Shown: in pieces, positions 1 to 64,000 of the stretch
Numbering within the stretch: the stretch's first letter is position 1
Layout: the number at the start of each line of letters is the position of its first letter
Assembly (NCBI GenBank): GCA_963786935.1
Contig: CAWBAN010000001.1
Span: forward strand, 215,323 to 279,322
Origin: an uncultured bacterium
GTDB lineage: Bacteria > Krumholzibacteriota > Krumholzibacteriia > Krumholzibacteriales > Krumholzibacteriaceae
DNA length: 64,000 nt
Direction: 5' to 3'
The notes under the pieces: model-generated
Database searches by the model: none
What the model was told of the DNA's origin: nothing
Seen by the model: the letters and a program-made list of their open reading frames with translations, nothing else
Made by a program: the position numbers and the translations under genes

Positions 1-2682
1 TCGAGCGAGCAGCTCAAGGAGCTCCCCGTGGACGACGTCGTCTCGGCCGTGGCGCTCAAGAGCGGTATCGTGAAAACGGGAGACGAGCTCCACGTGCGCG
101 GCGGGCGGTCGCAAGAGGTGCAGATGCAGATCGACGGCGTGCCGGTCGACGACCCGCTCGGCGGCTCGATATCGGTCGGGCTTCTCGGCACCGACAACAG
201 CGAGGTCATCACGGGAGGCATGGACGCCGAGTACGGCAACGCGCAGTCGGCGATCATCAACGTGAGCACGCGCGAGGGAGGCAAGAGCTACGAGGGGCAG
301 ATCCGGTACATGACCGACGATTTCGGCCGCTCGGACAAGACATACACGAACTACGACCGGCTCAGCCTCGGATTCGGCGGCCCGACCCCCCTCAAGAACC
401 TCACGTTCTACACGTCGGGCGAAGCGACCTTCCAGGACGGCGACAACTGGTCGATCGCCCCCCGCGAAGAGAAGGAGTTCCTCGGGGGTATGATCAAGTT
501 CACCGAGCGGCAGTTCTCCTCCTATAACGTGCAGGGCAAGCTCGCCTATCAGGTCAATCCGAGGCTCAAGCTCATCGGCGAGGCGATCTACTCGCACTCC
601 GTCGGCAATCCCTACGCGCACAACTGGAACATCGAGGGATACGTCCAGAAGATCTACCGGTTCATGGCGCTCCGGGCGAGCCGCGACCTCTCGTTCCCGG
701 AGGCCCGTTCGTTCGGCTCGTACGTGAGCGTATATCAGGGGGACTGGCTGAACAATGCGCCTCCCCGCGTCGAGTATTATCCGGGCTCGATCGAGGAGCG
801 GCGCCGGACCATCTATCCGATCGTCGTCGGCGCCAAGGTGCGCGATCCGAACGACGCGACGAAGCCGGCCTTCCTCGTCCGGTACGACCATTTCTACGCG
901 CGCATGCTGACCGACGTGTACGGGCGCGAGTCGGAAGTGATCTGGGACGAGGCGATCCTCGACGCGCAGGGCAATCTGGTGCGCCACGAGAGCAAGCTGC
1001 TCTTCGAAGGGTTCCAGAATCCCGAAAGCAAGTTCAGCCATTTCCGGGACGATTCGAGCTACGTGTATTTCAACTCCGCCGCGAACGTCACGACGGGCAC
1101 CTCCGACGACCTCAACCTCAAGGTTTCCATCAACCACAACATCTCGGACGACGTCCTCTATGTGATCAACCTCACACGGCTCCAGTTCAACAGCCTGAAC
1201 ACGGTCGACGGGCAGGATCCCGCGGAGTTCAACACTGCGGGCCTGCCGGGAACGCTGCCGAGCGGATCGTGGCGGTACAGCGGCATCAGCAGCGAGGATT
1301 TCTACACCGATCCGGACAATCCGTATTACGTGACGGCGTACGACTGGCCGGCGTACACGGACCGCACGACCATCGCCTACAACCTGAAGGCGGACATCAC
1401 GTCGAAGAAATGGCAGAACCACCAGTTCAAGACGGGCGTCCAGTTCATCTATAACGACCTCGACGAAAACCAGATCAACTTCCCGGGCCGCGTGCGCCGG
1501 AACGCCGACGGGAGCCTTTCGCAGGGAGGACGGGCGAACACCTTCCATAACTTCAACCCCGAGGCCTCGTACTACGTCCAGGACAAGTGGGCGTATCAGG
1601 GTATGATCGTCAACGGCGGCGTCCGGATCGATTTCTTCTCGCCGGGCAACAACAACGAGATTCTGATCAACTCGAGCGAGATCGACCAGAACGTCGACAA
1701 GTACAAGTTCCAGATCAGCCCGCGGCTCGGCTTCGCGTTTCCGATCACGGACCGCGACAAGTTCCACTTCCACTACGGGCGATTCACGCAGTGGCCGAGC
1801 AGGAACTACCTGTTCAGGACCCAGGACCTGCTCTTCGGATCGGGCGTTCTCGGCAACCCCGACCTCGACGAGGAGCTCACCGTTTCGTATCAGGCCGGCG
1901 TGTCGCACCAGTTCACCGAGTCGCTCGCGGGGCACTTCGTCGTGTTCAACAAGGATATCTTCGGCCTGATCTCCTCGACGCGCGTGCTCGACGAGGAGCT
2001 CGGCATTCAGGGATACCGCTACATCAACAGAACGTACGCGAGCTCGCGCGGTCTCGAGATCAGCTTCGAGAAGATGCGGACCCGCTACGTCGGCGGCGAG
2101 ATTTCGTACACGCTGTCGTACGCGGACGGCGTGGCATCGGACGCGGAGTTCGGCGTCTCGGCGGAAGGGCTCACCCACCTGCCGACGCAGGAGATGCCGC
2201 TCGACTGGGATCAGCGCCATACGCTGAACATCACCCTGAGCCTCCAGGACCAGAACAAGTGGGGCGCGACGGTCGTGTACTCGTACGGGAGCGGGCTCCC
2301 GTGGACGCCCGTCGACCGGTTCGCCCGCCGCCAGGATCCCCTCTGGGAAAACTCGATGCGGCTCCCCGCGACGCACGTCATCAACATTCAGGGCCGAAAG
2401 ATGTTCAGCATCTACGGGCAGGAGCTCATGCTCTTCTTCGAGGGGCGCAACCTCCTCGACGAGGATATCCTGGGTCCGAACGGCGTCGCGCCCGGCGCGT
2501 TTCCCGGCATGCAGAACGCGGCGATGGACGGCGGCTCGTACCTCACCGAGACCGGCCAGTACGGCGGCGCGTACCTGCAGGATATCAACGAAGACGGCGT
2601 CGATGATTTCAATCCGGTCCACGATCCGACGATCTGGGACTCGCGGAAAACGTGGCGCATCGGATTCGGATTCGAGTTCTAG
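1..2682 (+). CDS. TonB-dependent receptor, 5'-truncated at the window edge
   Basis: Frame 1 is open from base 1; the track lists it only from an internal GTG at 28. It has a plug-like N-terminal segment (DDVVSAVALKSGIV...LHVRGGRSQEVQMQIDGVPVDDPL) and a long strand-rich body. The C-terminus ...WRIGFGFEF ends in Phe, as in OM barrels. Confidence 0.85.
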   Translation, partial: SSEQLKELPVDDVVSAVALKSGIVKTGDELHVRGGRSQEVQMQIDGVPVDDPLGGSISVGLLGTDNSEVITGGMDAEYGNAQSAIINVSTREGGKSYEGQIRYMTDDFGRSDKTYTNYDRLSLGFGGPTPLKNLTFYTSGEATFQDGDNWSIAPREEKEFLGGMIKFTERQFSSYNVQGKLAYQVNPRLKLIGEAIYSHSVGNPYAHNWNIEGYVQKIYRFMALRASRDLSFPEARSFGSYVSVYQGDWLNNAPPRVEYYPGSIEERRRTIYPIVVGAKVRDPNDATKPAFLVRYDHFYARMLTDVYGRESEVIWDEAILDAQGNLVRHESKLLFEGFQNPESKFSHFRDDSSYVYFNSAANVTTGTSDDLNLKVSINHNISDDVLYVINLTRLQFNSLNTVDGQDPAEFNTAGLPGTLPSGSWRYSGISSEDFYTDPDNPYYVTAYDWPAYTDRTTIAYNLKADITSKKWQNHQFKTGVQFIYNDLDENQINFPGRVRRNADGSLSQGGRANTFHNFNPEASYYVQDKWAYQGMIVNGGVRIDFFSPGNNNEILINSSEIDQNVDKYKFQISPRLGFAFPITDRDKFHFHYGRFTQWPSRNYLFRTQDLLFGSGVLGNPDLDEELTVSYQAGVSHQFTESLAGHFVVFNKDIFGLISSTRVLDEELGIQGYRYINRTYASSRGLEISFEKMRTRYVGGEISYTLSYADGVASDAEFGVSAEGLTHLPTQEMPLDWDQRHTLNITLSLQDQNKWGATVVYSYGSGLPWTPVDRFARRQDPLWENSMRLPATHVINIQGRKMFSIYGQELMLFFEGRNLLDEDILGPNGVAPGAFPGMQNAAMDGGSYLTETGQYGGAYLQDINEDGVDDFNPVHDPTIWDSRKTWRIGFGFEF

Positions 2683-2714
2683 AGCGCTTCCGGATGACGG
2701 AGGAGGAGTTTCGC

Positions 2715-5201
2715 ATGAATCGCAAGAAGGAATGGGTTGGAAGAGCGGCGGCGCTTCTCGCGATACTCGTGATCGGCGCCCCGGCGTTTGCGAGGAATGA
2801 CGACGCGGCGTGGGTCGCCAAGATGAAGGACATGCCCCGGCAGACCTGGGCGCTCAGCGGGGCGTGGGTCCACAACGTGGGCAACCTCCAGATGAACGTG
2901 ACGAACTGGGGGTGCTTCGGATCGTATCCCGGCTCGACGCTGGCGATGTCCGAGTCGCCGTCCGCGCAGTGGCCGGCGAACTCCGCCGTCGAGTATCTCT
3001 ACATCGCGGGTCTCTGGATCGGCGCCAAGAAGGGCGGCGTTCCGGTCGTGACCACGGCGGCGTACGAGCAGGAGTTCATGCCCGATCCGCTCGATCCCGT
3101 TGCGACGATCTATCGCTCGTTCGAGGGCGCGCTCGGCGGCACGCGCTACCCGAGCCCTCCCGACGACGACAAGGACGGTATGTTCGACGAGGATTGGCTG
3201 AACGGCATGGACGACGACGGGGACGGGCAGATCGACGAGGATTACGCCGCGGTCGGCAAGCAGATGTACTCGTGCTGGTTCACGGACGATCATCCGACCT
3301 CCGTGCAGCGCTACCCCGAGCATACGCCGCTTCACCTGATGGTGCGCCAGGAGAGCTACCAGTGGGAGGAGCCGAAATTCTACAACTTCGTCGGCGCCGA
3401 ATACAAAATCAGGAACACGGGCGTCGAGAGCATCGAGGACCTCTACATCGGATTCTTCGCCGACGGCGACGCGGGCCCGCGGACGCGCGAGCAGTACTGG
3501 CTCGACGACGGGACGGGGCTCTACGAGGACATCGTGTGCGCGCAGAAGGGGGATCGGGTGGTGCCGATCCGCGTCAGCGTCGCGTACTTCTACGACATCG
3601 ACGGGGACGAGGGTCAGACCATGGGATACATGGGGATTCTCTTCCTCGGCCACGATACGGATCCTCTCGGCGAATCGGCGCCGAAGAAGGTCGGTATCAC
3701 CTCCTACCAGAACTTCTCGGGCGATCAGCCGTACGAAAACGGCGGCGATCCCGACAACGATTTCCAGCGCTACGAGCTCCTCACCAAGACCACGCGGGAC
3801 CGCAACCAGGAAGTGCCGAGGGATTATCGAATGCTCATGGCGACGGGGCCGTTCAAGGAGCTCCCGCCCGAGACGACGCTCGTGCTGCAGGTCGCGTTCG
3901 TGTGCGGTCAGGGAATCGAAGGCATGAAGGACAACGCGGCGAGCGCGGCCCTCACCTATCAGGGCAACTGGTTCGACATCGACGGCAACCCGCTGACCGG
4001 CGTGGAAGGCAAGGAAACTCCCGTGCCCGGTCCCGTGAACGGGCTCATCGCCGATTCCTGCGTCGCCGATCTGACCCCCGTCTCGGCGGCGAGAGGGGAG
4101 ATCGTCTGGGTCAACGCCGACTGCCACGAGGAGGAAGCCCTCTGGGCGAACGGCGATTGCAACAAGGGGGACGCCACGTTCGCCGATTACCAGACGGGCG
4201 TCGGCGGGAAGGAGCATCAGGTGAACTGGCTCGTCGGCTCGGCGCCGCCGCCGCCGGTCATGCGCCTCATCCCGGGGGACCACAAGGTCACGCTCCTGTG
4301 GGACAACTTCAGCGAGGTGAGCCCCGACGTGAGCACCCTCGAGTACGATTTCGAGGGCTACCGGATCTGGCGCGCGGACGGATGGGACCGGCCGCTCGGG
4401 ACGAGCGTTCTCACCGGCCCGAACCGCGAGCTCTGGCAGCTCCTCGAGGAGCGCGACCTCGTGAACGGCGTGCCGCCGGACATCAACTTCAAGGCGCCCT
4501 TCTCCGAGGGGGGATGGGAGTACGAACCGCTCATCAACCTCCCGGGCAAGGATGCCTACATCGCATATTTCAAACAGAACGTGTACAACTACCCGATGGA
4601 TGAAGTGCCCTGCCCGCCCGGGCTGGCGCCGCTCGAGTGCGACACGCTCGAAGCCCTCGCCCGGTACGACCTCGGATTCCAGGGCGGACTGAAATACTAC
4701 AAATTCGTCGACGAGAGCGTCCACAACGGGATGCACTACTTCTACGCCGTCACCGCGTACGATCACGTGCTTTCGGCGGGCGTGCCGACGAAGGTCGGCT
4801 ACTTCGGCGATCCGTCGTCGAACTTCCAGTACGTCTCGCCGCTCTCCGACGCGCAGGCGTCCGACACGTACGAGGAGAAGGAAGTCTTCGTGGTTCCGAA
4901 TCCGGCGACGGCGGCCGCGATGGAGCCGTGGCAGCTCGAGCCGAACCAGGACGATCCGACCGGCATCAAGGTGGAATTCAGGAACCTCCCGAGATGCAAC
5001 TCGACCGTGCGCATCTACACGATCGCGGGAGATCTCGTCGAGGTGCTCTATCATGACGGAACGAGCGGAAACGGGACGCTGCCGTGGGATCTCGTCTCGC
5101 GGAACGGGCAGGACGTGACGAGCGGGGTGTACCTGTTCTCCGTGGAGCCCGAAGACGGCAAGTTCTCGAGGACGATCGGGAAATTCGTCGTGATTCGATA
5201 A
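2715..5201 (+). CDS. Large secreted protein with an Asp-rich Ca-binding-like loop, an FN3-like segment and a T9SS type-A C-terminal sorting domain; central part has no recognised family
   Basis: From track ORF 2652..5201. I moved the start to ATG 2715, which sits 6 nt after GGAGGAGGAG (2699-2708). Signal peptide AALLAILVIGAPAFA with no lipobox Cys. Acidic loop DDDKDGMFDEDWLNGMDDDGDGQIDED. FN3-like stretch VTLLWDNFSE...GYRIWRADGW. The last ~100 aa fit the Por-secretion tail pattern (VVPNPA...GVYLFSVEP...GKFVVIR). Confidence 0.75.
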   Translation: MNRKKEWVGRAAALLAILVIGAPAFARNDDAAWVAKMKDMPRQTWALSGAWVHNVGNLQMNVTNWGCFGSYPGSTLAMSESPSAQWPANSAVEYLYIAGLWIGAKKGGVPVVTTAAYEQEFMPDPLDPVATIYRSFEGALGGTRYPSPPDDDKDGMFDEDWLNGMDDDGDGQIDEDYAAVGKQMYSCWFTDDHPTSVQRYPEHTPLHLMVRQESYQWEEPKFYNFVGAEYKIRNTGVESIEDLYIGFFADGDAGPRTREQYWLDDGTGLYEDIVCAQKGDRVVPIRVSVAYFYDIDGDEGQTMGYMGILFLGHDTDPLGESAPKKVGITSYQNFSGDQPYENGGDPDNDFQRYELLTKTTRDRNQEVPRDYRMLMATGPFKELPPETTLVLQVAFVCGQGIEGMKDNAASAALTYQGNWFDIDGNPLTGVEGKETPVPGPVNGLIADSCVADLTPVSAARGEIVWVNADCHEEEALWANGDCNKGDATFADYQTGVGGKEHQVNWLVGSAPPPPVMRLIPGDHKVTLLWDNFSEVSPDVSTLEYDFEGYRIWRADGWDRPLGTSVLTGPNRELWQLLEERDLVNGVPPDINFKAPFSEGGWEYEPLINLPGKDAYIAYFKQNVYNYPMDEVPCPPGLAPLECDTLEALARYDLGFQGGLKYYKFVDESVHNGMHYFYAVTAYDHVLSAGVPTKVGYFGDPSSNFQYVSPLSDAQASDTYEEKEVFVVPNPATAAAMEPWQLEPNQDDPTGIKVEFRNLPRCNSTVRIYTIAGDLVEVLYHDGTSGNGTLPWDLVSRNGQDVTSGVYLFSVEPEDGKFSRTIGKFVVIR

Positions 5202-5235
5202 TGATGATGAACGTTCTCTTTGAGGAGGTTGCGTG

Positions 5236-6177
5236 ATGAAGCGTAGGATTGGCATGGGGATTCTGCTGATTGCGCTGGTCCCCGCTCTGGCGTCGGCGAA
5301 TACGAAACCGTTCGAGAAGGTCGGTACGTATTCGGCGCAGTTCCTGAAGATCGGCGTGTCGGCGAGAGCGGCGGGGATGGGAAGCGCCTTCACGGCCGTC
5401 GCCAACGACGCGACAGCCATGTACTGGAATCCCGCGGGGATGGTCGAGCAGACGCGCACGCAGGTGACGCTGAACACGGTCGTCTGGCCGGCCGACATCG
5501 ACGTCTATTTCGCGGGCGCCATATTCAGCACGCCGTATCTCCCCGGATCGTTCGGCGTGAGCGCGCGGGCGCTCACGATGGACCCGCAGGAAGAGAGAAC
5601 GATCTACATGCCCCAGGGAACGGAGCGGTACTTCGACGCCGGCGACATGTCGTTCGGCCTGTCGTACGCGACGTATTTCACCGACCGGTTCTCGGCGGGC
5701 ATCACGACCAACTTCATCCATATGGGTCTCGCCGACAAGAGCGTCGAGTCGCTCGCGATCGATTTCGGCCTCATCTACCGCATCGGTATCCGCGGCATGC
5801 GCCTCGGCATGATGCTTCAGAGCCTCGGCGGGGAAGTCGATTTCGACAACCGCGCGTCCAAGCTTCCGACCCTCTTCAAGGTCGGGCTCTCGGTCGACGC
5901 GCTGCGCACCGGCGCCCATACCCTGCTCGCGACGGGGGAGTTCTCGCACCCGGTCGACAACAAGGAGCGCATGAACGTCGGCATGGAGTACACGTTCAAC
6001 CAGTTCTTCATGATCCGGTCGGGATACAACATCGGCTACGACACGCAGAAGCTCGCGTGGGGCGTCGGATTCAGGATCGATACGAGCCAGACGTCCGATA
6101 TCGGCCTTGATTATTCCTGGGAGGATCTCGATTATCTCGGCACGAGCCACCGGTTCAGCATGAATTTCAGCTACTGA
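5236..6177 (+). CDS. PorV/PorQ-family outer-membrane beta-barrel protein
   Basis: GAGGAGG at 5222-5228 precedes ATG 5236; GTG 5233 is an alternative start. Signal peptide present. Family-typical N-terminal motif FLKIGVSARAAGMGSAFTAVANDATAMYWNPAGM. Alternating strand pattern, C-terminus ...FSMNFSY. Confidence 0.7.
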   Translation: MKRRIGMGILLIALVPALASANTKPFEKVGTYSAQFLKIGVSARAAGMGSAFTAVANDATAMYWNPAGMVEQTRTQVTLNTVVWPADIDVYFAGAIFSTPYLPGSFGVSARALTMDPQEERTIYMPQGTERYFDAGDMSFGLSYATYFTDRFSAGITTNFIHMGLADKSVESLAIDFGLIYRIGIRGMRLGMMLQSLGGEVDFDNRASKLPTLFKVGLSVDALRTGAHTLLATGEFSHPVDNKERMNVGMEYTFNQFFMIRSGYNIGYDTQKLAWGVGFRIDTSQTSDIGLDYSWEDLDYLGTSHRFSMNFSY

Positions 6178-6190
6178 GGGATCGCATTCC

Positions 6191-7714
6191 GTGTCTCTCG
6201 AGCTCCGCATACGTTTGCGTGCGCGTGCTCTCGTCGCCATCCTGCCGGTATTGCTCGTGCTCGCGCCGGCAGGCGCCGTCCGGTGCGATCCCGTCCGCGG
6301 GGAGGGCAGCTTCGAGTTTTTCGTCGACATCGCCTCCCTGCCGTCCGGCGGGCCCGGCACGATCCAACTCATCCAGATTTCCGTTCCCACGAAAGAGCTC
6401 CAGTACGTCGAGAAGTCCGGCTCCTTCACCGCCGAAGTGCGATTCTCGATCAAGCTGACGTCGGGCGACGAGGTCGTCCACGAAAAGTTGTTCCAGATGC
6501 GCGATTCCCGCGACGAGATGCCCGCGGTGAAGGATCTTTCTTCGTTCATCTGCCATATCGATTCCTGCGCCGTCGGTCCGGGCGCCTACCGGCTCACCGT
6601 CAAGGTCGAGGATCTCCAGCGCAGGAAGCGCACCCTCCTCGGCATCCTGCGGCGGACCTATCATTCGTCCGAGGTGAAGAACGCGGAGTTCGATGTTCGG
6701 CCGTTCCCCGCCGACGGCATCGCACTGGCCGACCCGATCCTCGTGTGGGAGTCCGACGGCAGCGGGCGGTTCATCCCGAATCCGATGCAGATCTACGGTC
6801 TCCGGAAGGATACCTTGAGCGTGTACGTGCAGGCGGCGGTTCCGGCGGCGGTTCGGGACGATTCGCTCGACGTGCGGTTCCTGATTTCCCGCGACACGGG
6901 CGAGCAGATGGAGGAAGCGCGGTTCAGGATCCCCGTGAAGGAGAACCGGAGCTCGTTCCTGCGCATGACGGATCTCGCGGCCTACCCGTCGGGCTCATAC
7001 CGGCTGACGGTCGAGACGAGCGCGCCGGGCGGGCTGTTCGCGTCGTCGGGCAAGGATTTCGCCGTCGTCTGGGAGCTCGTCAACTGGCAGAAGCCGTTGC
7101 GCGACATCGCGTTCGAAGCGCGTCTCGTCCTGAACAGCAAGCAGTATGACGAGTTCTCGCGGATGGATCTCGGCGAGCAGGAAGCCTTCATGCGCGCCTT
7201 CTGGAAGAAGCTCGATCCGACGCCGCAAACCGCGGCGAACGAGATCTTCGACAAGTTCGTCGCCCGCGTCAGATACGCCGACGCCCAGTACGGCACGTAC
7301 GAGCGGGGGGCGCTCACCGACCGCGGATTCATTCTGATCCGATTCGGCCGGCCCGACGATATCGTCAACCAGCCCCTTCCGCAGAGCCGGGACGATCTGT
7401 ACGAGGGGCTCGACAAGATTATCTCGGAATACAAGATCATCTCCGACGGCATCACGACGGAGAAGTCGGTGAAGGACCTCCGTCCCATCATCATATCCCC
7501 CGAGAAGCAGCGCGCGACGAGAGGCGACATCGGCAGCGATACCGGTTCGTTCGAGGTCTGGACCTACGCCTTCAAGGGGGATCCCCTCCTTCCGGGGGAC
7601 TCGGGAATGACGGTCGACCAGGGCCTCAGGTTCCTGTTCATCGACAAGGACGGGTACGGTTCGTACCAGCTCGTCGGCTCCTCGGAGGAGATGACGGGGG
7701 ACTCCCGGGACTAG
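6191..7714 (+). CDS. GWxTD domain-containing secreted protein (paralogue 1)
   Basis: GTG start 13 nt after the previous stop, with a signal peptide. The C-terminal region FWKKLDPTPQTAANEIFDKFVARVRYADAQY...GALTDRGFILIRFGRPDDI matches the GWxTD-domain pattern (FW..LDPTP.T..NE...GWxTDrG..i..G.Pd). Same architecture as ORF 16722..18035. Confidence 0.7.
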   Translation: MSLELRIRLRARALVAILPVLLVLAPAGAVRCDPVRGEGSFEFFVDIASLPSGGPGTIQLIQISVPTKELQYVEKSGSFTAEVRFSIKLTSGDEVVHEKLFQMRDSRDEMPAVKDLSSFICHIDSCAVGPGAYRLTVKVEDLQRRKRTLLGILRRTYHSSEVKNAEFDVRPFPADGIALADPILVWESDGSGRFIPNPMQIYGLRKDTLSVYVQAAVPAAVRDDSLDVRFLISRDTGEQMEEARFRIPVKENRSSFLRMTDLAAYPSGSYRLTVETSAPGGLFASSGKDFAVVWELVNWQKPLRDIAFEARLVLNSKQYDEFSRMDLGEQEAFMRAFWKKLDPTPQTAANEIFDKFVARVRYADAQYGTYERGALTDRGFILIRFGRPDDIVNQPLPQSRDDLYEGLDKIISEYKIISDGITTEKSVKDLRPIIISPEKQRATRGDIGSDTGSFEVWTYAFKGDPLLPGDSGMTVDQGLRFLFIDKDGYGSYQLVGSSEEMTGDSRD

Positions 7715-7731
7715 GTTTGTCACCGAGTTTG

Positions 7732-7768
7732 CGCGTCGTCCCGGAACCGCGCCGGACGCGGAATTTTA
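7732..7768 (+). terminator. Possible weak intrinsic terminator after the GWxTD gene
   Basis: Imperfect hairpin: cgcgt(cgtc)ccgg, loop aaccgcg, then ccgg-acgcg, followed by gaatttta. The stem is bulged and the T-tract is short. Confidence 0.3.
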
Positions 7769-7771
7769 GGG

Positions 7772-7801
7772 TTGACAAGGGGGTATGGCATCGATTATTT
7801 T
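7772..7801 (+). promoter_or_regulatory. Sigma70-type promoter candidate for exbB-exbD-exbD-tonB
   Basis: TTGACA at 7772-7777, an 18-nt spacer, then TATTTT at 7796-7801. It lies in an AT-richer 240-nt spacer about 155 nt upstream of exbB. Confidence 0.4.
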
Positions 7802-7954
7802 GCTCACGATAATAAGCAGGTGCACGTGGGATTGGGAGCGTCGCGGATCATTCCCGCTCTTCGCACATCGAGAGCAGCGCCCGGTCGCGCCGAATGATCC
7901 ATCGAATCGAGATCAATTATCAAACCGCCAACAGTTGCAGGAGGAGCGCGTGGT

Positions 7955-8815
7955 ATGGCACAGAAGAACCGTTCGACGTTCGGCCTAATCGTTCTCTTGA
8001 CCCTTGCTGTTGTCCTTTGCTTCGCGATGGCGACCGCGAATTCGCAGGAGTCCGCCGCCCCCACGACGCCGGCTCAGACCGCCGTTTCGGGGCAGGATTC
8101 GCTCGGCATGGCGAAGGGCGATTCGATGAGCATCGTCAAGAAGATCGACGACATGAAGGAACGCGCTCGCCTCGGATGGTTCTATAACGTCCGGTACAGC
8201 GGGCTCGGCGATTTCTACGTGCGCGGCGGCGTGTTCATGCATCCGCTGCTCGCGTGCTCGATCATCGCGCTCGTGTTCATCCTCGAGAGGCTCTTCACCC
8301 TGTCGCGCGCGCGCGTCGACGTGAAGAATCTCATGAACCGCGTGAGCCAGGCGCTCCGCGCCGAAGGCATCGACGCCGCCCTCAAGGTCTGCGAGGGGAC
8401 GCGCGGTCCCATCGCGGCGGTTATCCACTCCGGTCTGCTCCGCGCTGGCCAGGGTCCCGACGCGGTGAAGGAAGCCATCGAGACGGCCGGCTCGATCGAG
8501 ACGTCGTTCCTCGAGCGCGGACTCGTGGTGCTCGCCACCGTATCGACCGTGGCGCCGATGTTGGGCTTCCTCGGAACGGTGTCGGGTATGATGAACGCCT
8601 TCGCCGCCATCGCGGCCGCGGAGCAGGTGAGCGCGAAGATCGTGGCGTCCGGTATCGAAGAGGCGCTGATCACGACGATCGCAGGCCTCTGTATCGCTAT
8701 CCCGGCGAGCGTCGGCCACGCGTACTTCGTATCCCAAATCGAGCGCTTCGTTCTCGAGATGGAAGAGGCCTCGGCCAACCTCGTGAACGAGCTCGTGGAA
8801 CTCAACAAGAAGTAA
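7955..8815 (+). CDS. exbB: MotA/TolQ/ExbB proton-channel family protein
   Basis: GGAGGAG precedes the ATG. Three C-terminal TM segments carry the family pattern ...TVAPMLGFLGTVSGMMNAFAAIA...IEEALITTIAGLCIAIPA. It is followed by two ExbD genes and TonB. Confidence 0.9.
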   Translation: MAQKNRSTFGLIVLLTLAVVLCFAMATANSQESAAPTTPAQTAVSGQDSLGMAKGDSMSIVKKIDDMKERARLGWFYNVRYSGLGDFYVRGGVFMHPLLACSIIALVFILERLFTLSRARVDVKNLMNRVSQALRAEGIDAALKVCEGTRGPIAAVIHSGLLRAGQGPDAVKEAIETAGSIETSFLERGLVVLATVSTVAPMLGFLGTVSGMMNAFAAIAAAEQVSAKIVASGIEEALITTIAGLCIAIPASVGHAYFVSQIERFVLEMEEASANLVNELVELNKK

Positions 8816-8832
8816 GCGAGCGGGTATCTGCT

Positions 8833-9243
8833 ATGGCAATAAAAAGGACCAAACTAGAACCGTCGATTCCCGCGGCTTCGCTGTCGGATATCATCTTCCT
8901 TCTCCTCATCTTCTTTCTGGTGACCACGACGATGTCCGTGGAGAAGGGGCTCCCGATGTCCCTTCCGGGAAAGCAGTCGCAGACGGTGAAGCTCAAGCAG
9001 GACGCGGTGTTCCATATTTCGGTTATGGCCGACGGAACGATATCGACCAAGGAGACCGGTCCGTTGCCTCTCGGCCGCGTGCGGCCGCTCATCGAAGAGA
9101 AGCTCATGGCGAACGACAAGCTCGTGATCGTCATCGAAACGCACCCCGACGCGAACTACGGGATCATGATCGACGTCCTCGACGAGCTCCGGCTCGCCAA
9201 GGCGAACCGGATTTCGCTGAAGACGACGGCGACGGGGGCCTAA
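8833..9243 (+). CDS. exbD: ExbD/TolR biopolymer transport protein
   Basis: In-frame ATG 8833 inside track ORF 8254..9243. N-terminus IPAASLSDIIFLLLIFFLVTT, then a periplasmic domain ...LVIVIETHPDANYGIMIDVLDELRLA. Confidence 0.9.
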   Translation: MAIKRTKLEPSIPAASLSDIIFLLLIFFLVTTTMSVEKGLPMSLPGKQSQTVKLKQDAVFHISVMADGTISTKETGPLPLGRVRPLIEEKLMANDKLVIVIETHPDANYGIMIDVLDELRLAKANRISLKTTATGA

Positions 9244-9265
9244 GGCGTAAAGGAAGGAATATTCC

Positions 9266-9676
9266 TTGAAGATCAAGACGAGACAAAAGGTCAAGAACGA
9301 GATCCCGACCGCCTCGATGGCCGATATCATCTTCAACCTGCTCCTCTTCTTCATGGTGACGAGCATCTTCAAGATGGAGGAAGGGCTTCCGATACAGCTT
9401 CCGAGGGCGAAGTCGGGGACCGATACGCAGCGTCAGCAGATCATGCACATCTGGGCGGACCGGTTCGACCGGATCAGCATCAACGACAAGCTGGCCCGGG
9501 TCGAGCACATCCAGGGCATCGTGGCGAGCATGCTGGAAGAGAACCGCGCCATTATCGTGGCGTTCAACGTCGATCAGCGCGCGAAGTACAGGGTTGTATC
9601 CGATATCATGGAACAGCTGAAGGAAGCGAACGCGATCAACGTGACGTTCACGTCGCTTTACGAGTCGACACCTTAA
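9266..9676 (+). CDS. exbD: ExbD/TolR biopolymer transport protein (second copy)
   Basis: TTG start after AAGGAAGGA. N-terminus IPTASMADIIFNLLLFFMVTSIF...; C-terminal part ...AIIVAFNVDQRAKYRVVSDIMEQLKEA. Confidence 0.85.
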   Translation: MKIKTRQKVKNEIPTASMADIIFNLLLFFMVTSIFKMEEGLPIQLPRAKSGTDTQRQQIMHIWADRFDRISINDKLARVEHIQGIVASMLEENRAIIVAFNVDQRAKYRVVSDIMEQLKEANAINVTFTSLYESTP

Positions 9677-9694
9677 GCGCAAAGGGGAATCAGC

Positions 9695-10330
9695 GTGGCC
9701 CTCATCGCTGTCGCAAATCAGGAATTCAAGAACAAGTACAACTCGTACCTTCGCGGGTCGCTGTACGTTGTGCTTGCGATCCATATGATTCTCTTCTATA
9801 TCACCCCGACCTTCAAGTTCAAGCCGTACGTGCTCCGTGAGCAATACTTCGAGGCGGTCGAGCTTCCGACATCGTTCGAGCTTCCGCCGCCGCCGAAGGA
9901 AGTGTCGGCTCCCGTTGTACCGATCGAGGCCGCCGAGGGGGATGAGGACGCTTCGGACGCGGACGCATTCGCGCCGACGAGCTACAGCAACATCGACGAA
10001 GTGCCGATGCCGCCGCCCCCGTCGACCGAACAGGCGCAGGAGTTCTACGCGTTCGACGAGGCGCCCGTGCTCATCAAGTCCGTCGCTCCGAGATATCCCG
10101 ACCTCGCCCGCCAGGCGGGCATCGAGGGAACGGTGCTCCTCAACGTGCTCGTCGGCGACGACGGGAAGGTGCTCCAGGTGAGCGTCATCCAGTCGGATGT
10201 GACTCCCGCGATGGAGAAGGCGGCGATGGAAGCCGCGAAGCAGTTTATGTTCAAGCCGGCCAAGCAGCGAACGATGCCGGTCAGGGCCCGTATGGCGGTG
10301 CCGATCAGGTTCAAGCTCCACGGGAACTAG
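9695..10330 (+). CDS. tonB: Energy transducer TonB
   Basis: N-terminal TM, a Pro/Glu-rich linker (ELPPPPKEVSAPVVPIE...PMPPPPS) and a TonB C-terminal domain (PRYPDLARQAGIEGTVLLNVLVGDDGKV...KPAKQRTMPVRARMAVPIRF). Confidence 0.9.
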   Translation: MALIAVANQEFKNKYNSYLRGSLYVVLAIHMILFYITPTFKFKPYVLREQYFEAVELPTSFELPPPPKEVSAPVVPIEAAEGDEDASDADAFAPTSYSNIDEVPMPPPPSTEQAQEFYAFDEAPVLIKSVAPRYPDLARQAGIEGTVLLNVLVGDDGKVLQVSVIQSDVTPAMEKAAMEAAKQFMFKPAKQRTMPVRARMAVPIRFKLHGN

Positions 10331-10362
10331 CGGCTCGACCGATCGAGCGGAACGAAATTGAA

Positions 10363-10392
10363 CGCCCGGCTCGCCACAGCCGGGCGTTTTTT
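10363..10392 (+). terminator. Rho-independent terminator of the exbB-tonB operon
   Basis: Perfect 9-bp stem cgcccggct / agccgggcg, 6-nt loop, then TTTTTT (10387-10392). Confidence 0.85.
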
Positions 10393-10592
10393 ATATGGGG
10401 CTCGATTCCCTCTGGCGGTGGGGAAGCGATTATGACACAATGATCCGTCGCCGCGCTCGCCCGCCACGGCGGCGCCGGCGGAGGGCCGGCGGCGCCGGGG
10501 CGACAATTAATGAAACTCCGCGGCGGTTCCGACGTAAGAATGAAGATAGTATGGTCTTTCGAAACCGGTTACGCAAAGGGAAGGTAAGCACG

Positions 10593-11942
10593 ATGCGTGA
10601 GAGGAAATGCCGTTCGGGATCGGCCGCGCTCGCGATCGCGGCGTTCGTGTTTTCGCTGCTCCCGGCCGCGCTGTGTCCGGCCCAGGAAACCGTCTACGGC
10701 CTCGAGCAGTGCATCGATATCGCCCAGAAGAGCAACCCGGAGATCGCGATCTCGGGCGAGAACTACCGGAAGGCCGAGGGGAACCTGCTCTTGAATTACG
10801 GAAACCTGCTGCCGAATTTCAACCTCGCCTTCTCGACGGGGCACCGGTACTACGGGCCGTCGTCGGTGCAGATCGACGAGTCGGGTCGGCCCGTCCAGAG
10901 CGATGGATTCGATTACGAGGATTACGGCTTCCGTCTCTCGTCGGACATCACCCTCTTCGACGGGGGAGGCAACATCAGCCGGATTCGCTCGGCGATGTAC
11001 AACCGCGACGCCGCCCGCGAAGCGCTCCGGTACCGGCGCGACTATATCGCGGCGAGCGTCATCCGGGCCTACTACGACCTCGTCCGCGCCCGGATGCTCC
11101 TCAAGGTGGAGAAGGAAAGCGTCGAAGCCGCGCGGAAGAACCTCGAGCGCACCGAGGCGCTCCTCCAGGTCGGTTCGGCGACGCGCGCCGACGTGCTCAA
11201 GGCGAAGGTGCGGCATTCCAACACGCGGCTCACCCTGATACAGGTGGAACAGGGCGCGGAGATCGCGAAGCAGGATCTCCTCGCGTTTCTCAAGATGGAC
11301 GGACGCCAGGCGTTCGAGGTCGACACGACGATGACGATCGAGTTCAAGGACATCGACGCCGACGCCGAGATCCGGTACGCGATGACCGCGCGCTCCGATC
11401 TCAAGAGTCTCGAGCACTCGATCAAATCGGCGAAGTCCGACGTTACGTCGGCGCGGAGCGGATGGATGCCCACCCTCGGCGCGTCGTTCAACTACTACTG
11501 GAACGACCGGAAAATGGCGGAGGATCTGAACTTCTTCCAGAACGAGTACTCGTGGGCCGTCACGGGCTACCTGAGCTTCGACATATTCGACCGCTTCCAG
11601 ACGAGCTCGAGCTACCGAATCGCGAAGGCGGATGCCCGGATCGCCGAATACAACCTCGACAAGGCGCAGCTCGACGCGGCGAACCAGGTCAGGAAGCTCA
11701 TCCTCACGATCACGCAGGCGCGGGAACGGATCACGGTGGCGAGCGAGACCGTCGAGCAGGCGAACGAGGATCTGCGGCTCGCCGAGGAGCGCTATCGCGT
11801 CGGGGCCGGCACGATGCTCGAGACGATCGACGCGCTCGTCGCCGTCACGCAGGCGAAGGCCGCGGTCATCGAGGCGAAGCGCGACTTCCTCATCGCGACG
11901 GCGGACCTCGCCGTCGCCACGGGAAAGCAGATTTACCGGTAA
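10593..11942 (+). CDS. TolC-family outer-membrane efflux protein
   Basis: From track ORF 10395..11942. I prefer ATG 10593 after AAGGGAAGG because it yields a signal peptide ([22 protein letters not shown]). ATG 10551 is an alternative. Two coiled-coil repeats are typical of TolC ([15 protein letters not shown]..., ...[33 protein letters not shown]). Confidence 0.85.
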
Positions 11943-11965
11943 CGACTTCGAGGAGGGAGCGTCAG

Positions 11966-12661
11966 ATGCTGATCGAGGCCGCAGGCATCAAGAAGATATA
12001 CGAGGTGGGGGTCGTGCAGATCGAGGCGCTCGTCGGGGTCGATCTCGCGGTCGCCCCGAACGAGTACGTCGCGATCATGGGGCCCTCGGGATCGGGAAAA
12101 TCGACCTTCATGAACATCCTCGGCTGCCTCGACACGCCGACGGAAGGGACGTACCGCCTGAACGGCAATCTCGTGAGCAATCTCGGGGACGACGAGCTCG
12201 CGCGGATCAGGAACAAGGAGATCGGCTTCGTGTTCCAGACGTTCAATCTCCTGCCGCGCGCGACGGCGCTGCAGAACGTCGAGCTCCCGCTCGTGTACGG
12301 GGGCGTTTCCGCGGCGGAGCGCCGCGAACGGGCGATGGAAGCGCTCCGGGACGTCGGCCTCATCGACCGTGCCGCGCACCGCCCGAACGAGCTCTCCGGA
12401 GGGCAGCGGCAGCGCGTGGCGATCGCCCGCGCGCTCGTCAACAATCCGTCGCTCATCCTCGCCGACGAGCCGACCGGCAACCTCGACAGCCGGACGGGCG
12501 AAGAGATCATGCTGATTTTCAAGAAGATTCACGAGGCCGGCAACACGATCATGATCGTCACGCACGAGGAGTACATCGCCGAGCACACGCAGCGCATCGT
12601 GCGCCTGCTCGACGGGAACATCGCGTCCGACGTGAGGGTCGCGGCGGGAAAGCGCTCGTGA
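11966..12661 (+). CDS. ABC transporter ATP-binding protein (MacB/LolD-type)
   Basis: In-frame ATG 11966 after GGAGGGAG inside track ORF 10607..12661. Walker [11 protein letters not shown]-loop, signature [15 protein letters not shown], Walker [13 protein letters not shown]. Confidence 0.92.
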
Positions 12662-12731
12662 TCGAGCCGCGCGCCGGCGCGGACGCGTCGTGCGGGGGCG
12701 CGCGCGCCCGTTCTATCCGCAAGGGGGGACC

Positions 12732-14081
12732 ATGCAGAAATTGAGGAAACGGTATTTCGTCTTCATCGGCGTCGCGGCGCTCGTCGCGGCGCTCGTGATC
12801 GTCAACCTGCGGGCGCGCGAGAAGCGGGCCCTCGCCGTGCAGACCGAGGACGTCGCCAAACGCGACATCACCATGGTGATATCGGCCTCGGGGAGCGTTC
12901 GCCCGAAGCGCAAGGTCGATATCAGCGCGAGCAGCATCGGCAAAGTGACGCGCGTGGCCGTGAAAGAGGGGGAGGTCGTCCGGAAGGGGCAGTTCCTCCT
13001 CCAGATCGATCCCGTCGAGCTCGAAACGACCGTCGCGCGGATCCGGGCGATGCTCGAGGCCGCGAAGGCGAACGAGAAGCAGGCGATCGCCCAGGCGGAG
13101 CAGGCGAAAAACGACTACGAGCGCTCGAAAACGCTCCTCGAAGGGGGACATCGCACCGCGCAGGAGGTCGAGGCGTCGAAGACGAACTGGGACGTCGCGA
13201 CCGCGCGGCTTGAAGCGGTCGGGCAGGAGATCTCCCAGTACAAGGCGAACCTCGAGAGCGCGCAGCACAGCCTCAAGGAGGTGACGATCGTCGCCCCGAT
13301 GTCGGGGATCGTCACGCGGCGGAACGTCGAGGAGGGCGAGATCGCGATCATGGGGACGCTCAACAATCTCGGCACCGTGCTCCTCACGATCGCCGATCTC
13401 TCGACGATCGAGACCGAGATCGAGGTCGACGAGACGGAAGTGACGCATATGAAGATCGGCGACAAGGCCAAGGTGACGCTCGACGCGTTCCCCGACACGT
13501 CGTTCACGGGAGAGGTGACCGAGATCGGGAACAGCCCCATCGTCTCGGGCGCCTCGGCGGCCCAGCAGGGGGTCGATTTCAAGGTCGTCGTCACGATTCA
13601 CGGCTCGATTCCGAACGTGCGGCCCGGCCTTTCGGCCGACGCGGAGATCACCGTCGCGGAAGAGAATGACGCGCTGTCGATCCCGATCCAGAGCCTCACG
13701 GCGCGGCGGAAGCGCGACCTGAAGGGATCCGGCGCGGTCGCCGACTCGACGGGGAAGGCGGACGCGAAGGACACGGCGGATGCGGCGAAGCCGGCGGCCC
13801 CGGCGGCCCCGTCCGCCGCGGGGACGGATACGTCGAAATCGGGGGAGGACGAAACCGAGGTCGAGGGCGTGTTCGTCGTCAAGAATTCGAGGGCCGAGTT
13901 CCGTCCCGTCAAGGTGGGCATCTCGAGCCAGAAGTTCTTCGAGGTCACCGCGGGGCTCGCGGAAGGGGAGAAGGTCGTCAGCGGCAATTTCAAGGCGATC
14001 CGGGAGCTCAAGGACGGGCAGCGCGTGAAGATCTCCGGAAAGTCCGAAGCGGGCGCCAAGGACAAGGAAAAGGCGAAGTAG
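12732..14081 (+). CDS. Efflux periplasmic adaptor subunit (HlyD/MacA family)
   Basis: ATG 12732 after AAGGGGGGA. N-terminal TM, a lipoyl/hairpin region with a coiled coil (EAAKANEKQAIAQAEQAKNDYERSK...) and a beta-barrel region. A low-complexity Ala/Pro/Asp insert lies before the C-terminal domain. Confidence 0.85.
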   Translation: MQKLRKRYFVFIGVAALVAALVIVNLRAREKRALAVQTEDVAKRDITMVISASGSVRPKRKVDISASSIGKVTRVAVKEGEVVRKGQFLLQIDPVELETTVARIRAMLEAAKANEKQAIAQAEQAKNDYERSKTLLEGGHRTAQEVEASKTNWDVATARLEAVGQEISQYKANLESAQHSLKEVTIVAPMSGIVTRRNVEEGEIAIMGTLNNLGTVLLTIADLSTIETEIEVDETEVTHMKIGDKAKVTLDAFPDTSFTGEVTEIGNSPIVSGASAAQQGVDFKVVVTIHGSIPNVRPGLSADAEITVAEENDALSIPIQSLTARRKRDLKGSGAVADSTGKADAKDTADAAKPAAPAAPSAAGTDTSKSGEDETEVEGVFVVKNSRAEFRPVKVGISSQKFFEVTAGLAEGEKVVSGNFKAIRELKDGQRVKISGKSEAGAKDKEKAK

Positions 14082-14106
14082 GGAGAGCGGCCCTTCGCCG
14101 GCAACC

Positions 14107-15336
14107 ATGCTCATACTCGAGGGAATACGAATCGCGTTGCGCGCCCTCCGCGAAAACAAGCTGCGTACCTCGCTCACGCTGCTCGGCAACATCGTCGGGA
14201 CGATGTCGGTCATCGCAGTCGTATCGCTCATCAACGGCATCGATCATTACGTGAGCGAGGAGGTCGCGGAGCAGGGGAGCAACGTCTTCACGATCGAGCG
14301 CATCAACTTCTTCGAGGCGATCACGGACCTCGACGCGTTCCTCGAAGCGCTTGCCCGGAACAAACCGCTCCGACTGAACGATGTCGAATATCTCAAGCGG
14401 TCGGTCCCCTCGAGCTCGGTGGTCGGCGCCTCCATCAGCGGATCGGAGCGCGTCACCTTCGGAGAATCGTACGTCGATAACATCGAGATCAAGGGGCGCT
14501 CCGAGGAGTACCCGTTGCTCGAGAAGGCGGATCTCGCGGCGGGGGCGCACATCTCGCGGCTCGAGGTGCAGCGGAGCAACGCCGTCGCGGTCATCGGCTG
14601 GGACGTCTATCAGCATTTCTTCGCCGGGCGTAGCGCGATCGGAAAGAAGATCAAGATCGGGGATCGCCACTTTCTCGTCATCGGAGTCGTCAAGAACCTC
14701 GGTAGCGTCCTCGGCCAGTCGCGAAACCGGTTCGTATACGTTCCCGTGACGACCTACCTCAAGATGTACGGATCGCGGCGCTCGATCGAGATCAAGGTCA
14801 GGGCCGCCGATATCCGATTCATGCAGCAGGCGATCGACGAGGCGACGATGGCGATGCGTATCAGGCACCGGCTGCGTCCCCTCGAGAAGGACGATTTCAG
14901 CGTCACGACCTCCCAGCAGCTCATTTCCCTCTGGCAGGGCATCTCGAAGGCGATCTTCAGCGCCCTCATTTTCATCGTCTCGATATCGCTCGTCGTCGGC
15001 GGAATCGTTCTCATGAACGTGATGCTCGTCTCGGTGACGGAACGCACGCGCGAGATCGGCGTCCGGAAGGCTCTCGGCGCCCGCCGGTCTAACATCATCT
15101 GGCAGTTCATCGTCGAATCGATCACCCTTTCCCTCGTCGGGGGGATCATCGGGATCGTCCTCGGCTTCACGATCGCCGCCGTCATTTCGCTCGTTTCGCC
15201 GCTTCCGTATCTCATCGCGCCGTGGTCGATCGCGGCGGGGCTCGCGGTGACCTTCTGCATCGGTCTGATATTCGGAACGTACCCGGCGAATCGGGCGGCG
15301 AGGCTCGATCCCGTGGTGGCGCTCCATTACGAGTAG
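14107..15336 (+). CDS. ABC transporter permease, FtsX/MacB-type (subunit 1)
   Basis: TM1, a large periplasmic domain, then three C-terminal TMs with the family motif VSVTERTREIGVRKALGARRSNI and ...TYPANRAARLDPVVALHYE. Confidence 0.88.
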   Translation: MLILEGIRIALRALRENKLRTSLTLLGNIVGTMSVIAVVSLINGIDHYVSEEVAEQGSNVFTIERINFFEAITDLDAFLEALARNKPLRLNDVEYLKRSVPSSSVVGASISGSERVTFGESYVDNIEIKGRSEEYPLLEKADLAAGAHISRLEVQRSNAVAVIGWDVYQHFFAGRSAIGKKIKIGDRHFLVIGVVKNLGSVLGQSRNRFVYVPVTTYLKMYGSRRSIEIKVRAADIRFMQQAIDEATMAMRIRHRLRPLEKDDFSVTTSQQLISLWQGISKAIFSALIFIVSISLVVGGIVLMNVMLVSVTERTREIGVRKALGARRSNIIWQFIVESITLSLVGGIIGIVLGFTIAAVISLVSPLPYLIAPWSIAAGLAVTFCIGLIFGTYPANRAARLDPVVALHYE

Positions 15337-15344
15337 GTGGCACG

Positions 15345-16616
15345 ATGGTACAGGAAACGTCCGCCCGGGACGGACGGCTCGGCCGGGAGCTGTGGAAGGA
15401 GAATTTCAAACAGGCGACCCACGTCATCCTCACGCACCGGATGCGCTCGGGGCTTCTGATTCTCGGCGTTGCGATCGGCGTCATGACGGTGCTCGGCATG
15501 GTGACGGTGCTCTCGGGACTCGGCAAGCGCGTCGAGCAGGACATCATGTCGTCGAACCGGCCGTTTCTTCATATCGCCCGGTACGACCCGATGGAGGGGG
15601 ATCGCGACTTCGCCGCGCTCATGCGGAGGAAGAAACTCAGCGCCGAGGACGCGAAGGCGATCAAGGAGCAATGCCGGAGCGTCGAGCGTGTCGATTTCGA
15701 GGTGAGCCCGGGCGAAGGAATGCGGGTGCTTCGCTACAAGGGGCGCCGGACGGGGCTCCTTCAGGTGGTCGGGACCTCGGAGAATTTTCCCTACATATTC
15801 AGCCTCCAGATGGACGAGGGGCACTTCCTCGCGGAGAGCGACGTCGAGCGCCGCAGACGCGTCGTCGTCCTCGGATCCGGGCCGGCGAAGGATCTGTTTC
15901 CGAACATGGACCCGATCGGGAAATGGATCCGTATCGGGAACTACGAGTATGAGGTGATCGGAACGATGCTGTCGCGGCGGAGTTTCATCGGGAGCATGAG
16001 CGACAATTTCGCCGTCATTCCGCACACGACCTTCGCGAAGGATCATTCGAGCGAGTACGACGACTTCGAGATCGTCGCCACGGTAAAGCCCGAATATACG
16101 CTCGAGGAGTCCATGGACGAGATCACGGCGCTCATGCGGGCCCGCCGCAAGGTCGAACCGGCTGCCGAGAACGATTTCTACGTGAGCTCCTCGGAGGCGT
16201 TCCGCGAGATGATCACCAACATCACGAAGTACATCGGGCTCGTTCTCGTCGTCATCTCCTCGATCGGTCTCATGGTGGGGGGCATCGGCGTCATGAACAT
16301 CATGCTCATCTCGGTGACCGAGCGCACGCGCGAGGTGGGTGTGCGGATGGCGCTCGGTGCCACGCGGCACGATATCCTCCAGCAGTTCCTCATCGAGGCG
16401 GCGACGCTCACCGGCGTCGGGGGGATTCTCGGGATCGTCTGCGGGCTGCTCGCCGCGCGCGGGGTGACGAATCTCATCCGGTTCCCCTACAGCCTGCCGT
16501 TCCTTTGGATCGTCATCGCCTTCGTGTTCTCCGCCGGGATCGGGATCGTATTCGGCATGTATCCCGCTAACCGGGCCGCGAAAATGGATCCGATCGTCGC
16601 GCTTCGCGCCGAGTGA
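15345..16616 (+). CDS. ABC transporter permease, FtsX/MacB-type (subunit 2)
   Basis: In-frame ATG 15345 inside track ORF 15222..16616. Same architecture as subunit 1; motifs ISVTERTREVGVRMALGATRHDI and ...MYPANRAAKMDPIVALRAE. Confidence 0.88.
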   Translation: MVQETSARDGRLGRELWKENFKQATHVILTHRMRSGLLILGVAIGVMTVLGMVTVLSGLGKRVEQDIMSSNRPFLHIARYDPMEGDRDFAALMRRKKLSAEDAKAIKEQCRSVERVDFEVSPGEGMRVLRYKGRRTGLLQVVGTSENFPYIFSLQMDEGHFLAESDVERRRRVVVLGSGPAKDLFPNMDPIGKWIRIGNYEYEVIGTMLSRRSFIGSMSDNFAVIPHTTFAKDHSSEYDDFEIVATVKPEYTLEESMDEITALMRARRKVEPAAENDFYVSSSEAFREMITNITKYIGLVLVVISSIGLMVGGIGVMNIMLISVTERTREVGVRMALGATRHDILQQFLIEAATLTGVGGILGIVCGLLAARGVTNLIRFPYSLPFLWIVIAFVFSAGIGIVFGMYPANRAAKMDPIVALRAE

Positions 16617-16721
16617 TCCGGGAAGCGGCCGGGTAATCTCTTTACACGGGAAAATCGCGCAACTATACTCCGCCGTACGGGAGCATCGGCGACGCGCGGC
16701 GCGCGGAGGGGGAGGTGCGCG

Positions 16722-18035
16722 GTGCCCGGAAGATTCGTGTGCACAATTGCCTTTGTGTTCTGCCTCGTCTCGGCGGGCCCGGCCGGCGGCCAGGGATCGC
16801 CCGACCGGCCCGTCGAACAGTCCGCCTTCGAGTTCTCCGTGAGCCAGGAGTTCGTCGAGGGCGCGACGCAGGCGGTCATCGTGACCGCTTCGATACCGTA
16901 CCGGCGCCTCGTCTTCTTTTTCCGGGACCGGCGGTACGAGGCGCGATACCGCGTCTATCTCGAGCTCAAGGGCAAGCACGGGAAGAGCGCGCCCGGCGGC
17001 GTATGGGAAGAGTCGGTCGTCGTCGGCGACTTCCGGGAAACGACGTCGGCGGCGCAGTTCTCCGTGACGCGCCGGAGCTTTCCCGTCGATCCCGGCGAAT
17101 ACACGGTCACCGCGACGGTGGAGGTCATCGGGACGTCGCGGCGTTTCAAGGAGACGCGGCAGCTCCGCGTGGTCGGCGAGGACGCCGCGGAGCTCGTCGT
17201 GTCGAATCCCGTTTTCTACTCGCGTCGCGCGGAGGACTCGCTCTCGGCGAAGCCTCTGGGGGACGAAGCCGCCGTTTGGGTATGCCCCTCCGCGGGGGAG
17301 ACCGGGGCGCGCGCCAATCCGGGAGCGGTCTACGGCGATTTCGGGGGGTGGGCGCGCATCGTCTTCGGCGTCGTCGTGCCGCCGCGTCGCTCCGCGGATT
17401 CGCTCGTGCTGACCGTCAGGGTGCTGGATGCGCGCGGCGCCGCGGCGGGCGGCGCGAAGCGGCCGTTCGATCCCGGAGCCGCGCGGCGGTCCGCGATCTG
17501 CGTCGAGCTGAATTTGGACAACGTTCCCGTCGGCGAGTACGGGATCGAAGCCGTCATCGAGACGGCCGGCGGCGCTCGGAAGAGCGGCGCGTCCGGGCGA
17601 TTCGTCGTGCTGTTCAACGTGGGGCTCCTCTCCCGAACGGACGAGCTCGTCGAGCTGCTCTCGCTCGCGGGGGACGAAAAAGCCGCCCGGAAGGTCGCCG
17701 AAGCGCCTCCCGCCGAGCGCGTGCGCGCCTGGTCCCTCTTCTGGCGTTCGCTCGATCCGACCCCCTCGACCGAATCGAACGAGGCGTTCGGCGACTTTCT
17801 CCAGAGGCTCAAGTACTCGCTCTCGGCCTTCTCGAAGCACAAGCCCGGCTGGCGGACGGATATGGGCAAGATATACATCGAGCACGGCCCCCCCGACAAG
17901 GTCGAGGACCGGCAGACGACTCAACTGGGCGGGAATTACCAGCTCTGGTACTACTACTCGAAGGGGGTCGTCTATGTTTTCGAGGATACGATCGGGACCG
18001 GCGATTACCATCTCCTCTCAACCGAGATGATGTGA
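16722..18035 (+). CDS. GWxTD domain-containing secreted protein (paralogue 2)
   Basis: Signal peptide present. C-terminal region WSLFWRSLDPTPSTESNEAFGDFLQRLKY...KPGWRTDMGKIYIEHGPPDKV carries the literal GWxTD motif. Confidence 0.75.
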   Translation: MPGRFVCTIAFVFCLVSAGPAGGQGSPDRPVEQSAFEFSVSQEFVEGATQAVIVTASIPYRRLVFFFRDRRYEARYRVYLELKGKHGKSAPGGVWEESVVVGDFRETTSAAQFSVTRRSFPVDPGEYTVTATVEVIGTSRRFKETRQLRVVGEDAAELVVSNPVFYSRRAEDSLSAKPLGDEAAVWVCPSAGETGARANPGAVYGDFGGWARIVFGVVVPPRRSADSLVLTVRVLDARGAAAGGAKRPFDPGAARRSAICVELNLDNVPVGEYGIEAVIETAGGARKSGASGRFVVLFNVGLLSRTDELVELLSLAGDEKAARKVAEAPPAERVRAWSLFWRSLDPTPSTESNEAFGDFLQRLKYSLSAFSKHKPGWRTDMGKIYIEHGPPDKVEDRQTTQLGGNYQLWYYYSKGVVYVFEDTIGTGDYHLLSTEMM

Positions 18036-18040
18036 CCGGT

Positions 18041-19594
18041 ATGAACGGAAACCGCCGCGCCGTCCCCCTGATGCTCCTGCTCGCGATCCTCGCGGCGGCG
18101 GGCTGTTCCTCCGGCGCGCAGGACGCGACGGTGCGGCTCGCGCTGCAGACGGAGCCCACGACGCTCGATCCCGCCTATTCGGTCGATTTCTCCTCGGGCA
18201 GGATCGCCTCGCTCATTCATTCGAATCTCGTCGCCTTCGATCCGGACGCGCGGATCGTCCCCGATCTCGCCCGCAGCTGGGAGGTCCTCGACGGCGGCCG
18301 CCGCTACATGTTCCATCTCGGCGGCGCCCGCTTCTCCAACGGGCGGCCGGTGACCGCGTCGGACGTCGTCTACTCGATGCGGCGGCTCCTCGATCCCGGG
18401 ACCGTGTCGCCCCGGTGGTGGCTGCTCAAGCCGATCGCCGGCGCCGCCGCGTTCCACGGGGGAGGGGCGTGGGACGCCGCGTCGGTGCGGGCGCTCGACG
18501 ATTCGACGGTCGCCGTGAGGCTCGAATATCCCGTCGCCCATTTCCTCGGGCTGCTGGCGATGCCCGCGGCGGGGATCGTGTGCCGCGAGGAGGTCGAGCG
18601 GCTCGGGAAGGGATACGGGCGCACGCCCTGCGGGAGCGGTCCCTGGAAGCTGTCCGCGTGGCGGGAGGGGGACGAGATCGTGCTGGCGCCGAATCCGGGT
18701 TATCCCGGCCGCCGGACGCCGCTGGCGGGGCTCTCCTTCCGCGTCATTCCCGAGCAGATGACGCAGATCGCCGAGTTCGAGGTCGGCTCCCTCGACGTCC
18801 TCGAGGTGCCGCGCGCGGAGCTGGAGCACTGGCGCGCGGCCGGCACGACGCTCCTCTCGCGGGAGGAGCTCAGGGTCGTCTATATCGGATTCAACACGAC
18901 GCGCCCCCCCTTGAGCGATCCCCGCGTGCGGCGCGCCCTCAACATGGCGGTGGACGTCGAGAAGATCATCGCGCACGTTCTGTTCGGCGCGGGGGAGCGC
19001 TCGCGCGGCGTCGTCCCGCCGAGCCTGCGCGGCGCGCCGGGGCCGGCGGAGCGCTACCCGTTCGACCCCGCCCGCGCGCGCGCGCTGCTCGCGGAGGCGG
19101 GATATCCGCGCGGTTTCGCCATGGAGCTCTGGCAGCGGGAGAATCCGGAAGCGGGCCTGATTCTCGAGAGCGTCCAGGCGTACCTGGCCGACGTCGGCGT
19201 GACGGCCACGCTCGTCACGCGGGAGTGGGGGGCCTTCAAGGAAGCGATCGACCGGGGCACGCCCGACGCATTCTTCATCGATTGGCTCGCCGATTACCCC
19301 GACGCGGAGAATTTTCTCGCCCCGCTCTTCTCGTCGGCGAATATCGGCGGGGGAGGGAACCGGACCGGCTATCGCAACGCGCGCGTCGACTCGATCCTCG
19401 ACGCCGCGTCGACGTGTCTGGACGCCGCGAAGCGCGGGGAGCTCCACCGGGCCGCGGAGGACATCGTGTACGGGGACGCGCCGTGGCTCTTTCTCTGGTT
19501 TCCCGAGAAGTACGAGGTCGTGAGCCCGCGGCTCACGGGATATCGGATCCCGCTCATCTTCAACGGCCAGCGTTTTCTCGAGACGGGCGTTTGA
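18041..19594 (+). CDS. ABC transporter substrate-binding lipoprotein, family 5 (Dpp/Opp/Nik-type)
   Basis: In-frame ATG 18041 inside track ORF 16715..19594. Lipobox LAAAGC. Typical family-5 body (LDPAYSVDFSSGRIASLIHSNLV..., YRIPLIFNGQRF). Confidence 0.88.
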   Translation: MNGNRRAVPLMLLLAILAAAGCSSGAQDATVRLALQTEPTTLDPAYSVDFSSGRIASLIHSNLVAFDPDARIVPDLARSWEVLDGGRRYMFHLGGARFSNGRPVTASDVVYSMRRLLDPGTVSPRWWLLKPIAGAAAFHGGGAWDAASVRALDDSTVAVRLEYPVAHFLGLLAMPAAGIVCREEVERLGKGYGRTPCGSGPWKLSAWREGDEIVLAPNPGYPGRRTPLAGLSFRVIPEQMTQIAEFEVGSLDVLEVPRAELEHWRAAGTTLLSREELRVVYIGFNTTRPPLSDPRVRRALNMAVDVEKIIAHVLFGAGERSRGVVPPSLRGAPGPAERYPFDPARARALLAEAGYPRGFAMELWQRENPEAGLILESVQAYLADVGVTATLVTREWGAFKEAIDRGTPDAFFIDWLADYPDAENFLAPLFSSANIGGGGNRTGYRNARVDSILDAASTCLDAAKRGELHRAAEDIVYGDAPWLFLWFPEKYEVVSPRLTGYRIPLIFNGQRFLETGV

Positions 19595-19609
19595 TCCGGG
19601 GGGCGTGAC

Positions 19610-20548
19610 GTGCGCGCATTCGTCGTGAAACGCGTTTTGATGCTCGTTCCGATTCTTTTCGGCGTGGCGACCCTCACCTTCCTCCTCATGTACGTCGTGC
19701 CGGGGGATCCGGTGCGCGCGCTCGCCGGGGAGCGCTACGACGAGGAAACGCTCGCCCGGATGCGCGCGGAGCTCGGGCTCGACCGGCCGCTCGCCGTCCA
19801 GTACGTCGATTTTCTCGGCCGCCTCGCGCGCTTCGATCTGGGAACCTCGTTCGTCACACGGCGCCCCGTCGCCGAGGCGATCCGGGAGCGGTTCCCGCGG
19901 ACGCTCGCGCTCGCGTTGAGCGCGATGGCGCTCGCGATCGCGGGGGGCGTGGCGATCGGCGCCGTCGCCGCCTGGAACCGGCACCCCGCCGTGTCGCGGC
20001 TGCTCATGACCGTTTCGCTCGTGGGCGTTTCGATGCCCGTGTTCTGGCTGGGGCTCCTCCTCATCTATCTCTTCGCGATCACGCTCCGCGTGCTGCCGCC
20101 TTCGGGATACGGCGGCGGCTCGATCCGCCACCTGATTCTTCCCGCGCTCACGCTGTCCTTCGCGTCGATGGCGACGATCGCCCGGGTGACGCGCTCGGGC
20201 GTGCTCGACGCGCTCGGGGAGGATTACGTGCGGACGGCGCGCGCGAAGGGACTCGGCGAGCGGATCGTCCTCGGCAAGCACGTGCTCCGGAACGCGCTCA
20301 TTCCCGTCATCACGATCGCCGGGGCGGACTTCGGCGGCTATCTGAGCGGCTCCGTCCTGACCGAATCGGTTTTCGGATGGCCCGGTCTCGGCCGGTTCAT
20401 CGTGCAGGCGATCCTCAAACGCGATTTCCCGGTGATCCAGGGAGCGGTGCTCTTCATGGCGGTGCTGTTCGTGCTCGTGAATCTCGCCGTCGACCTGAGC
20501 TACGGCGCGATCGATCCGCGGATCAGGCCGGAAGGGGGGAAGCGGTGA
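19610..20548 (+). CDS. ABC transporter permease (DppB/OppB-type)
   Basis: N-terminus FVVKRVLMLVPILFGVATLTFLLMYVVPGDP and the EAA-loop region DYVRTARAKGLGERIVLGKHVLRNAL. Confidence 0.9.
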   Translation: MRAFVVKRVLMLVPILFGVATLTFLLMYVVPGDPVRALAGERYDEETLARMRAELGLDRPLAVQYVDFLGRLARFDLGTSFVTRRPVAEAIRERFPRTLALALSAMALAIAGGVAIGAVAAWNRHPAVSRLLMTVSLVGVSMPVFWLGLLLIYLFAITLRVLPPSGYGGGSIRHLILPALTLSFASMATIARVTRSGVLDALGEDYVRTARAKGLGERIVLGKHVLRNALIPVITIAGADFGGYLSGSVLTESVFGWPGLGRFIVQAILKRDFPVIQGAVLFMAVLFVLVNLAVDLSYGAIDPRIRPEGGKR

Positions 20549-21447
20549 CGCGGGGCGGAGGATTCTGGCGGAGATTCGCGCGGTCGCGCGCGGCCGCGGC
20601 GGGGCTCGTCATCTTCGCCGTGCTGCTGGCGGCCGCGATCCTCGCGGAGGCGATCGCTCCCGCGCCCCCGGAGGCGATCGACCTCGACGCGGCGCTCGAG
20701 CGCCCGTCGGTCCGCCATCCGTTCGGCACCGACCCGTTCGGGCGGGACGTGCTGTCGCGGATCGTGCACGGATCGCGCATCTCGCTCGGCGTCGGCTTCC
20801 TCGCGCGGACCATCTCGCTCCTCATCGGGCTCGCCCTCGGCGCGCTCGCGGGGTACTTCGGCGGCCGCCTCGACTCGGTGCTCATGCGGCTCGCGGACAT
20901 CACCTTCGCCTATCCGACGCTGCTCCTCCTCATCGCGATCATCGCCGTCGTCTCGCCGGGCATCGTGTCGCTGTTCGTCACGCTCGGCGTCGTCGGATGG
21001 GCCTCGGTGGCGCGGCTCGTGCGGGCCGAGGTGCTCTCGGTGAAGGAGCGCGAGTACGTGCAGGCGGCGCGGGCCTCGGGAGCGAGCCACGCCGTGATCC
21101 TGCTCCGGCATATTCTGCCGCAGTGCCTCGCGAGCGTCCTCGTCGTCTACACGCTCGGTCTCGGAATGACGATCATGGCCGAGGCGTCCCTGAGCTTCCT
21201 CGGGCTCGGCGTCCAGCCGCCGGCGCCGAGCTGGGGAGGGATGATCTCGGGGGGCATCGCCTTCATGCGGACCGCGCCCTGGCTCTCGTTCTTTCCGGGG
21301 CTCTTTCTCACCCTTACCGTGTGCTCGCTCAACCTGATCGGCGACGGGTTGCGGGACGCCCTCAATCCCCGCCTCTCCCCGGGGCTCGCGGGAGCGTCCG
21401 GCGCCGCCGGCGGGCGAAGCGATCGAAGGGAGCCGATCGATGGATAA
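20545..21447 (+). CDS. ABC transporter permease (DppC/OppC-type)
   Basis: GTG 20545 overlaps the upstream stop as GTGA, inside track ORF 20377..21447. Motifs HPFGTDPFGRDVLSRIVHG and EYVQAARASGASHAVILLRHILPQ. Confidence 0.88.
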   Translation: MTRGGGFWRRFARSRAAAAGLVIFAVLLAAAILAEAIAPAPPEAIDLDAALERPSVRHPFGTDPFGRDVLSRIVHGSRISLGVGFLARTISLLIGLALGALAGYFGGRLDSVLMRLADITFAYPTLLLLIAIIAVVSPGIVSLFVTLGVVGWASVARLVRAEVLSVKEREYVQAARASGASHAVILLRHILPQCLASVLVVYTLGLGMTIMAEASLSFLGLGVQPPAPSWGGMISGGIAFMRTAPWLSFFPGLFLTLTVCSLNLIGDGLRDALNPRLSPGLAGASGAAGGRSDRREPIDG

Positions 21448-22510
21448 CGCCCCTCAGCGACTGTGTGAGGCCGTTTCCGCGGCCGAGAAGGAATGCGGCC
21501 TCGACTGGCGCCGGAGCTACTCGAAGCTCTCGCCGCGCGCGACGGGCTCGTTCGAGCTCGAGCTGAGCCGCGACGAGGTGCTGCGCGCCCTTCCGGACCG
21601 TCTCACGGGATTCGCCCTCGAGCGCGACGAGGCGGGGCGCGTGAGACGAGCCTCGTCGAACGGGCTGACGGTGCGGATCACGCTGCTCTCGCCGGGAACG
21701 GCCCGGCCGCTCTGGGTCACGTCGAGCGTGGCCGACGTGCGGCGCGAGGGGGCGCACGCCGCGGAGCTGCTCACGCAGCTCATCATGGGGGAGGCGGCGT
21801 TGCCGCTCAAGGCGGAGGGGGACTGGTATTTCGTGCGCCTCGCGGACGATTATCACGGATGGGTGCGATCGTGGTACGTCCGCGAAACGGATGCCGGGGA
21901 GATCGCGGCGTACGAGGCGGCCGCGAACGCCGTCGTCGCGGCGAACGTCGCCTACGCGCTTTCGGCCCCCGCGGAGGGGAGCCTTCCCGTTTCCGAAGCG
22001 GTCGCCGGGGCGCGTGTCGTCGCCGCCCCGCCGGCCGGCGGATATCGCGCCGTCACCCTCCCCGGCGGAAAGAGCGGATTCATGCGGGAGGATGCGCTCG
22101 CGGAGCGGCGCCGGTCCGGAGCCCCCGATCGCGAGCGCCTCGTCGAGCGGGCGAAGCGCTTCGTGGGAATCCCGTATCTCTGGGGCGGGACGACGCCGAA
22201 AGGCTTCGACTGCTCGGGGCTCGTGCAGCGCGCGTATCTCATGGAGGGCATCTCGCTGCCGCGCGACTCGGACATGCAGGCGCTCGTCGGGGATCCCGTG
22301 CCGAGGGAAGACGCCGCGCGGCTCGCGCCGGGGGATCTCCTCTTCTTCGGCGAAGGGGGACGCGTCTCTCACGTCGCGATGAGCCTGGGCGGGGACCTCT
22401 TCATACATTCGAGCGGGGAGGTGAGGATCAACAGCCTGCGGATCGGCGACGAGCGTTGCGATGAAAAATTCTCGAAAATATTTCTTTTCGCCCGGTCCGT
22501 TCTGCGGTAA
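21440..22510 (+). CDS. C40 (NlpC/P60) family peptidase with N-terminal SH3-like region; no signal peptide
   Basis: Catalytic region RFVGIPYLWGGTTPKGFDCSGLVQRAY...GDLLFFGEGGRVSHVAMSLGGDLFIHSSG. The start overlaps the permease stop by 8 nt. Confidence 0.85.
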   Translation: MDNAPQRLCEAVSAAEKECGLDWRRSYSKLSPRATGSFELELSRDEVLRALPDRLTGFALERDEAGRVRRASSNGLTVRITLLSPGTARPLWVTSSVADVRREGAHAAELLTQLIMGEAALPLKAEGDWYFVRLADDYHGWVRSWYVRETDAGEIAAYEAAANAVVAANVAYALSAPAEGSLPVSEAVAGARVVAAPPAGGYRAVTLPGGKSGFMREDALAERRRSGAPDRERLVERAKRFVGIPYLWGGTTPKGFDCSGLVQRAYLMEGISLPRDSDMQALVGDPVPREDAARLAPGDLLFFGEGGRVSHVAMSLGGDLFIHSSGEVRINSLRIGDERCDEKFSKIFLFARSVLR

Positions 22511-22589
22511 TAATGGCGTCGAGAAGAAGAAGGGCTCTCGATCGCCCGCGAGGCGCGGAGAAAATAATTTGAATTACGCTAAAAAAATA

Positions 22590-22618
22590 TTGACAAGATT
22601 TCCTAGTGCCTTTAACTT
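22590..22618 (+). promoter_or_regulatory. Strong sigma70-type promoter candidate with an upstream A-tract
   Basis: AAAAAAATA, then TTGACA (22590-22595), a 17-nt spacer, then TAACTT (22613-22618). It sits in the most AT-rich stretch of the window, about 300 nt upstream of the barrel gene at 22915. Confidence 0.5.
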
Positions 22619-22914
22619 AACGCCCAAAAAATCAAGAGGGTTCGAGGTTCATTGAGAGGGGGTCGCCGGAAAAACTTGGTACATGATTTGACCAGTTGAC
22701 GAGGTTTGAGAAGCGGGCTTGCGGCGGTGCCGCAAGTACCAACAGAATTGACGCCTTATCGAGAAAGGGGGAAAGCCAAAAGAGAGACGTAAGCGCCTCT
22801 TAAGGCGCAGCGATGAAGGAGAAACCAGGAAACTCATCCGCTTACGTGTGCGGTTATATAGAAAGGATCCTGAAGGTTTTTCCCGCAAGGGAGATTTCTG
22901 ACAGGGGGTTTGTA

Positions 22915-24342
22915 ATGAAAAAGGCATTCGCAATTCTCCTCTCGGCGCTCTTCGTGGTCGCCCTCGCCGTCCCGGTCTTCGCGACCGACGCTCGGCAGTA
23001 CGCCCTCGGCAGCGTCGGCCCGTACATCGAGGATGACTTCAACATCTTCACGTGGTACGGCACGCTACCTTCCTACAGCAACACGGTGTGGATCGGCCTC
23101 GAGTATTACGATTACTACATGTACCTCGGCGCGTCGTCTGACGACGGCTACGGCGGCCGTCCGTACCTCGGCGCCGCCTACGGGCTCGGCTCGGAAGGCA
23201 AGTACGGAACGCTGGCGATGTTCTTCAACAACGTCGGCATGCCGTTGAACCGCGGGGGCTGGGGCTGGGACAGCTATGATCCCTACACCAACAGCCTGCC
23301 GGCCAAGTGGGAAGTCATGTACGGCTACGCGATGGAGAAGCTCTCCTTCGGTCTGTACTTCAGCCGCGCCGACGGACATACGACGTACGACTGGAGCAGG
23401 ACCTATGCCCTTCCCGATACGACCGTTGCGTACCTCGATGATTACCAGATGGCGTACACGACGATCGGCGCCGGCGTCCGCTTCGACATCGGCGAGAAGA
23501 TGTACGCGGACCTCGCGTTCGACTACAAGTGGGCGGGCCAGACGGTCAACGAGGAAAGCTACTCCGGAGATTATTACTACGGCTGGGGCGAAGTCAGCGC
23601 CGACGCCAACAAGATGATGAACTTCCGCGGCCGCATGTTCTACGAATGGAACGAAACGATCACCTGGGTTCCGTACGCGAGCTTCGGCACCTTCGATTTC
23701 AGCCTCGACAGCGACTCGACGAAGGTCTTCAACCGCGTCTTCACGAACGACACGCTCTCGTGGAAGGATGTCAATTACGGCGTGAAGGGCATGGAGTTCA
23801 TCCTCGGACTCGGCGCGAACATCAAGGTCAACGAGAACAACCTGCTCCTCTTCGCGATCGAGCCCTACAGCTACCGCAAGCTCGAGCAGTCGGATCCCCC
23901 GGCGGGGGATTTCGTGCGGTACGACGCCTACTACTATCCGTACTACTACAATGACAGCTATGAGTGGGGCAAGAAGCACGAAGATACCGAGACGATTCTC
24001 CCGACGTTCCGCCTCGCCCTTGAAAGCGACGTTCGGGATTGGCTGACCTTCCGAATCGGCGCCGTGAAGGGGTTCTATAAGGACGAGTACAAGCTGAGCT
24101 ACACGGCCCAAACCGGTCCGGATGACGAAGACGACATCGAGGAATACGAGGAGACCGATACGTATGTCGGAAGCTATTTCGAATACTACATGGGTCTCGG
24201 ATTCCACGTGAGCGATTTCGACATCGATGTGGTCGTCAACAACAACCTGCCGTTCCGCATCGGCTACTGGCTGACCGGCTATCAGCCCAGCGAGTACTCC
24301 GGTCCTCCGGTGTACATGCTGTCCGCGACGTATCACTTCTAG
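22915..24342 (+). CDS. Outer-membrane beta-barrel protein, Tyr/Asp-rich (porin-like; family not recognised)
   Basis: In-frame ATG 22915 inside track ORF 22813..24342 yields a signal peptide (MKKAFAILLSALFVVALAVPVFA). Alternating aromatic strand pattern; C-terminus ...MLSATYHF with terminal Phe. Visibly lower GC than its neighbours. Flanked by a promoter candidate and a strong terminator. Confidence 0.75.
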   Translation: MKKAFAILLSALFVVALAVPVFATDARQYALGSVGPYIEDDFNIFTWYGTLPSYSNTVWIGLEYYDYYMYLGASSDDGYGGRPYLGAAYGLGSEGKYGTLAMFFNNVGMPLNRGGWGWDSYDPYTNSLPAKWEVMYGYAMEKLSFGLYFSRADGHTTYDWSRTYALPDTTVAYLDDYQMAYTTIGAGVRFDIGEKMYADLAFDYKWAGQTVNEESYSGDYYYGWGEVSADANKMMNFRGRMFYEWNETITWVPYASFGTFDFSLDSDSTKVFNRVFTNDTLSWKDVNYGVKGMEFILGLGANIKVNENNLLLFAIEPYSYRKLEQSDPPAGDFVRYDAYYYPYYYNDSYEWGKKHEDTETILPTFRLALESDVRDWLTFRIGAVKGFYKDEYKLSYTAQTGPDDEDDIEEYEETDTYVGSYFEYYMGLGFHVSDFDIDVVVNNNLPFRIGYWLTGYQPSEYSGPPVYMLSATYHF

Positions 24343-24369
24343 AAGTGACCGGCGCGCGTTTGAGCGCAA

Positions 24370-24396
24370 GGGGGGCCGTTCGGGCCCCCCTTTTTT
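24370..24396 (+). terminator. Rho-independent terminator
   Basis: 8-bp G/C stem ggggggcc / ggcccccc, 5-nt loop, then TTTTTT (24391-24396). Confidence 0.85.
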
Positions 24397-24456
24397 ATCC
24401 CTTTTCTGGTCTATTACTTGCAGCCTCCCCCGTGATCTCCGGAATCAAGGGGGAGC

Positions 24457-25707
24457 ATGTACTTTTTCTATTACATCCCCATCGGGCTCGACGTCGGGGC
24501 GCGGAAGCGGCCGTACGTCACCTATTTTCTGGCGGCCTCATGCGTAATCCTTTATATTATATATAGATACAGACCGATCGGGCAGTGGTGGGATTTCACT
24601 CTGCTCATCTTCCAGCCGAGCGCCCCTTCCGCCGCCACTGCGGTCACCCATGCCTTTTTGCATGGCGGGTGGATGCATCTGATCGGAAACCTCGTTTACC
24701 TCATCGTGTTCGGGAGACCGCTCGAGGACCGGCTCGGTTCCTTCAAATTCTATCTCGTATTCACGCTGTCGGCCGCGGTCGGGGCGTACACGCATCTCAT
24801 CCTGACCGCGCTCTATTCCCCCGCGTATTTGCAGTACGGCGTCATCGGCGCATCGGGAGCGACCTCGGGCATCCTGGGGGCGTATCTCGTTCGATTGCAT
24901 TTCAGCCGGGTGCGCGTCGGGTACTGGGTGTTCATGCCCTTGCAGGGGGTGAACCGGGCGGGGAGGACGTACGTTCCCGTCATCTTCGCGATTCTTTTCT
25001 GGTTCGCGCTCCAGGGGATCCGCGCGGTGATTCAGTTCGGGACGGGGGGGATGAGCGTCGCGTACAGCGTCCATCTCGGCGGATTCGCGGCGGGAGCCTT
25101 GCTCGCGGTCGGCTTCGGGGCGCTCGCCCGCGCGCGCGCCGAGCGTTGCCTCGCCGCGGCCCGGCGACGCTTCGAGGCGGCTGACTGGTTCGGCGCGCAG
25201 GCGGAATACGCCGAGTACCTCGCCCTGGAGCGGGGGGACGCCGGGGTGAACGCGGAGCAGGCCCGGGCGCATCTCGCCGCGGGGGACCGGCCGGGCGCGC
25301 GTGAATTCTACGTTGAAGCGGTGCGGATGTCCGCCGAGAACGGGCAGCGGGACGCCGCGGAGGCGTATTTCGACGAGGCGATGCGCCACATCCCGAGCTT
25401 CGCCCTTCCCGAGCCCCTCCATATCGATATCGCCTGCGGGATGGAGCGGACTCTCAAGTATCGCTCGGCGATGGCGGCCTACGAGCGTTTTATGCGGTGC
25501 TATCCGCGCTCGCAGGAGGCGCCGTTCGTTCTTCTCAGGATGGCGGGCATGCTCGAAAAGCGCTTCGAACGGCCGGAAGAGGCGCTCGCCTGCTATGTGA
25601 GGCTCGCCGGCGAGTACGCGGCCGATCGGTGGGCCGAGTACGCGCGGAAGGAAATCGGGCGTCTGGAACGCTTCGTTTCCGCGATTCCGGCGTTCGAGAA
25701 AAAATGA
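24457..25707 (+). CDS. Rhomboid-family intramembrane serine protease fused to a C-terminal TPR-like helical domain
   Basis: AAGGGGGAG precedes the ATG. Rhomboid motifs HAFLHGGWMHLIGNLVYLIVFG, catalytic GASGATSG and VHLGGFAAGAL. About 190 C-terminal residues are helical repeats (AEYAEYLAL..., AMAAYERFMRCYP..., ALACYVRLAGEY). Confidence 0.8.
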   Translation: MYFFYYIPIGLDVGARKRPYVTYFLAASCVILYIIYRYRPIGQWWDFTLLIFQPSAPSAATAVTHAFLHGGWMHLIGNLVYLIVFGRPLEDRLGSFKFYLVFTLSAAVGAYTHLILTALYSPAYLQYGVIGASGATSGILGAYLVRLHFSRVRVGYWVFMPLQGVNRAGRTYVPVIFAILFWFALQGIRAVIQFGTGGMSVAYSVHLGGFAAGALLAVGFGALARARAERCLAAARRRFEAADWFGAQAEYAEYLALERGDAGVNAEQARAHLAAGDRPGAREFYVEAVRMSAENGQRDAAEAYFDEAMRHIPSFALPEPLHIDIACGMERTLKYRSAMAAYERFMRCYPRSQEAPFVLLRMAGMLEKRFERPEEALACYVRLAGEYAADRWAEYARKEIGRLERFVSAIPAFEKK

Positions 25708-25734
25708 TTTGCACTTTTTTGCGGTTGTGCCAAA

Positions 25735-26472
25735 ATGGCTTGCGATGCGGATGAGCTTCTGTTAGGTTTCAGCCGGCAGTGCGGGGCGGGGAGGCTTGTG
25801 GGTGCTGGGAAATCGTCACTCGAGCTGCTGAGATCGAGGGGCGTGGTGCGCGGTCTCGAGGCGATCGGCGAAACCGAGTTGATCGCGCTCGTGATCGGCG
25901 CGTGCAACCATCGATCGGGCGGGGCGATCGCCCAGGAATTGATCGACCGTTTCGGCGGCCTCGCCGGATTGGAAGGCGCGGCGGTCGAGGAGCTCATGAC
26001 GATCGAGGGATTGGGACCCGCGTCGTCGATGAGGCTCAAGGCTTCGTTCGAGCTCGGCAAACGGTGCATCGTCTCGATGAGGGAGGGCGCCATCCGGAAG
26101 CTGCGGGGGCCCGAAGATGCGGCCGCGATCATGACCGTCGAGATGCGCGGGCTCGATCGAGAGCACTTCAAGGCGATCCTCCTCGACACGAAGAACGGCA
26201 TCCGCAAGGTCGTGACGGTTGCGGTGGGATCGCTGAACGCGGCGCTCGTTCATCCGCGGGAGCTGTTCAAGGCCGCGGTCGCGGCGAGCGCGGCGGGCAT
26301 CATTCTCGTGCACAACCACCCGACCGGGAATCCGGAGCCAAGCGTCGAAGACACGGAGCTCACGCTCCGTTTCGTGAAATGCGGAGAGCTCATGGGTATC
26401 GAACTCGTCGACCATATCGTCATCGGGGGCGATCGATTCGTCAGCTTGCGCGAGCGCGGTCTCATCGCGTGA
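25735..26472 (+). CDS. radC: RadC-family JAB-domain protein
   Basis: HhH region [25 protein letters not shown] and JAMM motif [22 protein letters not shown]. The start is uncertain; a downstream GTG is possible. Confidence 0.85.
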
Positions 26473-26491
26473 GGAAAGGCGAGGGTTATCC

Positions 26492-27526
26492 GTGCTGGAC
26501 CGTTTAGCGAACTATTTCTCGAACGAAATCGCGATCGATCTCGGCACCGCCAACACGCTCGTGTACGTGAAGGGGAACGGCATCGTTCTCAACGAGCCGT
26601 CGGTCGTCGCCGTGGATCAGAAGACGAAGCGCGTGTACGCGGTGGGGGCCGAGGCCAAGGCGATGCTCGGCAAGACGCCCGATCACATCGTCGCGATCCG
26701 CCCGCTCAAGGACGGCGTCATCGCCGACTTCGAGATCACCGAGGACATGCTCCGCGAGTTCATCAAGAAAGCGCAGAAGAAGCGCTTCTTCATCCGACCC
26801 CGCATCGTCATCGCGGTGCCGTCGGGGATCACCGAGGTCGAGCGCCGCGCCGTGACCGATTCGGCGCAGCACGCCGGGGCGCGCGAGGTGTTCCTCATCG
26901 CGGAGCCGATCGCCGCCGCGATCGGCGTGGGGCTGCCCGTCGACAAGCCCTCCGGCAACATGGTGATCGACATCGGCGGCGGCACGACCGAGATCGCGGT
27001 CATCGCGCTCAACGGTATCGTCACCGATATGTCGATCCGCATCGCCGGCGACGAGATGGACGAGGCGATCGTCCTTCACATCAAGAAAGCGTACAACCTC
27101 CTCATCGGCGACCAGACCGCCGAGCACGTCAAGATGGTGGTCGGCTCGGCGCCGAAGCTCAAGAAAGAGGAGGAAATGGAGATCAAGGGGCGCGATCTGG
27201 TATCGGGCATTCCCAAGACGCTGAAGATATCGAGCGTCGAGGTCCGCGAGGCGCTCGCGGAGCCGGTGAGCCAGATCGTCGCGGCGGTCAAGACCGCGCT
27301 CGAGCAGACGCCGCCCGAGCTCGCGGCCGACATCGTTGACCGGGGGATCGTCATGACGGGCGGCGGCTCGCTGCTGCGCGGACTGGACACCCTCCTCAAG
27401 GAGGAGACGAACCTCCCGATCAACGTCGTCGAGGATCCGCTCACGTGCGTCGTGCTCGGATGCGGCAAGGTTCTGTTGAACCTGCATCAGTACGAACGGA
27501 TCATCATGAAGAGCTCCCGGTTCTAA
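26492..27526 (+). CDS. mreB: Rod shape-determining protein MreB
   Basis: [14 protein letters not shown]..., [40 protein letters not shown]. Confidence 0.97.
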
Positions 27527-27527
27527 G

Positions 27528-28382
27528 ATGCATGTTCTCTCGTTCCTCTTCGACAAGCATCTCGACAAGACGATCCTCGTGATCGCCGTCGCGCTCTCGA
27601 TCACGCTCCTCGCGCTCGGTGAGCGGAGCCGCGTCGGGATGGCGCGCGCGATCACCGCCGTCCTGCTCTCTCCGGTCGAACGGGTGACGGGACGCTTCGA
27701 ATCGGTGGAGGCGCTGCGGAGCGAGAACGCGGAGCTCCGCGCCATGGTCGCGACCCTGTACCAGGAGCGCGAGCGGCTCATGGAGTTCGCCGAGGAACGG
27801 AACCGCCTGCGCCGGCTCCTCGATCTCAAGTCGGATTCGTTCTACCGTTTCGTCCCGTGCGAGATACTCTCCCGATCGTCGACGTCGTTCTTCCGTTCGA
27901 TCGCCGTGGACCGGGGGTCGGCCGATTCGGTCCGCGTCGGCATGGCGGTCGTCGGCTTCCAGGGGCTCGTCGGCCGGGTTTCGCAGGTGTTCCCGGGGTC
28001 TTCGCAGGTCGTGCTCATCAACAACAAATCGATCTCGGTGAGCTGCATGAACCGCCGCAGCCGCGTCGTCGGGATGCTGGAGTGGGACCGGGGCAGCTTC
28101 TTCCGGCTCGAATACGTGGGGAAGGAGGAGGACGTCGTCGTCGGGGACACGCTCGTCACGAGCGGTCTCGGTCTCCTCTTCCCGAAAGGTTTCCCCGTGG
28201 GGACGGTCTTCCAGATCACGGATGACAAAGGGGGCATCGCGAAACGGGTCCGCGTCGCGAGCGCGGCGAATCTGAACGCCCTCGAGGAGCTCTTCATCGT
28301 GACCGGCGCGCGGGAGTGGAACGACACGGGAATACTGAACGAGCTCGAGCGGTTCGACGCGAAGAACGCCCGGGCGAGGTGA
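27528..28382 (+). CDS. mreC: Rod shape-determining protein MreC
   Basis: Position directly after mreB. N-terminal TM and coiled coil (LRSENAELRAMVATLYQERERL), then a beta domain (GDTLVTSGLGLLFPKGFPVGTV). Confidence 0.9.
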   Translation: MHVLSFLFDKHLDKTILVIAVALSITLLALGERSRVGMARAITAVLLSPVERVTGRFESVEALRSENAELRAMVATLYQERERLMEFAEERNRLRRLLDLKSDSFYRFVPCEILSRSSTSFFRSIAVDRGSADSVRVGMAVVGFQGLVGRVSQVFPGSSQVVLINNKSISVSCMNRRSRVVGMLEWDRGSFFRLEYVGKEEDVVVGDTLVTSGLGLLFPKGFPVGTVFQITDDKGGIAKRVRVASAANLNALEELFIVTGAREWNDTGILNELERFDAKNARAR

Positions 28383-28384
28383 GC

Positions 28385-28882
28385 ATGGGTATCCTGCGGA
28401 TCATCATCGTGGCCCTCGTCGTCTTCATCCTCCAGGTGACGGCGATCAGCCACATCGCCGTGGCGGGGTGCGCCCCCGATCTCATGGTGATTCTCCTCGT
28501 CGCCCTCGTGCTCGAGCGCGGCCCCATTCTCGCCGTCATCATCGGTTTTCTCCTCGGCTTTCTCCAGGATCTCGGCAACGCGTCGTTCCTCGGCATGAAC
28601 GCACTCGCGAAATCGATCCTCGCGTACGGCGTCTCGCGCGTCGGGGGCGGCCTCCTTCCCGAGAACGCGCTCTACAAGGGCTTCATCATCTTCGCGGCCT
28701 GCCTCGTCAACGACGTCGTCGTGCTGCCGATCGTCACGTCCTTTTCCCTCGGCGACGTCGTCGTGTCGTTCTTCCGGTTTTCGCTCCTGTCGGCGCTCTA
28801 TTCGGCGGCGCTCGGCGTGATCGTCTACACGCTGCTCGAGCTTCTGACGCGAAGGGTGGTGCGTCCCGGTGGCGGACGTTGA
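28385..28882 (+). CDS. mreD: Rod shape-determining protein MreD
   Basis: In-frame ATG 28385 inside track ORF 28316..28882. A small polytopic membrane protein between mreC and mrdA. Confidence 0.8.
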   Translation: MGILRIIIVALVVFILQVTAISHIAVAGCAPDLMVILLVALVLERGPILAVIIGFLLGFLQDLGNASFLGMNALAKSILAYGVSRVGGGLLPENALYKGFIIFAACLVNDVVVLPIVTSFSLGDVVVSFFRFSLLSALYSAALGVIVYTLLELLTRRVVRPGGGR

Positions 28883-30728
28883 TCTCCACGGCGAATCGAT
28901 ACTCGATCCCCGGCGGCGCACGCTGTCGATGATCCTCGTCGGGGCCATGGCGCTCCTCATGATCCGGCTGTTCGTCCTGCAGGTCATCCGTCACGACTAC
29001 TACACGAAGCTCTCCTTCTCGAATCAGCTCCAGCGGGAACGGATCATCGCGCCGCGCGGAATCATCAAGGCGCGGGACGGCTCGAAGCTCGTCGTCAACA
29101 TGCCCGTGTATCAAATCAGCGTGCTGCCGAACCGGGCGGCGAAGCGGCGCGAGCTCCTTACGCTCGCCTGCCGGTGGCTCAAGCTCGATCCGGCGAAGGT
29201 GCAGGGGGACCTCGACGCGTGGATGGGACGCTACCCCGACGGGAGGGAAATGGTCGTCGTGCAGGCCGCCGACAAGGAGCAGATATCGGTGCTTCGGGAG
29301 AACCGCGACCTTCTCTCGTTTTTCCGGCTCGACATGGAGCAGCGGCGTTTCTATCCGGAAGGAAGGCTCGCCGCGCACGTGTTCGGCTACGTGGGAGAGG
29401 CGACCGACGAGGAGGTCGCGAAATCCGAGGCGATCGAGCGGGGAGACGTGCTCGGCCGCACCGGCCTCGAACGGGAGTACGAGAAATACCTGCGGGGGAC
29501 GGACGGAATCCGCATCATCGGCATCAGCGTGCAGGGGACCGAGGTCGGCGAGGTGAGCAATCTGATGAACGAGGACGAGATCGAGCGCCTCGGCGGCGCG
29601 AGATCCCCGGTCCCGGGGGACGAGATCCATCTCACCATCGATCTCAACGTCCAGCGCGCCGCGGAAGCGGCGTTCCAGTGGGAGAGCGGCGCGCTCGTCG
29701 CCATGGACCCGCGCACCGGCGAGATCCTCGCCGCAGTGAGCCGGCCGACATACGATCCGAACATGTTCATCGAAGGCGTGAGCGACGAGAAGTGGAAGCA
29801 GCTCTTCGAGGATCCGGCGCAGGCGATGTTCAACAGGATCGTCCAGGCCCAGTATCCGCCGGGCTCCACCTTCAAGCCCGTGACCGCCTACGAGGCGCTC
29901 ACGAGCGGGAAGATCGGCGAGCACGCGTATCAGCACCCCTGCTCCGGCGGTCTCCGGTTCGGCAACCGCTATTTCAAATGCTGGCAGGCGAAGGGGCACG
30001 GATCGCTCCAGATCGAAGACGCGATCATCCAATCGTGCGACGTCTATTTCTACCAGCTCGGCGAGAAGCTCTCGATCGACGAGTTCGCCGCCGCGGGGCG
30101 CCTGTTCGGGCTCGGGAAGAAATCGGGCGTGGATCTTCCGAGCGAGGCTTCCGGCGTGATGCCCGACGGCGCGTACCTCGACCGGCTGTTCGGGAAGCGG
30201 AAGTGGTCGCGGGGGCTGCTCCTCAACTACTCGATCGGGCAGGGGGAGATCCTCGCCACGCCGATGCAGCTCTGCGCGCTCGCGGCCCGGTTCGCGAACG
30301 GCGGGAGACGGATCCAGCCGCATATCGTCAGCCGGATCGTCGATCCCGACGGCACGGTCGTTTTCAAAGCGAAGGCGGACGCGACCCCCATTCCCGGCAT
30401 CGATCAGCGCGCCCTCGGGATCGTGCGGGACGCGTTGCGGGGAGTCGTGGAGGGCGAGCGGGGGACGGGACGGGCGTCCGCGATCCCGGGCATCGCGGTC
30501 GCGGGAAAAACAGGCACGGCGCAGAATCCGCGCGGCAACGATCACGCGCTGTTCATCGCGTACGCCCCGGCCGACGATCCGGCGATTTGCATTGCCGTCG
30601 TGATGGAGAACGCCGGGCACGGCGGCTCGATGGCCGCGCCCATCGCGCGGCAGGTGCTGGCGGCCTTCTTCAATCCGCTCGAAAGCCCGGGGCCGCTCGC
30701 CTCGCAGGCGTTCGGAGCGCGGGAATAG
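28869..30728 (+). CDS. mrdA: Penicillin-binding protein 2 (elongasome transpeptidase)
   Basis: The GTG start overlaps the mreD end. N-terminal TM. Motifs SxxK (GSTFKPV), SxN (YSIGQG) and KTG (AGKTGTAQ). Confidence 0.92.
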   Translation: MADVDLHGESILDPRRRTLSMILVGAMALLMIRLFVLQVIRHDYYTKLSFSNQLQRERIIAPRGIIKARDGSKLVVNMPVYQISVLPNRAAKRRELLTLACRWLKLDPAKVQGDLDAWMGRYPDGREMVVVQAADKEQISVLRENRDLLSFFRLDMEQRRFYPEGRLAAHVFGYVGEATDEEVAKSEAIERGDVLGRTGLEREYEKYLRGTDGIRIIGISVQGTEVGEVSNLMNEDEIERLGGARSPVPGDEIHLTIDLNVQRAAEAAFQWESGALVAMDPRTGEILAAVSRPTYDPNMFIEGVSDEKWKQLFEDPAQAMFNRIVQAQYPPGSTFKPVTAYEALTSGKIGEHAYQHPCSGGLRFGNRYFKCWQAKGHGSLQIEDAIIQSCDVYFYQLGEKLSIDEFAAAGRLFGLGKKSGVDLPSEASGVMPDGAYLDRLFGKRKWSRGLLLNYSIGQGEILATPMQLCALAARFANGGRRIQPHIVSRIVDPDGTVVFKAKADATPIPGIDQRALGIVRDALRGVVEGERGTGRASAIPGIAVAGKTGTAQNPRGNDHALFIAYAPADDPAICIAVVMENAGHGGSMAAPIARQVLAAFFNPLESPGPLASQAFGARE

Positions 30729-30732
30729 AGCG

Positions 30733-32001
30733 ATGGGCGAGCGGTACTTCCACGATTTCGATTGGATGATCCTGCTGCCGGCGCTTCTCCTCATCGCGGC
30801 GGGGCTCCTCACCCTCTATTCGATCGATCACGTTCCCGCCGAATTCAAGGACGACTTTCAACCGGTGAAGACGGGCGCTTTCGAGCGGCAGCTGATCTGG
30901 GTGCTCGCCGGGCTCGCCGTGATGGCGGTCGCGTGCCTCGTCCCCTTCAAGTACTACGAGGGGACGGCCGTCATCTTCTACGGTGTCGGTCTCCTGCTCC
31001 TCGTCGCCGTGCTCTTCGCGCCGGCGGTGAAGGGAGCGAGGCGCTGGATCGATATCGGCGGATTCAACCTGCAGCCGAGCGAGTTCATGAAGATAGCGGT
31101 CATATTCATGCTCGCGCGCTTTCTCGCCGAGAAGCGGAACCGGCCCGACAGCTTCCGCGTTCTGGCGATCGGCGCCGCGATCGCCCTCGTGCCGTTCCTC
31201 CTCGTGGTGAAGGAGCCGGATCTCGGCACGTCGATCGTCTACCTCGCGCTCCTCTTTCCCGTCATGTACTGGCGGGGCATCGACGAGAGCCTCCTCATCC
31301 TCTTCATGACGCCGATCCTGAGCGCGCTCCTCACGGTGTTCAGCGCGACGGCGGCGGAGCGGGGCAGCTACCCGTATCTCCTGCTCCTGTTCTTCATCGT
31401 GATCCTCATCGCGGCGTACCGCAGCAGGCGCGACCTCGTCCGGAGCATTTCCCTCGTCGGATTGAACGTCGGCGTGATGCTCCTCGTGCCGATCGCGTGG
31501 AGCAGGCTCGAGCCGTACCAGCAGCAGCGCGTCATCACGTTTCTCAGACCGGAATCCGATATCCGCGGCTCGGGGTGGCAGGTGTACCAGTCGAAGCTCG
31601 CGATCGGCTCGGGAGGCTTCATGGGGAAGAAATTCCTCCACGGAACGCACAAGCTCCTCGCGTTTCTTCCCGAGCGCCACAGCGATTTCATCTATTCGGT
31701 CATGTCCGAGGAGTTCGGATTCCTCGGCGCCCTCGTGCTCCTCGTGCTGTACTCGATCATCATCGTCCGCGGGCTCTATCTCGCCACGAAGGTGAAGAAC
31801 CGGTTCGCGTCGATCACCGCCGTGGGCATCTGCTCCTACTTCGCGTTCCACGCGATCATCAACATCGGGATGACGACCGGCCTCACGCCGGTGACCGGGC
31901 TCCCGCTCCCCTTCATGAGCTACGGCGGTTCGTCGATGGTGGTGAGCTGCTTCCTCATCGGCGTGCTGCTCAATTTCAGCAGACGCTTCTACGAGTACTA
32001 G
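30733..32001 (+). CDS. rodA: Rod shape-determining protein RodA (SEDS family)
   Basis: Polytopic membrane protein. Motifs IQPSEFMKIAVIFMLA, EPDLGTSIV, PERHSDFIYSVMSEEFGF, GLPLPFMSYGGSS. Confidence 0.92.
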   Translation: MGERYFHDFDWMILLPALLLIAAGLLTLYSIDHVPAEFKDDFQPVKTGAFERQLIWVLAGLAVMAVACLVPFKYYEGTAVIFYGVGLLLLVAVLFAPAVKGARRWIDIGGFNLQPSEFMKIAVIFMLARFLAEKRNRPDSFRVLAIGAAIALVPFLLVVKEPDLGTSIVYLALLFPVMYWRGIDESLLILFMTPILSALLTVFSATAAERGSYPYLLLLFFIVILIAAYRSRRDLVRSISLVGLNVGVMLLVPIAWSRLEPYQQQRVITFLRPESDIRGSGWQVYQSKLAIGSGGFMGKKFLHGTHKLLAFLPERHSDFIYSVMSEEFGFLGALVLLVLYSIIIVRGLYLATKVKNRFASITAVGICSYFAFHAIINIGMTTGLTPVTGLPLPFMSYGGSSMVVSCFLIGVLLNFSRRFYEY

Positions 32002-32010
32002 GAGGGCCGT

Positions 32011-32796
32011 GTGCATCCCATACTGATCGAGATCGGACCGCTCAAGATATACTCATACGGCTTCATGCTCGCGCTCAGCTTCTGGATCGGGATCCTGCTC
32101 GCGGCGCGGCGTGCCGCGCGGCGCGGCGTCAAGCCGGATCACATCTACGACATGAGCATCATCCTGATCCTCGCCGCCGTGATCGGGTCGCGCGCGCTGT
32201 ACATCCTCACGCACCGCGCGGATTACCGGAGCCTCATCGACATCGTGGCGCTGTGGCAGGGGGGAGCGACCTTCTACGGGGGCTTCATCCTCGCGCTCGC
32301 CGGGGCGATCGCCTATATCCGGAGCAGGAAGCTCGCGTTCCTCGTCGTCGCCGACGTGTGCGCCCCATCGATCGCGCTCGGCTTCTTTTTCACGAGGATC
32401 GGCTGCTTCCTGAGCGGATGCTGCTTCGGGCATCCGACCGCTTCGTTTCTCGGCGTCGTCTTTCCGCCCGGGTCCCCGGCGGGGTATTACTGCGCCGGCG
32501 TCGCGGTGCACCCGACGCAGCTCTACGATTCCTTCTACGGCCTCGTCACCGCGTGCGCGCTCCTGCTCATCGATCGGAATAGTCCGTTCGCCGGCTTCAC
32601 CTTCGCCATGCTGTGCGTGCTCTACGGGGCGGGGCGCTTCACGATCGATTTTCTCAGGTTCTACGAGGATTCGGCCGTGGTGGGCAATCGTCTCGCGGTG
32701 AGCCAGATCATGAGCCTCGCGCTCATCGCGGTCGGTGTCCTCATGCTCGTGGCGCTGTCGGCCCGCGCGCGGAGGGCGAGGGGGACGGCGGCGTAG
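32011..32796 (+). CDS. lgt: Prolipoprotein diacylglyceryl transferase
   Basis: GPLKIYSYGFMLALSFWIG..., LWQGGATFYGG, FTRIGCFLSGCCFG, HPTQLYDS, FLRFY. Confidence 0.92.
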   Translation: MHPILIEIGPLKIYSYGFMLALSFWIGILLAARRAARRGVKPDHIYDMSIILILAAVIGSRALYILTHRADYRSLIDIVALWQGGATFYGGFILALAGAIAYIRSRKLAFLVVADVCAPSIALGFFFTRIGCFLSGCCFGHPTASFLGVVFPPGSPAGYYCAGVAVHPTQLYDSFYGLVTACALLLIDRNSPFAGFTFAMLCVLYGAGRFTIDFLRFYEDSAVVGNRLAVSQIMSLALIAVGVLMLVALSARARRARGTAA

Positions 32797-32854
32797 GGCG
32801 GCGGCGCGCGGGGCGCGCGTCGGGATCGCGATCAGGGGGAAGGGCGGCGGTGCG

Positions 32855-33643
32855 GTGCGGGGATTTCTCTCGTTTCTCCTCGATATGCTCGTTCCGCGTT
32901 CGTGCCTCGTCTGCGGGCGGGGGATCGGGCCGTTCGATCCCGCCTCCGGCGCGGCCGTATCGGGCTCGTGCGCCCGCATGAAAGAGTTCCTCGAGTCGGA
33001 GCTGCGCTTCTCCCTCTTCACGGGGCTCTCGCTCTCGGCGGACGTTCTCTGCGCGGGCTGCTGGACGAGGCTCGAGCCCGCCCGGGGAGCGGGATTCGTT
33101 TCGCCGTTCGCCGGCGGCGACGGAACGGTATCGGTCATCGCTCCGTTCCACACGAACGACGAGCTCCTCGCGCTCGTGCGGTTTCTCAAGTTCTCGGGCG
33201 GGAGATCCGCGGCTCCGCCGCTCGGCTGGTGGATGGCGGCGGCGCTCGGGGATTACCTCGAGCGGTCGCGCGGCCGCGATTCGCTCCGCCCGCTGCTCAT
33301 CCCCGTTCCGCTCCATCCAAAACGGGAGAAGGAGCGCGGCTACAATCAGTCGGCGCTGCTCGTCGGGGAAGTTGCCGGGCGTCTCGGGCTCGCGGCGGAT
33401 CCGCGCGTTCTCGTGAGAATCAGGAACACGAGAGCGCAATCGACGCTCGACCGGGAAGCGCGCTCGGGGAACATGAGCGGCGCCTTCAGTCTCGGCGACG
33501 GAGCGGCCGCCGCGGGCAGAGACATCGTTCTGGTGGACGATCTGGTGACGACGGGGGAGACGGTGAGGGCCTGCGCCGCGGCGCTCGCCGCGGCGTCGCC
33601 GCGATCCGTCATCGTCCTTTCGGCGGGCCGCGCAAGAGATTGA
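32855..33643 (+). CDS. comF: ComF-family protein (phosphoribosyltransferase fold)
   Basis: From track ORF 32735..33643. The start is probably GTG 32855 or ATG 32885. N-terminal Cys pairs (CLVCG...CAGCW). Motifs ERGYNQSALL, NMSGAF and the PRT motif IVLVDDLVTTGET. Confidence 0.85.
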   Translation: MRGFLSFLLDMLVPRSCLVCGRGIGPFDPASGAAVSGSCARMKEFLESELRFSLFTGLSLSADVLCAGCWTRLEPARGAGFVSPFAGGDGTVSVIAPFHTNDELLALVRFLKFSGGRSAAPPLGWWMAAALGDYLERSRGRDSLRPLLIPVPLHPKREKERGYNQSALLVGEVAGRLGLAADPRVLVRIRNTRAQSTLDREARSGNMSGAFSLGDGAAAAGRDIVLVDDLVTTGETVRACAAALAAASPRSVIVLSAGRARD

Positions 33644-33784
33644 GAATTATATGCCCTGCGCGTTTCTGGGGACCTCCTCGCGGCGGCCGGCGGCCGGCCT
33701 TCTGCGCTTGACAGACCGGGGCGTCCTGTGGGAACATTGCCCTGTTTCGGCGAATTCGCCGGACAAGAACAAGGGAAGGGAATC

Positions 33785-34708
33785 GTGCTCGCTACCAACC
33801 GAGAGCTCATGGCGGCCGCCCGGAAGGGCACGTACGCGGTTGGCGCTTTCAACATAAACAATATGGAATTCCTGCAGGCGATCACGGGCGCCGCCGAGGA
33901 GCTCGGGAGCCCCGCGATCATCGCCCTCTCGGAAGGGGCGATCAAGTACGCCGGTTTCAGGAACATCGTTTCGATGGTGAGGTTCACGGCCGAGGAGAAG
34001 AAGGTTCCCATCTCCCTGCACCTCGATCACGGGAAGGACATGGAAGTCATCGCGAAATGCATCGAGGGAGGCTTCACCTCGGTGATGATCGACGGTTCCG
34101 CGCTCCCCTTCGAGGAGAACGTGACGGTGACGACGCGAGTCGTCCAGATGGCCAAGCCGAAGGGAGTCTCGGTCGAGGGAGAGCTCGGGAAGCTCGCCGG
34201 GATCGAGGACAACGTCTCGGTCGCCGAGCGCGACGCGGCGCTCACCGATCCGGCGCAGGCGGAGGAGTTCGTCAAGCGCACCGGCGTCGACGCGCTCGCG
34301 ATCGCCGTCGGCACCTCCCACGGCGCGTACAAATTCAAGGGAGCCGCGAACCTCGCGCTCGACCGCATCAGCGAGATCGCTTCGCGCGTCCCCGCGCTCC
34401 TCGTGCTCCACGGCGCGTCGGGCGTCAAGCAGGAGAACGTCGATATCGCCAACAAATTCGGCGCGGCGATCAAGGGGGCCAAGGGCGTGCCCGACACGGC
34501 GATCGTCGAGGCGATCCGCCGGGGAATCACGAAGGTCAACATCGATACGGACATGCGGATCGCGTTCACCGCGTTCGTGCGGAAGGCGCTCGCCGAGAAG
34601 CCCGAGGAGATCGATCCCCGCACGGTGCTCGGTCCGGGGCGGGACGCGATCGCCGCGGTGGTTCGCGAGAAGATAAAGCTCTTCGGGAGCGAAGGCAAAG
34701 CCAGGTAG
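33785..34708 (+). CDS. fba: Class II fructose-bisphosphate aldolase
   Basis: GTG 33785 after AAGGGAAGGG, inside track ORF 33728..34708. Motifs YAVGAFNINNMEF, LHLDHG, GELG and LVLHGASG. Confidence 0.9.
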   Translation: MLATNRELMAAARKGTYAVGAFNINNMEFLQAITGAAEELGSPAIIALSEGAIKYAGFRNIVSMVRFTAEEKKVPISLHLDHGKDMEVIAKCIEGGFTSVMIDGSALPFEENVTVTTRVVQMAKPKGVSVEGELGKLAGIEDNVSVAERDAALTDPAQAEEFVKRTGVDALAIAVGTSHGAYKFKGAANLALDRISEIASRVPALLVLHGASGVKQENVDIANKFGAAIKGAKGVPDTAIVEAIRRGITKVNIDTDMRIAFTAFVRKALAEKPEEIDPRTVLGPGRDAIAAVVREKIKLFGSEGKAR

Positions 34709-34739
34709 GGGAAGCACATCACTCAAGGAGGAGAGTCTC

Positions 34740-35741
34740 ATGGCGATCAAGGTTGCCATCAACGGTTTCGGGAGAATCGGCCGCCTCGTGTTTCGCGAGA
34801 TCGGGAAGAACAAGGATTTCGACGTCGTCGCCGTCAACGATCTCACGAACGCGGCCACGCTCGCGCACCTCGTGAAGTACGACTCCGTTCACGGGAAGTA
34901 CAAGGGCTCGGTGGCGGTCAAGGACGACAAGTACATCGTCGTGGACGGAAACGAGGTTGAAGTGCTCGCCGAGAAGAATCCGGCGGCGCTGCCGTGGAAG
35001 AAGCTCGGCGTCGACGTCGTCATCGAATCGACCGGCAAGTTCCGCAAGCACAAGGACGCCTCGCTCCACATCGAGGCGGGCGCGCGGAAGGTCATCATCT
35101 CGGCGCCGTCCCCCGATCCCGACATCATGATCGTCATGGGCGTGAACGACAAGCTCTACGACAACGCGAAGCACCACATCATCTCGACCGCTTCGTGCAC
35201 GACGAACTGCATCGCGCCGATCGCCAAGATTCTCCACGATTCCTTCGGGATCGCGAACGGCTTCATGACGACGATCCACGCGTACACGAACGACCAGGTG
35301 ATCCTCGATTTTCCGCACAAGGACCTCCGGCGGGCGCGCGCCGCGGCCGTGTCCATGATCCCGACGACGACGGGCGCCGCCTCGGCCGTCGGCAAGGTGA
35401 TGCCCGAGCTCAAGGGGAAGCTCGACGGCACGTCGGTGCGCGTTCCCGTGGCCGACGGCTCGCTCGTCGACCTCGTGGTGACGCTCGAGAAGGACGCCAC
35501 GGTCGAGGCGATCAACGCCGCCGTCAAGAAGGCGGCCGCCGGGCCGATGAAGGGCTTCGTCGAGTACTGCGAGGATCCGATCGTGTCGTGCGACGTCATC
35601 GGCAATCCCGCCTCGTCGATCTTCGACGCGCTCTCCACGATGAGCGTCACGCCTCGGGTGTTCAAGATATTCTCGTGGTACGATAACGAATACGGCTATT
35701 CGATGAGAATGGTCGACATGATGAAGCTCATCGCCCGGTAG
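34740..35741 (+). CDS. gap: Type I glyceraldehyde-3-phosphate dehydrogenase
   Basis: INGFGRIGRLV, catalytic ASCTTNC, WYDNEYGYS. Confidence 0.97.
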   Translation: MAIKVAINGFGRIGRLVFREIGKNKDFDVVAVNDLTNAATLAHLVKYDSVHGKYKGSVAVKDDKYIVVDGNEVEVLAEKNPAALPWKKLGVDVVIESTGKFRKHKDASLHIEAGARKVIISAPSPDPDIMIVMGVNDKLYDNAKHHIISTASCTTNCIAPIAKILHDSFGIANGFMTTIHAYTNDQVILDFPHKDLRRARAAAVSMIPTTTGAASAVGKVMPELKGKLDGTSVRVPVADGSLVDLVVTLEKDATVEAINAAVKKAAAGPMKGFVEYCEDPIVSCDVIGNPASSIFDALSTMSVTPRVFKIFSWYDNEYGYSMRMVDMMKLIAR

Positions 35742-35779
35742 CCGGGCGCGTCACGCTCACCCTCGAGGAGGAGAAGGCA

Positions 35780-36976
35780 TTGAGGAAAAAGACTCTCAGG
35801 GACGTGGATCTCAAAGGCCGCAGGATCCTCATGCGCGTCGATTTCAACGTGCCGCTCTCGAAGGAAGGGAGCATCACGGACGACACGCGCGTGCGCGCCT
35901 CGCTTCCGAGCATCGATTACATCGCCGCGCAGGGCGGAAGCTGCGTGCTCATGTCGCACCTCGGCAGGCCGAAGGGGAAGAAGGACAAGACCTATACGCT
36001 GCGCCCCGTCGCCGATTGCCTCGGGGACCTCGTGAAGCACCCGGTACGCTTCGTCGAGGATTGCGTCGGGCCCGACGTGGAGAAGGCCGCCGCGGCGCTC
36101 CGTCCCGGCGAGATTCTCCTGCTCGAGAACGTGCGGTTCTACGCCGAGGAGGAGGCCAACGATCCCGGATTCGCCAAACGGCTCGCCGCCTGCGGCGATC
36201 TCTACGCGAGCGACGCGTTCGGGACCGCGCATCGGGCGCACGCCTCGACGGTCGGCGTGACGAGCCATTTCAAGGATAAGGTGGCCGGTTTTCTCATGGA
36301 GAAGGAGATCGAGGCGCTCGAGGGACTCCTGTTGAATCCCGCGCGGCCGTTCGTCGCCATCCTCGGCGGCGCCAAGGTCTCGGGGAAGCTCGATCTCATC
36401 AAGAATCTGCTCGGCACGGTCGACCGCGTGCTCATCGGCGGCGGCATGGCGTTCACCTTCTTCAAGGCGGCCGGCCTCGAAATCGGCACGTCGATCGTCG
36501 ACAACGATCTCGTCCCCCTCTGCCGCGAGGTGATGGAGCCGGACGGAGCGAAAGGGAAGCGCATCTTCCTGCCGGTCGACTGCGTCGTCGCGAAGGAAGT
36601 GAGCGCCGCGGCCGAAAGCAAGGTTGTCTCGACGGGGGATATCCCCGAGGACTGGGCGGGCGTCGACATCGGCGACAAGACGGTCGACCTGTTCCGCGAC
36701 GAGCTCATGAAGGCGAAAACGGTGTTCTGGAACGGCCCCATGGGCGTTTTCGAGATCCCGAACTTCTCGAACGGCACGAAGAAGATCGCGCGGATCATGG
36801 CCGAGATCACGAGGAAGGGGACGAAAACGGTCATCGGCGGCGGAGACTCCGTCGCCGCGCTGAATCAGCTCGGTCTCGCATCGAAGATCACGCATGTTTC
36901 CACGGGCGGGGGCGCCTCCCTCGAGCTCCTCGAGGGGAAGAAGCTCCCCGGCGTCGAGGCGCTGAGCGACCGGTAA
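35780..36976 (+). CDS. pgk: Phosphoglycerate kinase
   Basis: TTG start after GGAGGAG. Motifs VDFNVP, SHLGRPKG, AILGGAKVS, FWNGPMGVFE, GGGDS. Confidence 0.97.
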   Translation: MRKKTLRDVDLKGRRILMRVDFNVPLSKEGSITDDTRVRASLPSIDYIAAQGGSCVLMSHLGRPKGKKDKTYTLRPVADCLGDLVKHPVRFVEDCVGPDVEKAAAALRPGEILLLENVRFYAEEEANDPGFAKRLAACGDLYASDAFGTAHRAHASTVGVTSHFKDKVAGFLMEKEIEALEGLLLNPARPFVAILGGAKVSGKLDLIKNLLGTVDRVLIGGGMAFTFFKAAGLEIGTSIVDNDLVPLCREVMEPDGAKGKRIFLPVDCVVAKEVSAAAESKVVSTGDIPEDWAGVDIGDKTVDLFRDELMKAKTVFWNGPMGVFEIPNFSNGTKKIARIMAEITRKGTKTVIGGGDSVAALNQLGLASKITHVSTGGGASLELLEGKKLPGVEALSDR

Positions 36977-36977
36977 T

Positions 36978-37730
36978 ATGAGACGGAAGATACTGGCCGG
37001 AAATTGGAAAATGAACCTGGATCACGTGGCGGGCGCCGCGCTCGCGCGGGAGATCCGCCGCGGGGTGGAGTCCGCCCCGTCCGCATGCGACGTGGTCCTC
37101 ATTCCTTCCTTCACCACGCTTCCCGCCGTCGCCGAGGCGGTGCGCGGCTCGTCCGTGAAGACGGGCGCGCAGGATATCTATTTCGAGGACGAGGGGGCCT
37201 ACACCGGCGAGATATCCGGGGGGATGCTCCGCGCCCTCGGCTGCGCGTACGCGCTCGTCGGCCATTCCGAGCGGCGGCACGTCATCGGGGAAACGGACGC
37301 CGTCATCGCCCGGAAGCTCCGCGCCGCGCTTCGCGCCGGACTCGTCCCGATCCTGTGCGTGGGAGAGCTCCTCGCGGAGCGGGAGGCCGGCACGGCGATC
37401 GAAGTCGTCACCGGCCAGGTTCGGGACGCGTGCGGCGGTCTCGCGCCGGAGGAGTTCTCGCGGGTCGTCGTCGCGTACGAACCCGTGTGGGCGATCGGAA
37501 CGGGCAAAACCGCCACTCCGAAGGACGCCTCCGAGATGCACGGCGTGATACGGATCGTCATCCGGGAGCTTTTCGGAACCGCCGCTTCCGAGAACGCGGG
37601 GCTACTGTACGGGGGGAGCGCCAAAGCTGACAATGCCCCGGCGCTTCTCGCGGAGCCTGAAGTCGACGGCCTCCTCGTCGGGGGGGCCTCCCTCAAGGCA
37701 TCGAGCTTCCTCGGCATGATTCCCCGCTAA
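36978..37730 (+). CDS. tpiA: Triose-phosphate isomerase
   Basis: AGNWKMN, VGHSERR, AYEPVWAIGTG, YGGS. Confidence 0.97.
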   Translation: MRRKILAGNWKMNLDHVAGAALAREIRRGVESAPSACDVVLIPSFTTLPAVAEAVRGSSVKTGAQDIYFEDEGAYTGEISGGMLRALGCAYALVGHSERRHVIGETDAVIARKLRAALRAGLVPILCVGELLAEREAGTAIEVVTGQVRDACGGLAPEEFSRVVVAYEPVWAIGTGKTATPKDASEMHGVIRIVIRELFGTAASENAGLLYGGSAKADNAPALLAEPEVDGLLVGGASLKASSFLGMIPR

Positions 37731-37746
37731 TTGCTTGATAAATCAT

Positions 37747-37775
37747 TTGACTGCGGGGGAAGTTTTCATTAGACT
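37747..37775 (+). promoter_or_regulatory. Sigma70-type promoter candidate for secG and tRNA-Leu
   Basis: TTGACT (37747-37752), a 17-nt spacer, then TAGACT (37770-37775), in the AT-rich tpiA-secG spacer. Confidence 0.45.
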
Positions 37776-37802
37776 ACTGTTTTTGAAAAGGCTGGTGGAG
37801 GA

Positions 37803-38252
37803 ATGCTCTTCAATATCGTTCTGGCGCTGCATCTTCTTGGCTGCGTGCTGCTTACGATAGTGGTGCTCATGCAGTCGAGCAAGGGGGGCGCTCTGTCGGC
37901 GGCATTCGGCGGCAGCTCAGGACAGATCTTCGGCGGTCGCGAGACCGCGACGTTTCTCGGCAAGGCGACCCAGTACTTGGCGATTCTTTTCTTCCTGACG
38001 TCCCTTTCTCTCGCGTTTTTATCGACGGGGAGGGGCGCCGGAACCGGCAGGGAATCGAGCCCGCTGCGGAGAGCCGCGTCCCAGCAGTGGGGGACGGTCG
38101 CTCCCGAGGATCAGAAGAACATCGAGGACGTGCTCGGAAACGTGCCCCAGCCGGGCCAGGAAGCCCAAGGCGGCGCCGCACAGAGCAGCCCGCAGGGTGG
38201 GAGCCAGGGGAAACCCGCGGAGGCGCAGAAGCCGAACCCGGGGGGCAAGTAA
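37803..38252 (+). CDS. secG: Preprotein translocase subunit SecG with a long low-complexity C-terminal extension
   Basis: TM1, then the Gly-rich loop MQSSKGGALSAAFGGSSGQIFGGRETATFL, then TM2. About 75 further residues are rich in Gly/Gln/Pro/Ala. Confidence 0.88.
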   Translation: MLFNIVLALHLLGCVLLTIVVLMQSSKGGALSAAFGGSSGQIFGGRETATFLGKATQYLAILFFLTSLSLAFLSTGRGAGTGRESSPLRRAASQQWGTVAPEDQKNIEDVLGNVPQPGQEAQGGAAQSSPQGGSQGKPAEAQKPNPGGK

Positions 38253-38281
38253 GAGGTTCCCCCTTCGAGATACCGAATTGT

Positions 38282-38363
38282 GCCGGGGTGGTGGAATTGG
38301 CAGACACGCTACTTTGAGGGGGTAGTGGGGCGACCCGTGCGGGTTCAAATCCCGCCCCCGGCA
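38282..38363 (+). tRNA. tRNA-Leu (anticodon GAG), class II with long variable arm; no encoded CCA
   Basis: Hand-folded cloverleaf. Acceptor GCCGGGG/CCCCGGC. 3-bp D stem. Anticodon stem CTACT/GGTAG with loop TT-GAG-GG. Variable arm ggg-gcga-ccc. T arm GCGGG-TTCAAAT-CCCGC. Discriminator A. Confidence 0.92.
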
Positions 38364-38375
38364 TTTGAAATTCTC

Positions 38376-38407
38376 GGGGCTTCTCAAAGCCCCCGTTTTT
38401 TATTTTC
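38376..38407 (+). terminator. Rho-independent terminator after tRNA-Leu
   Basis: Stem ggggctt / aagcccc with loop ctca, followed by cgTTTTTTaTTTT. Confidence 0.75.
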
Positions 38408-38441
38408 ACGGCGGGCCGTCCCGCCGCCGAAGCAGGGGATC

Positions 38442-38945
38442 ATGATCGAGTTCATCGAAGCTCAAGCAGGCGCGCTCATCGTCGCGGCTCTCGCGATCGC
38501 GGTCGCCGCTCTCGCGTGCGTCGTCGTGGTGCTCGCGCAGCTCGCGCGGCTCAAACGCCCCTTCCGCGGCATGGCGGAGGTTTACGACAAGAAAGGCTCC
38601 GAGGCGGCGCTCGAGGAGCTTCTCAGGGGGGTCGACGAGAACCGCGAGTTTCTGCGCGGCCATTCCGAGGAGATCAAGCGGATTCTCCATCTGCTCGCGG
38701 GCTGCTACAGCGGAACCGGGCTCGTCAAGTACAACGCCTTCGAGGATATCGGCGGCATGCAGAGCTATTCCCTCTGTCTTCTCACCCGGGAGAAAAACGG
38801 CTATATCCTGACGAATCTCGTCGGGAGGACCTCGACGCGCGGGTACGCGCTCGATATTCGCGACGGGAAGCCGTCGCGGAAGCTGAGCGAAGAGGAGCAG
38901 GAAGCGCTCGAGGTCGCGATGAGGTCCTTCGCGGCGACCGCCTGA
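38442..38945 (+). CDS. DUF4446-family protein
   Basis: In-frame ATG 38442; the track ORF 38280..38945 reads through the tRNA. N-terminal TM. Family-like motifs VKYNAFEDIGGMQSYSLCLL, GYILTNLVGR and LSEEEQEAL. Confidence 0.7.
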   Translation: MIEFIEAQAGALIVAALAIAVAALACVVVVLAQLARLKRPFRGMAEVYDKKGSEAALEELLRGVDENREFLRGHSEEIKRILHLLAGCYSGTGLVKYNAFEDIGGMQSYSLCLLTREKNGYILTNLVGRTSTRGYALDIRDGKPSRKLSEEEQEALEVAMRSFAATA

Positions 38946-38966
38946 GCGGTCGAATGCCGGGCCGAA

Positions 38967-39629
38967 TCACCGCCGGAACGAATCGTCGTCCCCGCCCCGC
39001 CCCGATCCGATCTTCTGGAAGAATCTCCGTATGCGATGAGCGCCCCTGAGGTAGATGAATCCCGCCGCCATTCCGCCGAGATGGGCGAAATGGGCGATGC
39101 CGTCCCGGCCCGAAAACCCGTACGCGAACTCGATGATCGTCATGAAGATGACGAGCGTGCGGGCGCGGACGGGGAGGAGCCCCCAGACGTAGATCTCGGC
39201 ATAGGGGAACAGGATGGCGTACGCGAGGAGGATCCCGTAGCCGGCCCCCGAGGCGCCGATGACCGTCGTGTTGAAAGAAAAGAGAAAGCTGAGGGCCGCG
39301 CCGCCGAAACCGCAGAGGAAATAGTAATTGAGGAACCGGTTGCCGCCCCAGACGCTCTCGAGGGGCGAGCCGAACATCCAGATGATGAACATGTTGAGGA
39401 TGAGGTGCCAGATGTCCCCGTGCAGGAACATGTAGGTGACGATCTGCCAGATCCAGCCCCTCGTGACGACGAGCCTCGGCGTGAGCCCGAACATCTCGAT
39501 GAACGCGGTTCGGGCGAGGATCATCTCGATCACGTAGATGATGACGTTGATGACGATGATCTGGTTGACGACGCTGCCGGTCAGAAAATCGACGACCGGA
39601 TTCGACGAGCGCCTGCGATAGTAAGGCAT
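38967..39629 (-). CDS. Rhomboid-family intramembrane serine protease (GlpG-like, stand-alone)
   Basis: MFLHGDIWHLILNMFIIWMFG, catalytic GASGAGYG, AHLGGMAAGFIY. Confidence 0.88.
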   Translation of the reverse strand: MPYYRRRSSNPVVDFLTGSVVNQIIVINVIIYVIEMILARTAFIEMFGLTPRLVVTRGWIWQIVTYMFLHGDIWHLILNMFIIWMFGSPLESVWGGNRFLNYYFLCGFGGAALSFLFSFNTTVIGASGAGYGILLAYAILFPYAEIYVWGLLPVRARTLVIFMTIIEFAYGFSGRDGIAHFAHLGGMAAGFIYLRGAHRIRRFFQKIGSGRGGDDDSFRR

Positions 39630-39759
39630 TTCGGCCGTTCCCCCGTTTCGGACGACGATGCCTCATAATAATGCATCGGATGGCGGCGGGCAACGGGGGA
39701 GAGGAACTATTTTTTGGCTCGACCGTTGCATAGCCGTGTGTTAGCTTTCAGCCAGCGAG

Positions 39760-40644
39760 GTGATGCCCGTGCTTAAGATGTTACTCGTCGCAACGTTGAT
39801 TCTCGCCTCGGCACCGGGGATAACCGAGGGAAAGACCTGGATCGTTCCGTCGATGGCGCCCACGATCAAGGCAGCCGTCGATTCCTGCGCGGTCTCGGGG
39901 GACGCCATCTCCATCACGGGGGGCGTGTACCACGAGGGCTCGATCGTCGTGGACGGAAAGAACATTTCGATAAGTCCAGCCGCCAGCGCGACGGTCATCG
40001 TGATCGCGCCTTCGGCGGGGATCGGGACGGGCTTCGTGTTCAGGAACACGAGCGGCGGTTCGATCATCAGCCTTATCGTGAGAGAATTCGGCACCGCGGT
40101 CGCCGTCGAAAACGCCTCTCCTTTGTTTCAATTCATGTCGCTGAAGTCGTGCACGAAGGGCTTGACCGTCGCGGGAGCCTCCACGGCGATTTTCAACTAC
40201 AGCATCGTCGATTCGTGCGTCACGGGCATCGAGGTTCAGGCCGGCTCGGTCACCCTCCAGAACGAAACGATCGTGCGCTGCGGGACGGGCGTGAGGTTCC
40301 TCGGCGGAAGCACGACCATGACCCGATCGATCGTATACGGCTGCACGACGGGCGTGCAGTGCTCCGGCGGAGGCGCGACCCTCGGTTGCAACGACTTCTG
40401 GGTGAATGGAGCGAACTACGACGCGTGCGCGGCGGGAACGAACGATTTCGATCTCGATCCGAAATTCTGCTTCTGGGCGTCGAGCGGCGGTCCCTATCAG
40501 CTTCACTCCACTTCGCCCTGCTTCGTGGTCGCGCTGAATCCATGCAACGTGAAAATCGGCGCCATCACGTCCCCCCTCGCGGGCTGCTTGGGCACGGCGG
40601 TGGAGCGCTCGAACTGGGGATCGATCAAGAACATCTACCGCTGA
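39760..40644 (+). CDS. Secreted right-handed parallel beta-helix repeat protein
   Basis: Signal peptide (LLVATLILASAPGITEG). Repeated about-22-aa units of the type xIxGCxxGIxxxGGSxTL. It ends ...GCLGTAVERSNWGSIKNIYR. The start may be 39760, 39763 or 39778. Confidence 0.65.
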   Translation: MMPVLKMLLVATLILASAPGITEGKTWIVPSMAPTIKAAVDSCAVSGDAISITGGVYHEGSIVVDGKNISISPAASATVIVIAPSAGIGTGFVFRNTSGGSIISLIVREFGTAVAVENASPLFQFMSLKSCTKGLTVAGASTAIFNYSIVDSCVTGIEVQAGSVTLQNETIVRCGTGVRFLGGSTTMTRSIVYGCTTGVQCSGGGATLGCNDFWVNGANYDACAAGTNDFDLDPKFCFWASSGGPYQLHSTSPCFVVALNPCNVKIGAITSPLAGCLGTAVERSNWGSIKNIYR

Positions 40645-40659
40645 TTCGCGGGCGAATCG

Positions 40660-42405
40660 ATGGATCTGTTTCATAATCCAGCCGGGAGACGAACGTCGAG
40701 AGACGCGGCATGGCTCGCCGCCGTCGCGTGCCTCGCGGCGCTCTCGGCGTGCGCGCTCGCCGGCGGGGCGCACGCGCGCGCCGGAGACAAGGAGAAAACG
40801 ATCGTGGAGGCGGTGTATTACAACGGGAAGATCCATACGCTGGACGCGGCTCGACCGGTCGTCGAGGCGATCTCGGTCGCCGGGGGACGCGTCGTCGAGA
40901 CGGGAAGCTCGCGGGAGCTGCTCGAGCGCTCGGCGCCGCTCACGCGGACGATCGATCTCGGGGGGCGCGCCGTCATCCCGGGCCTCACCGACGCCCACGC
41001 TCATTTTCTCGGGTACGCCAAGCTCGCCACGCGGCTCGATCTCGTCGGCACGGCATCGCTCGACGAGATTCTTGGAATGGTCGCCGCGAAGGCCGCTTCC
41101 ATCCGGACCGGAGAATGGATTCTCGGGAGAGGCTGGGACCAGAACGACTGGCCCGATACGCGCTATCCGGAGCGCCCGGCCCTCGACCGGATCGCGCCGG
41201 ACAATCCCGTCTTTCTCGTCCGCGTCTGCGGGCACGCGGCGTACGTCAATTCGGCCGCGCTCCGCGCGGCCGGTGTCTCGCGGAGCACCGCGGATCCGCA
41301 GGGCGGAAAGATCCTCCGGGACGCGCGGGGGGAGCCGACGGGCATCCTCCTCGATAACGCCGTGGAGCTCGTGTCGAAGGCCGTTCCGCCCCTCTCGCGG
41401 GACGAGAAGAGAACGCTCATGGTCGCCGCCGCGCACCGGTGCCTCGCCGCCGGCCTCGTCGGCGTCCATGAGATGGGAATCGCGGCCGAGGACGTCTCTC
41501 TCTACGAGGAGCTCGCCGCGTCGGGGAGCTTTCCCTTCAGGATCACCGGCTATCTCTCGTCCGACGACCCGGACATCGGGCCTTTCCGTGAGGCCGGTCC
41601 GCGAGCCGGCCGCGGCGACGAGCTCTTCCGGATCGTCGGCGCGAAATTCTACGCGGACGGATCGCTCGGGGCGCGGAGCGCCGCGCTCATCGACGATTAC
41701 TCGGACGATCCCGGGAACCGGGGCATTCTCATGCAATCCCCCGACAGCCTGTTCCGGCTGATGCTCCCGTGGCGCGAGCGCGGATTCCAGACCGCAGTGC
41801 ACGCGATCGGGGACGGCGGCGTCCGCGAAGCGCTCGACGTGTGCGAGCGGCTCGGAGTCGCGCATCCCGCTCCGGACGCGAGGCCGCGCGTCGAGCACGC
41901 ACAGATCGTCGCGGCCGGCGACGTTCCGCGGTTCGCGCGCCTCGGGGTAGTTCCGTCGATGCAGTTCATCCACTGCACGTCGGACATGCCGTGGGTCGAG
42001 GCGCGGATAGGCGCGGAGCGGGCGGCGGGCGCCTACGCCTGGCGCTCCCTCGTCGCCGCGGGAAGCCGTATTCCGGGCGGGAGCGATTTTCCGGTGGAGT
42101 CGATCGATCCGCTGCTCGGCATCCACGCGGCGGTCACGAGGCGGAATCTCGCGGGCGAGCCGCCGGGCGGGTGGCGCCCCGAGCAGCGTCTCACCGTCGC
42201 GGAGGCCGTCGCCGCCTTCACGGTCGAGGCCGCGTACGCGGCGCACGCCGAGGCGGTCGCGGGATCGCTCGCGCCGGGCAGGCTCGCCGATTTCATCGTG
42301 CTGTCGGACGATATCTTCGCGTCGGATCCCGATCGGATACCGGCGATACGCGTGCTGGCGACGGTGCTCGGCGGGGAGATCGTTTACCGCTCGGACTCGC
42401 TCTAA
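40660..42405 (+). CDS. Amidohydrolase-family metal-dependent hydrolase (YtcJ-like), exported or membrane-anchored
   Basis: N-terminal hydrophobic segment. Motifs PGLTDAHAHFLGY, KFYADGSLGARSA, AVHAIGDG, GSDFPVE. Confidence 0.82.
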   Translation: MDLFHNPAGRRTSRDAAWLAAVACLAALSACALAGGAHARAGDKEKTIVEAVYYNGKIHTLDAARPVVEAISVAGGRVVETGSSRELLERSAPLTRTIDLGGRAVIPGLTDAHAHFLGYAKLATRLDLVGTASLDEILGMVAAKAASIRTGEWILGRGWDQNDWPDTRYPERPALDRIAPDNPVFLVRVCGHAAYVNSAALRAAGVSRSTADPQGGKILRDARGEPTGILLDNAVELVSKAVPPLSRDEKRTLMVAAAHRCLAAGLVGVHEMGIAAEDVSLYEELAASGSFPFRITGYLSSDDPDIGPFREAGPRAGRGDELFRIVGAKFYADGSLGARSAALIDDYSDDPGNRGILMQSPDSLFRLMLPWRERGFQTAVHAIGDGGVREALDVCERLGVAHPAPDARPRVEHAQIVAAGDVPRFARLGVVPSMQFIHCTSDMPWVEARIGAERAAGAYAWRSLVAAGSRIPGGSDFPVESIDPLLGIHAAVTRRNLAGEPPGGWRPEQRLTVAEAVAAFTVEAAYAAHAEAVAGSLAPGRLADFIVLSDDIFASDPDRIPAIRVLATVLGGEIVYRSDSL

Positions 42406-44104
42406 TCCTCTCTCGTTCTCGGCAGAATCGTCGGAAGGGGAAGATCTCTCGAAGCGAGGAGCATCTTGGCGAGCTCCTCCTGCGGATTGGCGTATCCGAA
42501 CACGTACGAGATGTTCTTGATCATCTCATCGACGAGAATCATCGAAATCGCGGGATAGGCGAGCGACGGCGACACCGACGCCGCGAGCACCTCGCGCTCC
42601 GCCTCGCCGCGCTCGAGCCCGAGCGTCGAGACGAGATACCCGGCCGCGGCCTCCGAGGTCATCGTGCCCGCGTGCAGGGAGAGGACGACGATGAGCCGCG
42701 CGTACTGCCGCACCTGATCCTCGAGGACGAGGTTGTAGAGCGCGGCGTCGCGCTTTTTGATCTCCGCCGAAAGCTCGAGAACGGCGAGGTAGCGCCATCC
42801 GGCCTCGAAGGTGGCGCTCGCGAAGATCTCCGCGACCGTATCCCGGGCCGCGCATCGGAGCAGGCCCGGCTCGAGCATGCGCGGGACGGCGTCGAGGAGC
42901 GCGAACCGCAGCGCCGCCTCGCTCTCGCGCCTCGCTCCCGCCGGAAGCGCGACGGCCATCCGGCACGGGGGCGCCGGGCCCGCCGCCGCGACCGCCGCGG
43001 CCTCGCGGGCCGGGGGAATCGAGAGGCAGGGGTTCTCCGAGGAGCGCGAGACGTACCGCGGCGACGACGGGTACGCGATCGCGACCCGCTCGCGCGGCGG
43101 ATTCCCCGGGGGAGCGCCCCGGTCGCAGAGGGCCTCGAGCGCGGCGAGCACGCGGGCGGCCTTCGCCTCGAAGGGCTCGTCTGCCGGGCGCCGGGCGGCC
43201 GCCGTGTCCGCGCGCGCCCCCCGCTCCCGCTCGTACTCGATGCGCCTGATGAGGGCCGAGCGCTCGCCCTCGATGCGCGTGATCTGCTTCTGCGCCTCGG
43301 TGACGAGCATGTTCGGATCGGAATCGATCATTTCGTCGTAGCGGAAAATTTTCGTCAGATTCTCCGAGCCGATGATGGTGCGCCCGTAGGAGGCCGGCAG
43401 GAGCGTCGAGGACGCGAATTCGCGGAAATCCCGAATCGCGAATCTCACGGCGTCGAACTCGGCGCTGAGCGATGTCCCGTATCTCGCCTCCACGAGGCGC
43501 GCGAGCCGGGGAAGCCCCGCCTCGAGCGTGTCGAGCCGCTCGAGCGCGCGCCGCAGGTGCCAATCGGCGGGATTCTCGAGATTCACCGTTCCGTTCGAGA
43601 GGAGGGGGGAACGCGGAGGATGCGTTTCCGGTAGGCCTCGAGCTCGCCGTCGTACGGCGGCGCGATTCTCGACGGTATCGTCCAGAGCGCCTCTTCCGCG
43701 GCCCACGTGTAGAGCAGGGGATTCGAGCGCGTCGAGCCGAGGATTTCGAAGGCGAACCGCTCGCCCCGGAGCCGGTTGATGATGACCGTCGCGCGGTCCA
43801 CGTCGGCCGCGTCCAGACGCCCCGCCGGCAGTTTCGAGAACCGGGATTCGAGGCCCTTCAGCTGCTTGATCGCCTCGTCGATCTCCTGCTTCGAGTAGGT
43901 GAAGAGGAGCGAGTCGGCCGATGCGAAGCCGAGTCGCGAACAGCGGAGCGGTTCGATCCGGATGGAGAGCTCCACGGCACTCGAGGCGAGTCGCCGGTAC
44001 GCGTCGTCGTCGTCCGCGGTGTTTTTCCCGCCGCCGCATCCCGCGGCGAGGGACGCGAACAGGACGACGGCTGATACGGCGCGGATCGATCCGGGGGCTT
44101 TCAC
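42402..44104 (-). pseudogene. DUF885-like lipoprotein gene interrupted by a 1-nt frameshift at a G6/C6 run (43604-43609)
   Basis: Track ORF 43583..44104 (-) holds the N-terminal part with lipobox LAAGC. The C-terminal roughly 400 aa of track ORF 42402..44039 (-) form the rest. Adding one C to the C6 run joins them as ...RILRVPP|LLSNGTVNLENPADW..., about 567 aa. The family call rests on length, the lipoprotein N-terminus and C-terminal resemblance only. Confidence 0.55.
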
Positions 44105-44311
44105 TCGGCTCCTCTCGCCGCGCGAGGCGTCGCCATCCCTCCGGCCGCGCCCGCGCGTTTCATGCTATATAACCACTCCCCGCGCGCAAGTAAACAGCTT
44201 TCGTCTCCTTCCCGGGGGGAAGAAATTCGCTTATTTCCTTGAGGAGCGCGTCCCGTTTTGCGTACAATTCGCCGACAGGAATCGCCGTCGTTCGGGCCGG
44301 AAGGAGCGCTG

Positions 44312-45775
44312 GTGAACGAGAGGCGCGGAACCGCCGGAAGAAGTCTCATATCGAACCGCTTCGCGGTGATCACCATCGCGATTCTGTTCGGCGCGAGCCT
44401 CGCCGGCTGGATCGCCACCGAGCTCGTTCCCCCCGATTTTCCCGCGCGGGAGGCCTTCTTCCGCGCGGCGTGGGGCAACGCGGCCGTCACGGCCGTCACG
44501 GCGCTCCGCCTCTTCGATCCCTTCCACTCACTCTGGTATCGTTTCGTCCTCGGGTTCTTCTGCGTCGTGCTGTTCCTCTGCGTCGTGTCGCGATGGAGGC
44601 AGCTGGCGCTGAGCTCGCTCCGCGCGTCGCTCCCCGCCGCCCCCGGCGAGCTCGGCGGAAAGCGGCTCTCGTTCGAATTCTCCTGGCGGTCCCTCGCGAG
44701 CGGCGGCGGGGGTTCCCGGGATCCCGTCGCGCACTTCGCCGAGCGGTACGGGCGCGCCGAGCCGGTCGACGCGGAAACGCTGCGCCGCTCTTTCTCCCGC
44801 ATCGCCGCGCTTCTCCGGAAGCGGGGATACCGCGTGATTGACCGGGAGAGCCCGGCGGGCATCGCGTTCGCCGCGGTCGCGGGAAGGCTGCGTTCGCCGG
44901 GAACCATGCTCTTCCACGCGGGCATTCTCGTGATCACGATCGGCGGCATCATCGGCAGCTACGGCGGCTGGCGCGAGATGGTGTACGTGCGGGAGGGGAC
45001 GGCCGTTCCGTTCCCGCGGGACAGCTCGCTCTCGATACGCGTCGACGATTTCGAGATCCGGATGACGGAACGCGGGGAGATACGGAGCTTCGTGTCGACC
45101 GTCTCGGTCGCCGACGAGCGGGGAGTCGCCGTCGCTTTCGGCGACGTCGAGGTCAACCGGCCGATGAAGGTCGGCGGCCGCCGCATCTATCAGAGCGAAT
45201 ACTCCACCGACGACGACGAGTTCGCGCTGGCCCGCATCGAGTACGCGCTGCCGGAGCGGGGCGCGCGCGGCTCGATCGATCTCGTCTCCGCCGCTCCGGC
45301 TGCGCTCGACAGCGGGCGCGTCGTCGTCACGGTGCTCCGTTTCTTTCCCGATTTCCGGATGGGCTCGAGCGGGCCGTTCACGGCGAGCCCGTATCCTTCG
45401 AATCCGGCCCTCGAGATCGAAGTGGCGTACGGGGGGGACGTGGAGCGCGGATGGCTCTTCCTCTACCACCGTGACTTCAACACGCGGTTCATCGCGCCCG
45501 TCGAGCTCGCGTTCACCCGCTTCGAGCCCGTGTACTACACGGGGCTCGAGGTGAGCGCCGATCCCGGAACGGGGGTCCTCATCGCGGGCTTCGCCGCCGC
45601 CACGCTCGGGCTGCTCCTCATGTACGGCTGCAATCCGCGCGTGGTGAAGGGCTTCGCCCGCCCCGACGGCGTCGTCGTGGCGGCGCTCGAGCCCCGGTGG
45701 CGGGCGAGCTTCGAACGGGAATTCGCCGATCTTCGCGAATCGATGAGAAAAGAGCTCGGACAGGGGGGAGGATAG
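44312..45775 (+). CDS. resB: Cytochrome c biogenesis protein ResB/Ccs1 (System II)
   Basis: GTG 44312 lies 5 nt after AAGGAG, inside track ORF 44258..45775. N-terminal TMs, a large periplasmic domain and a C-terminal TM (YYTGLEVSADPGTGVLIAGFAAATLGLLLMY). ccsA follows immediately. Confidence 0.8.
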   Translation: MNERRGTAGRSLISNRFAVITIAILFGASLAGWIATELVPPDFPAREAFFRAAWGNAAVTAVTALRLFDPFHSLWYRFVLGFFCVVLFLCVVSRWRQLALSSLRASLPAAPGELGGKRLSFEFSWRSLASGGGGSRDPVAHFAERYGRAEPVDAETLRRSFSRIAALLRKRGYRVIDRESPAGIAFAAVAGRLRSPGTMLFHAGILVITIGGIIGSYGGWREMVYVREGTAVPFPRDSSLSIRVDDFEIRMTERGEIRSFVSTVSVADERGVAVAFGDVEVNRPMKVGGRRIYQSEYSTDDDEFALARIEYALPERGARGSIDLVSAAPAALDSGRVVVTVLRFFPDFRMGSSGPFTASPYPSNPALEIEVAYGGDVERGWLFLYHRDFNTRFIAPVELAFTRFEPVYYTGLEVSADPGTGVLIAGFAAATLGLLLMYGCNPRVVKGFARPDGVVVAALEPRWRASFEREFADLRESMRKELGQGGG

Positions 45776-45777
45776 CC

Positions 45778-46592
45778 GTGACATCTGCGCTGGATACGAG
45801 ATTCTTCTGGCTGTCGTTCTGGCTGTATCTCGCCGCGTTCCTCGTCTTCTGCGGCTACGCGGCCATCCGTCGGCGCGGCATCGGAATCGCGGCGACGGTC
45901 GCGTTCCTCGGCGCGTTCTCGCTGCACACGGCGGGTCTCGCCGCGCGGTGGGTCATCACGACGCATCCGCCCTTTTCGACGATGTACGAATACGCCGTGA
46001 CGATGTCGTGGGCCGTGGCGCTCTCGTTCATCGTCGTCATGGCGCGATTCCGGCGGATGGCGCTCGGGGTGGTCGTGTCCCCCGTGCTGCTCGTCGTCCT
46101 CGTCATCGCCTCGCTCCTGCCGAAGGAAGCGTCGAAGCAGCTCATGCCGGCGCTCCAGAGCTACTGGTTCTACATCCACGTGACCCTCGCCGCGTGCGCG
46201 GAGGGCGCCTTCATCGTGGCCGCCGGCGCGGGGATCGTCTATCTCCTCCGCCGCCGTTCCGGGACGGGGAGCGGAGCGTGCTCCCCTCGCCCGACCTGCT
46301 CGAGGAGATCATCTCGCGTTCGCTCCGCATCGGGTACCCGCTCTTCACGATCGGAGCGCTCTTCGCCGGCGCGATATGGGCGCGGTACGCCTGGGGGAGA
46401 TTCTGGAGCTGGGATCCGAAGGAGACGGGTTCGCTCGTCCTCTGGCTCTACTACACCCTCGTGCTCCATCAGAACGTGCGCGGCGCCTGGCGCGGCAGAA
46501 CGCTCGCGATCCTTTCGATCGTGGGGCTCGCGATCGCCATCGTCTCGTTTCTCGGGAATCTCTTCTTCGGCGGGATGCACTCGTACGTGTGA
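45778..46592 (+). pseudogene. ccsA: Cytochrome c biogenesis protein CcsA/ResC, split by an apparent 1-nt frameshift near 46250-46260
   Basis: The N-terminal TMs lie in the frame of track ORF 45697..46707, from GTG 45778 after GGGGGGAGGA. The C-terminal part with the heme-handling Trp-rich motif (WARYAWGRFWSWDPKETGSLVLWLYY) lies in the frame of ORF 45948..46592. One extra base after ...cgc cgc cg gives ...IVYLLRRR-FRDGERSVLPSPDLLEE.... Confidence 0.8.
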
Positions 46593-46699
46593 GCCGCCCC
46601 GTCACGCGGGTCCTGTCGGCGATTGCACCCCGTCCGTGCTCGCTCGCAAAGCTCGCTCCGCCCGGCCGGGGGCCCCATCGCCGCCACCCGCGCGCGAGA

Positions 46700-48178
46700 T
46701 TATCTGATCAGGAGGATCTTTCGTTCGACGCGCAGCTTGCCCGCGCGGGCGAGCGCGAAGTAGACGCCCGGCGGGAGGGGACGGCCGGCGCCGTCCGCGC
46801 CGTCCCAGGCGATCCGATGCGCGCCCCGCGCGACCGGCCCCGAAAGCAGGCTCCGCACGCGGCGTCCGCTCGCGTCGTAGATCGTTACGCTCGCCGCGCA
46901 CGCCCCGGGCACGGAGAGCTCGATGCTCGTCGAGGCGCCGAACGGATTCGGAGCGACCGCCATGGCGAGCCGGATATCCGGCGGGGGAGGCGGACCGGCG
47001 TCCCCGTCCGCCGTTCCGTTCGAAGGATCGATGTATTCGCGGTAATAGATCTCCTGATTGCCGTCGCGCGAGTCGACCCAGGCGAGGTGGAGGTTCCGGT
47101 TCGGCCCCGCGATGAGGCAGGGGAGCTCCGATATGCCGACGGCGTTCGTGATGCGGACCGGCCCCGTCCAGGCGCCGGCGACGCGCCTTCTGAAGTAGAT
47201 CTCCGAGTTCGAGGCGTCCTCGCTCCGCCAGTAGGCGAGCACGGCCTCTCCGTCCGCGGCGGCGATGCTCGGGTGATAGTGCGTCCTCGCTTCGTTCGTG
47301 AGCGCGATCTCACTCTCCCACCCGGCCGGGCCGCGCCGGCGATAATAGATCTGCTCGAACGATCCCCGCTTGTCGATCCAGGCGACGTGCACGAATCCGC
47401 TGTCGTCGACCGCGATGCTCGGCCGCATCGCGTTGTTCGCCGGATCGGTGAGGAGCACCTCGTCGAGCCAGACGCTTCCGGACCATTCGCGGTAGTAGAT
47501 CTTTCCGATGAGCGTGTCCCCCCGCGTGTCCCACCACGCGACATGAAGCGATCCGCCGGGACCCGCGACCATCGACGGAACCATGCGGTTCCCCGTCGCG
47601 ATGTTCGTGAGGGGCACCGCCGCCGTCCATTTGTTGCTCTTGAAGGCGCGGTAGAGGATCTGGAGATTTCCCGAGGCGTCCTCCTCCATGTAGACCATGT
47701 GCAGGGTGTCCGCCTCGGCGGCGAGCGCCGATCCGAACGATTCTCCCGGGGTGTTCGTGACGCGCCGGTCGTCGTCCCATATGCCGGCCCAGTTGTTGTG
47801 ATAGATTTCTTTGTTTCCGTCGCGCTCGTCGTTCCAGGCGAGATGCAGCCAACCCGAGTCGTCCACCGCGAGATTCGGTCTCGCCGAATAGGCGGGATCG
47901 TTCGTGACGCGTTCGTCGGCGCCCCAGGCTGCCCCCGCTCTCATCTTGTGGTAGATTTCGAAGTTTCTATCCCGCTCGTCGAGCCAAACGACGTGGAGAT
48001 TGCCTTCGAGGTCCACGGCGAGCCATTTCGCGTTGTTGGGGGCCGTGAAGGAGGTGGCGGCGTCGTTCGTCAGACGCACTTCGGGCTGCCAGCCCGCCTG
48101 AAGCGCGGCCTGTCCGCTTGAAAAGGCAAGCGAAGTGATCGCCGTAACCAATAATATTAGATGAAAATAGGAGTGCAT
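46700..48178 (-). CDS. Secreted 7-bladed beta-propeller-like repeat protein with a T9SS type-A C-terminal sorting domain
   Basis: I prefer ATG 48178, which gives the signal peptide MHSYFHLILLVTAITSLAFS. Seven repeats of about 50 aa follow. The last ~92 aa are NPFGASTSIELSV...VTIYDASGRRV...GVYFALARAGKLRVERKILLIR. Confidence 0.8.
   Translation of the reverse strand: MHSYFHLILLVTAITSLAFSSGQAALQAGWQPEVRLTNDAATSFTAPNNAKWLAVDLEGNLHVVWLDERDRNFEIYHKMRAGAAWGADERVTNDPAYSARPNLAVDDSGWLHLAWNDERDGNKEIYHNNWAGIWDDDRRVTNTPGESFGSALAAEADTLHMVYMEEDASGNLQILYRAFKSNKWTAAVPLTNIATGNRMVPSMVAGPGGSLHVAWWDTRGDTLIGKIYYREWSGSVWLDEVLLTDPANNAMRPSIAVDDSGFVHVAWIDKRGSFEQIYYRRRGPAGWESEIALTNEARTHYHPSIAAADGEAVLAYWRSEDASNSEIYFRRRVAGAWTGPVRITNAVGISELPCLIAGPNRNLHLAWVDSRDGNQEIYYREYIDPSNGTADGDAGPPPPPDIRLAMAVAPNPFGASTSIELSVPGACAASVTIYDASGRRVRSLLSGPVARGAHRIAWDGADGAGRPLPPGVYFALARAGKLRVERKILLIR
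47033..48076 (-). repeat. Seven tandem coding repeats of about 150 nt (protein-level blades)
   Basis: Blade pattern (R/L)(L/V/I)T(N/D)...PS(I/L)AVDDSG.LH(V/L)AW.D.RDGN.EIYY...W. Blade starts at residues 54, 109, 158, 208, 261, 311 and 361 of the track ORF. Confidence 0.7.
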
Positions 48179-48422
48179 AGCACGCGGGCAGCGATCGGCC
48201 GATTCGGCTGTGGCGTCGATTCGAAGGGACACGTTCGCTCACCAGTTCCTTCCGGCCCGCGCGGGGGGCGCGCGCCTGATATGAATGTAAGCCCTGGACG
48301 CGCCCCCCCGCAACCGATAAAATTTTAATTCATTCTGTCATAGCGAGTTGCCTCCTGGCACTAACAATGCTTCAGATTCCGGCGGGAGAGTATGCCTTAG
48401 GTTTTATCGCCGGGAGGATCGC

Positions 48423-50126
48423 ATGAGATCGCGGCGTTCGAGCATCGCCGTGCTTTGCCTGTTTCTCGTATGCGCGGCCGGATGCGGCAAGCGCGACCGG
48501 AACGGCGCGGGAGGCGCGCCGTCGGGCCGCAGTGCGTCCTCGGCCGGTCGAGAACGCAGCGGAGCCGCCGGCGCTCCCGAGCGCGGCGGCCGGCTCGTTA
48601 TCGGCATGCAGCAGGAGCCCGAGATCCTCAACGAGGCCGTCAACTCCATGGTCGCTTCCGTCTACGTGTGCAACCTCATCTTCAGCAAATTCGTGAAATA
48701 CAATGATCGCCTCGAGCTCGTCCCCGACCTCATCGAGGAGATACCGACCGTCGAGAACGGCGGCATTTCGAGCGACTATATCACCTACACGTACCGCATC
48801 CGGAGGAACGCCCGGTGGCACGACGGCGTTCCCGTCACGTCGTACGACGTGAAGTTCAGCTACGAGGTCATGATGCACCCCGATATCAACGTCGAAACGC
48901 GGCAGGGATGGGACGTCGTCGATCGCGTGGAAACGCCCGATTCGTTCACGGTCGTCTTCCATCTGAGCCGGGTGTACTCGAATTTCGCCGGCGACTGCTT
49001 CTACGACGAATCGGTGCTGCCGCGGCACCTCCTCGCGGGCTCGCTCGGGCCGGATTTCCAGAACGCCGCGTTCCACCGGCGCCCGGTCGGCTCGGGGCCC
49101 TTCGTCTTCAAGGAGTGGGTGAGCGGCTCGCATATCGTCGTCCGCGCCAATCCGGACTACTACGGAGACGGTCCCTGGCTCGACGAGATCGTGATAAAAT
49201 TCGTTCCCGAGGACGACGCGCTCCTCGTGCAGCTCGAGACCGGGGAGATAGCCGCGATCGATAACGCGCCGAACACGGCGCTCGCGGCCGCAGCGCAGCT
49301 GCCCGGCGCGCGGATCTTCCGGAACGCCGCGCTCTTCAACGAGCACCTCGATCTCAACTGCGAGCATCCGATTCTCCGCGACCGGCGCGTGCGGCGCGCG
49401 CTCGCGCTGGCGACCGACCGGCGGGAGATCTCGGACAAGATCTACGAAGGGGTCTGGATGCCGGCGTACGGTGACGATTATCCGCGATCCGCGTATTACT
49501 CGGCCGCGGTCGAAACGCTCGACGCGTTCGATCCCGCGCGGGCCGCAGCGCTCCTCGCGGAGGCGGGATGGATCGACCGCGACGGCGACGGGATCCGCGA
49601 GAAGGACGGCACGCCGCTCGCGCTCTCGATCTCGGCGGTGACGGGCAATCTGAACCGCGAGCGCACCGAGATGGTGCTCCGGGAGCAGTACCGGCGGATC
49701 GGAGTCGATCTCGGGATCCGGAACTACACGCCCGGCGAGCTCTATGCGAGCTGGGACGAGGGGGGCGTTCTCCGGCGGGGCTCGTACGCCATCGCCCTGT
49801 ACGCCGTCCTCACGCCGCCCGATCCGTCGAACAAGGACGGCACCTATTCCGAGGCGTTTATCCCGCCGAACGGGCAGAACTTCACGCGCATCAGGAACGC
49901 GCGGCTCTCGCGCCTCCTCGCCGAGGGAAGCACGACGGTCGAGTTTTCCGCGCGCAAGCGGCTCTACGACGAGGCGGCCGCGATCGTGGCGGAGGAGGCG
50001 CCGGTGATTCCGCTCCTCTGGGTGACGCAGCTCGACGTGATGCCGCGCTCCCTCGTCGGCTATCGCCCCAATCCGACGCAGTCGGGAGACACGTGGAACG
50101 CGAATGAGTGGTGGCTGAAGAAATGA
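48423..50126 (+). CDS. ABC transporter substrate-binding lipoprotein, family 5 (second copy)
   Basis: In-frame ATG 48423 inside track ORF 48348..50126. Lipobox VCAAGC, a Gly/Ser/Ala linker, then a family-5 body (RLVIGMQQEPEILN..., GPFVFKEWVSGSHIVVRANPDYYG). Confidence 0.88.
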   Translation: MRSRRSSIAVLCLFLVCAAGCGKRDRNGAGGAPSGRSASSAGRERSGAAGAPERGGRLVIGMQQEPEILNEAVNSMVASVYVCNLIFSKFVKYNDRLELVPDLIEEIPTVENGGISSDYITYTYRIRRNARWHDGVPVTSYDVKFSYEVMMHPDINVETRQGWDVVDRVETPDSFTVVFHLSRVYSNFAGDCFYDESVLPRHLLAGSLGPDFQNAAFHRRPVGSGPFVFKEWVSGSHIVVRANPDYYGDGPWLDEIVIKFVPEDDALLVQLETGEIAAIDNAPNTALAAAAQLPGARIFRNAALFNEHLDLNCEHPILRDRRVRRALALATDRREISDKIYEGVWMPAYGDDYPRSAYYSAAVETLDAFDPARAAALLAEAGWIDRDGDGIREKDGTPLALSISAVTGNLNRERTEMVLREQYRRIGVDLGIRNYTPGELYASWDEGGVLRRGSYAIALYAVLTPPDPSNKDGTYSEAFIPPNGQNFTRIRNARLSRLLAEGSTTVEFSARKRLYDEAAAIVAEEAPVIPLLWVTQLDVMPRSLVGYRPNPTQSGDTWNANEWWLKK

Positions 50127-51709
50127 AACGGCACATCCGGTGGCTGATCGTCGTGCTCATCGTCATCGTCGGCGCGATCTCGATCGTCGAGCTGCTCCCC
50201 GGCGGGGAAGCGGCGGACGGTCCCGTCGTCAGGTTCTGGGGCGCCGCGCGGCGCGTGGGCGGCTCGTGCCTCATCGTCGAGAACGGGGGGACGAGATTCA
50301 TCGTCGATTGCGGCGCGCTCGGGGAGGAGGGGGCGGGGGCGCTTCCCCCGCGGCCCGATTCGCTCGCCTTCGTCGTCGTCACGCACGCCCACATCGATCA
50401 CGTGGGGCTCGTGGCGGAGCTCTTCGCCGCCGGATTCAAGGGGCGCGTCTACTGCACGCCGGGAACGGCGGCGCTCGCGCCGATCATGCTCGCGATGGAG
50501 CGCGGGATATCGCGCGAGAAGATTCCGCGCGAGACGTACGATCGCGCGCTCGCGAGCTTCGTCCCTGTGCCGTTCGGCAGAACGATCGTCGAGCGGGGCG
50601 TGTCGTTCCGGTTCTTCCGGGCCGAGCACCTGCTCGGCGCGGCCTCCATCGAGATGCTGCTCCCGTCGGGAGCCGATACGGTGCGGCTCGTCGTGTCGGG
50701 GGACATCGGCGCGGGAAATTCGATCCTCCTTCCGGCCGCCGAAAGGCCGGGCCGCGCGGACTACGTCATCATGGAATCGACCTACGGCGGCATGGTGCGC
50801 GATCCGTCGCGCGCGGGGGGCGCAGCGGGACACGAAGCGTTCGCCGAGGCGATCGCCGGCGCGCTCCGGGCGGGCGGGGACGTGCTCGTCCCTTCCTTCA
50901 CGCTCGGGAGGACGCAGGAGGCGATGGCCGTCATCGATCTGTTCATGCGGAAGGGGACCATTCCCCCCGGCACCGAGGTGTACGTCGACAGCCCCACGGC
51001 GCGGAAGATCACGTCGGTCTACCGGCGCCTGCGGGAGGAGCTCTCCGAGTACGCCCGGTCGGCGTATCCCGGAGAGATCCTGCGGTTCCCCGAGCTGCGG
51101 GAGGTGCGGAGCCGCACGTCGCTCAAGGTGCACGGCCGCATCCACCGGCCGGCCATTTTCATTTCGTCGAGCGGCGATCTCGCGCACGCGAACGCGCCGC
51201 GGCATCTCATGCGCATGTACGACGATCCGAAGAACCTCCTCTGCATCATCGGCTGGCAGCCCCCCGGCTCCCTCGGCGCGCGGCTCCTCGCCGGCGAGAG
51301 CCCCGTGCTCGTGGGGCATCAGGAGGGGAAGAAGTTCGAGCGCGACTGGATATCGCCCGCGATCGCAACGCGGGGATTTCACTCGTTCTCGGCGCACGCG
51401 GACGCCGCGGGACTCGTCGAGTGGCTCGGGGCCGCGACCGGCGTGCGGCGCGTCTTTCTCGTGCACGGCGACGAGGATCAGGCGCTCGCGCTCGAGAAAA
51501 CGATTCGCGAGAGGCTCGGCCTCGCGGTGACCGTGCCTCGGCGGGGAGATGGATTCGTGCTCACCGCGCGGCGGGGAGCGGTCGAGCGGCATTTCGCCGC
51601 GCCCGATGCGGCGCGGCCCGTTTCCCGCGCCCCGGCGGCGGGGCGTTCCGATTCGCTCGCGGCCGGGGGGGCCGCGCGGACCGGCGAGGCGTACGAGGGC
51701 GTCGAATGA
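50123..51709 (+). CDS. MBL-fold metallo-hydrolase of the beta-CASP type with an N-terminal membrane anchor
   Basis: ATG 50123 overlaps the upstream stop as ATGA. N-terminus MKRHIRWLIVVLIVIVGAISIVELL. Motifs HAHIDHVG, ESTYG, a beta-CASP-like middle region and FSAHAD near the C-terminus. Confidence 0.75.
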   Translation: MKRHIRWLIVVLIVIVGAISIVELLPGGEAADGPVVRFWGAARRVGGSCLIVENGGTRFIVDCGALGEEGAGALPPRPDSLAFVVVTHAHIDHVGLVAELFAAGFKGRVYCTPGTAALAPIMLAMERGISREKIPRETYDRALASFVPVPFGRTIVERGVSFRFFRAEHLLGAASIEMLLPSGADTVRLVVSGDIGAGNSILLPAAERPGRADYVIMESTYGGMVRDPSRAGGAAGHEAFAEAIAGALRAGGDVLVPSFTLGRTQEAMAVIDLFMRKGTIPPGTEVYVDSPTARKITSVYRRLREELSEYARSAYPGEILRFPELREVRSRTSLKVHGRIHRPAIFISSSGDLAHANAPRHLMRMYDDPKNLLCIIGWQPPGSLGARLLAGESPVLVGHQEGKKFERDWISPAIATRGFHSFSAHADAAGLVEWLGAATGVRRVFLVHGDEDQALALEKTIRERLGLAVTVPRRGDGFVLTARRGAVERHFAAPDAARPVSRAPAAGRSDSLAAGGAARTGEAYEGVE

Positions 51710-51746
51710 CGCGTGCGCGATCGATCGTTCGCGGAAGGATCCGGCT

Positions 51747-52742
51747 ATGAAGCACATCGCGAAACGGCTCGCGAGAATCGTCCCCGTCGTCGTGCTCATC
51801 TCGATCGCGACGTTCGCGCTGCTGCATCTCGCGCCCGGCGGGCCCGCCGGCGTGCTCGCGGGGGGCGCGCGGATGAGCGAGAGCGACTTCGCGCGCATCG
51901 AGGGAAATCTCGGACTCGATAAGCCGCTTCCCGTGCAGTACCTCGTTTGGTTCAAGCGGGTGTTCCTGAATCTCGATTTCGGATCGAGCTACGCGACGGG
52001 CGAGCCCGTCTCACGGATGATCCTCGAGCGATTGCCCGCGACGCTCGAGCTCATGGGCGCGGCCTTCGCGCTCGCCCTCGTCCTCGGCGTCGCGATGGGG
52101 GTCGCCTCCGCCGTGCGCCGGGACGGGCCGCTCGATCAGATCTTCTCGCTCGCCTCGATTGCCGGGCTCTCGATGCCGGTCTTCTGGCTCGCGCTCGTCT
52201 CGATCTGGGTCTTTTCGCTGAAGCTCGGCGTCTTCCCGAGCGGCGGGCGGGAGACGATCGGCGCCGCGTGGAGCCTCGCCGATCGCCTCCGGCATCTCGC
52301 GCTTCCCGCGTGCGCGCTCTCGATCGGATTTCTCGCCTCGTGGAGCCGCTATACGAGGGCGCAGCTCCTCGGCGCGATCAGGGGGGATTTCGTGCGCACG
52401 GCGCGGGCGAAAGGGCTGAGCGAGGCGTCGGTGATCTGGAAGCACGCCTTCCGGAACGCGGCGCTCCCGGTTCTCTCCGTGGTCGTTATGCAGCTCCCGG
52501 CGCTCTTCACCGGCGCCGTCATCACGGAGACCGTGTTCTCGTGGCCGGGGATGGGGCGGCTCTTCTACGACGGGCTCGCGCGGCACGACTACCCGCTCGT
52601 GCTCGGAATCGTCGTCATCGCCTCGTTCCTCATCATCGCCTTCAACGCGATCGGCGACATCCTGCAGACGGCGGTCGATCCGAGGATATCGGCGGCCGGC
52701 CCGCGGGACGTTCCGGACGGGGCGGCGGAGGGTGCGGCATGA
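51747..52742 (+). CDS. ABC transporter permease (DppB/OppB-type, second copy)
   Basis: In-frame ATG 51747 inside track ORF 51549..52742. Motifs IAKRLARIVPVVVLISIATFALLHLAPGGP and DFVRTARAKGLSEASVIWKHAFRNA. Confidence 0.9.
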   Translation: MKHIAKRLARIVPVVVLISIATFALLHLAPGGPAGVLAGGARMSESDFARIEGNLGLDKPLPVQYLVWFKRVFLNLDFGSSYATGEPVSRMILERLPATLELMGAAFALALVLGVAMGVASAVRRDGPLDQIFSLASIAGLSMPVFWLALVSIWVFSLKLGVFPSGGRETIGAAWSLADRLRHLALPACALSIGFLASWSRYTRAQLLGAIRGDFVRTARAKGLSEASVIWKHAFRNAALPVLSVVVMQLPALFTGAVITETVFSWPGMGRLFYDGLARHDYPLVLGIVVIASFLIIAFNAIGDILQTAVDPRISAAGPRDVPDGAAEGAA

Positions 52743-53626
52743 ACGTGAACGCGCGCTGCGAATTCGCGAATGCCGGCAAAACGTTTGCGCCCGCGCGGGG
52801 CGTTCGTTTCGACCGCGGCGGATTCTTCGCCGCGGGCGGCGCCGCCTATTCGCTGATCCTCATCGTGCTCGTCCTCGTCCTTTCGACCTTCGCGCCCCTC
52901 TTCGTGCCGCACGGGCGGGACGCGATGGATCTCGACGCGATCCTCTCGCCGCCGTCGGCCGCGCATGTGCTCGGCACCGACGAGCTCGGGCGCGACGTCC
53001 TCACGCGGCTCGTATACGCGGGGCGCTTCAGCCTTCTCGTGGCCTTCTGCGCGGTGGGGATCGCGCTCGCGATCGGCGTGCTGCTCGGCGCGATCGCCGG
53101 GTATTTCGGCGGCGTCGCCGACGCGGCGGTCGCGGCCGTCATCGACGTGTTCCTCTCGATCCCCGTGTTTCTCGTGCTCCTCGTCGCGGCCTCCGCCGGC
53201 GGCGGGAGGCTCTGGATCGTGCCCCTCGTGATCGGGGGAACCTCGTGGATGGAGACGGCGCGCGTCGTTCGCTCGATCGTGCTGCCGCTGAAGGAGGAGG
53301 GCTTCGTCGCGGCGGCGCGGGCCGCCGGGGCGAAGGACGCCTCCATCGTCGTCCGCCACCTGCTGCCGCAGGCGATGCCCGCCGTCGTCGTGTCGGCGAC
53401 GATCGGCTTCGCGCAGGCGATGCTCGTCGAATCGGCCCTGAGCTTCCTCGGCTTCGGCGTTCAGCCCCCCGTTCCCACGTGGGGGAACATGCTTCAGAAC
53501 GCGCACGCGTTCATCGGACGGGCGCCGCTCGCCGCGATCGCGCCCGGATTCATGATCTTCATCACGTGCCTCGCCTTCAACTATGTCGGCGAGGGGCTAC
53601 GCAGGGAGCTTGCCATCGAGCGCTGA
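52739..53626 (+). CDS. ABC transporter permease (DppC/OppC-type, second copy)
   Basis: ATG 52739 overlaps the upstream stop as ATGA, inside track ORF 51947..53626. Motifs HVLGTDELGRDVLTRLVYAG and GFVAAARAAGAKDASIVVRHLLPQ. Confidence 0.88.
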   Translation: MNVNARCEFANAGKTFAPARGVRFDRGGFFAAGGAAYSLILIVLVLVLSTFAPLFVPHGRDAMDLDAILSPPSAAHVLGTDELGRDVLTRLVYAGRFSLLVAFCAVGIALAIGVLLGAIAGYFGGVADAAVAAVIDVFLSIPVFLVLLVAASAGGGRLWIVPLVIGGTSWMETARVVRSIVLPLKEEGFVAAARAAGAKDASIVVRHLLPQAMPAVVVSATIGFAQAMLVESALSFLGFGVQPPVPTWGNMLQNAHAFIGRAPLAAIAPGFMIFITCLAFNYVGEGLRRELAIER

Positions 53627-53645
53627 TTCCGCTACCTTCATCCGC

Positions 53646-54680
53646 ATGAACGCCCGCATCAAAGCGATCGGCCTCGTCTCGGGAGGGCTCGACAGCGCGC
53701 TCGCCGTCGCGGTCGTGAAGCGCCTCGGCGTCGACGTCCTCGCGCTGCACGCCTCGATCGGATATTCGGCCGGCTTCATGCGGGCAGAGATCGCGGGAGC
53801 GAAGCACGCCGATCTCATGGCGGAGGATGCGGCGCGCATGACGGCCGCCTTCGGCGTTCCGACGCGCGTCCTCGATCTCGTCGACGAGTACTTCGGCGTG
53901 CTGCTCCATCCCCGGCACGGCTACGGCGCGAACGTCAATCCGTGCATCGACTGCCACCTCTTCATGATCAGGAAGGCGAAGGAGGTCATGGAGCGGGAGG
54001 GGGGAAGGTTCGTCTTCACGGGAGAGGTGCTCGGCCAGCGGCCGATGTCGCAGAACTACAAGGCGCTCGAGCTCATCGATCGCGAATCGGGGCTCGAGGG
54101 GCTCCTCGTGCGTCCGCTGAGCGCGAGGCTTCTCCCCGAGACGCTCGCGGAGAGGAACGGCTGGATTTCCCGCGACGGGCTCCTCGACATTCAGGGGCGC
54201 TCGCGGAGGCGCCAGATGGAGCTCGCCGCCGCGCTCGGCGTGAAGGGATACGCCTCGCCCGCGGGCGGATGTATGCTCACCGACGAGCATTACGCAGGGA
54301 GGTTCAAGGACTGGATGAGGCATCGGGGGGGCGCGGCGCCCACGCACGAGGAGACGCTCCTCTTTTCGGTCGGCCGGCATTTCAGGCTCTCGTCGGCGGT
54401 GAAGGCCGTGGTCGGCAGGCGCGAGGCGGAGAATCATTACCTCGAACGCGCGTGGAGCGCCGAATGGCTCGCCACACCGGTCGACGTTCCCGGACCGACG
54501 GTGCTCGTGCAGGGGCCGGCCGGCGACGAGGATCTGCGCCTCGCCGCGGCGCTCGTCGCGCGCTACAGCGACGCGAAGACCGCGCCGTCGGTGAAGGTCG
54601 CCGTGCGAAAGGGAGACGAGGAGAGAATCTGCGACGCCGCGCCCGCGGCGGACGATCTGATCGAACGCCTGCGAATCTGA
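53646..54680 (+). CDS. PP-loop superfamily ATPase (ThiI/MnmA-like tRNA-thiolation-type enzyme; exact family not resolved)
   Basis: In-frame ATG 53646. PP-loop GLVSGGLDSALA. Motif NPCIDCHLFMIRKAKEVMEREGGRFVFTGEVLGQRPMSQ. Confidence 0.65.
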   Translation: MNARIKAIGLVSGGLDSALAVAVVKRLGVDVLALHASIGYSAGFMRAEIAGAKHADLMAEDAARMTAAFGVPTRVLDLVDEYFGVLLHPRHGYGANVNPCIDCHLFMIRKAKEVMEREGGRFVFTGEVLGQRPMSQNYKALELIDRESGLEGLLVRPLSARLLPETLAERNGWISRDGLLDIQGRSRRRQMELAAALGVKGYASPAGGCMLTDEHYAGRFKDWMRHRGGAAPTHEETLLFSVGRHFRLSSAVKAVVGRREAENHYLERAWSAEWLATPVDVPGPTVLVQGPAGDEDLRLAAALVARYSDAKTAPSVKVAVRKGDEERICDAAPAADDLIERLRI

Positions 54681-54744
54681 ACCGCCCGCGTAGCGAGCGT
54701 GGCCGCCGGGAATGGATGCGGCCGCCGCGCGCCAACCGCCGCCG

Positions 54745-55281
54745 CTAGACCTCTTCGCTCCAGAGCCTGCGGAGCTCGTCCTGTTTTTCGAGGTATCTGG
54801 TGATCAGCCGGCCGTGCGCCTCGAAGGCGAGCCGCGGCAGCTTGCCGATGGCGTAGAAGCGCACCTTCTCCGCGTCGTCCCCGGCGCGGGGCGTTCCCTC
54901 GAATCCCACGAACGAGTATCCGATGATGAGGAGCGAGGTGCCGTAGAATCTGCTCTCCTGGTAGATGATGTCGACGAGGGAAGGATCGCGCGCGACGATC
55001 CCGCACTCCTCCTCGAGCTCGCGGGCCGCCGCCGCGGCCGGGCTCTCGTGCATCTCGATGAATCCGCCCGGGAGCGCCCATTGGCTCTTTCCCGGCTCCC
55101 GGTTTCTGCGGACGAGAAGAATGCGCCCCGAGTCGTCGGTCACGATGCCCGTCGCCGCGGGAATGGGATTCTCGTAGATGAAGCGCTGTTCCGCCTCGCA
55201 GAAGAGGCGCGAGCGGCCTTCGGATTCCCTCGTTCCGAGGGGCGCTCCGCAGAAATGGCAAAAGAGCTTCGGCTGTTTCAT
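54745..55281 (-). CDS. NUDIX hydrolase with an N-terminal zinc ribbon
   Basis: Cys pairs CHFCG...FCEAE. Nudix box GGFIEMHESPAAAAARELEEECG. Confidence 0.88.
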   Translation of the reverse strand: MKQPKLFCHFCGAPLGTRESEGRSRLFCEAEQRFIYENPIPAATGIVTDDSGRILLVRRNREPGKSQWALPGGFIEMHESPAAAAARELEEECGIVARDPSLVDIIYQESRFYGTSLLIIGYSFVGFEGTPRAGDDAEKVRFYAIGKLPRLAFEAHGRLITRYLEKQDELRRLWSEEV

Positions 55282-55317
55282 TGATCATGCTCCCGTGTGC
55301 GCCGGCGCGGCGCGCCG

Positions 55318-56004
55318 TCAGAAATTGTAGCCGACGAGGAGGGCGAAGCCGAGGTTCTTGCTGTTCCCGGGATTCACGGTTTCCGTGAAGCTCGAGCCTT
55401 CGAATTCCGTGGTCACCTCTCCTCCCGAGTAGACGTTGGTCAGGCCGAAGTCGAATCTCGCGTCGGCGGTGATCCCGCCGAGGCCGATGGCGTAGCGGCA
55501 TCCCAGGCCGATCGAGAAGCAGACTTCCATTTTGTTCATGACGTCGGACCAATCGGACGATCCGGACCCGCTCTCGCCCGTTCTCGTATCCGAGAACTCG
55601 AGGTCCATGTCGGCGCCGAGGTTGATTCCCACACCCGGTCCCAGGAAAAAGTAGGGGCTGAAGCGGCTCCTTCCCGCGACGGTGAGCTTCGCGAGAATGG
55701 GCATCTCGATATAGTCGAAACGCGCCGTGTAGTTCAGATCGTAGCCGGGGCCCTCGAGCCCGCCGTCGAGCCCCTTGGTGACGTAGAGGAGCTCGGGCTG
55801 CAGGCTGAAATATCGATTGAACGCATAATCCATATAGACGCCGCCCGCGAAGCCGTTCCTGAACGCGGTGTCCGGCCAGCCGGTGGGGACCTCCGTCGTA
55901 TTGGATGTATAGATGCCCCCCTTGACTCCGAAGGATACGAAGGGCGCCGCCGCGGCGGAATGAGACAGAATCAGAATAACGAAAACAAGTCCGATGCGCT
56001 TCAT
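55318..56004 (-). CDS. Small outer-membrane beta-barrel protein (porin-family / OmpA-like barrel)
   Basis: An internal ATG (56004) of track ORF 55318..57120 gives the signal peptide MKRIGLVFVILILSHSAAAA. About eight amphipathic strands. C-terminus ...GFALLVGYNF. Confidence 0.8.
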   Translation of the reverse strand: MKRIGLVFVILILSHSAAAAPFVSFGVKGGIYTSNTTEVPTGWPDTAFRNGFAGGVYMDYAFNRYFSLQPELLYVTKGLDGGLEGPGYDLNYTARFDYIEMPILAKLTVAGRSRFSPYFFLGPGVGINLGADMDLEFSDTRTGESGSGSSDWSDVMNKMEVCFSIGLGCRYAIGLGGITADARFDFGLTNVYSGGEVTTEFEGSSFTETVNPGNSKNLGFALLVGYNF

Positions 56005-56169
56005 GTGCGTCTCCTTGTGAGGTTTGTCGTCTCGACGATGCTTCGATTCTAGCCTCTTACGCGCCCGCGCGCAAGGCGCTTTGCGGCGCGAGGCGCATTT
56101 GCCGTTGCCCGGCCCGCGGTCTTCGGTTAGCATCGGGTGCGATCGCCCGAAACGAATACCGGGAGGCTC

Positions 56170-57105
56170 ATGAACAAGAGATTCGACGTCGTCGGCATCG
56201 GGTACACCGCGCTCGATCATCTCGGCATCGTGCCGCGTCTGCCCGAGGAGAACACGAAGCTCGAGGTGCGCGATTTCACGATACAGGGGGGAGGTCCCAC
56301 GGCGACCGCGATGGTCACCGTTCGGCGTCTCGGTCTCGAGGCCGCGTACGTCGGCAAGGTCGGCGACGACGGCTTCGGCGCGCGGATGCTCGAGGAGCTG
56401 CGCGCGGAGGACGTCGACGTGTCGTCGGTCGTCGTCGAGCGGGGCGCCACGTCCCAGTATGCGTTCATCATGGTCGACGCGGTGAGCGCGGCGCGGACGA
56501 TCCTCTGGACGCGGGGGAGCGTGTCGCTCTTGAAGGCGAATGAAGCCGATCTCGATCTCATCCGCTCGGCGCGGGGCCTCTTCATCGACGATCTCGAGCC
56601 CGAGGCGGCGCTCGTCGCCGCGCGAGCGGCCCGGGAAGCGGGGATTCCCGTGCTCATCGACGCGGGATCGCTCCGCGAGGGAGTCCGCGAGCTCCTGCCG
56701 CTGTGCGACTACCTCATCGCGAGCGAACGCTTCGCGGAGCAGATTTCGGGGGGCACGGATATCCGCGCGGCGCTCGCGGCGCTCGACGCGTTCGGTCCGA
56801 AGGTGTCGGTCGTGACGCTCGGCGAGAAGGGCTGCGCATATCTTTCGGGCGCGGACGTCGTCGAGGTGCCGGGATTCGCCGTGAAGGCGGTCGACACGAC
56901 GGGGGCCGGCGACGTCTTCCACGGCGCGTATCTCTTCGCCGTCCTCGAAGGGCTCGACACGATGCGCGCCTGCGTCTTCGCGAACGCCGTCGCGGCGCTC
57001 AAATGCCGCAGGCTCGGCGGCCGCGCCGGCATTCCGACCCTCTCCGAAACGCTCGCGTTTCTCGAGCGCGAGCGCCCCGGCCTCGACTTTTCCCTGAGAA
57101 GCTAG
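56170..57105 (+). CDS. PfkB-family carbohydrate kinase (ribokinase-like)
   Basis: ATG 56170 after GGGAGG. Motifs FDVVGIGYTALDH, GGGPTATA and the C-terminal VDTTGAGDVFHGAY. Confidence 0.85.
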   Translation: MNKRFDVVGIGYTALDHLGIVPRLPEENTKLEVRDFTIQGGGPTATAMVTVRRLGLEAAYVGKVGDDGFGARMLEELRAEDVDVSSVVVERGATSQYAFIMVDAVSAARTILWTRGSVSLLKANEADLDLIRSARGLFIDDLEPEAALVAARAAREAGIPVLIDAGSLREGVRELLPLCDYLIASERFAEQISGGTDIRAALAALDAFGPKVSVVTLGEKGCAYLSGADVVEVPGFAVKAVDTTGAGDVFHGAYLFAVLEGLDTMRACVFANAVAALKCRRLGGRAGIPTLSETLAFLERERPGLDFSLRS

Positions 57106-57111
57106 TGCGTC

Positions 57112-57177
57112 GCCGGACATTCCCGCTCCGAGCCCAGTCGCGGAGCTCCAATGGGCTCGTTCGCGGGAATGTCCGGC
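57112..57177. terminator. Long compound hairpin between convergent genes (possible bidirectional terminator, no U-tract)
   Basis: A perfect 15-bp outer stem, gccggacattcccgc (57112-57126) / gcgggaatgtccggc (57163-57177), encloses a 7-bp inner stem gagccca / tgggctc. Confidence 0.45.
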
Positions 57178-57226
57178 CCCGGCACTGGTAGCGGGTGATG
57201 CTGGTGGGGTCCCCGCCCGCGCGCCG

Positions 57227-57721
57227 CTATTTCAGCGCATATGGCGTGGCCTCGCCCGTCGCGAGATCGAAGACGATCCAGCCGGGAGGCTCGAGGAGCC
57301 CCATGAGCTCGCCGGGATTGACGAGCCACGCCGAACCGATCCGCTCGATCTTCCTGCGGTGCGTGTGCCCGTAGAAGACGGCCGTGTACTTTTGCGTGCA
57401 CGCGAGCCCGCGCGCGAACTCGGGGCGGTGGGTAAATGCGACGTCGCCGTTCTCCGTCTCGACGAAGCCGACCTCGCCGTGGAGCCTGACGTTCGGGAAC
57501 TTCTTCGCCGCGACGGTGCCGATCGTGTAGCGGTCCCCCTCGTTGTTGCCGAAGACGACGTGCACCGGCCCCGCGAAGGCGGCGAGCCGGTCGACGACGA
57601 AGGGCGAGACGAGATCCCCGCAGTGAAAGAGCGCTGAGACGCCCGCCGCGTTGATCTTCGCGAGCGCCGCCTCGATGTTCTCGAGATGGTCGTGCGTATC
57701 GCTGATGACGGCCACGTTCAT
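57227..57721 (-). CDS. YfcE/MJ0936-family metallophosphoesterase
   Basis: VISDTHD, CGDLVSP, GNNEGD, GHTH. Confidence 0.88.
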   Translation of the reverse strand: MNVAVISDTHDHLENIEAALAKINAAGVSALFHCGDLVSPFVVDRLAAFAGPVHVVFGNNEGDRYTIGTVAAKKFPNVRLHGEVGFVETENGDVAFTHRPEFARGLACTQKYTAVFYGHTHRRKIERIGSAWLVNPGELMGLLEPPGWIVFDLATGEATPYALK

Positions 57722-57865
57722 CGAAGTTCCCTCCTCTCGGACAGAGCCGCATTATACCACGGAATCCCGTTTGATGACGAACCGCGCGCATGGCACGCCT
57801 CTTGATTTACGCCTCTCCGGGAGGGCGCGCGCCCTCCTTCCATTCAAGCCGCGGAAGGAATCGGA

Positions 57866-59740
57866 ATGCCCGGAACGGAGAAAGCGAAAATCATTGATAT
57901 GCAAGAGATTAAAGAATTGCACCATGGCTCGATCAGCGTCTGCATGATCGCCCGGGACGAGGAAGAGCGCATCGCCGAGGCGCTCGAGAGTGTCAAGGAT
58001 CTTGCCGGCGAGCTGATTGTTGTCGATACAGGCTCGAAGGACGCCACGATGTTCGAGGCGAGGCGGCTCGGCGCGAAGGTGTACGAAATCCCCTGGAACG
58101 ACGATTTCAGCGAGGCGCGGAACGTCGCGCTGTCGAAGGCGACGAGGGAATGGATCCTCGTCCTCGACGCGGACGAGCGCCTTTCCCGCGACGATCATGA
58201 AACGATCCGCGCTCTCGTGCGCGACGCGGCCTCGGAAGCATTCAGCTTCGAGCAGCGCACCTACACGAACGCGGCGTCCGGCCTGGGACTCCTCGCGGTA
58301 CAAGACGAACGAGCGGCCTCGGGGTGCGCCGCGCATTTCAGCGTCACCCAGATCCGGCTCTTTCGCGCGGATGCGGATATCCGCTACGCCTGCGAGCTTC
58401 ACGAGAGCGTCGAGGAATCGCTCCTCCTCGGGGGCATCCCTGTTCGCGACAGCGGGCTGGCGATCCATCACTACGGAAGAATCGCGCCCTCGGAGCGCGT
58501 CTCTCGGAAAGCGGCAGTCTGGTGCGCGCTCGCGCGGGAAGGCGTCGGGGCGTGTCCCGGCGCGCCGATGTATCTCTACGAGATGGCGGTTCGGCTCCTC
58601 GAGCTCGGCCGCGTCGACGGGGCGCTGGCGCACGCGGAGACGGCGCTCGATCTCTATCCCGAACACTGGGAATTCTGGAACGTCGCGGGGCTCGCGCGCC
58701 TGCGGAGCGGCGATCGCGAAGCGGCCGCCGCCTGTTTTCGCGACGGGCTGCGCATCGCCGATGAGCCGCACGCCGAGCTCAGCAACAACATGGGGGTCGC
58801 GCTCCTCGAGAACGGCGAGAGCGCCGAGGCGCTCCTCCATTTCGAGCGCTCCCTCGATCTCGACCCGGACAACCCGGACGTGCTGCGGAACGCGGCGACC
58901 GCGTGCGCCCTCGTCGGCGAGCTCGAACGGGGGCTCGAATATATCGCGCGCTCCATCGCGATCGATCCGTTCACGGCCCATTCTCACGCGGTCCACGCCG
59001 ATCTCCGCTGCCGGATGAACGACTGTCCCGCGGCGGCGCGTATCCTCGACGCGATGCGGTTTCTTCCCGAAACGCCCTTCAAGGTGCGCCTCAAGATGAT
59101 CCAGCTCTACATCCGCATGCACATGATCGACGAGGCGGACGCGGTCGTCCGGCGGGCCCTCGAGGAGTTCCCCGAGCGGGAGGACCTCCTCTACCTCGCG
59201 GGGAAGATCGCGGAGCTCCACGGCGACGACGACCGGGCGATCGGCCTCTATCGGGGCGCGCTCGCCGCGGGCGAGGGGCACGCCGACGCGCTCTCGAGCC
59301 TCGGCTGCATCTTCGAGCGCCGCTCGAACCTCGACGAGGCGCTCGCCGCGTTCCGCGAGGCGCTCCGCCTCAAGCCGCTCGACGCGCGGCTCGAGGTGAA
59401 CGTCGGCATCGTTCTCGATAAGCTCGGCCGGCTCGAGGAGGCGGAACGCCACTTCGAGAACGTGATCGGGAAGGAAGCGGAATCCGGATTCGCCTGCAAC
59501 GCCCTCGGGTGCCACCTCGCCAAATCGAACAAACTCGACGAGGCGCTCGTCTATTTCACGAAGGCGGTCGAGCTCGAGTCCGGCAACGCGATGTACTACC
59601 AGAACCTCGGGCTCGCCTGCGAACGGATGAATCTGAACGACCGCGCGGCGGCCGTGTACGAGCGCATGGCGGCGATCGATCCGGGAACCGCGCCGTTCGC
59701 GCGCGAGCGGCTCATGCGTCTCAAGAATCCGATCGGTTAG
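57866..59740 (+). CDS. Family-2 glycosyltransferase fused to a TPR-repeat domain
   Basis: GT2 region ISVCMIARDEEERIAEALESV...VVDTGSKD...LVLDADE. About 400 aa of TPR-like repeats follow (WNVAGLARLRSGDREAA..., NNMGVALLENGESAEA..., YQNLGLACERMN...). Confidence 0.82.
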   Translation: MPGTEKAKIIDMQEIKELHHGSISVCMIARDEEERIAEALESVKDLAGELIVVDTGSKDATMFEARRLGAKVYEIPWNDDFSEARNVALSKATREWILVLDADERLSRDDHETIRALVRDAASEAFSFEQRTYTNAASGLGLLAVQDERAASGCAAHFSVTQIRLFRADADIRYACELHESVEESLLLGGIPVRDSGLAIHHYGRIAPSERVSRKAAVWCALAREGVGACPGAPMYLYEMAVRLLELGRVDGALAHAETALDLYPEHWEFWNVAGLARLRSGDREAAAACFRDGLRIADEPHAELSNNMGVALLENGESAEALLHFERSLDLDPDNPDVLRNAATACALVGELERGLEYIARSIAIDPFTAHSHAVHADLRCRMNDCPAAARILDAMRFLPETPFKVRLKMIQLYIRMHMIDEADAVVRRALEEFPEREDLLYLAGKIAELHGDDDRAIGLYRGALAAGEGHADALSSLGCIFERRSNLDEALAAFREALRLKPLDARLEVNVGIVLDKLGRLEEAERHFENVIGKEAESGFACNALGCHLAKSNKLDEALVYFTKAVELESGNAMYYQNLGLACERMNLNDRAAAVYERMAAIDPGTAPFARERLMRLKNPIG

Positions 59741-59885
59741 GGGCGCCGCCGGCGCCGGTTTCCGGACAACGGGCTTCCGGGCGCATCTCCCTCCATCAAT
59801 CTCCCGCCTTGAACGGGACCGGCGTTCCATGAGACAATGGGCGAACGATGAATGCATTCGTTCGCATCAGCCGGGAGGCGCGCGC

Positions 59886-60692
59886 ATGAAACGTCCCGAG
59901 ATCGGGCTCGCCCTGAGCGGCGGCGTGGCGAAGAGCGCGGCGCACATCGGGGTCCTTCGCGCCCTCGTCGAACAGAAGATCAAGATCGACTATCTCGCCG
60001 GCACGAGCGGCGGCGCGATCGTGGCCTCGTTCTTCGCCGCGGGAAAATCGGTCGCCGAGCTCGAGGCGCTGGGCACGGGCATGCACTGGAAGGACCTCGC
60101 CGGGATCACAGTGCCCCGCCTCGGATTCCTTTCCGGCGAGAAGGTGAGGAAGTTCGTCGCGGACGAGATCGGGGACGTCGAGTTCCGCGATCTCAAGATC
60201 CCCCTCGCGATCGTCGCGTCCGATCTCACCGCGGGAACGCGCAGGGTGTTCACCACGGGGAAGGTCGCGCTCGCGTGCCAGGCGAGCAGCGCGGTCCCCG
60301 AGTTCTACACGCCGGTCGAAATCGGCGGGCATCTCTTCATCGACGGCGGGCTCTCGGAGTACGTTCCCATCGAGGCCCTCGCTTCGCTCGGGGATATGTT
60401 CCGGATCGGCGTCAATCTCGGCTTCGAGCGGGGATCGAAGCGCAAGCCGCGCAATCTCATTGAGGTGACCTTCGAGGTCACCAACTACATCTCGCAGCAG
60501 AACGCCGCGATCTCGGAGCGGCATGCGGACTTCATGATCAAGCCCGATCTCAGCGCATTCACGCCGTTCGACCTCGTCCGAGCCGCGGAGATGATCAGGA
60601 CCGGATATCTCGAGACGATGCGCATCATCCCGGAGCTCAACGCGGCGCTTCTCGCCCGCGGCGCGGGACCAGCGACGGAGGACACGGCATGA
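59886..60692 (+). CDS. Patatin-like phospholipase
   Basis: In-frame ATG 59886. Oxyanion LSGGVAKSAAHIGV, nucleophile GTSGG, catalytic Asp in FIDGG. Confidence 0.88.
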   Translation: MKRPEIGLALSGGVAKSAAHIGVLRALVEQKIKIDYLAGTSGGAIVASFFAAGKSVAELEALGTGMHWKDLAGITVPRLGFLSGEKVRKFVADEIGDVEFRDLKIPLAIVASDLTAGTRRVFTTGKVALACQASSAVPEFYTPVEIGGHLFIDGGLSEYVPIEALASLGDMFRIGVNLGFERGSKRKPRNLIEVTFEVTNYISQQNAAISERHADFMIKPDLSAFTPFDLVRAAEMIRTGYLETMRIIPELNAALLARGAGPATEDTA

Positions 60693-61534
60693 AGCTCGGT
60701 CAGTTCGAAATCAGGGCGGTCGAAACGGGGCGGTTCAGGCTCGACGGGGGGGCGATGTTCGGCGTGGTGCCGAAGGTGCTCTGGAGCAGGACGAATCCCG
60801 CCGACGAGAGCAACCGGATCGCGATGGCGATGCGGGTCCTCTACGTCGAGGGGGACGGGCGCCGGCTCCTCGTCGACGGCGGCTCGGGCACGGATTTCGG
60901 CGAGAAGATGAATCGCATATACCAGATAGAGACGCGGGGGCTCCGCGCGGCGCTCGAGAGCGCGCGCATCGATCCCGATTCGATCACCGACGCGATCGCG
61001 ACGCATCTGCACTTCGATCACGCGGGGGGATTCTGCCGCCGCGGCCCCGGCGGAGGGATCGTCGTCACGCTGCCCCGGGCGATCCACCACATCCAGCGCC
61101 GGCAGTGGGAGACGGCGCTCAGCCCGACCGAGAAGGACCGCGCGAGCTTCTTCCCCGAGTTCCTCCTGCCGATCGAGAAGGCGGGGCTCCTGCGCCTCGC
61201 CGACGGCATCGTCGAGATATTCCCCGGCGTCACGCTTATCCCGACCGACGGACACACCTTCGGACACCAGGTCGTGCTCGTGTCGACCGCCGAGGGGAGT
61301 CTCCTGTACTGCGGCGATCTCATCCCGCTCGCATCGCACGTCAATCTGCCGTACATCATGGCGTACGATCATTTTCCCCTCAAGACGCTCGAGGAGAAGC
61401 GCCAGATGCTCGGGCGGGCCGCCGACGAGGGATGGATTCTCTTCTTCGAGCACGACCCCGAGATCGCCGCCGCGCGCGTGCGGCGGACCGATTCGGACGG
61501 ATTCATAATCACGGACATCGTGGAGATCGGATAG
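60689..61534 (+). CDS. MBL-fold metallo-hydrolase
   Basis: The ATG overlaps the patatin stop as ATGA. HLHFDHAGG motif, with later TDGHTFGH and FEHD. Confidence 0.82.
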   Translation: MKLGQFEIRAVETGRFRLDGGAMFGVVPKVLWSRTNPADESNRIAMAMRVLYVEGDGRRLLVDGGSGTDFGEKMNRIYQIETRGLRAALESARIDPDSITDAIATHLHFDHAGGFCRRGPGGGIVVTLPRAIHHIQRRQWETALSPTEKDRASFFPEFLLPIEKAGLLRLADGIVEIFPGVTLIPTDGHTFGHQVVLVSTAEGSLLYCGDLIPLASHVNLPYIMAYDHFPLKTLEEKRQMLGRAADEGWILFFEHDPEIAAARVRRTDSDGFIITDIVEIG

Positions 61535-61540
61535 CGCCCC

Positions 61541-62092
61541 ATGGGAGACGATGCCGAGCTGATGCGTCGGACCGCGCGCGGGGATTCGAGCGCCTTTCGG
61601 GGGCTCGTGGAGCGCCACGAGAAAGCGGGCTTCCGCTTCTTCCTGCGCCTCACCGGCAGCCCCGAGGACGCCGAAGATCTCACGCAGGAGCTCTTCGTCG
61701 CGATCTTCCGCTCGGCGGGGCGGTACACGGCCGATGCCCCCTTCAAAGCGTTTTTCTACCGCATCGCATCGAACCTCTCGGCGAGCTACCTGCGGAAGCG
61801 GAAGCTCCGGGCGGCGCCGTCGATCGACGAAATGGTCGATCGGGGTTTCGACGCGGCGTCCACGCGGCACGAGGACGATCCGGCCCTGTCCCTCGCCGGA
61901 CGGGAGCTGCGGCGGCGCTACGAACGCGCGCTCGCCGATCTTCCGCGCGACTGGCGGATTGCGCTCGAGCTGCGAGTCACCGGGGAGCTCTCGTACGAGG
62001 AGATCGCCGCGGCGACGGGGAAGAGCGTCTCGGCGGTGGAGTCGATCCTCGTGAGGGCGCGTGAGCGCATAGCCGAGAAACTGGACGATTGA
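61541..62092 (+). CDS. ECF-type RNA polymerase sigma factor
   Basis: Region 2 (FRGLVERHEKAGFRFFLRLTGSPEDAEDLTQELFV) and region 4 (LPRDWRIALELRVTGELSYEEIAAATGKSVSAVESILVRARE). Confidence 0.9.
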   Translation: MGDDAELMRRTARGDSSAFRGLVERHEKAGFRFFLRLTGSPEDAEDLTQELFVAIFRSAGRYTADAPFKAFFYRIASNLSASYLRKRKLRAAPSIDEMVDRGFDAASTRHEDDPALSLAGRELRRRYERALADLPRDWRIALELRVTGELSYEEIAAATGKSVSAVESILVRARERIAEKLDD

Positions 62093-62120
62093 TGAATATT
62101 TTTTCTATTTTTCCGCAGGA

Positions 62121-62140
62121 CATCGCGCGCTCGCGCGATG
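62121..62140. promoter_or_regulatory. Near-perfect 20-bp palindrome in the sigma / anti-sigma spacer
   Basis: catcgcgcg-ct-cgcgcgatg, with 9-bp arms. A T-rich tract (tattttttctattttt) precedes it and the GAGGAGGAG RBS of the anti-sigma gene follows it. Confidence 0.5.
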
Positions 62141-62166
62141 AAACAGAGGAAGAGGAGGAGCCCGGA

Positions 62167-62613
62167 ATGGATTGCCGGAGATTTCGGACGATGGTTTCCC
62201 GGGAGCTCGACGGAGCGCTCGACGGGGCCGGACGGGAAAAGCTCGACGCGCACCTCGCCTTATGCGGGGGGTGCCGGAGATTCAAGGAGCTTTCGCTCGC
62301 CGGCCTGTCGGCGCATCGCTCCGTGCGGGACGTCGAACCGCCCCCATCGCTGCTGCCGTCGATACTCGCGGCCGTCGAGGCCGCCCCGCGCCGGCGGCGG
62401 ATGAGCGGATGGCTGCGGATCGCCGTGCCGGCCGCGGCCGCGGCCGCGGCGGTCGTCGGCGTCTGGATGGGAGGTCTCATGCGCGAGACCTACGTTCCGG
62501 CGGGCGCGGGAAGCCAGACGGACGTTCTCGAGCTCACGTATCTCGACGAATATCCGCCCGGCTCGATGGGCGACATCCTCATGGTTTCGAACGGAGGAGG
62601 CGGAGATGAGTAG
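62167..62613 (+). CDS. zf-HC2 anti-sigma factor (single-pass membrane)
   Basis: ATG 62167 after GAGGAGGAG, inside track ORF 62089..62613. MDCRRF...H-x3-C-x2-C (DAHLALCGGC), a TM (WLRIAVPAAAAAAAVVGVWMGGL) and a short periplasmic tail. Confidence 0.8.
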   Translation: MDCRRFRTMVSRELDGALDGAGREKLDAHLALCGGCRRFKELSLAGLSAHRSVRDVEPPPSLLPSILAAVEAAPRRRRMSGWLRIAVPAAAAAAAVVGVWMGGLMRETYVPAGAGSQTDVLELTYLDEYPPGSMGDILMVSNGGGGDE

Positions 62614-63136
62614 GGACGGCTTGAAGATCGCCCTCGTTCTGTCTCTTGCCTTCAACGTGGCCGTGATCGGGGCCTTCATCTACGGTCTGGCCGGCGGGCC
62701 GATGCCGGGACGGTTCGGCCGTCCGCCGGCGTGCGGGCCGGGAGATCCGTTCGGCGGCCGCGGGATACGGCTCGCGAGGCAGATCGGCGTTCCGCACGAG
62801 CGCGCCATGCATTTCTCGCGGATCATGGCCGATTCGGCGGAAGGCATGCGGGATCTGCGCGAGACCCTGCAGCGCAGACGCGGAGAGCTCGTCGAGCTCA
62901 TCGGCGCGAGCGAGCCCGACGAGGCGGCGATCATGGCGAAGGTCGATGAAATATCGGCCATTCAGGGACAATTGGAGCGGAAGCTCATCCACCGGGTGCT
63001 GGGAGCGAGCTCGACGCTGCGGCCGCAGGAGCGGGCGCGGCTCATGCTCATGATTCGAACCAGATGCGGTGGGTGCGACATTGGTGTTCCGGAATGCCCC
63101 GAAGGGGCGGGAAAGGAAAGTGAGGTCGGGAAATGA
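62606..63136 (+). CDS. Periplasmic heavy-metal-sensor-like / Spy-CpxP-ZraP-like protein, membrane-anchored
   Basis: The ATG overlaps the anti-sigma stop. N-terminal TM. Helical domain (MRDLRETLQRRRGELVELIGASEPDEAAIMAKVDEISAIQGQLERKLI...LRPQERARLM). Cys-containing tail RCGGCDIGVPECPEG. Confidence 0.65.
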   Translation: MSRDGLKIALVLSLAFNVAVIGAFIYGLAGGPMPGRFGRPPACGPGDPFGGRGIRLARQIGVPHERAMHFSRIMADSAEGMRDLRETLQRRRGELVELIGASEPDEAAIMAKVDEISAIQGQLERKLIHRVLGASSTLRPQERARLMLMIRTRCGGCDIGVPECPEGAGKESEVGK

Positions 63137-64000
63137 AGAAAGGTCTCGTGATTCTCGTTGCTCTGTCGATCGCGCTGCTCATGGGCTCGTCGATGCTTCT
63201 CGCGCAGGAAAAGGCGTGCGCCGAAAAGGGGAAGGCGGCGTGCGCAAAGGAGATGAAGCTCACCGACGAGCAGAAGGCGAAAATCGATGAGATGAAGACG
63301 AACCTCCGCCTGAAGATGATCGATCTCAAGGCGGAACGGGAAAAGCTCGCCATCGCGCTGAAGACGGAGATGAAGAAGCCGGAGCCCTCCATGCAGGAGA
63401 TCGAGGGAATCGTGAAGAAGCTCTCCGCGGTTCGGGAGAAGATCCAGCTCGCGATGATCGAGCACCGGCTCGCGATGCGGAAGCTCGTCGGTCCCGAGGG
63501 CTGCAAGGGCCGATGCATGGGAATGGAAGAAGGGTGCGGGGAGATGGAGGCAATGGGCGGCTGCCGCGAGGAAATGGCGGGCGGCGGCGAGGGGCATGAC
63601 TGCCGAATGATGGGAAATAAGCAGAAAGGGATGCGCGAGGGATGCGGGATGCAGGCCCCGCGCATGATGGTTGTCAAAACCGACGGATCCGGCTGCACGA
63701 TGGGGCAGGGCGCGCCGGGGGCCGGCTGCGGCATGCGCGCCATGGCCGCCGGCTGCGGCGGCGGCGCCGCGCAGAGCGAGTGCACGGTCATCGTGATGAA
63801 GAAGGGTGGAGCGTGCTCCCCGCAGATTCACGACAAATGGGCCCATAGAATGTTCCGGCCGTGGGGCAAGCAGAACTGCTGCCCGTCGATGATGGGAAAA
63901 GGCGGCGCGCATAGCTGCGGCGCGGACGCGATGAAGGGCGGCTGCAAGATGGGAAAGGCCGACATGAACAGCGGCTGCAAGATGGGGAAGGGTGGCGCCG
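63133..64000 (+). CDS. Secreted Spy/CpxP-like (LTxxQ) protein with a Cys/Met/Gly-rich metal-binding-like tail; 3'-truncated at the window edge and absent from the ORF track
   Basis: ATG 63133 overlaps the upstream stop as ATGA. My own translation shows the frame open to base 64000 with no stop. Signal peptide MKKGLVILVALSIALLMGSSMLLA. KLTDEQKAKIDEM plus helices. From about 63500 there are repeated G-C-x-M units (GCKGRCMGM, GCGEM, GCGMQ, GCTMG, GCGMR, GCKMGK x2). Confidence 0.75.
   Translation, partial: MKKGLVILVALSIALLMGSSMLLAQEKACAEKGKAACAKEMKLTDEQKAKIDEMKTNLRLKMIDLKAEREKLAIALKTEMKKPEPSMQEIEGIVKKLSAVREKIQLAMIEHRLAMRKLVGPEGCKGRCMGMEEGCGEMEAMGGCREEMAGGGEGHDCRMMGNKQKGMREGCGMQAPRMMVVKTDGSGCTMGQGAPGAGCGMRAMAAGCGGGAAQSECTVIVMKKGGACSPQIHDKWAHRMFRPWGKQNCCPSMMGKGGAHSCGADAMKGGCKMGKADMNSGCKMGKGGA

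Follow-up and report, generated by a model that had tools for sequence, protein, structure and literature searches.

Conserved linkage of a TonB-dependent transporter, a predicted all-beta exported protein and a PorV/PorQ-family barrel in Krumholzibacteriota and other phyla

A cluster of genes from a member of Candidatus Krumholzibacteriota encodes, side by side, a TonB-dependent receptor (TBDR), an 828-aa exported protein (p828) and a barrel of the PorV/PorQ family, together with a GWxTD protein and an ExbB-ExbD-ExbD-TonB motor. The cluster lies at the start of the 64,000-nt stretch of DNA that we analyzed (the window), and the TBDR-p828-barrel neighborhood, which recurs in about half of the loci of the family and in several phyla, goes far beyond chance. 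We put at about one half the probability that this module is an uptake transporter with a surface co-receptor held on its own dedicated PorV-family barrel, a reading that builds on observed gene identities, fold classes, conserved linkage and pattern of conservation. If correct, it would represent a new kind of nutrient-capture device in little-studied phyla related to Bacteroidota.

Organization of the locus

All eight genes lie on the + strand, with open reading frames where an earlier note on this DNA had placed them (Table 1). The gaps given there (32, 34 and 13 nt between the first four genes, the second counted from the ATG at 5236, followed by a 240-nt spacer) were reproduced, and the 13-34 nt distances between genes indicate co-transcription. 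The TTGACA promoter candidate described in the spacer is present and has 10 of 12 consensus matches; four such sites occur in the region, versus 0.8 expected from shuffles. The terminator said to close the block was also recovered, with its hairpin (12 pairs, 8 of them G-C, followed by a T-run) at 10360-10389 rather than 10363-10392. The products of the energizer genes, which are encoded together, all score clearly above the model cut-offs (MotA_ExbB, ExbD twice and TonB_C), and the two ExbD copies are 31-33% identical to one another by tblastn. No regulator or riboswitch pointing to a nutrient was found. A pgk-tpiA-secG-tRNA block lies downstream of the module here and likewise in Eisenbacteria, an instance of long-range synteny.

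Table 1. Features of the gene block, in window coordinates
Feature	Position	Strand	Remarks
TonB-dependent receptor (TBDR)	1-2682	+	5' end cut by window edge
p828 gene	2715-5201	+	828-aa protein
PorV-like barrel gene	5233/5236-6177	+	313-314 aa, 14-strand outer-membrane barrel
GWxTD protein gene	6191-7714	+	507 aa, signal peptide
Promoter candidate, sigma-70-like	7772-7801	+	TTGACA-18-TATTTT, inside 240-nt spacer; consensus match only
ExbB/TolQ-family proton channel	7955-8815	+	286 aa, long N-terminal extension; PF01618 109 bits
ExbD/TolR-family protein 1	8839-9243	+	PF02472 83.8 bits
ExbD/TolR-family protein 2	9266-9676	+	PF02472 71.5 bits
TonB	9695-10330	+	211 aa, Pro-rich linker, TonB_C; PF03544 74.8 bits, TIGR01352 67.7 bits
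Intrinsic-terminator-like element	10360-10396	+	hairpin 10360-10389, then TTTTATAT; ends gene block

The encoded proteins

The 893-aa TBDR fragment in the window matches the TonB_dep_Rec barrel model (PF00593) with 63.1 bits (cut-off 27), and this truncated copy scores 21.7 bits on Plug (PF07715). An orthologue (L004:6738-9965) scores 57.7 bits for CarboxypepD_reg, 23.9 for Plug, a value equal to the cut-off, and 62.3 for the barrel, and the TBDRs of loci L084 and L085 carry a Plug annotation with no mark of weakness. Full-length orthologues, of ~1000-1100 aa, are composed of a signal peptide, CarboxypepD_reg, a TonB-box-like motif, a plug and a 22-strand barrel; an N-terminal alignment of 16 of them shows a conserved TonB-box-like ‘EIIVEAE’ preceding the plug and ‘HVRGGR’ inside it. 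By these sequence features (barrel, plug and TonB-box-like motif), the receptor is classed as a TonB-dependent transporter. In NCBIfam at E values up to 0.1, the window TBDR matched only weak siderophore and other TonB-receptor models, and a sequence search of the PDB gave no match. The SusC/RagA subfamily was rejected, as no such model was among the NCBIfam matches of the 893-aa fragment at E up to 0.1; the sole SusC-type feature common to the family is the N-terminal CarboxypepD_reg domain.

p828 is a founding member of an uncharacterized family of exported all-beta proteins. It was described as having a signal peptide that lacks a lipobox Cys and an Asp-rich loop, and both are there: the signal peptide ends in AFA, and residues 148-176 form an invariant Asp-rich stretch. 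Its central ~600 aa had been called family-less, and indeed residues 1-750 match nothing in Pfam or NCBIfam. We found 602 homologues, all unnamed, the best 120 being 53-87% identical, and 550 cluster representatives at E<=1e-30. Dispersed and tandem paralogues (four tandem copies in locus L032) retain the same tail, a pattern typical of diversifying surface binders. The AF2 model, of moderate confidence (pLDDT 72.6, pTM 0.58), is all-beta and predicts, after the signal peptide, a ~400-aa beta-supersandwich with the Asp-rich loop, an FN3/Ig-like middle, a linker (residues 730-751) and a seven-strand sandwich (752-828). In Foldseek, the only matches to the model were GH116/GH94/GH65-type enzymes, through their N-terminal sandwich domains (TMq 0.22). 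Sandwich domains of this sort lie next to the catalytic domain in glycoside hydrolases; as modeled, p828 has no catalytic (alpha/alpha)6 domain. A SusD-like partner was rejected on three grounds: no lipobox Cys, no match to a SusD model and a fold predicted to be all-beta.

The claim that the tail of p828 is a type IX secretion system (T9SS) sorting tail held in part. Its predicted strands (725-728, 753-756, 762-769, 774-781, 789-791, 804-812 and 820-826) fit a seven-stranded sandwich after a flexible linker, itself of low confidence, in this moderate-confidence model, and a KSB1 orthologue scores 25.6 bits on TIGR04183, above the cut-off of 23; the window copy matches at the right place, the extreme C-terminus (residues 748-820 of 828), but with 14.5 bits falls below it. 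The window tail also scores 14.7 bits on FlgD_ig (cut-off 27), versus 43.5 bits for a second window protein, whose FlgD_ig tail is of the ordinary kind. Among 28 relatives, one matches PF18962 at E<=0.05 and 12 match FlgD_ig, and NCBI has named two relatives T9SS type A sorting domain proteins. The tail is nearest to those of PorZ and PorU, both of which are retained; it matches the PorZ model locally in its C-terminal domain (E 2.2e-8) and gives an E of 0.25 against the PorU CTD (6za2). We class it, as modeled, as a seven-strand sandwich of the T9SS CTD/FlgD_ig type. The window ORFs that we scanned included none of the T9SS core genes SprA, GldK/L/M/N, PorU and PorV. The tail is also the best-conserved region of p828 (column identity 0.79), even in distant pairs (0.63-0.77, versus 0.53-0.57 for the body). 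The label ‘cargo’ fits less well, in that p828, with the tail as its most conserved part, looks more like a permanently docked component.

The PorV/PorQ signature reported for the next gene was borne out. The window barrel scores 182.2 bits on the family model NF033709 (cut-off 90; residues 33-313 of 314), close to the 184.1 bits of a Calditrichota orthologue, and falls short of the equivalogs PorQ (NF033711, 78.4 bits, cut-off 220), PorV (NF033710, 65.3, cut-off 250) and PorV2 (66.4, cut-off 325). On these scores, it forms a separate branch of the PorV/PorQ family, being neither a PorV nor a PorQ equivalog. FadL/OmpP1/TodX, the alternative that had been named, was rejected (182 versus 18 bits): PF03349 Toluene_X reached 17.9 bits, with a gathering score of 29.7, over residues 46-91 only, and no FadL chain was among the PDB sequence matches, the sole one being Flavobacterium johnsoniae PorV (6h3i_F, E 9.4e-5). 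BamG was rejected too, with 18 bits for the L084 Calditrichota orthologue (cut-off 250) and no BamG model among the window barrel's NCBIfam matches at E up to 0.1. Within the module, the barrel gene is conserved best (93/80/71/68/51/45% identity to orthologues), exceeding TBDR and p828 in every locus compared. Joint conservation of tail and barrel is what one expects of a lasting interface, not of a signal that is cleaved off.

The prominence of these two elements would also suit a barrel that itself exports p828 by way of the C-terminal sandwich, much as Slam/T11SS barrels recognize TbpB-type cargo, with no need of SprA, after which p828 would serve the transporter. Such an arrangement would share the locus plan of type XI secretion systems (T11SS; receptor, TonB, C-terminally targeted cargo and 14-strand barrel; PMC8406197) and would agree with the divergence of the p828 tail from ordinary cargo tails. 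We nevertheless regard it as improbable, because PorV is known as an SprA-bound carrier and not a channel (PMC10994853), SprA is reported from FCB phyla besides Chlorobiota in a survey whose representatives include Caldithrix abyssi (PMC12611786), and ordinary-tailed proteins in the same genomes need a general route.

The family of the fourth protein was confirmed (TIGR04514 76 bits, cut-off 28; PF20094 34.8 bits, cut-off 26.9), and in this lineage the GWxTD motif reads G-A-L-T-D. Its AF2 model (pLDDT 61) predicts two Ig-like sandwiches and leaves the C-terminal domain unresolved. Of the 29 loci whose downstream DNA extends far enough, 19 have the gene right after the barrel gene. It is missing from L002 (Krumholzibacteriota), L078/79, L084/85, L074 and L081. 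The versions of the module in Cloacimonadota, Calditrichota, KSB1 and Zixibacteria do without it, and it is the least conserved member of the module. Its place in the module, proposed earlier, thus holds for the window but not for the universal core, and we regard it as a lineage-specific accessory of Krumholzibacteriota and Eisenbacteria.

Conservation of the neighborhood and its interpretation

Of the 54 family loci with sufficient flanking sequence, at least 21 carry the TBDR-p828-PorV-like trio, at identities that go down to 25-35%. The trio is shared by at least six phylum-level groups (Krumholzibacteriota, Eisenbacteria, Cloacimonadota, Calditrichota, KSB1 and Zixibacteria). All major clades of the p828 tree include copies in this context, which is therefore ancestral. 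The earlier note had staked its proposal on conservation of a four-gene neighborhood; what is conserved across phyla is the trio, with the GWxTD gene restricted to its lineage. None of the three outcomes that the note named as refuting its proposal does so here. In Cloacimonadota the same set is reshuffled (TBDR-ExbB-ExbD-ExbD-TonB-p828-barrel), which argues for functional linkage. The motor, called private to the module, is present and often linked, but the linkage is not constant: it is a frequent but facultative neighbor, missing from many Eisenbacteria and Calditrichota loci. The Calditrichota/KSB1 version adds two lipoproteins with acidic residues right after the lipid Cys, which in Bacteroidota is a sign of a surface lipoprotein. 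Ordinary tailed proteins come after the barrel gene in Cloacimonadota and KSB1. In Eisenbacteria, the module sits among housekeeping genes (pgk-tpiA-secG).

That these genes are neighbors by descent alone, with no joint function, is highly improbable. Long-range synteny does exist, as in the block downstream here and in Eisenbacteria, but the linkage of the trio persists across the phylum-level groups at such low identity and after a change of order, and the short gaps indicate co-transcription.

A different view takes p828 and the barrel as the counterpart of the T9SS attachment complex, processing or anchoring all tailed cargo, while the neighboring transporter serves a linked envelope function. 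porU and porV typically adjoin in Bacteroidota, the p828 tail matches those of PorZ and PorU best, and the very high conservation, the housekeeping-like context and the ordinary tailed proteins encoded after the barrel gene in Cloacimonadota and KSB1 would all suit such a role. It is unlikely, however, because the all-beta sandwich model of p828 lacks both PorU's gingipain-like peptidase fold and PorZ's beta-propellers (none among its 50 best PDB matches), parts of a machinery rarely multiply into tandem arrays as p828 has done in L032 (four copies), and the tight linkage to a transporter is left unexplained.

Could the transporter instead work outward, TonB energy moving p828 out and the barrel receiving its tail outside? 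Oar has a CarboxypepD_reg N-terminal domain, as do orthologues of the window receptor. Protein secretion can require a TonB-dependent transporter, as the case of Oar shows (PMC6434023), the transporter, motor, tailed protein and barrel of the module stay together despite the change in gene order, and the p828 tail is atypical for ordinary T9SS cargo. We consider export decidedly unlikely, since a plugged 22-strand barrel is small for a folded beta protein of 800 aa, many same-tailed p828 paralogues have no transporter of their own, the motor is absent near many Eisenbacteria and Calditrichota loci, and comparable T11SS loci were judged to use TonB for uptake, not export (PMC8406197).

For the uptake reading, with its surface-docked co-receptor, we infer localization, docking, direction of transport and substrate as follows. 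Sec would export p828 to the periplasm, as its signal peptide suggests, and the C-terminal sandwich would take it across the outer membrane, most likely via an SprA-type T9SS translocon; the literature on SprA distribution held no statement that we could find on Krumholzibacteriota. p828 would then stay on the surface, its undiscarded tail bound to the PorV/PorQ-family barrel encoded next to it, an arrangement like that of PorZ with PorQ, and of PorU with PorV, in Porphyromonas. The body, with its putative Ca-binding supersandwich and FN3-like part, would capture a ligand, possibly a glycan or other polymer, and pass it to the adjacent TonB-dependent transporter, which the cluster-encoded ExbB-ExbD-ExbD-TonB motor would open. 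The GWxTD protein would be a lineage-specific accessory, probably periplasmic or ligand-sensing.

In favor of uptake, the p828 gene begins 32 nt after the transporter gene, just as susD is placed directly after susC; the transporter is intact, with N-terminal extension, TonB-box-like motif and plug; the predicted p828 fold is all-beta and looks extracytoplasmic; and the tail is unlike an ordinary FlgD_ig tail and like those that PorZ and PorU retain. The extra lipoproteins in Calditrichota/KSB1 recall Sus-type utilisomes. Cognate carrier barrels encoded beside their cargo have precedent (PMC12618676), as do loci of this overall plan in the Slam/T11SS case (PMC8406197), and the reports of SprA elsewhere in the superphylum (PMC12611786) also fit. 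Counting against this reading, p828 shows unusually high conservation for a partner that would bind substrate, the housekeeping context in Eisenbacteria could point to a role in envelope biogenesis, neither the window copy nor most relatives have a tail that reaches the T9SS type A cut-off, a nutrient is suggested by no regulator or riboswitch, and confidence in the p828 model is only moderate. SusD-like proteins, by comparison, diverge fast.

Comparison with known systems

The module resembles SusC/SusD systems and utilisomes in having a transporter with a carboxypeptidase-regulatory-like N-terminal extension, a partner gene immediately downstream, TonB energization and, in the Calditrichota/KSB1 version, extra surface lipoprotein genes. 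It differs in that p828 is not a lipoprotein and matches no SusD fold or model, its TBDR matches no SusC/RagA model (NCBIfam, E up to 0.1), and the proposed holder of p828 is a separate PorV-family barrel.

Slam/T11SS loci of Proteobacteria (TbpA-TbpB-Slam and the hrp locus) combine a receptor, TonB, a C-terminally targeted cargo and a 14-strand barrel (PMC8406197), the same plan as the module, so that the two are alike in locus design only. The module barrel, however, belongs to the PorV/PorQ (FadL-like) family and not DUF560, and the putative targeting domain of p828 is a seven-strand sandwich rather than an eight-strand TbpB-type barrel; membership was rejected, as neither DUF560 (PF04575) nor a TbpB-type C-terminal barrel was among the Pfam matches of the barrel and p828. 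The two come from different superphyla and share no homology, and the likeness would be convergence.

PorZ-PorQ, PorU-PorV and type B CTD cargo with PorP/SprF each pair a T9SS-type sandwich protein with a cognate barrel (PMC10994853, PMC12618676), with cargo and carrier genetically linked as they are here. In contrast, the body of p828 is unrelated to PorU, PorZ or SprB, and the module barrel falls below the PorV and PorQ equivalog cut-offs. We know of no T9SS pair coupled with a TonB-dependent transporter and the motor that drives it.

Oar of Myxococcus xanthus, which is needed for secretion of the protease PopC, likewise ties a TonB-dependent transporter to the fate of an exported protein (PMC6434023). 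PopC, unlike p828, has no C-terminal sorting sandwich. To our knowledge, no PorV-family barrel is involved.

In the BamG-BamH pair of the Bacteroidota BAM complex, a FadL-like 14-strand barrel holds a surface protein with its extracellular loops (PMC12578637). The proposed design of the module is similar, a 14-strand barrel holding a surface protein, although BamG belongs to the FadL/Toluene_X family and is bound to BamA. The earlier note's view that the module has no characterized counterpart holds by homology, but by design there are analogues in Slam/T11SS, SusCD, PorZ-PorQ and PorU-PorV.

Components of the gene block

Over its first 10.4 kb (63% G+C) the window carries eight plus-strand genes, which lie as the earlier note claimed, with spacings of 32, 34 and 13 nt between the first four and with both a TTGACA-type promoter candidate and a terminator hairpin. 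Its assignment of receptor, PorV/PorQ and GWxTD proteins is borne out by family-model matches of 63, 182 and 76 bits. A scan for riboswitches and other RNA elements upstream of the transporter gene found none, either in the window or at six orthologous loci. Directly 3' of the terminator lies a MacAB-TolC-like set (10395-16616), and the same five genes follow TonB at L002, a locus with a p828-family gene from another Krumholzibacteriota genome; synteny therefore reaches past the module.

Features of the gene block and of the exporter genes that follow it (window positions)
Feature	Position	Strand	Basis
TonB-dependent receptor, 5'-truncated	1-2682	+	TonB_dep_Rec barrel, 63 bits
p828, 828 aa	2715-5201	+	no model match before residue ~750
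Barrel, 314 aa	5233/5236-6177	+	PorV/PorQ family, 182 bits
GWxTD protein, 507 aa	6191-7714	+	GWxTD model, 76 bits
Promoter-like site TTGACA-18-TATTTT	7772-7801	+	consensus match
ExbB	7955-8815	+	MotA_ExbB match; 240-nt spacer precedes
ExbD, first copy	8839-9243	+	ExbD model match
ExbD, second copy	9266-9676	+	ExbD model match
TonB	9695-10330	+	TonB_C match
12-pair hairpin with T-run	10360-10389	+	terminator-like
OEP	10395-11942		part of MacAB-TolC-like set
ABC ATPase	11954-12661		part of MacAB-TolC-like set
HlyD-type adaptor	12690-14081		part of MacAB-TolC-like set
Two MacB_PCD/FtsX permeases	14107-16616		part of MacAB-TolC-like set

The receptor is a TonB-dependent transporter outside the SusC/RagA family; searches with it returned no SusC/RagA model match, no informative NCBIfam equivalog and, by sequence, no relative in the PDB. 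Its full-length orthologues carry a signal peptide, a CarboxypepD_reg N-terminal domain and a plug with the motif 'HVRGGR', and 'EIIVEAE' is conserved at the place expected of a TonB box. The barrel scores far above the PorV/PorQ family cut-off of 90 bits and reaches only 18 bits against FadL/Toluene_X, scores on which a FadL-type lipid channel was dropped. Since it falls below the equivalog cut-offs of both PorV and PorQ, it is a member of that family, yet neither PorV nor PorQ.

The 828-residue protein (p828) has 602 homologues, and the best 120 of these are 53-87% identical to it, measure ~825 aa, bear no Pfam domain or functional name and, where named, come from Candidatus Krumholzibacteriota or Latescibacterota. 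An exhaustive profile search (E<=1e-30) yielded a family of 550 cluster representatives at 50% identity, many of them only 520-650 aa long and sharing with p828 just the N-terminal ~400 residues, for which no family model was found, and the C-terminal tail. A scan of species-representative genomes, together with a second protein search seeded by a distant member, extended the family to Eisenbacteria, Zixibacteria, Cloacimonadota, Calditrichota, KSB1, Fermentibacteria and Fibrobacteraceae. Among ten representatives scanned for domain fusions, two short members have FlgD_ig tails, and beyond these the scan matched only an ABC-transporter ATPase fragment N-terminal to the p828 domain in the protein P0244, which may be a merged gene call.

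The AlphaFold2 model of p828 (pLDDT 72.6, pTM 0.58) is all-beta, with a large supersandwich at residues ~50-420 bearing an invariant Asp-rich stretch (148-176), FN3/Ig-like domains, a low-confidence linker (730-751) and a 7-strand C-terminal sandwich, the tail (752-828). Foldseek matches were confined to N-terminal sandwich domains of GH116, GH94, GH65 and GH63 enzymes and to FN3 arrays; because these matches are generic (TMq ~0.2) and include no catalytic (alpha/alpha)6 domain, no function can be read from them. The sole match in a PDB profile search was the PorU tail (E 0.25). A PorU-like sortase and a PorZ-like propeller were both considered and dropped, as the predicted fold differs from either; p828 is neither SusD, PorU nor PorZ.

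The GWxTD protein is modelled with two Ig-like domains and a C-terminal GWxTD domain without resolved structure (pLDDT <50), and Foldseek returned only the Ig-like domains of RbmA and transglutaminases. It is encoded by the fastest-changing gene of the module across orthologous loci. A hint that the domain may bind or sense in the extracytoplasmic space comes from the distantly related protein P0345 (JGI sample 3300050821, 7.2-kb contig), in which it is fused to a BlaR1-type Peptidase_M56 sensor encoded next to a BlaI/Penicillinase_R (BlaI-like) repressor gene. The window also contains a second GWxTD gene (16722-18035; 437 aa, PF20094, 43 bits) right after the ABC exporter genes, its product ~25% identical to the first, and two other loci (L028 and L042) have a second copy some kb 3' of TonB.

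Conservation of the neighbourhood

The earlier note would have counted a neighbourhood that fails to recur in related genomes as a refutation. We compared six-frame ORFs from 83 loci with the eight proteins of the window, and 54 family genes had enough flanking DNA to be placed. A receptor gene upstream and a PorV-like barrel gene downstream were present at 21 of these; six had only one of the two, in part through ORF-calling artefacts, and 27 were dispersed or tandem paralogues. In a distance tree every major clade includes members with this receptor/barrel context, among which the context-free ones nest, indicating that the context is ancestral.

Gene order varies among lineages. Cloacimonadota have the same parts in another order (receptor-ExbB-ExbD-ExbD-TonB-p828-barrel), a KSB1-like MAG has exbB-exbD-(239-aa ORF)-receptor-p718-barrel, and in Calditrichota and KSB1 the trio lacks a GWxTD gene and is interleaved with two lipoprotein genes flanking the PorV-family gene (L084:12341-16043, L085:12415-16375). 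These encode proteins of ~300 and ~600 aa, each with acidic residues after the lipid Cys and neither matching a family model; both are candidate surface lipoproteins, perhaps from a utilisome-like complex. From these variants, the universal core is the receptor, p828 and the barrel; Krumholzibacteriota and Eisenbacteria have the GWxTD gene as an add-on, and the TonB motor is a frequent yet facultative neighbour.

In Eisenbacteria, receptor-p828-barrel-GWxTD is followed directly by pgk-tpiA-secG-tRNA (L030:15033-17687). In the window, pgk, tpiA and a tRNA lie ~26 kb 3' of the module (35780-38363), with a 159-aa ORF (37773-38249) at the position expected for secG. The arrangement would reflect an old synteny that, in Krumholzibacteriota, was interrupted when genes for the TonB motor, the ABC exporter, Opp permeases, mreBC-PBP2-rodA, lgt and glycolysis were inserted.

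The genes near context-free paralogues (multihaem cytochromes, TPR proteins, a two-component system, a C69 peptidase) share no consistent theme. Multihaem cytochrome genes, one cytochrome c554-like and one for an NrfA-type c552, adjoin such paralogues at two unrelated loci (L010:1012-2442, L014:5637-7262), which may be coincidence or a hint at what some paralogues bind. One MAG encodes four tandem paralogues of ~930-980 aa each, with no receptor or barrel nearby (L032:3906-15502).

Constraint on the C-terminal tail

The claim that p828 ends in a T9SS sorting tail stands in part. The tail matches the C-terminal domain of the PorZ model (E 2.2e-8), but it reaches only 14.5 bits against TIGR04183 (cut-off 23) and 14.7 bits against FlgD_ig (cut-off 27); it is of the T9SS/FlgD_ig sandwich class, though formally a borderline member. 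It is also the best-conserved region of p828 (mean column identity 0.79), at 0.63-0.77 versus 0.53-0.57 for the body in distant pairs, and it is kept in context-free paralogues. Of the module's genes, that for the barrel is the most conserved between orthologous loci (93, 80, 71, 68, 51 and 45% identity), and those for the receptor and p828 diverge about equally fast. Constraint that is strongest on the tail would be expected if the tail were held on a conserved barrel, and not if it were cleaved and discarded.

A 510-aa protein encoded on the minus strand (46700-48232) has an ordinary FlgD_ig tail (43.5 bits), so the genome also codes for conventional tailed cargo, and this marks the tail of p828 as a specialised variant, not just a weak copy of the ordinary one. 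The same protein scores 74 bits, below the cut-off of 90, with the 'PDIAV motif lipoprotein' model. Two rhomboid-family protease genes are also present (24457-25707 and 38967-39629, minus strand), the second with a below-threshold rhombosortase score (39.8 bits, threshold 84). Elsewhere in the window, the best NCBIfam match of a metallo-beta-lactamase/beta-CASP ribonuclease (50108-51709) is the 'type VII CRISPR Cas14' model; at 224 bits, far below the cut-off of 800, that identity was rejected, and the protein is therefore an ordinary beta-CASP RNase.

Proposed function and comparison with known systems

TonB-dependent transporters and their surface co-receptors are central to nutrient capture, as SusCD in Bacteroidota and TbpAB in pathogens. 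To our knowledge, nothing comparable has been described for the many uncultured FCB phyla that abound in sediments, soils and digesters. The module is built of T9SS-type parts and conserved across many of these phyla, and the reading with the best support is that of an uptake device: a transporter plus a displayed co-receptor. The tail would direct export of p828, which would stay docked on its cognate PorV/PorQ-family barrel and catch ligand for the adjacent TonB-dependent transporter, driven by ExbB-ExbD2-TonB. The module would then be these phyla's version of transporter plus co-receptor, and the first PorV-family barrel dedicated to one protein family and wired to a transporter, widening the current view of type IX secretion in which one general PorV carrier serves all type A-like tails (PMC12618676).

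According to a recent survey that included Caldithrix abyssi as a representative, FCB phyla other than Chlorobiota have SprA (PMC12611786), so that T9SS-type delivery is plausible at least in Calditrichota. Alternatively, the module may perform Oar-like TonB-dependent export (PMC6434023), the barrel may export p828 autonomously in the manner of T11SS, or p828 and the barrel may play a general attachment-complex role. We consider it unlikely that a PorV-family barrel, alone or with a TonB-powered transporter, forms, in these phyla, an SprA-independent export and display route for proteins bearing the conserved p828-type tail. Such a TonB-powered or TonB-served route would represent either a relative of type IX secretion, minimal or ancestral, or a twin of type 11 secretion that arose by convergence. 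The export readings, if true, would be relevant to the evolution of type IX secretion.

The core idea of the earlier note, a receptor whose partner is a T9SS-type cargo with its own PorV-like barrel, outlasted all three of its own refutation tests (neighbourhood, tail and barrel family); the module boundaries it drew did not, in that they included the GWxTD gene and the motor. Our literature searches found no paper on the GWxTD domain ('GWxTD'), none tying Krumholzibacter* to T9SS, and none on linkage between a PorV-family gene and a TonB-dependent receptor or on the combination seen here. The statement that the module has no characterised counterpart nevertheless needs correction, as its organisation has precedents. 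Docking of p828 on its barrel would be modelled on PorZ on PorQ and PorU on PorV. Cognate carrier barrels are linked to cargo in Flavobacterium (PMC12618676, PMC10994853), and in the BAM complex of Bacteroidota a surface protein is held by a FadL-like barrel (PMC12578637). The locus plan is shared by the Slam/T11SS loci of Proteobacteria, which combine a receptor, TonB, a C-terminally targeted cargo and a 14-strand barrel (PMC8406197).
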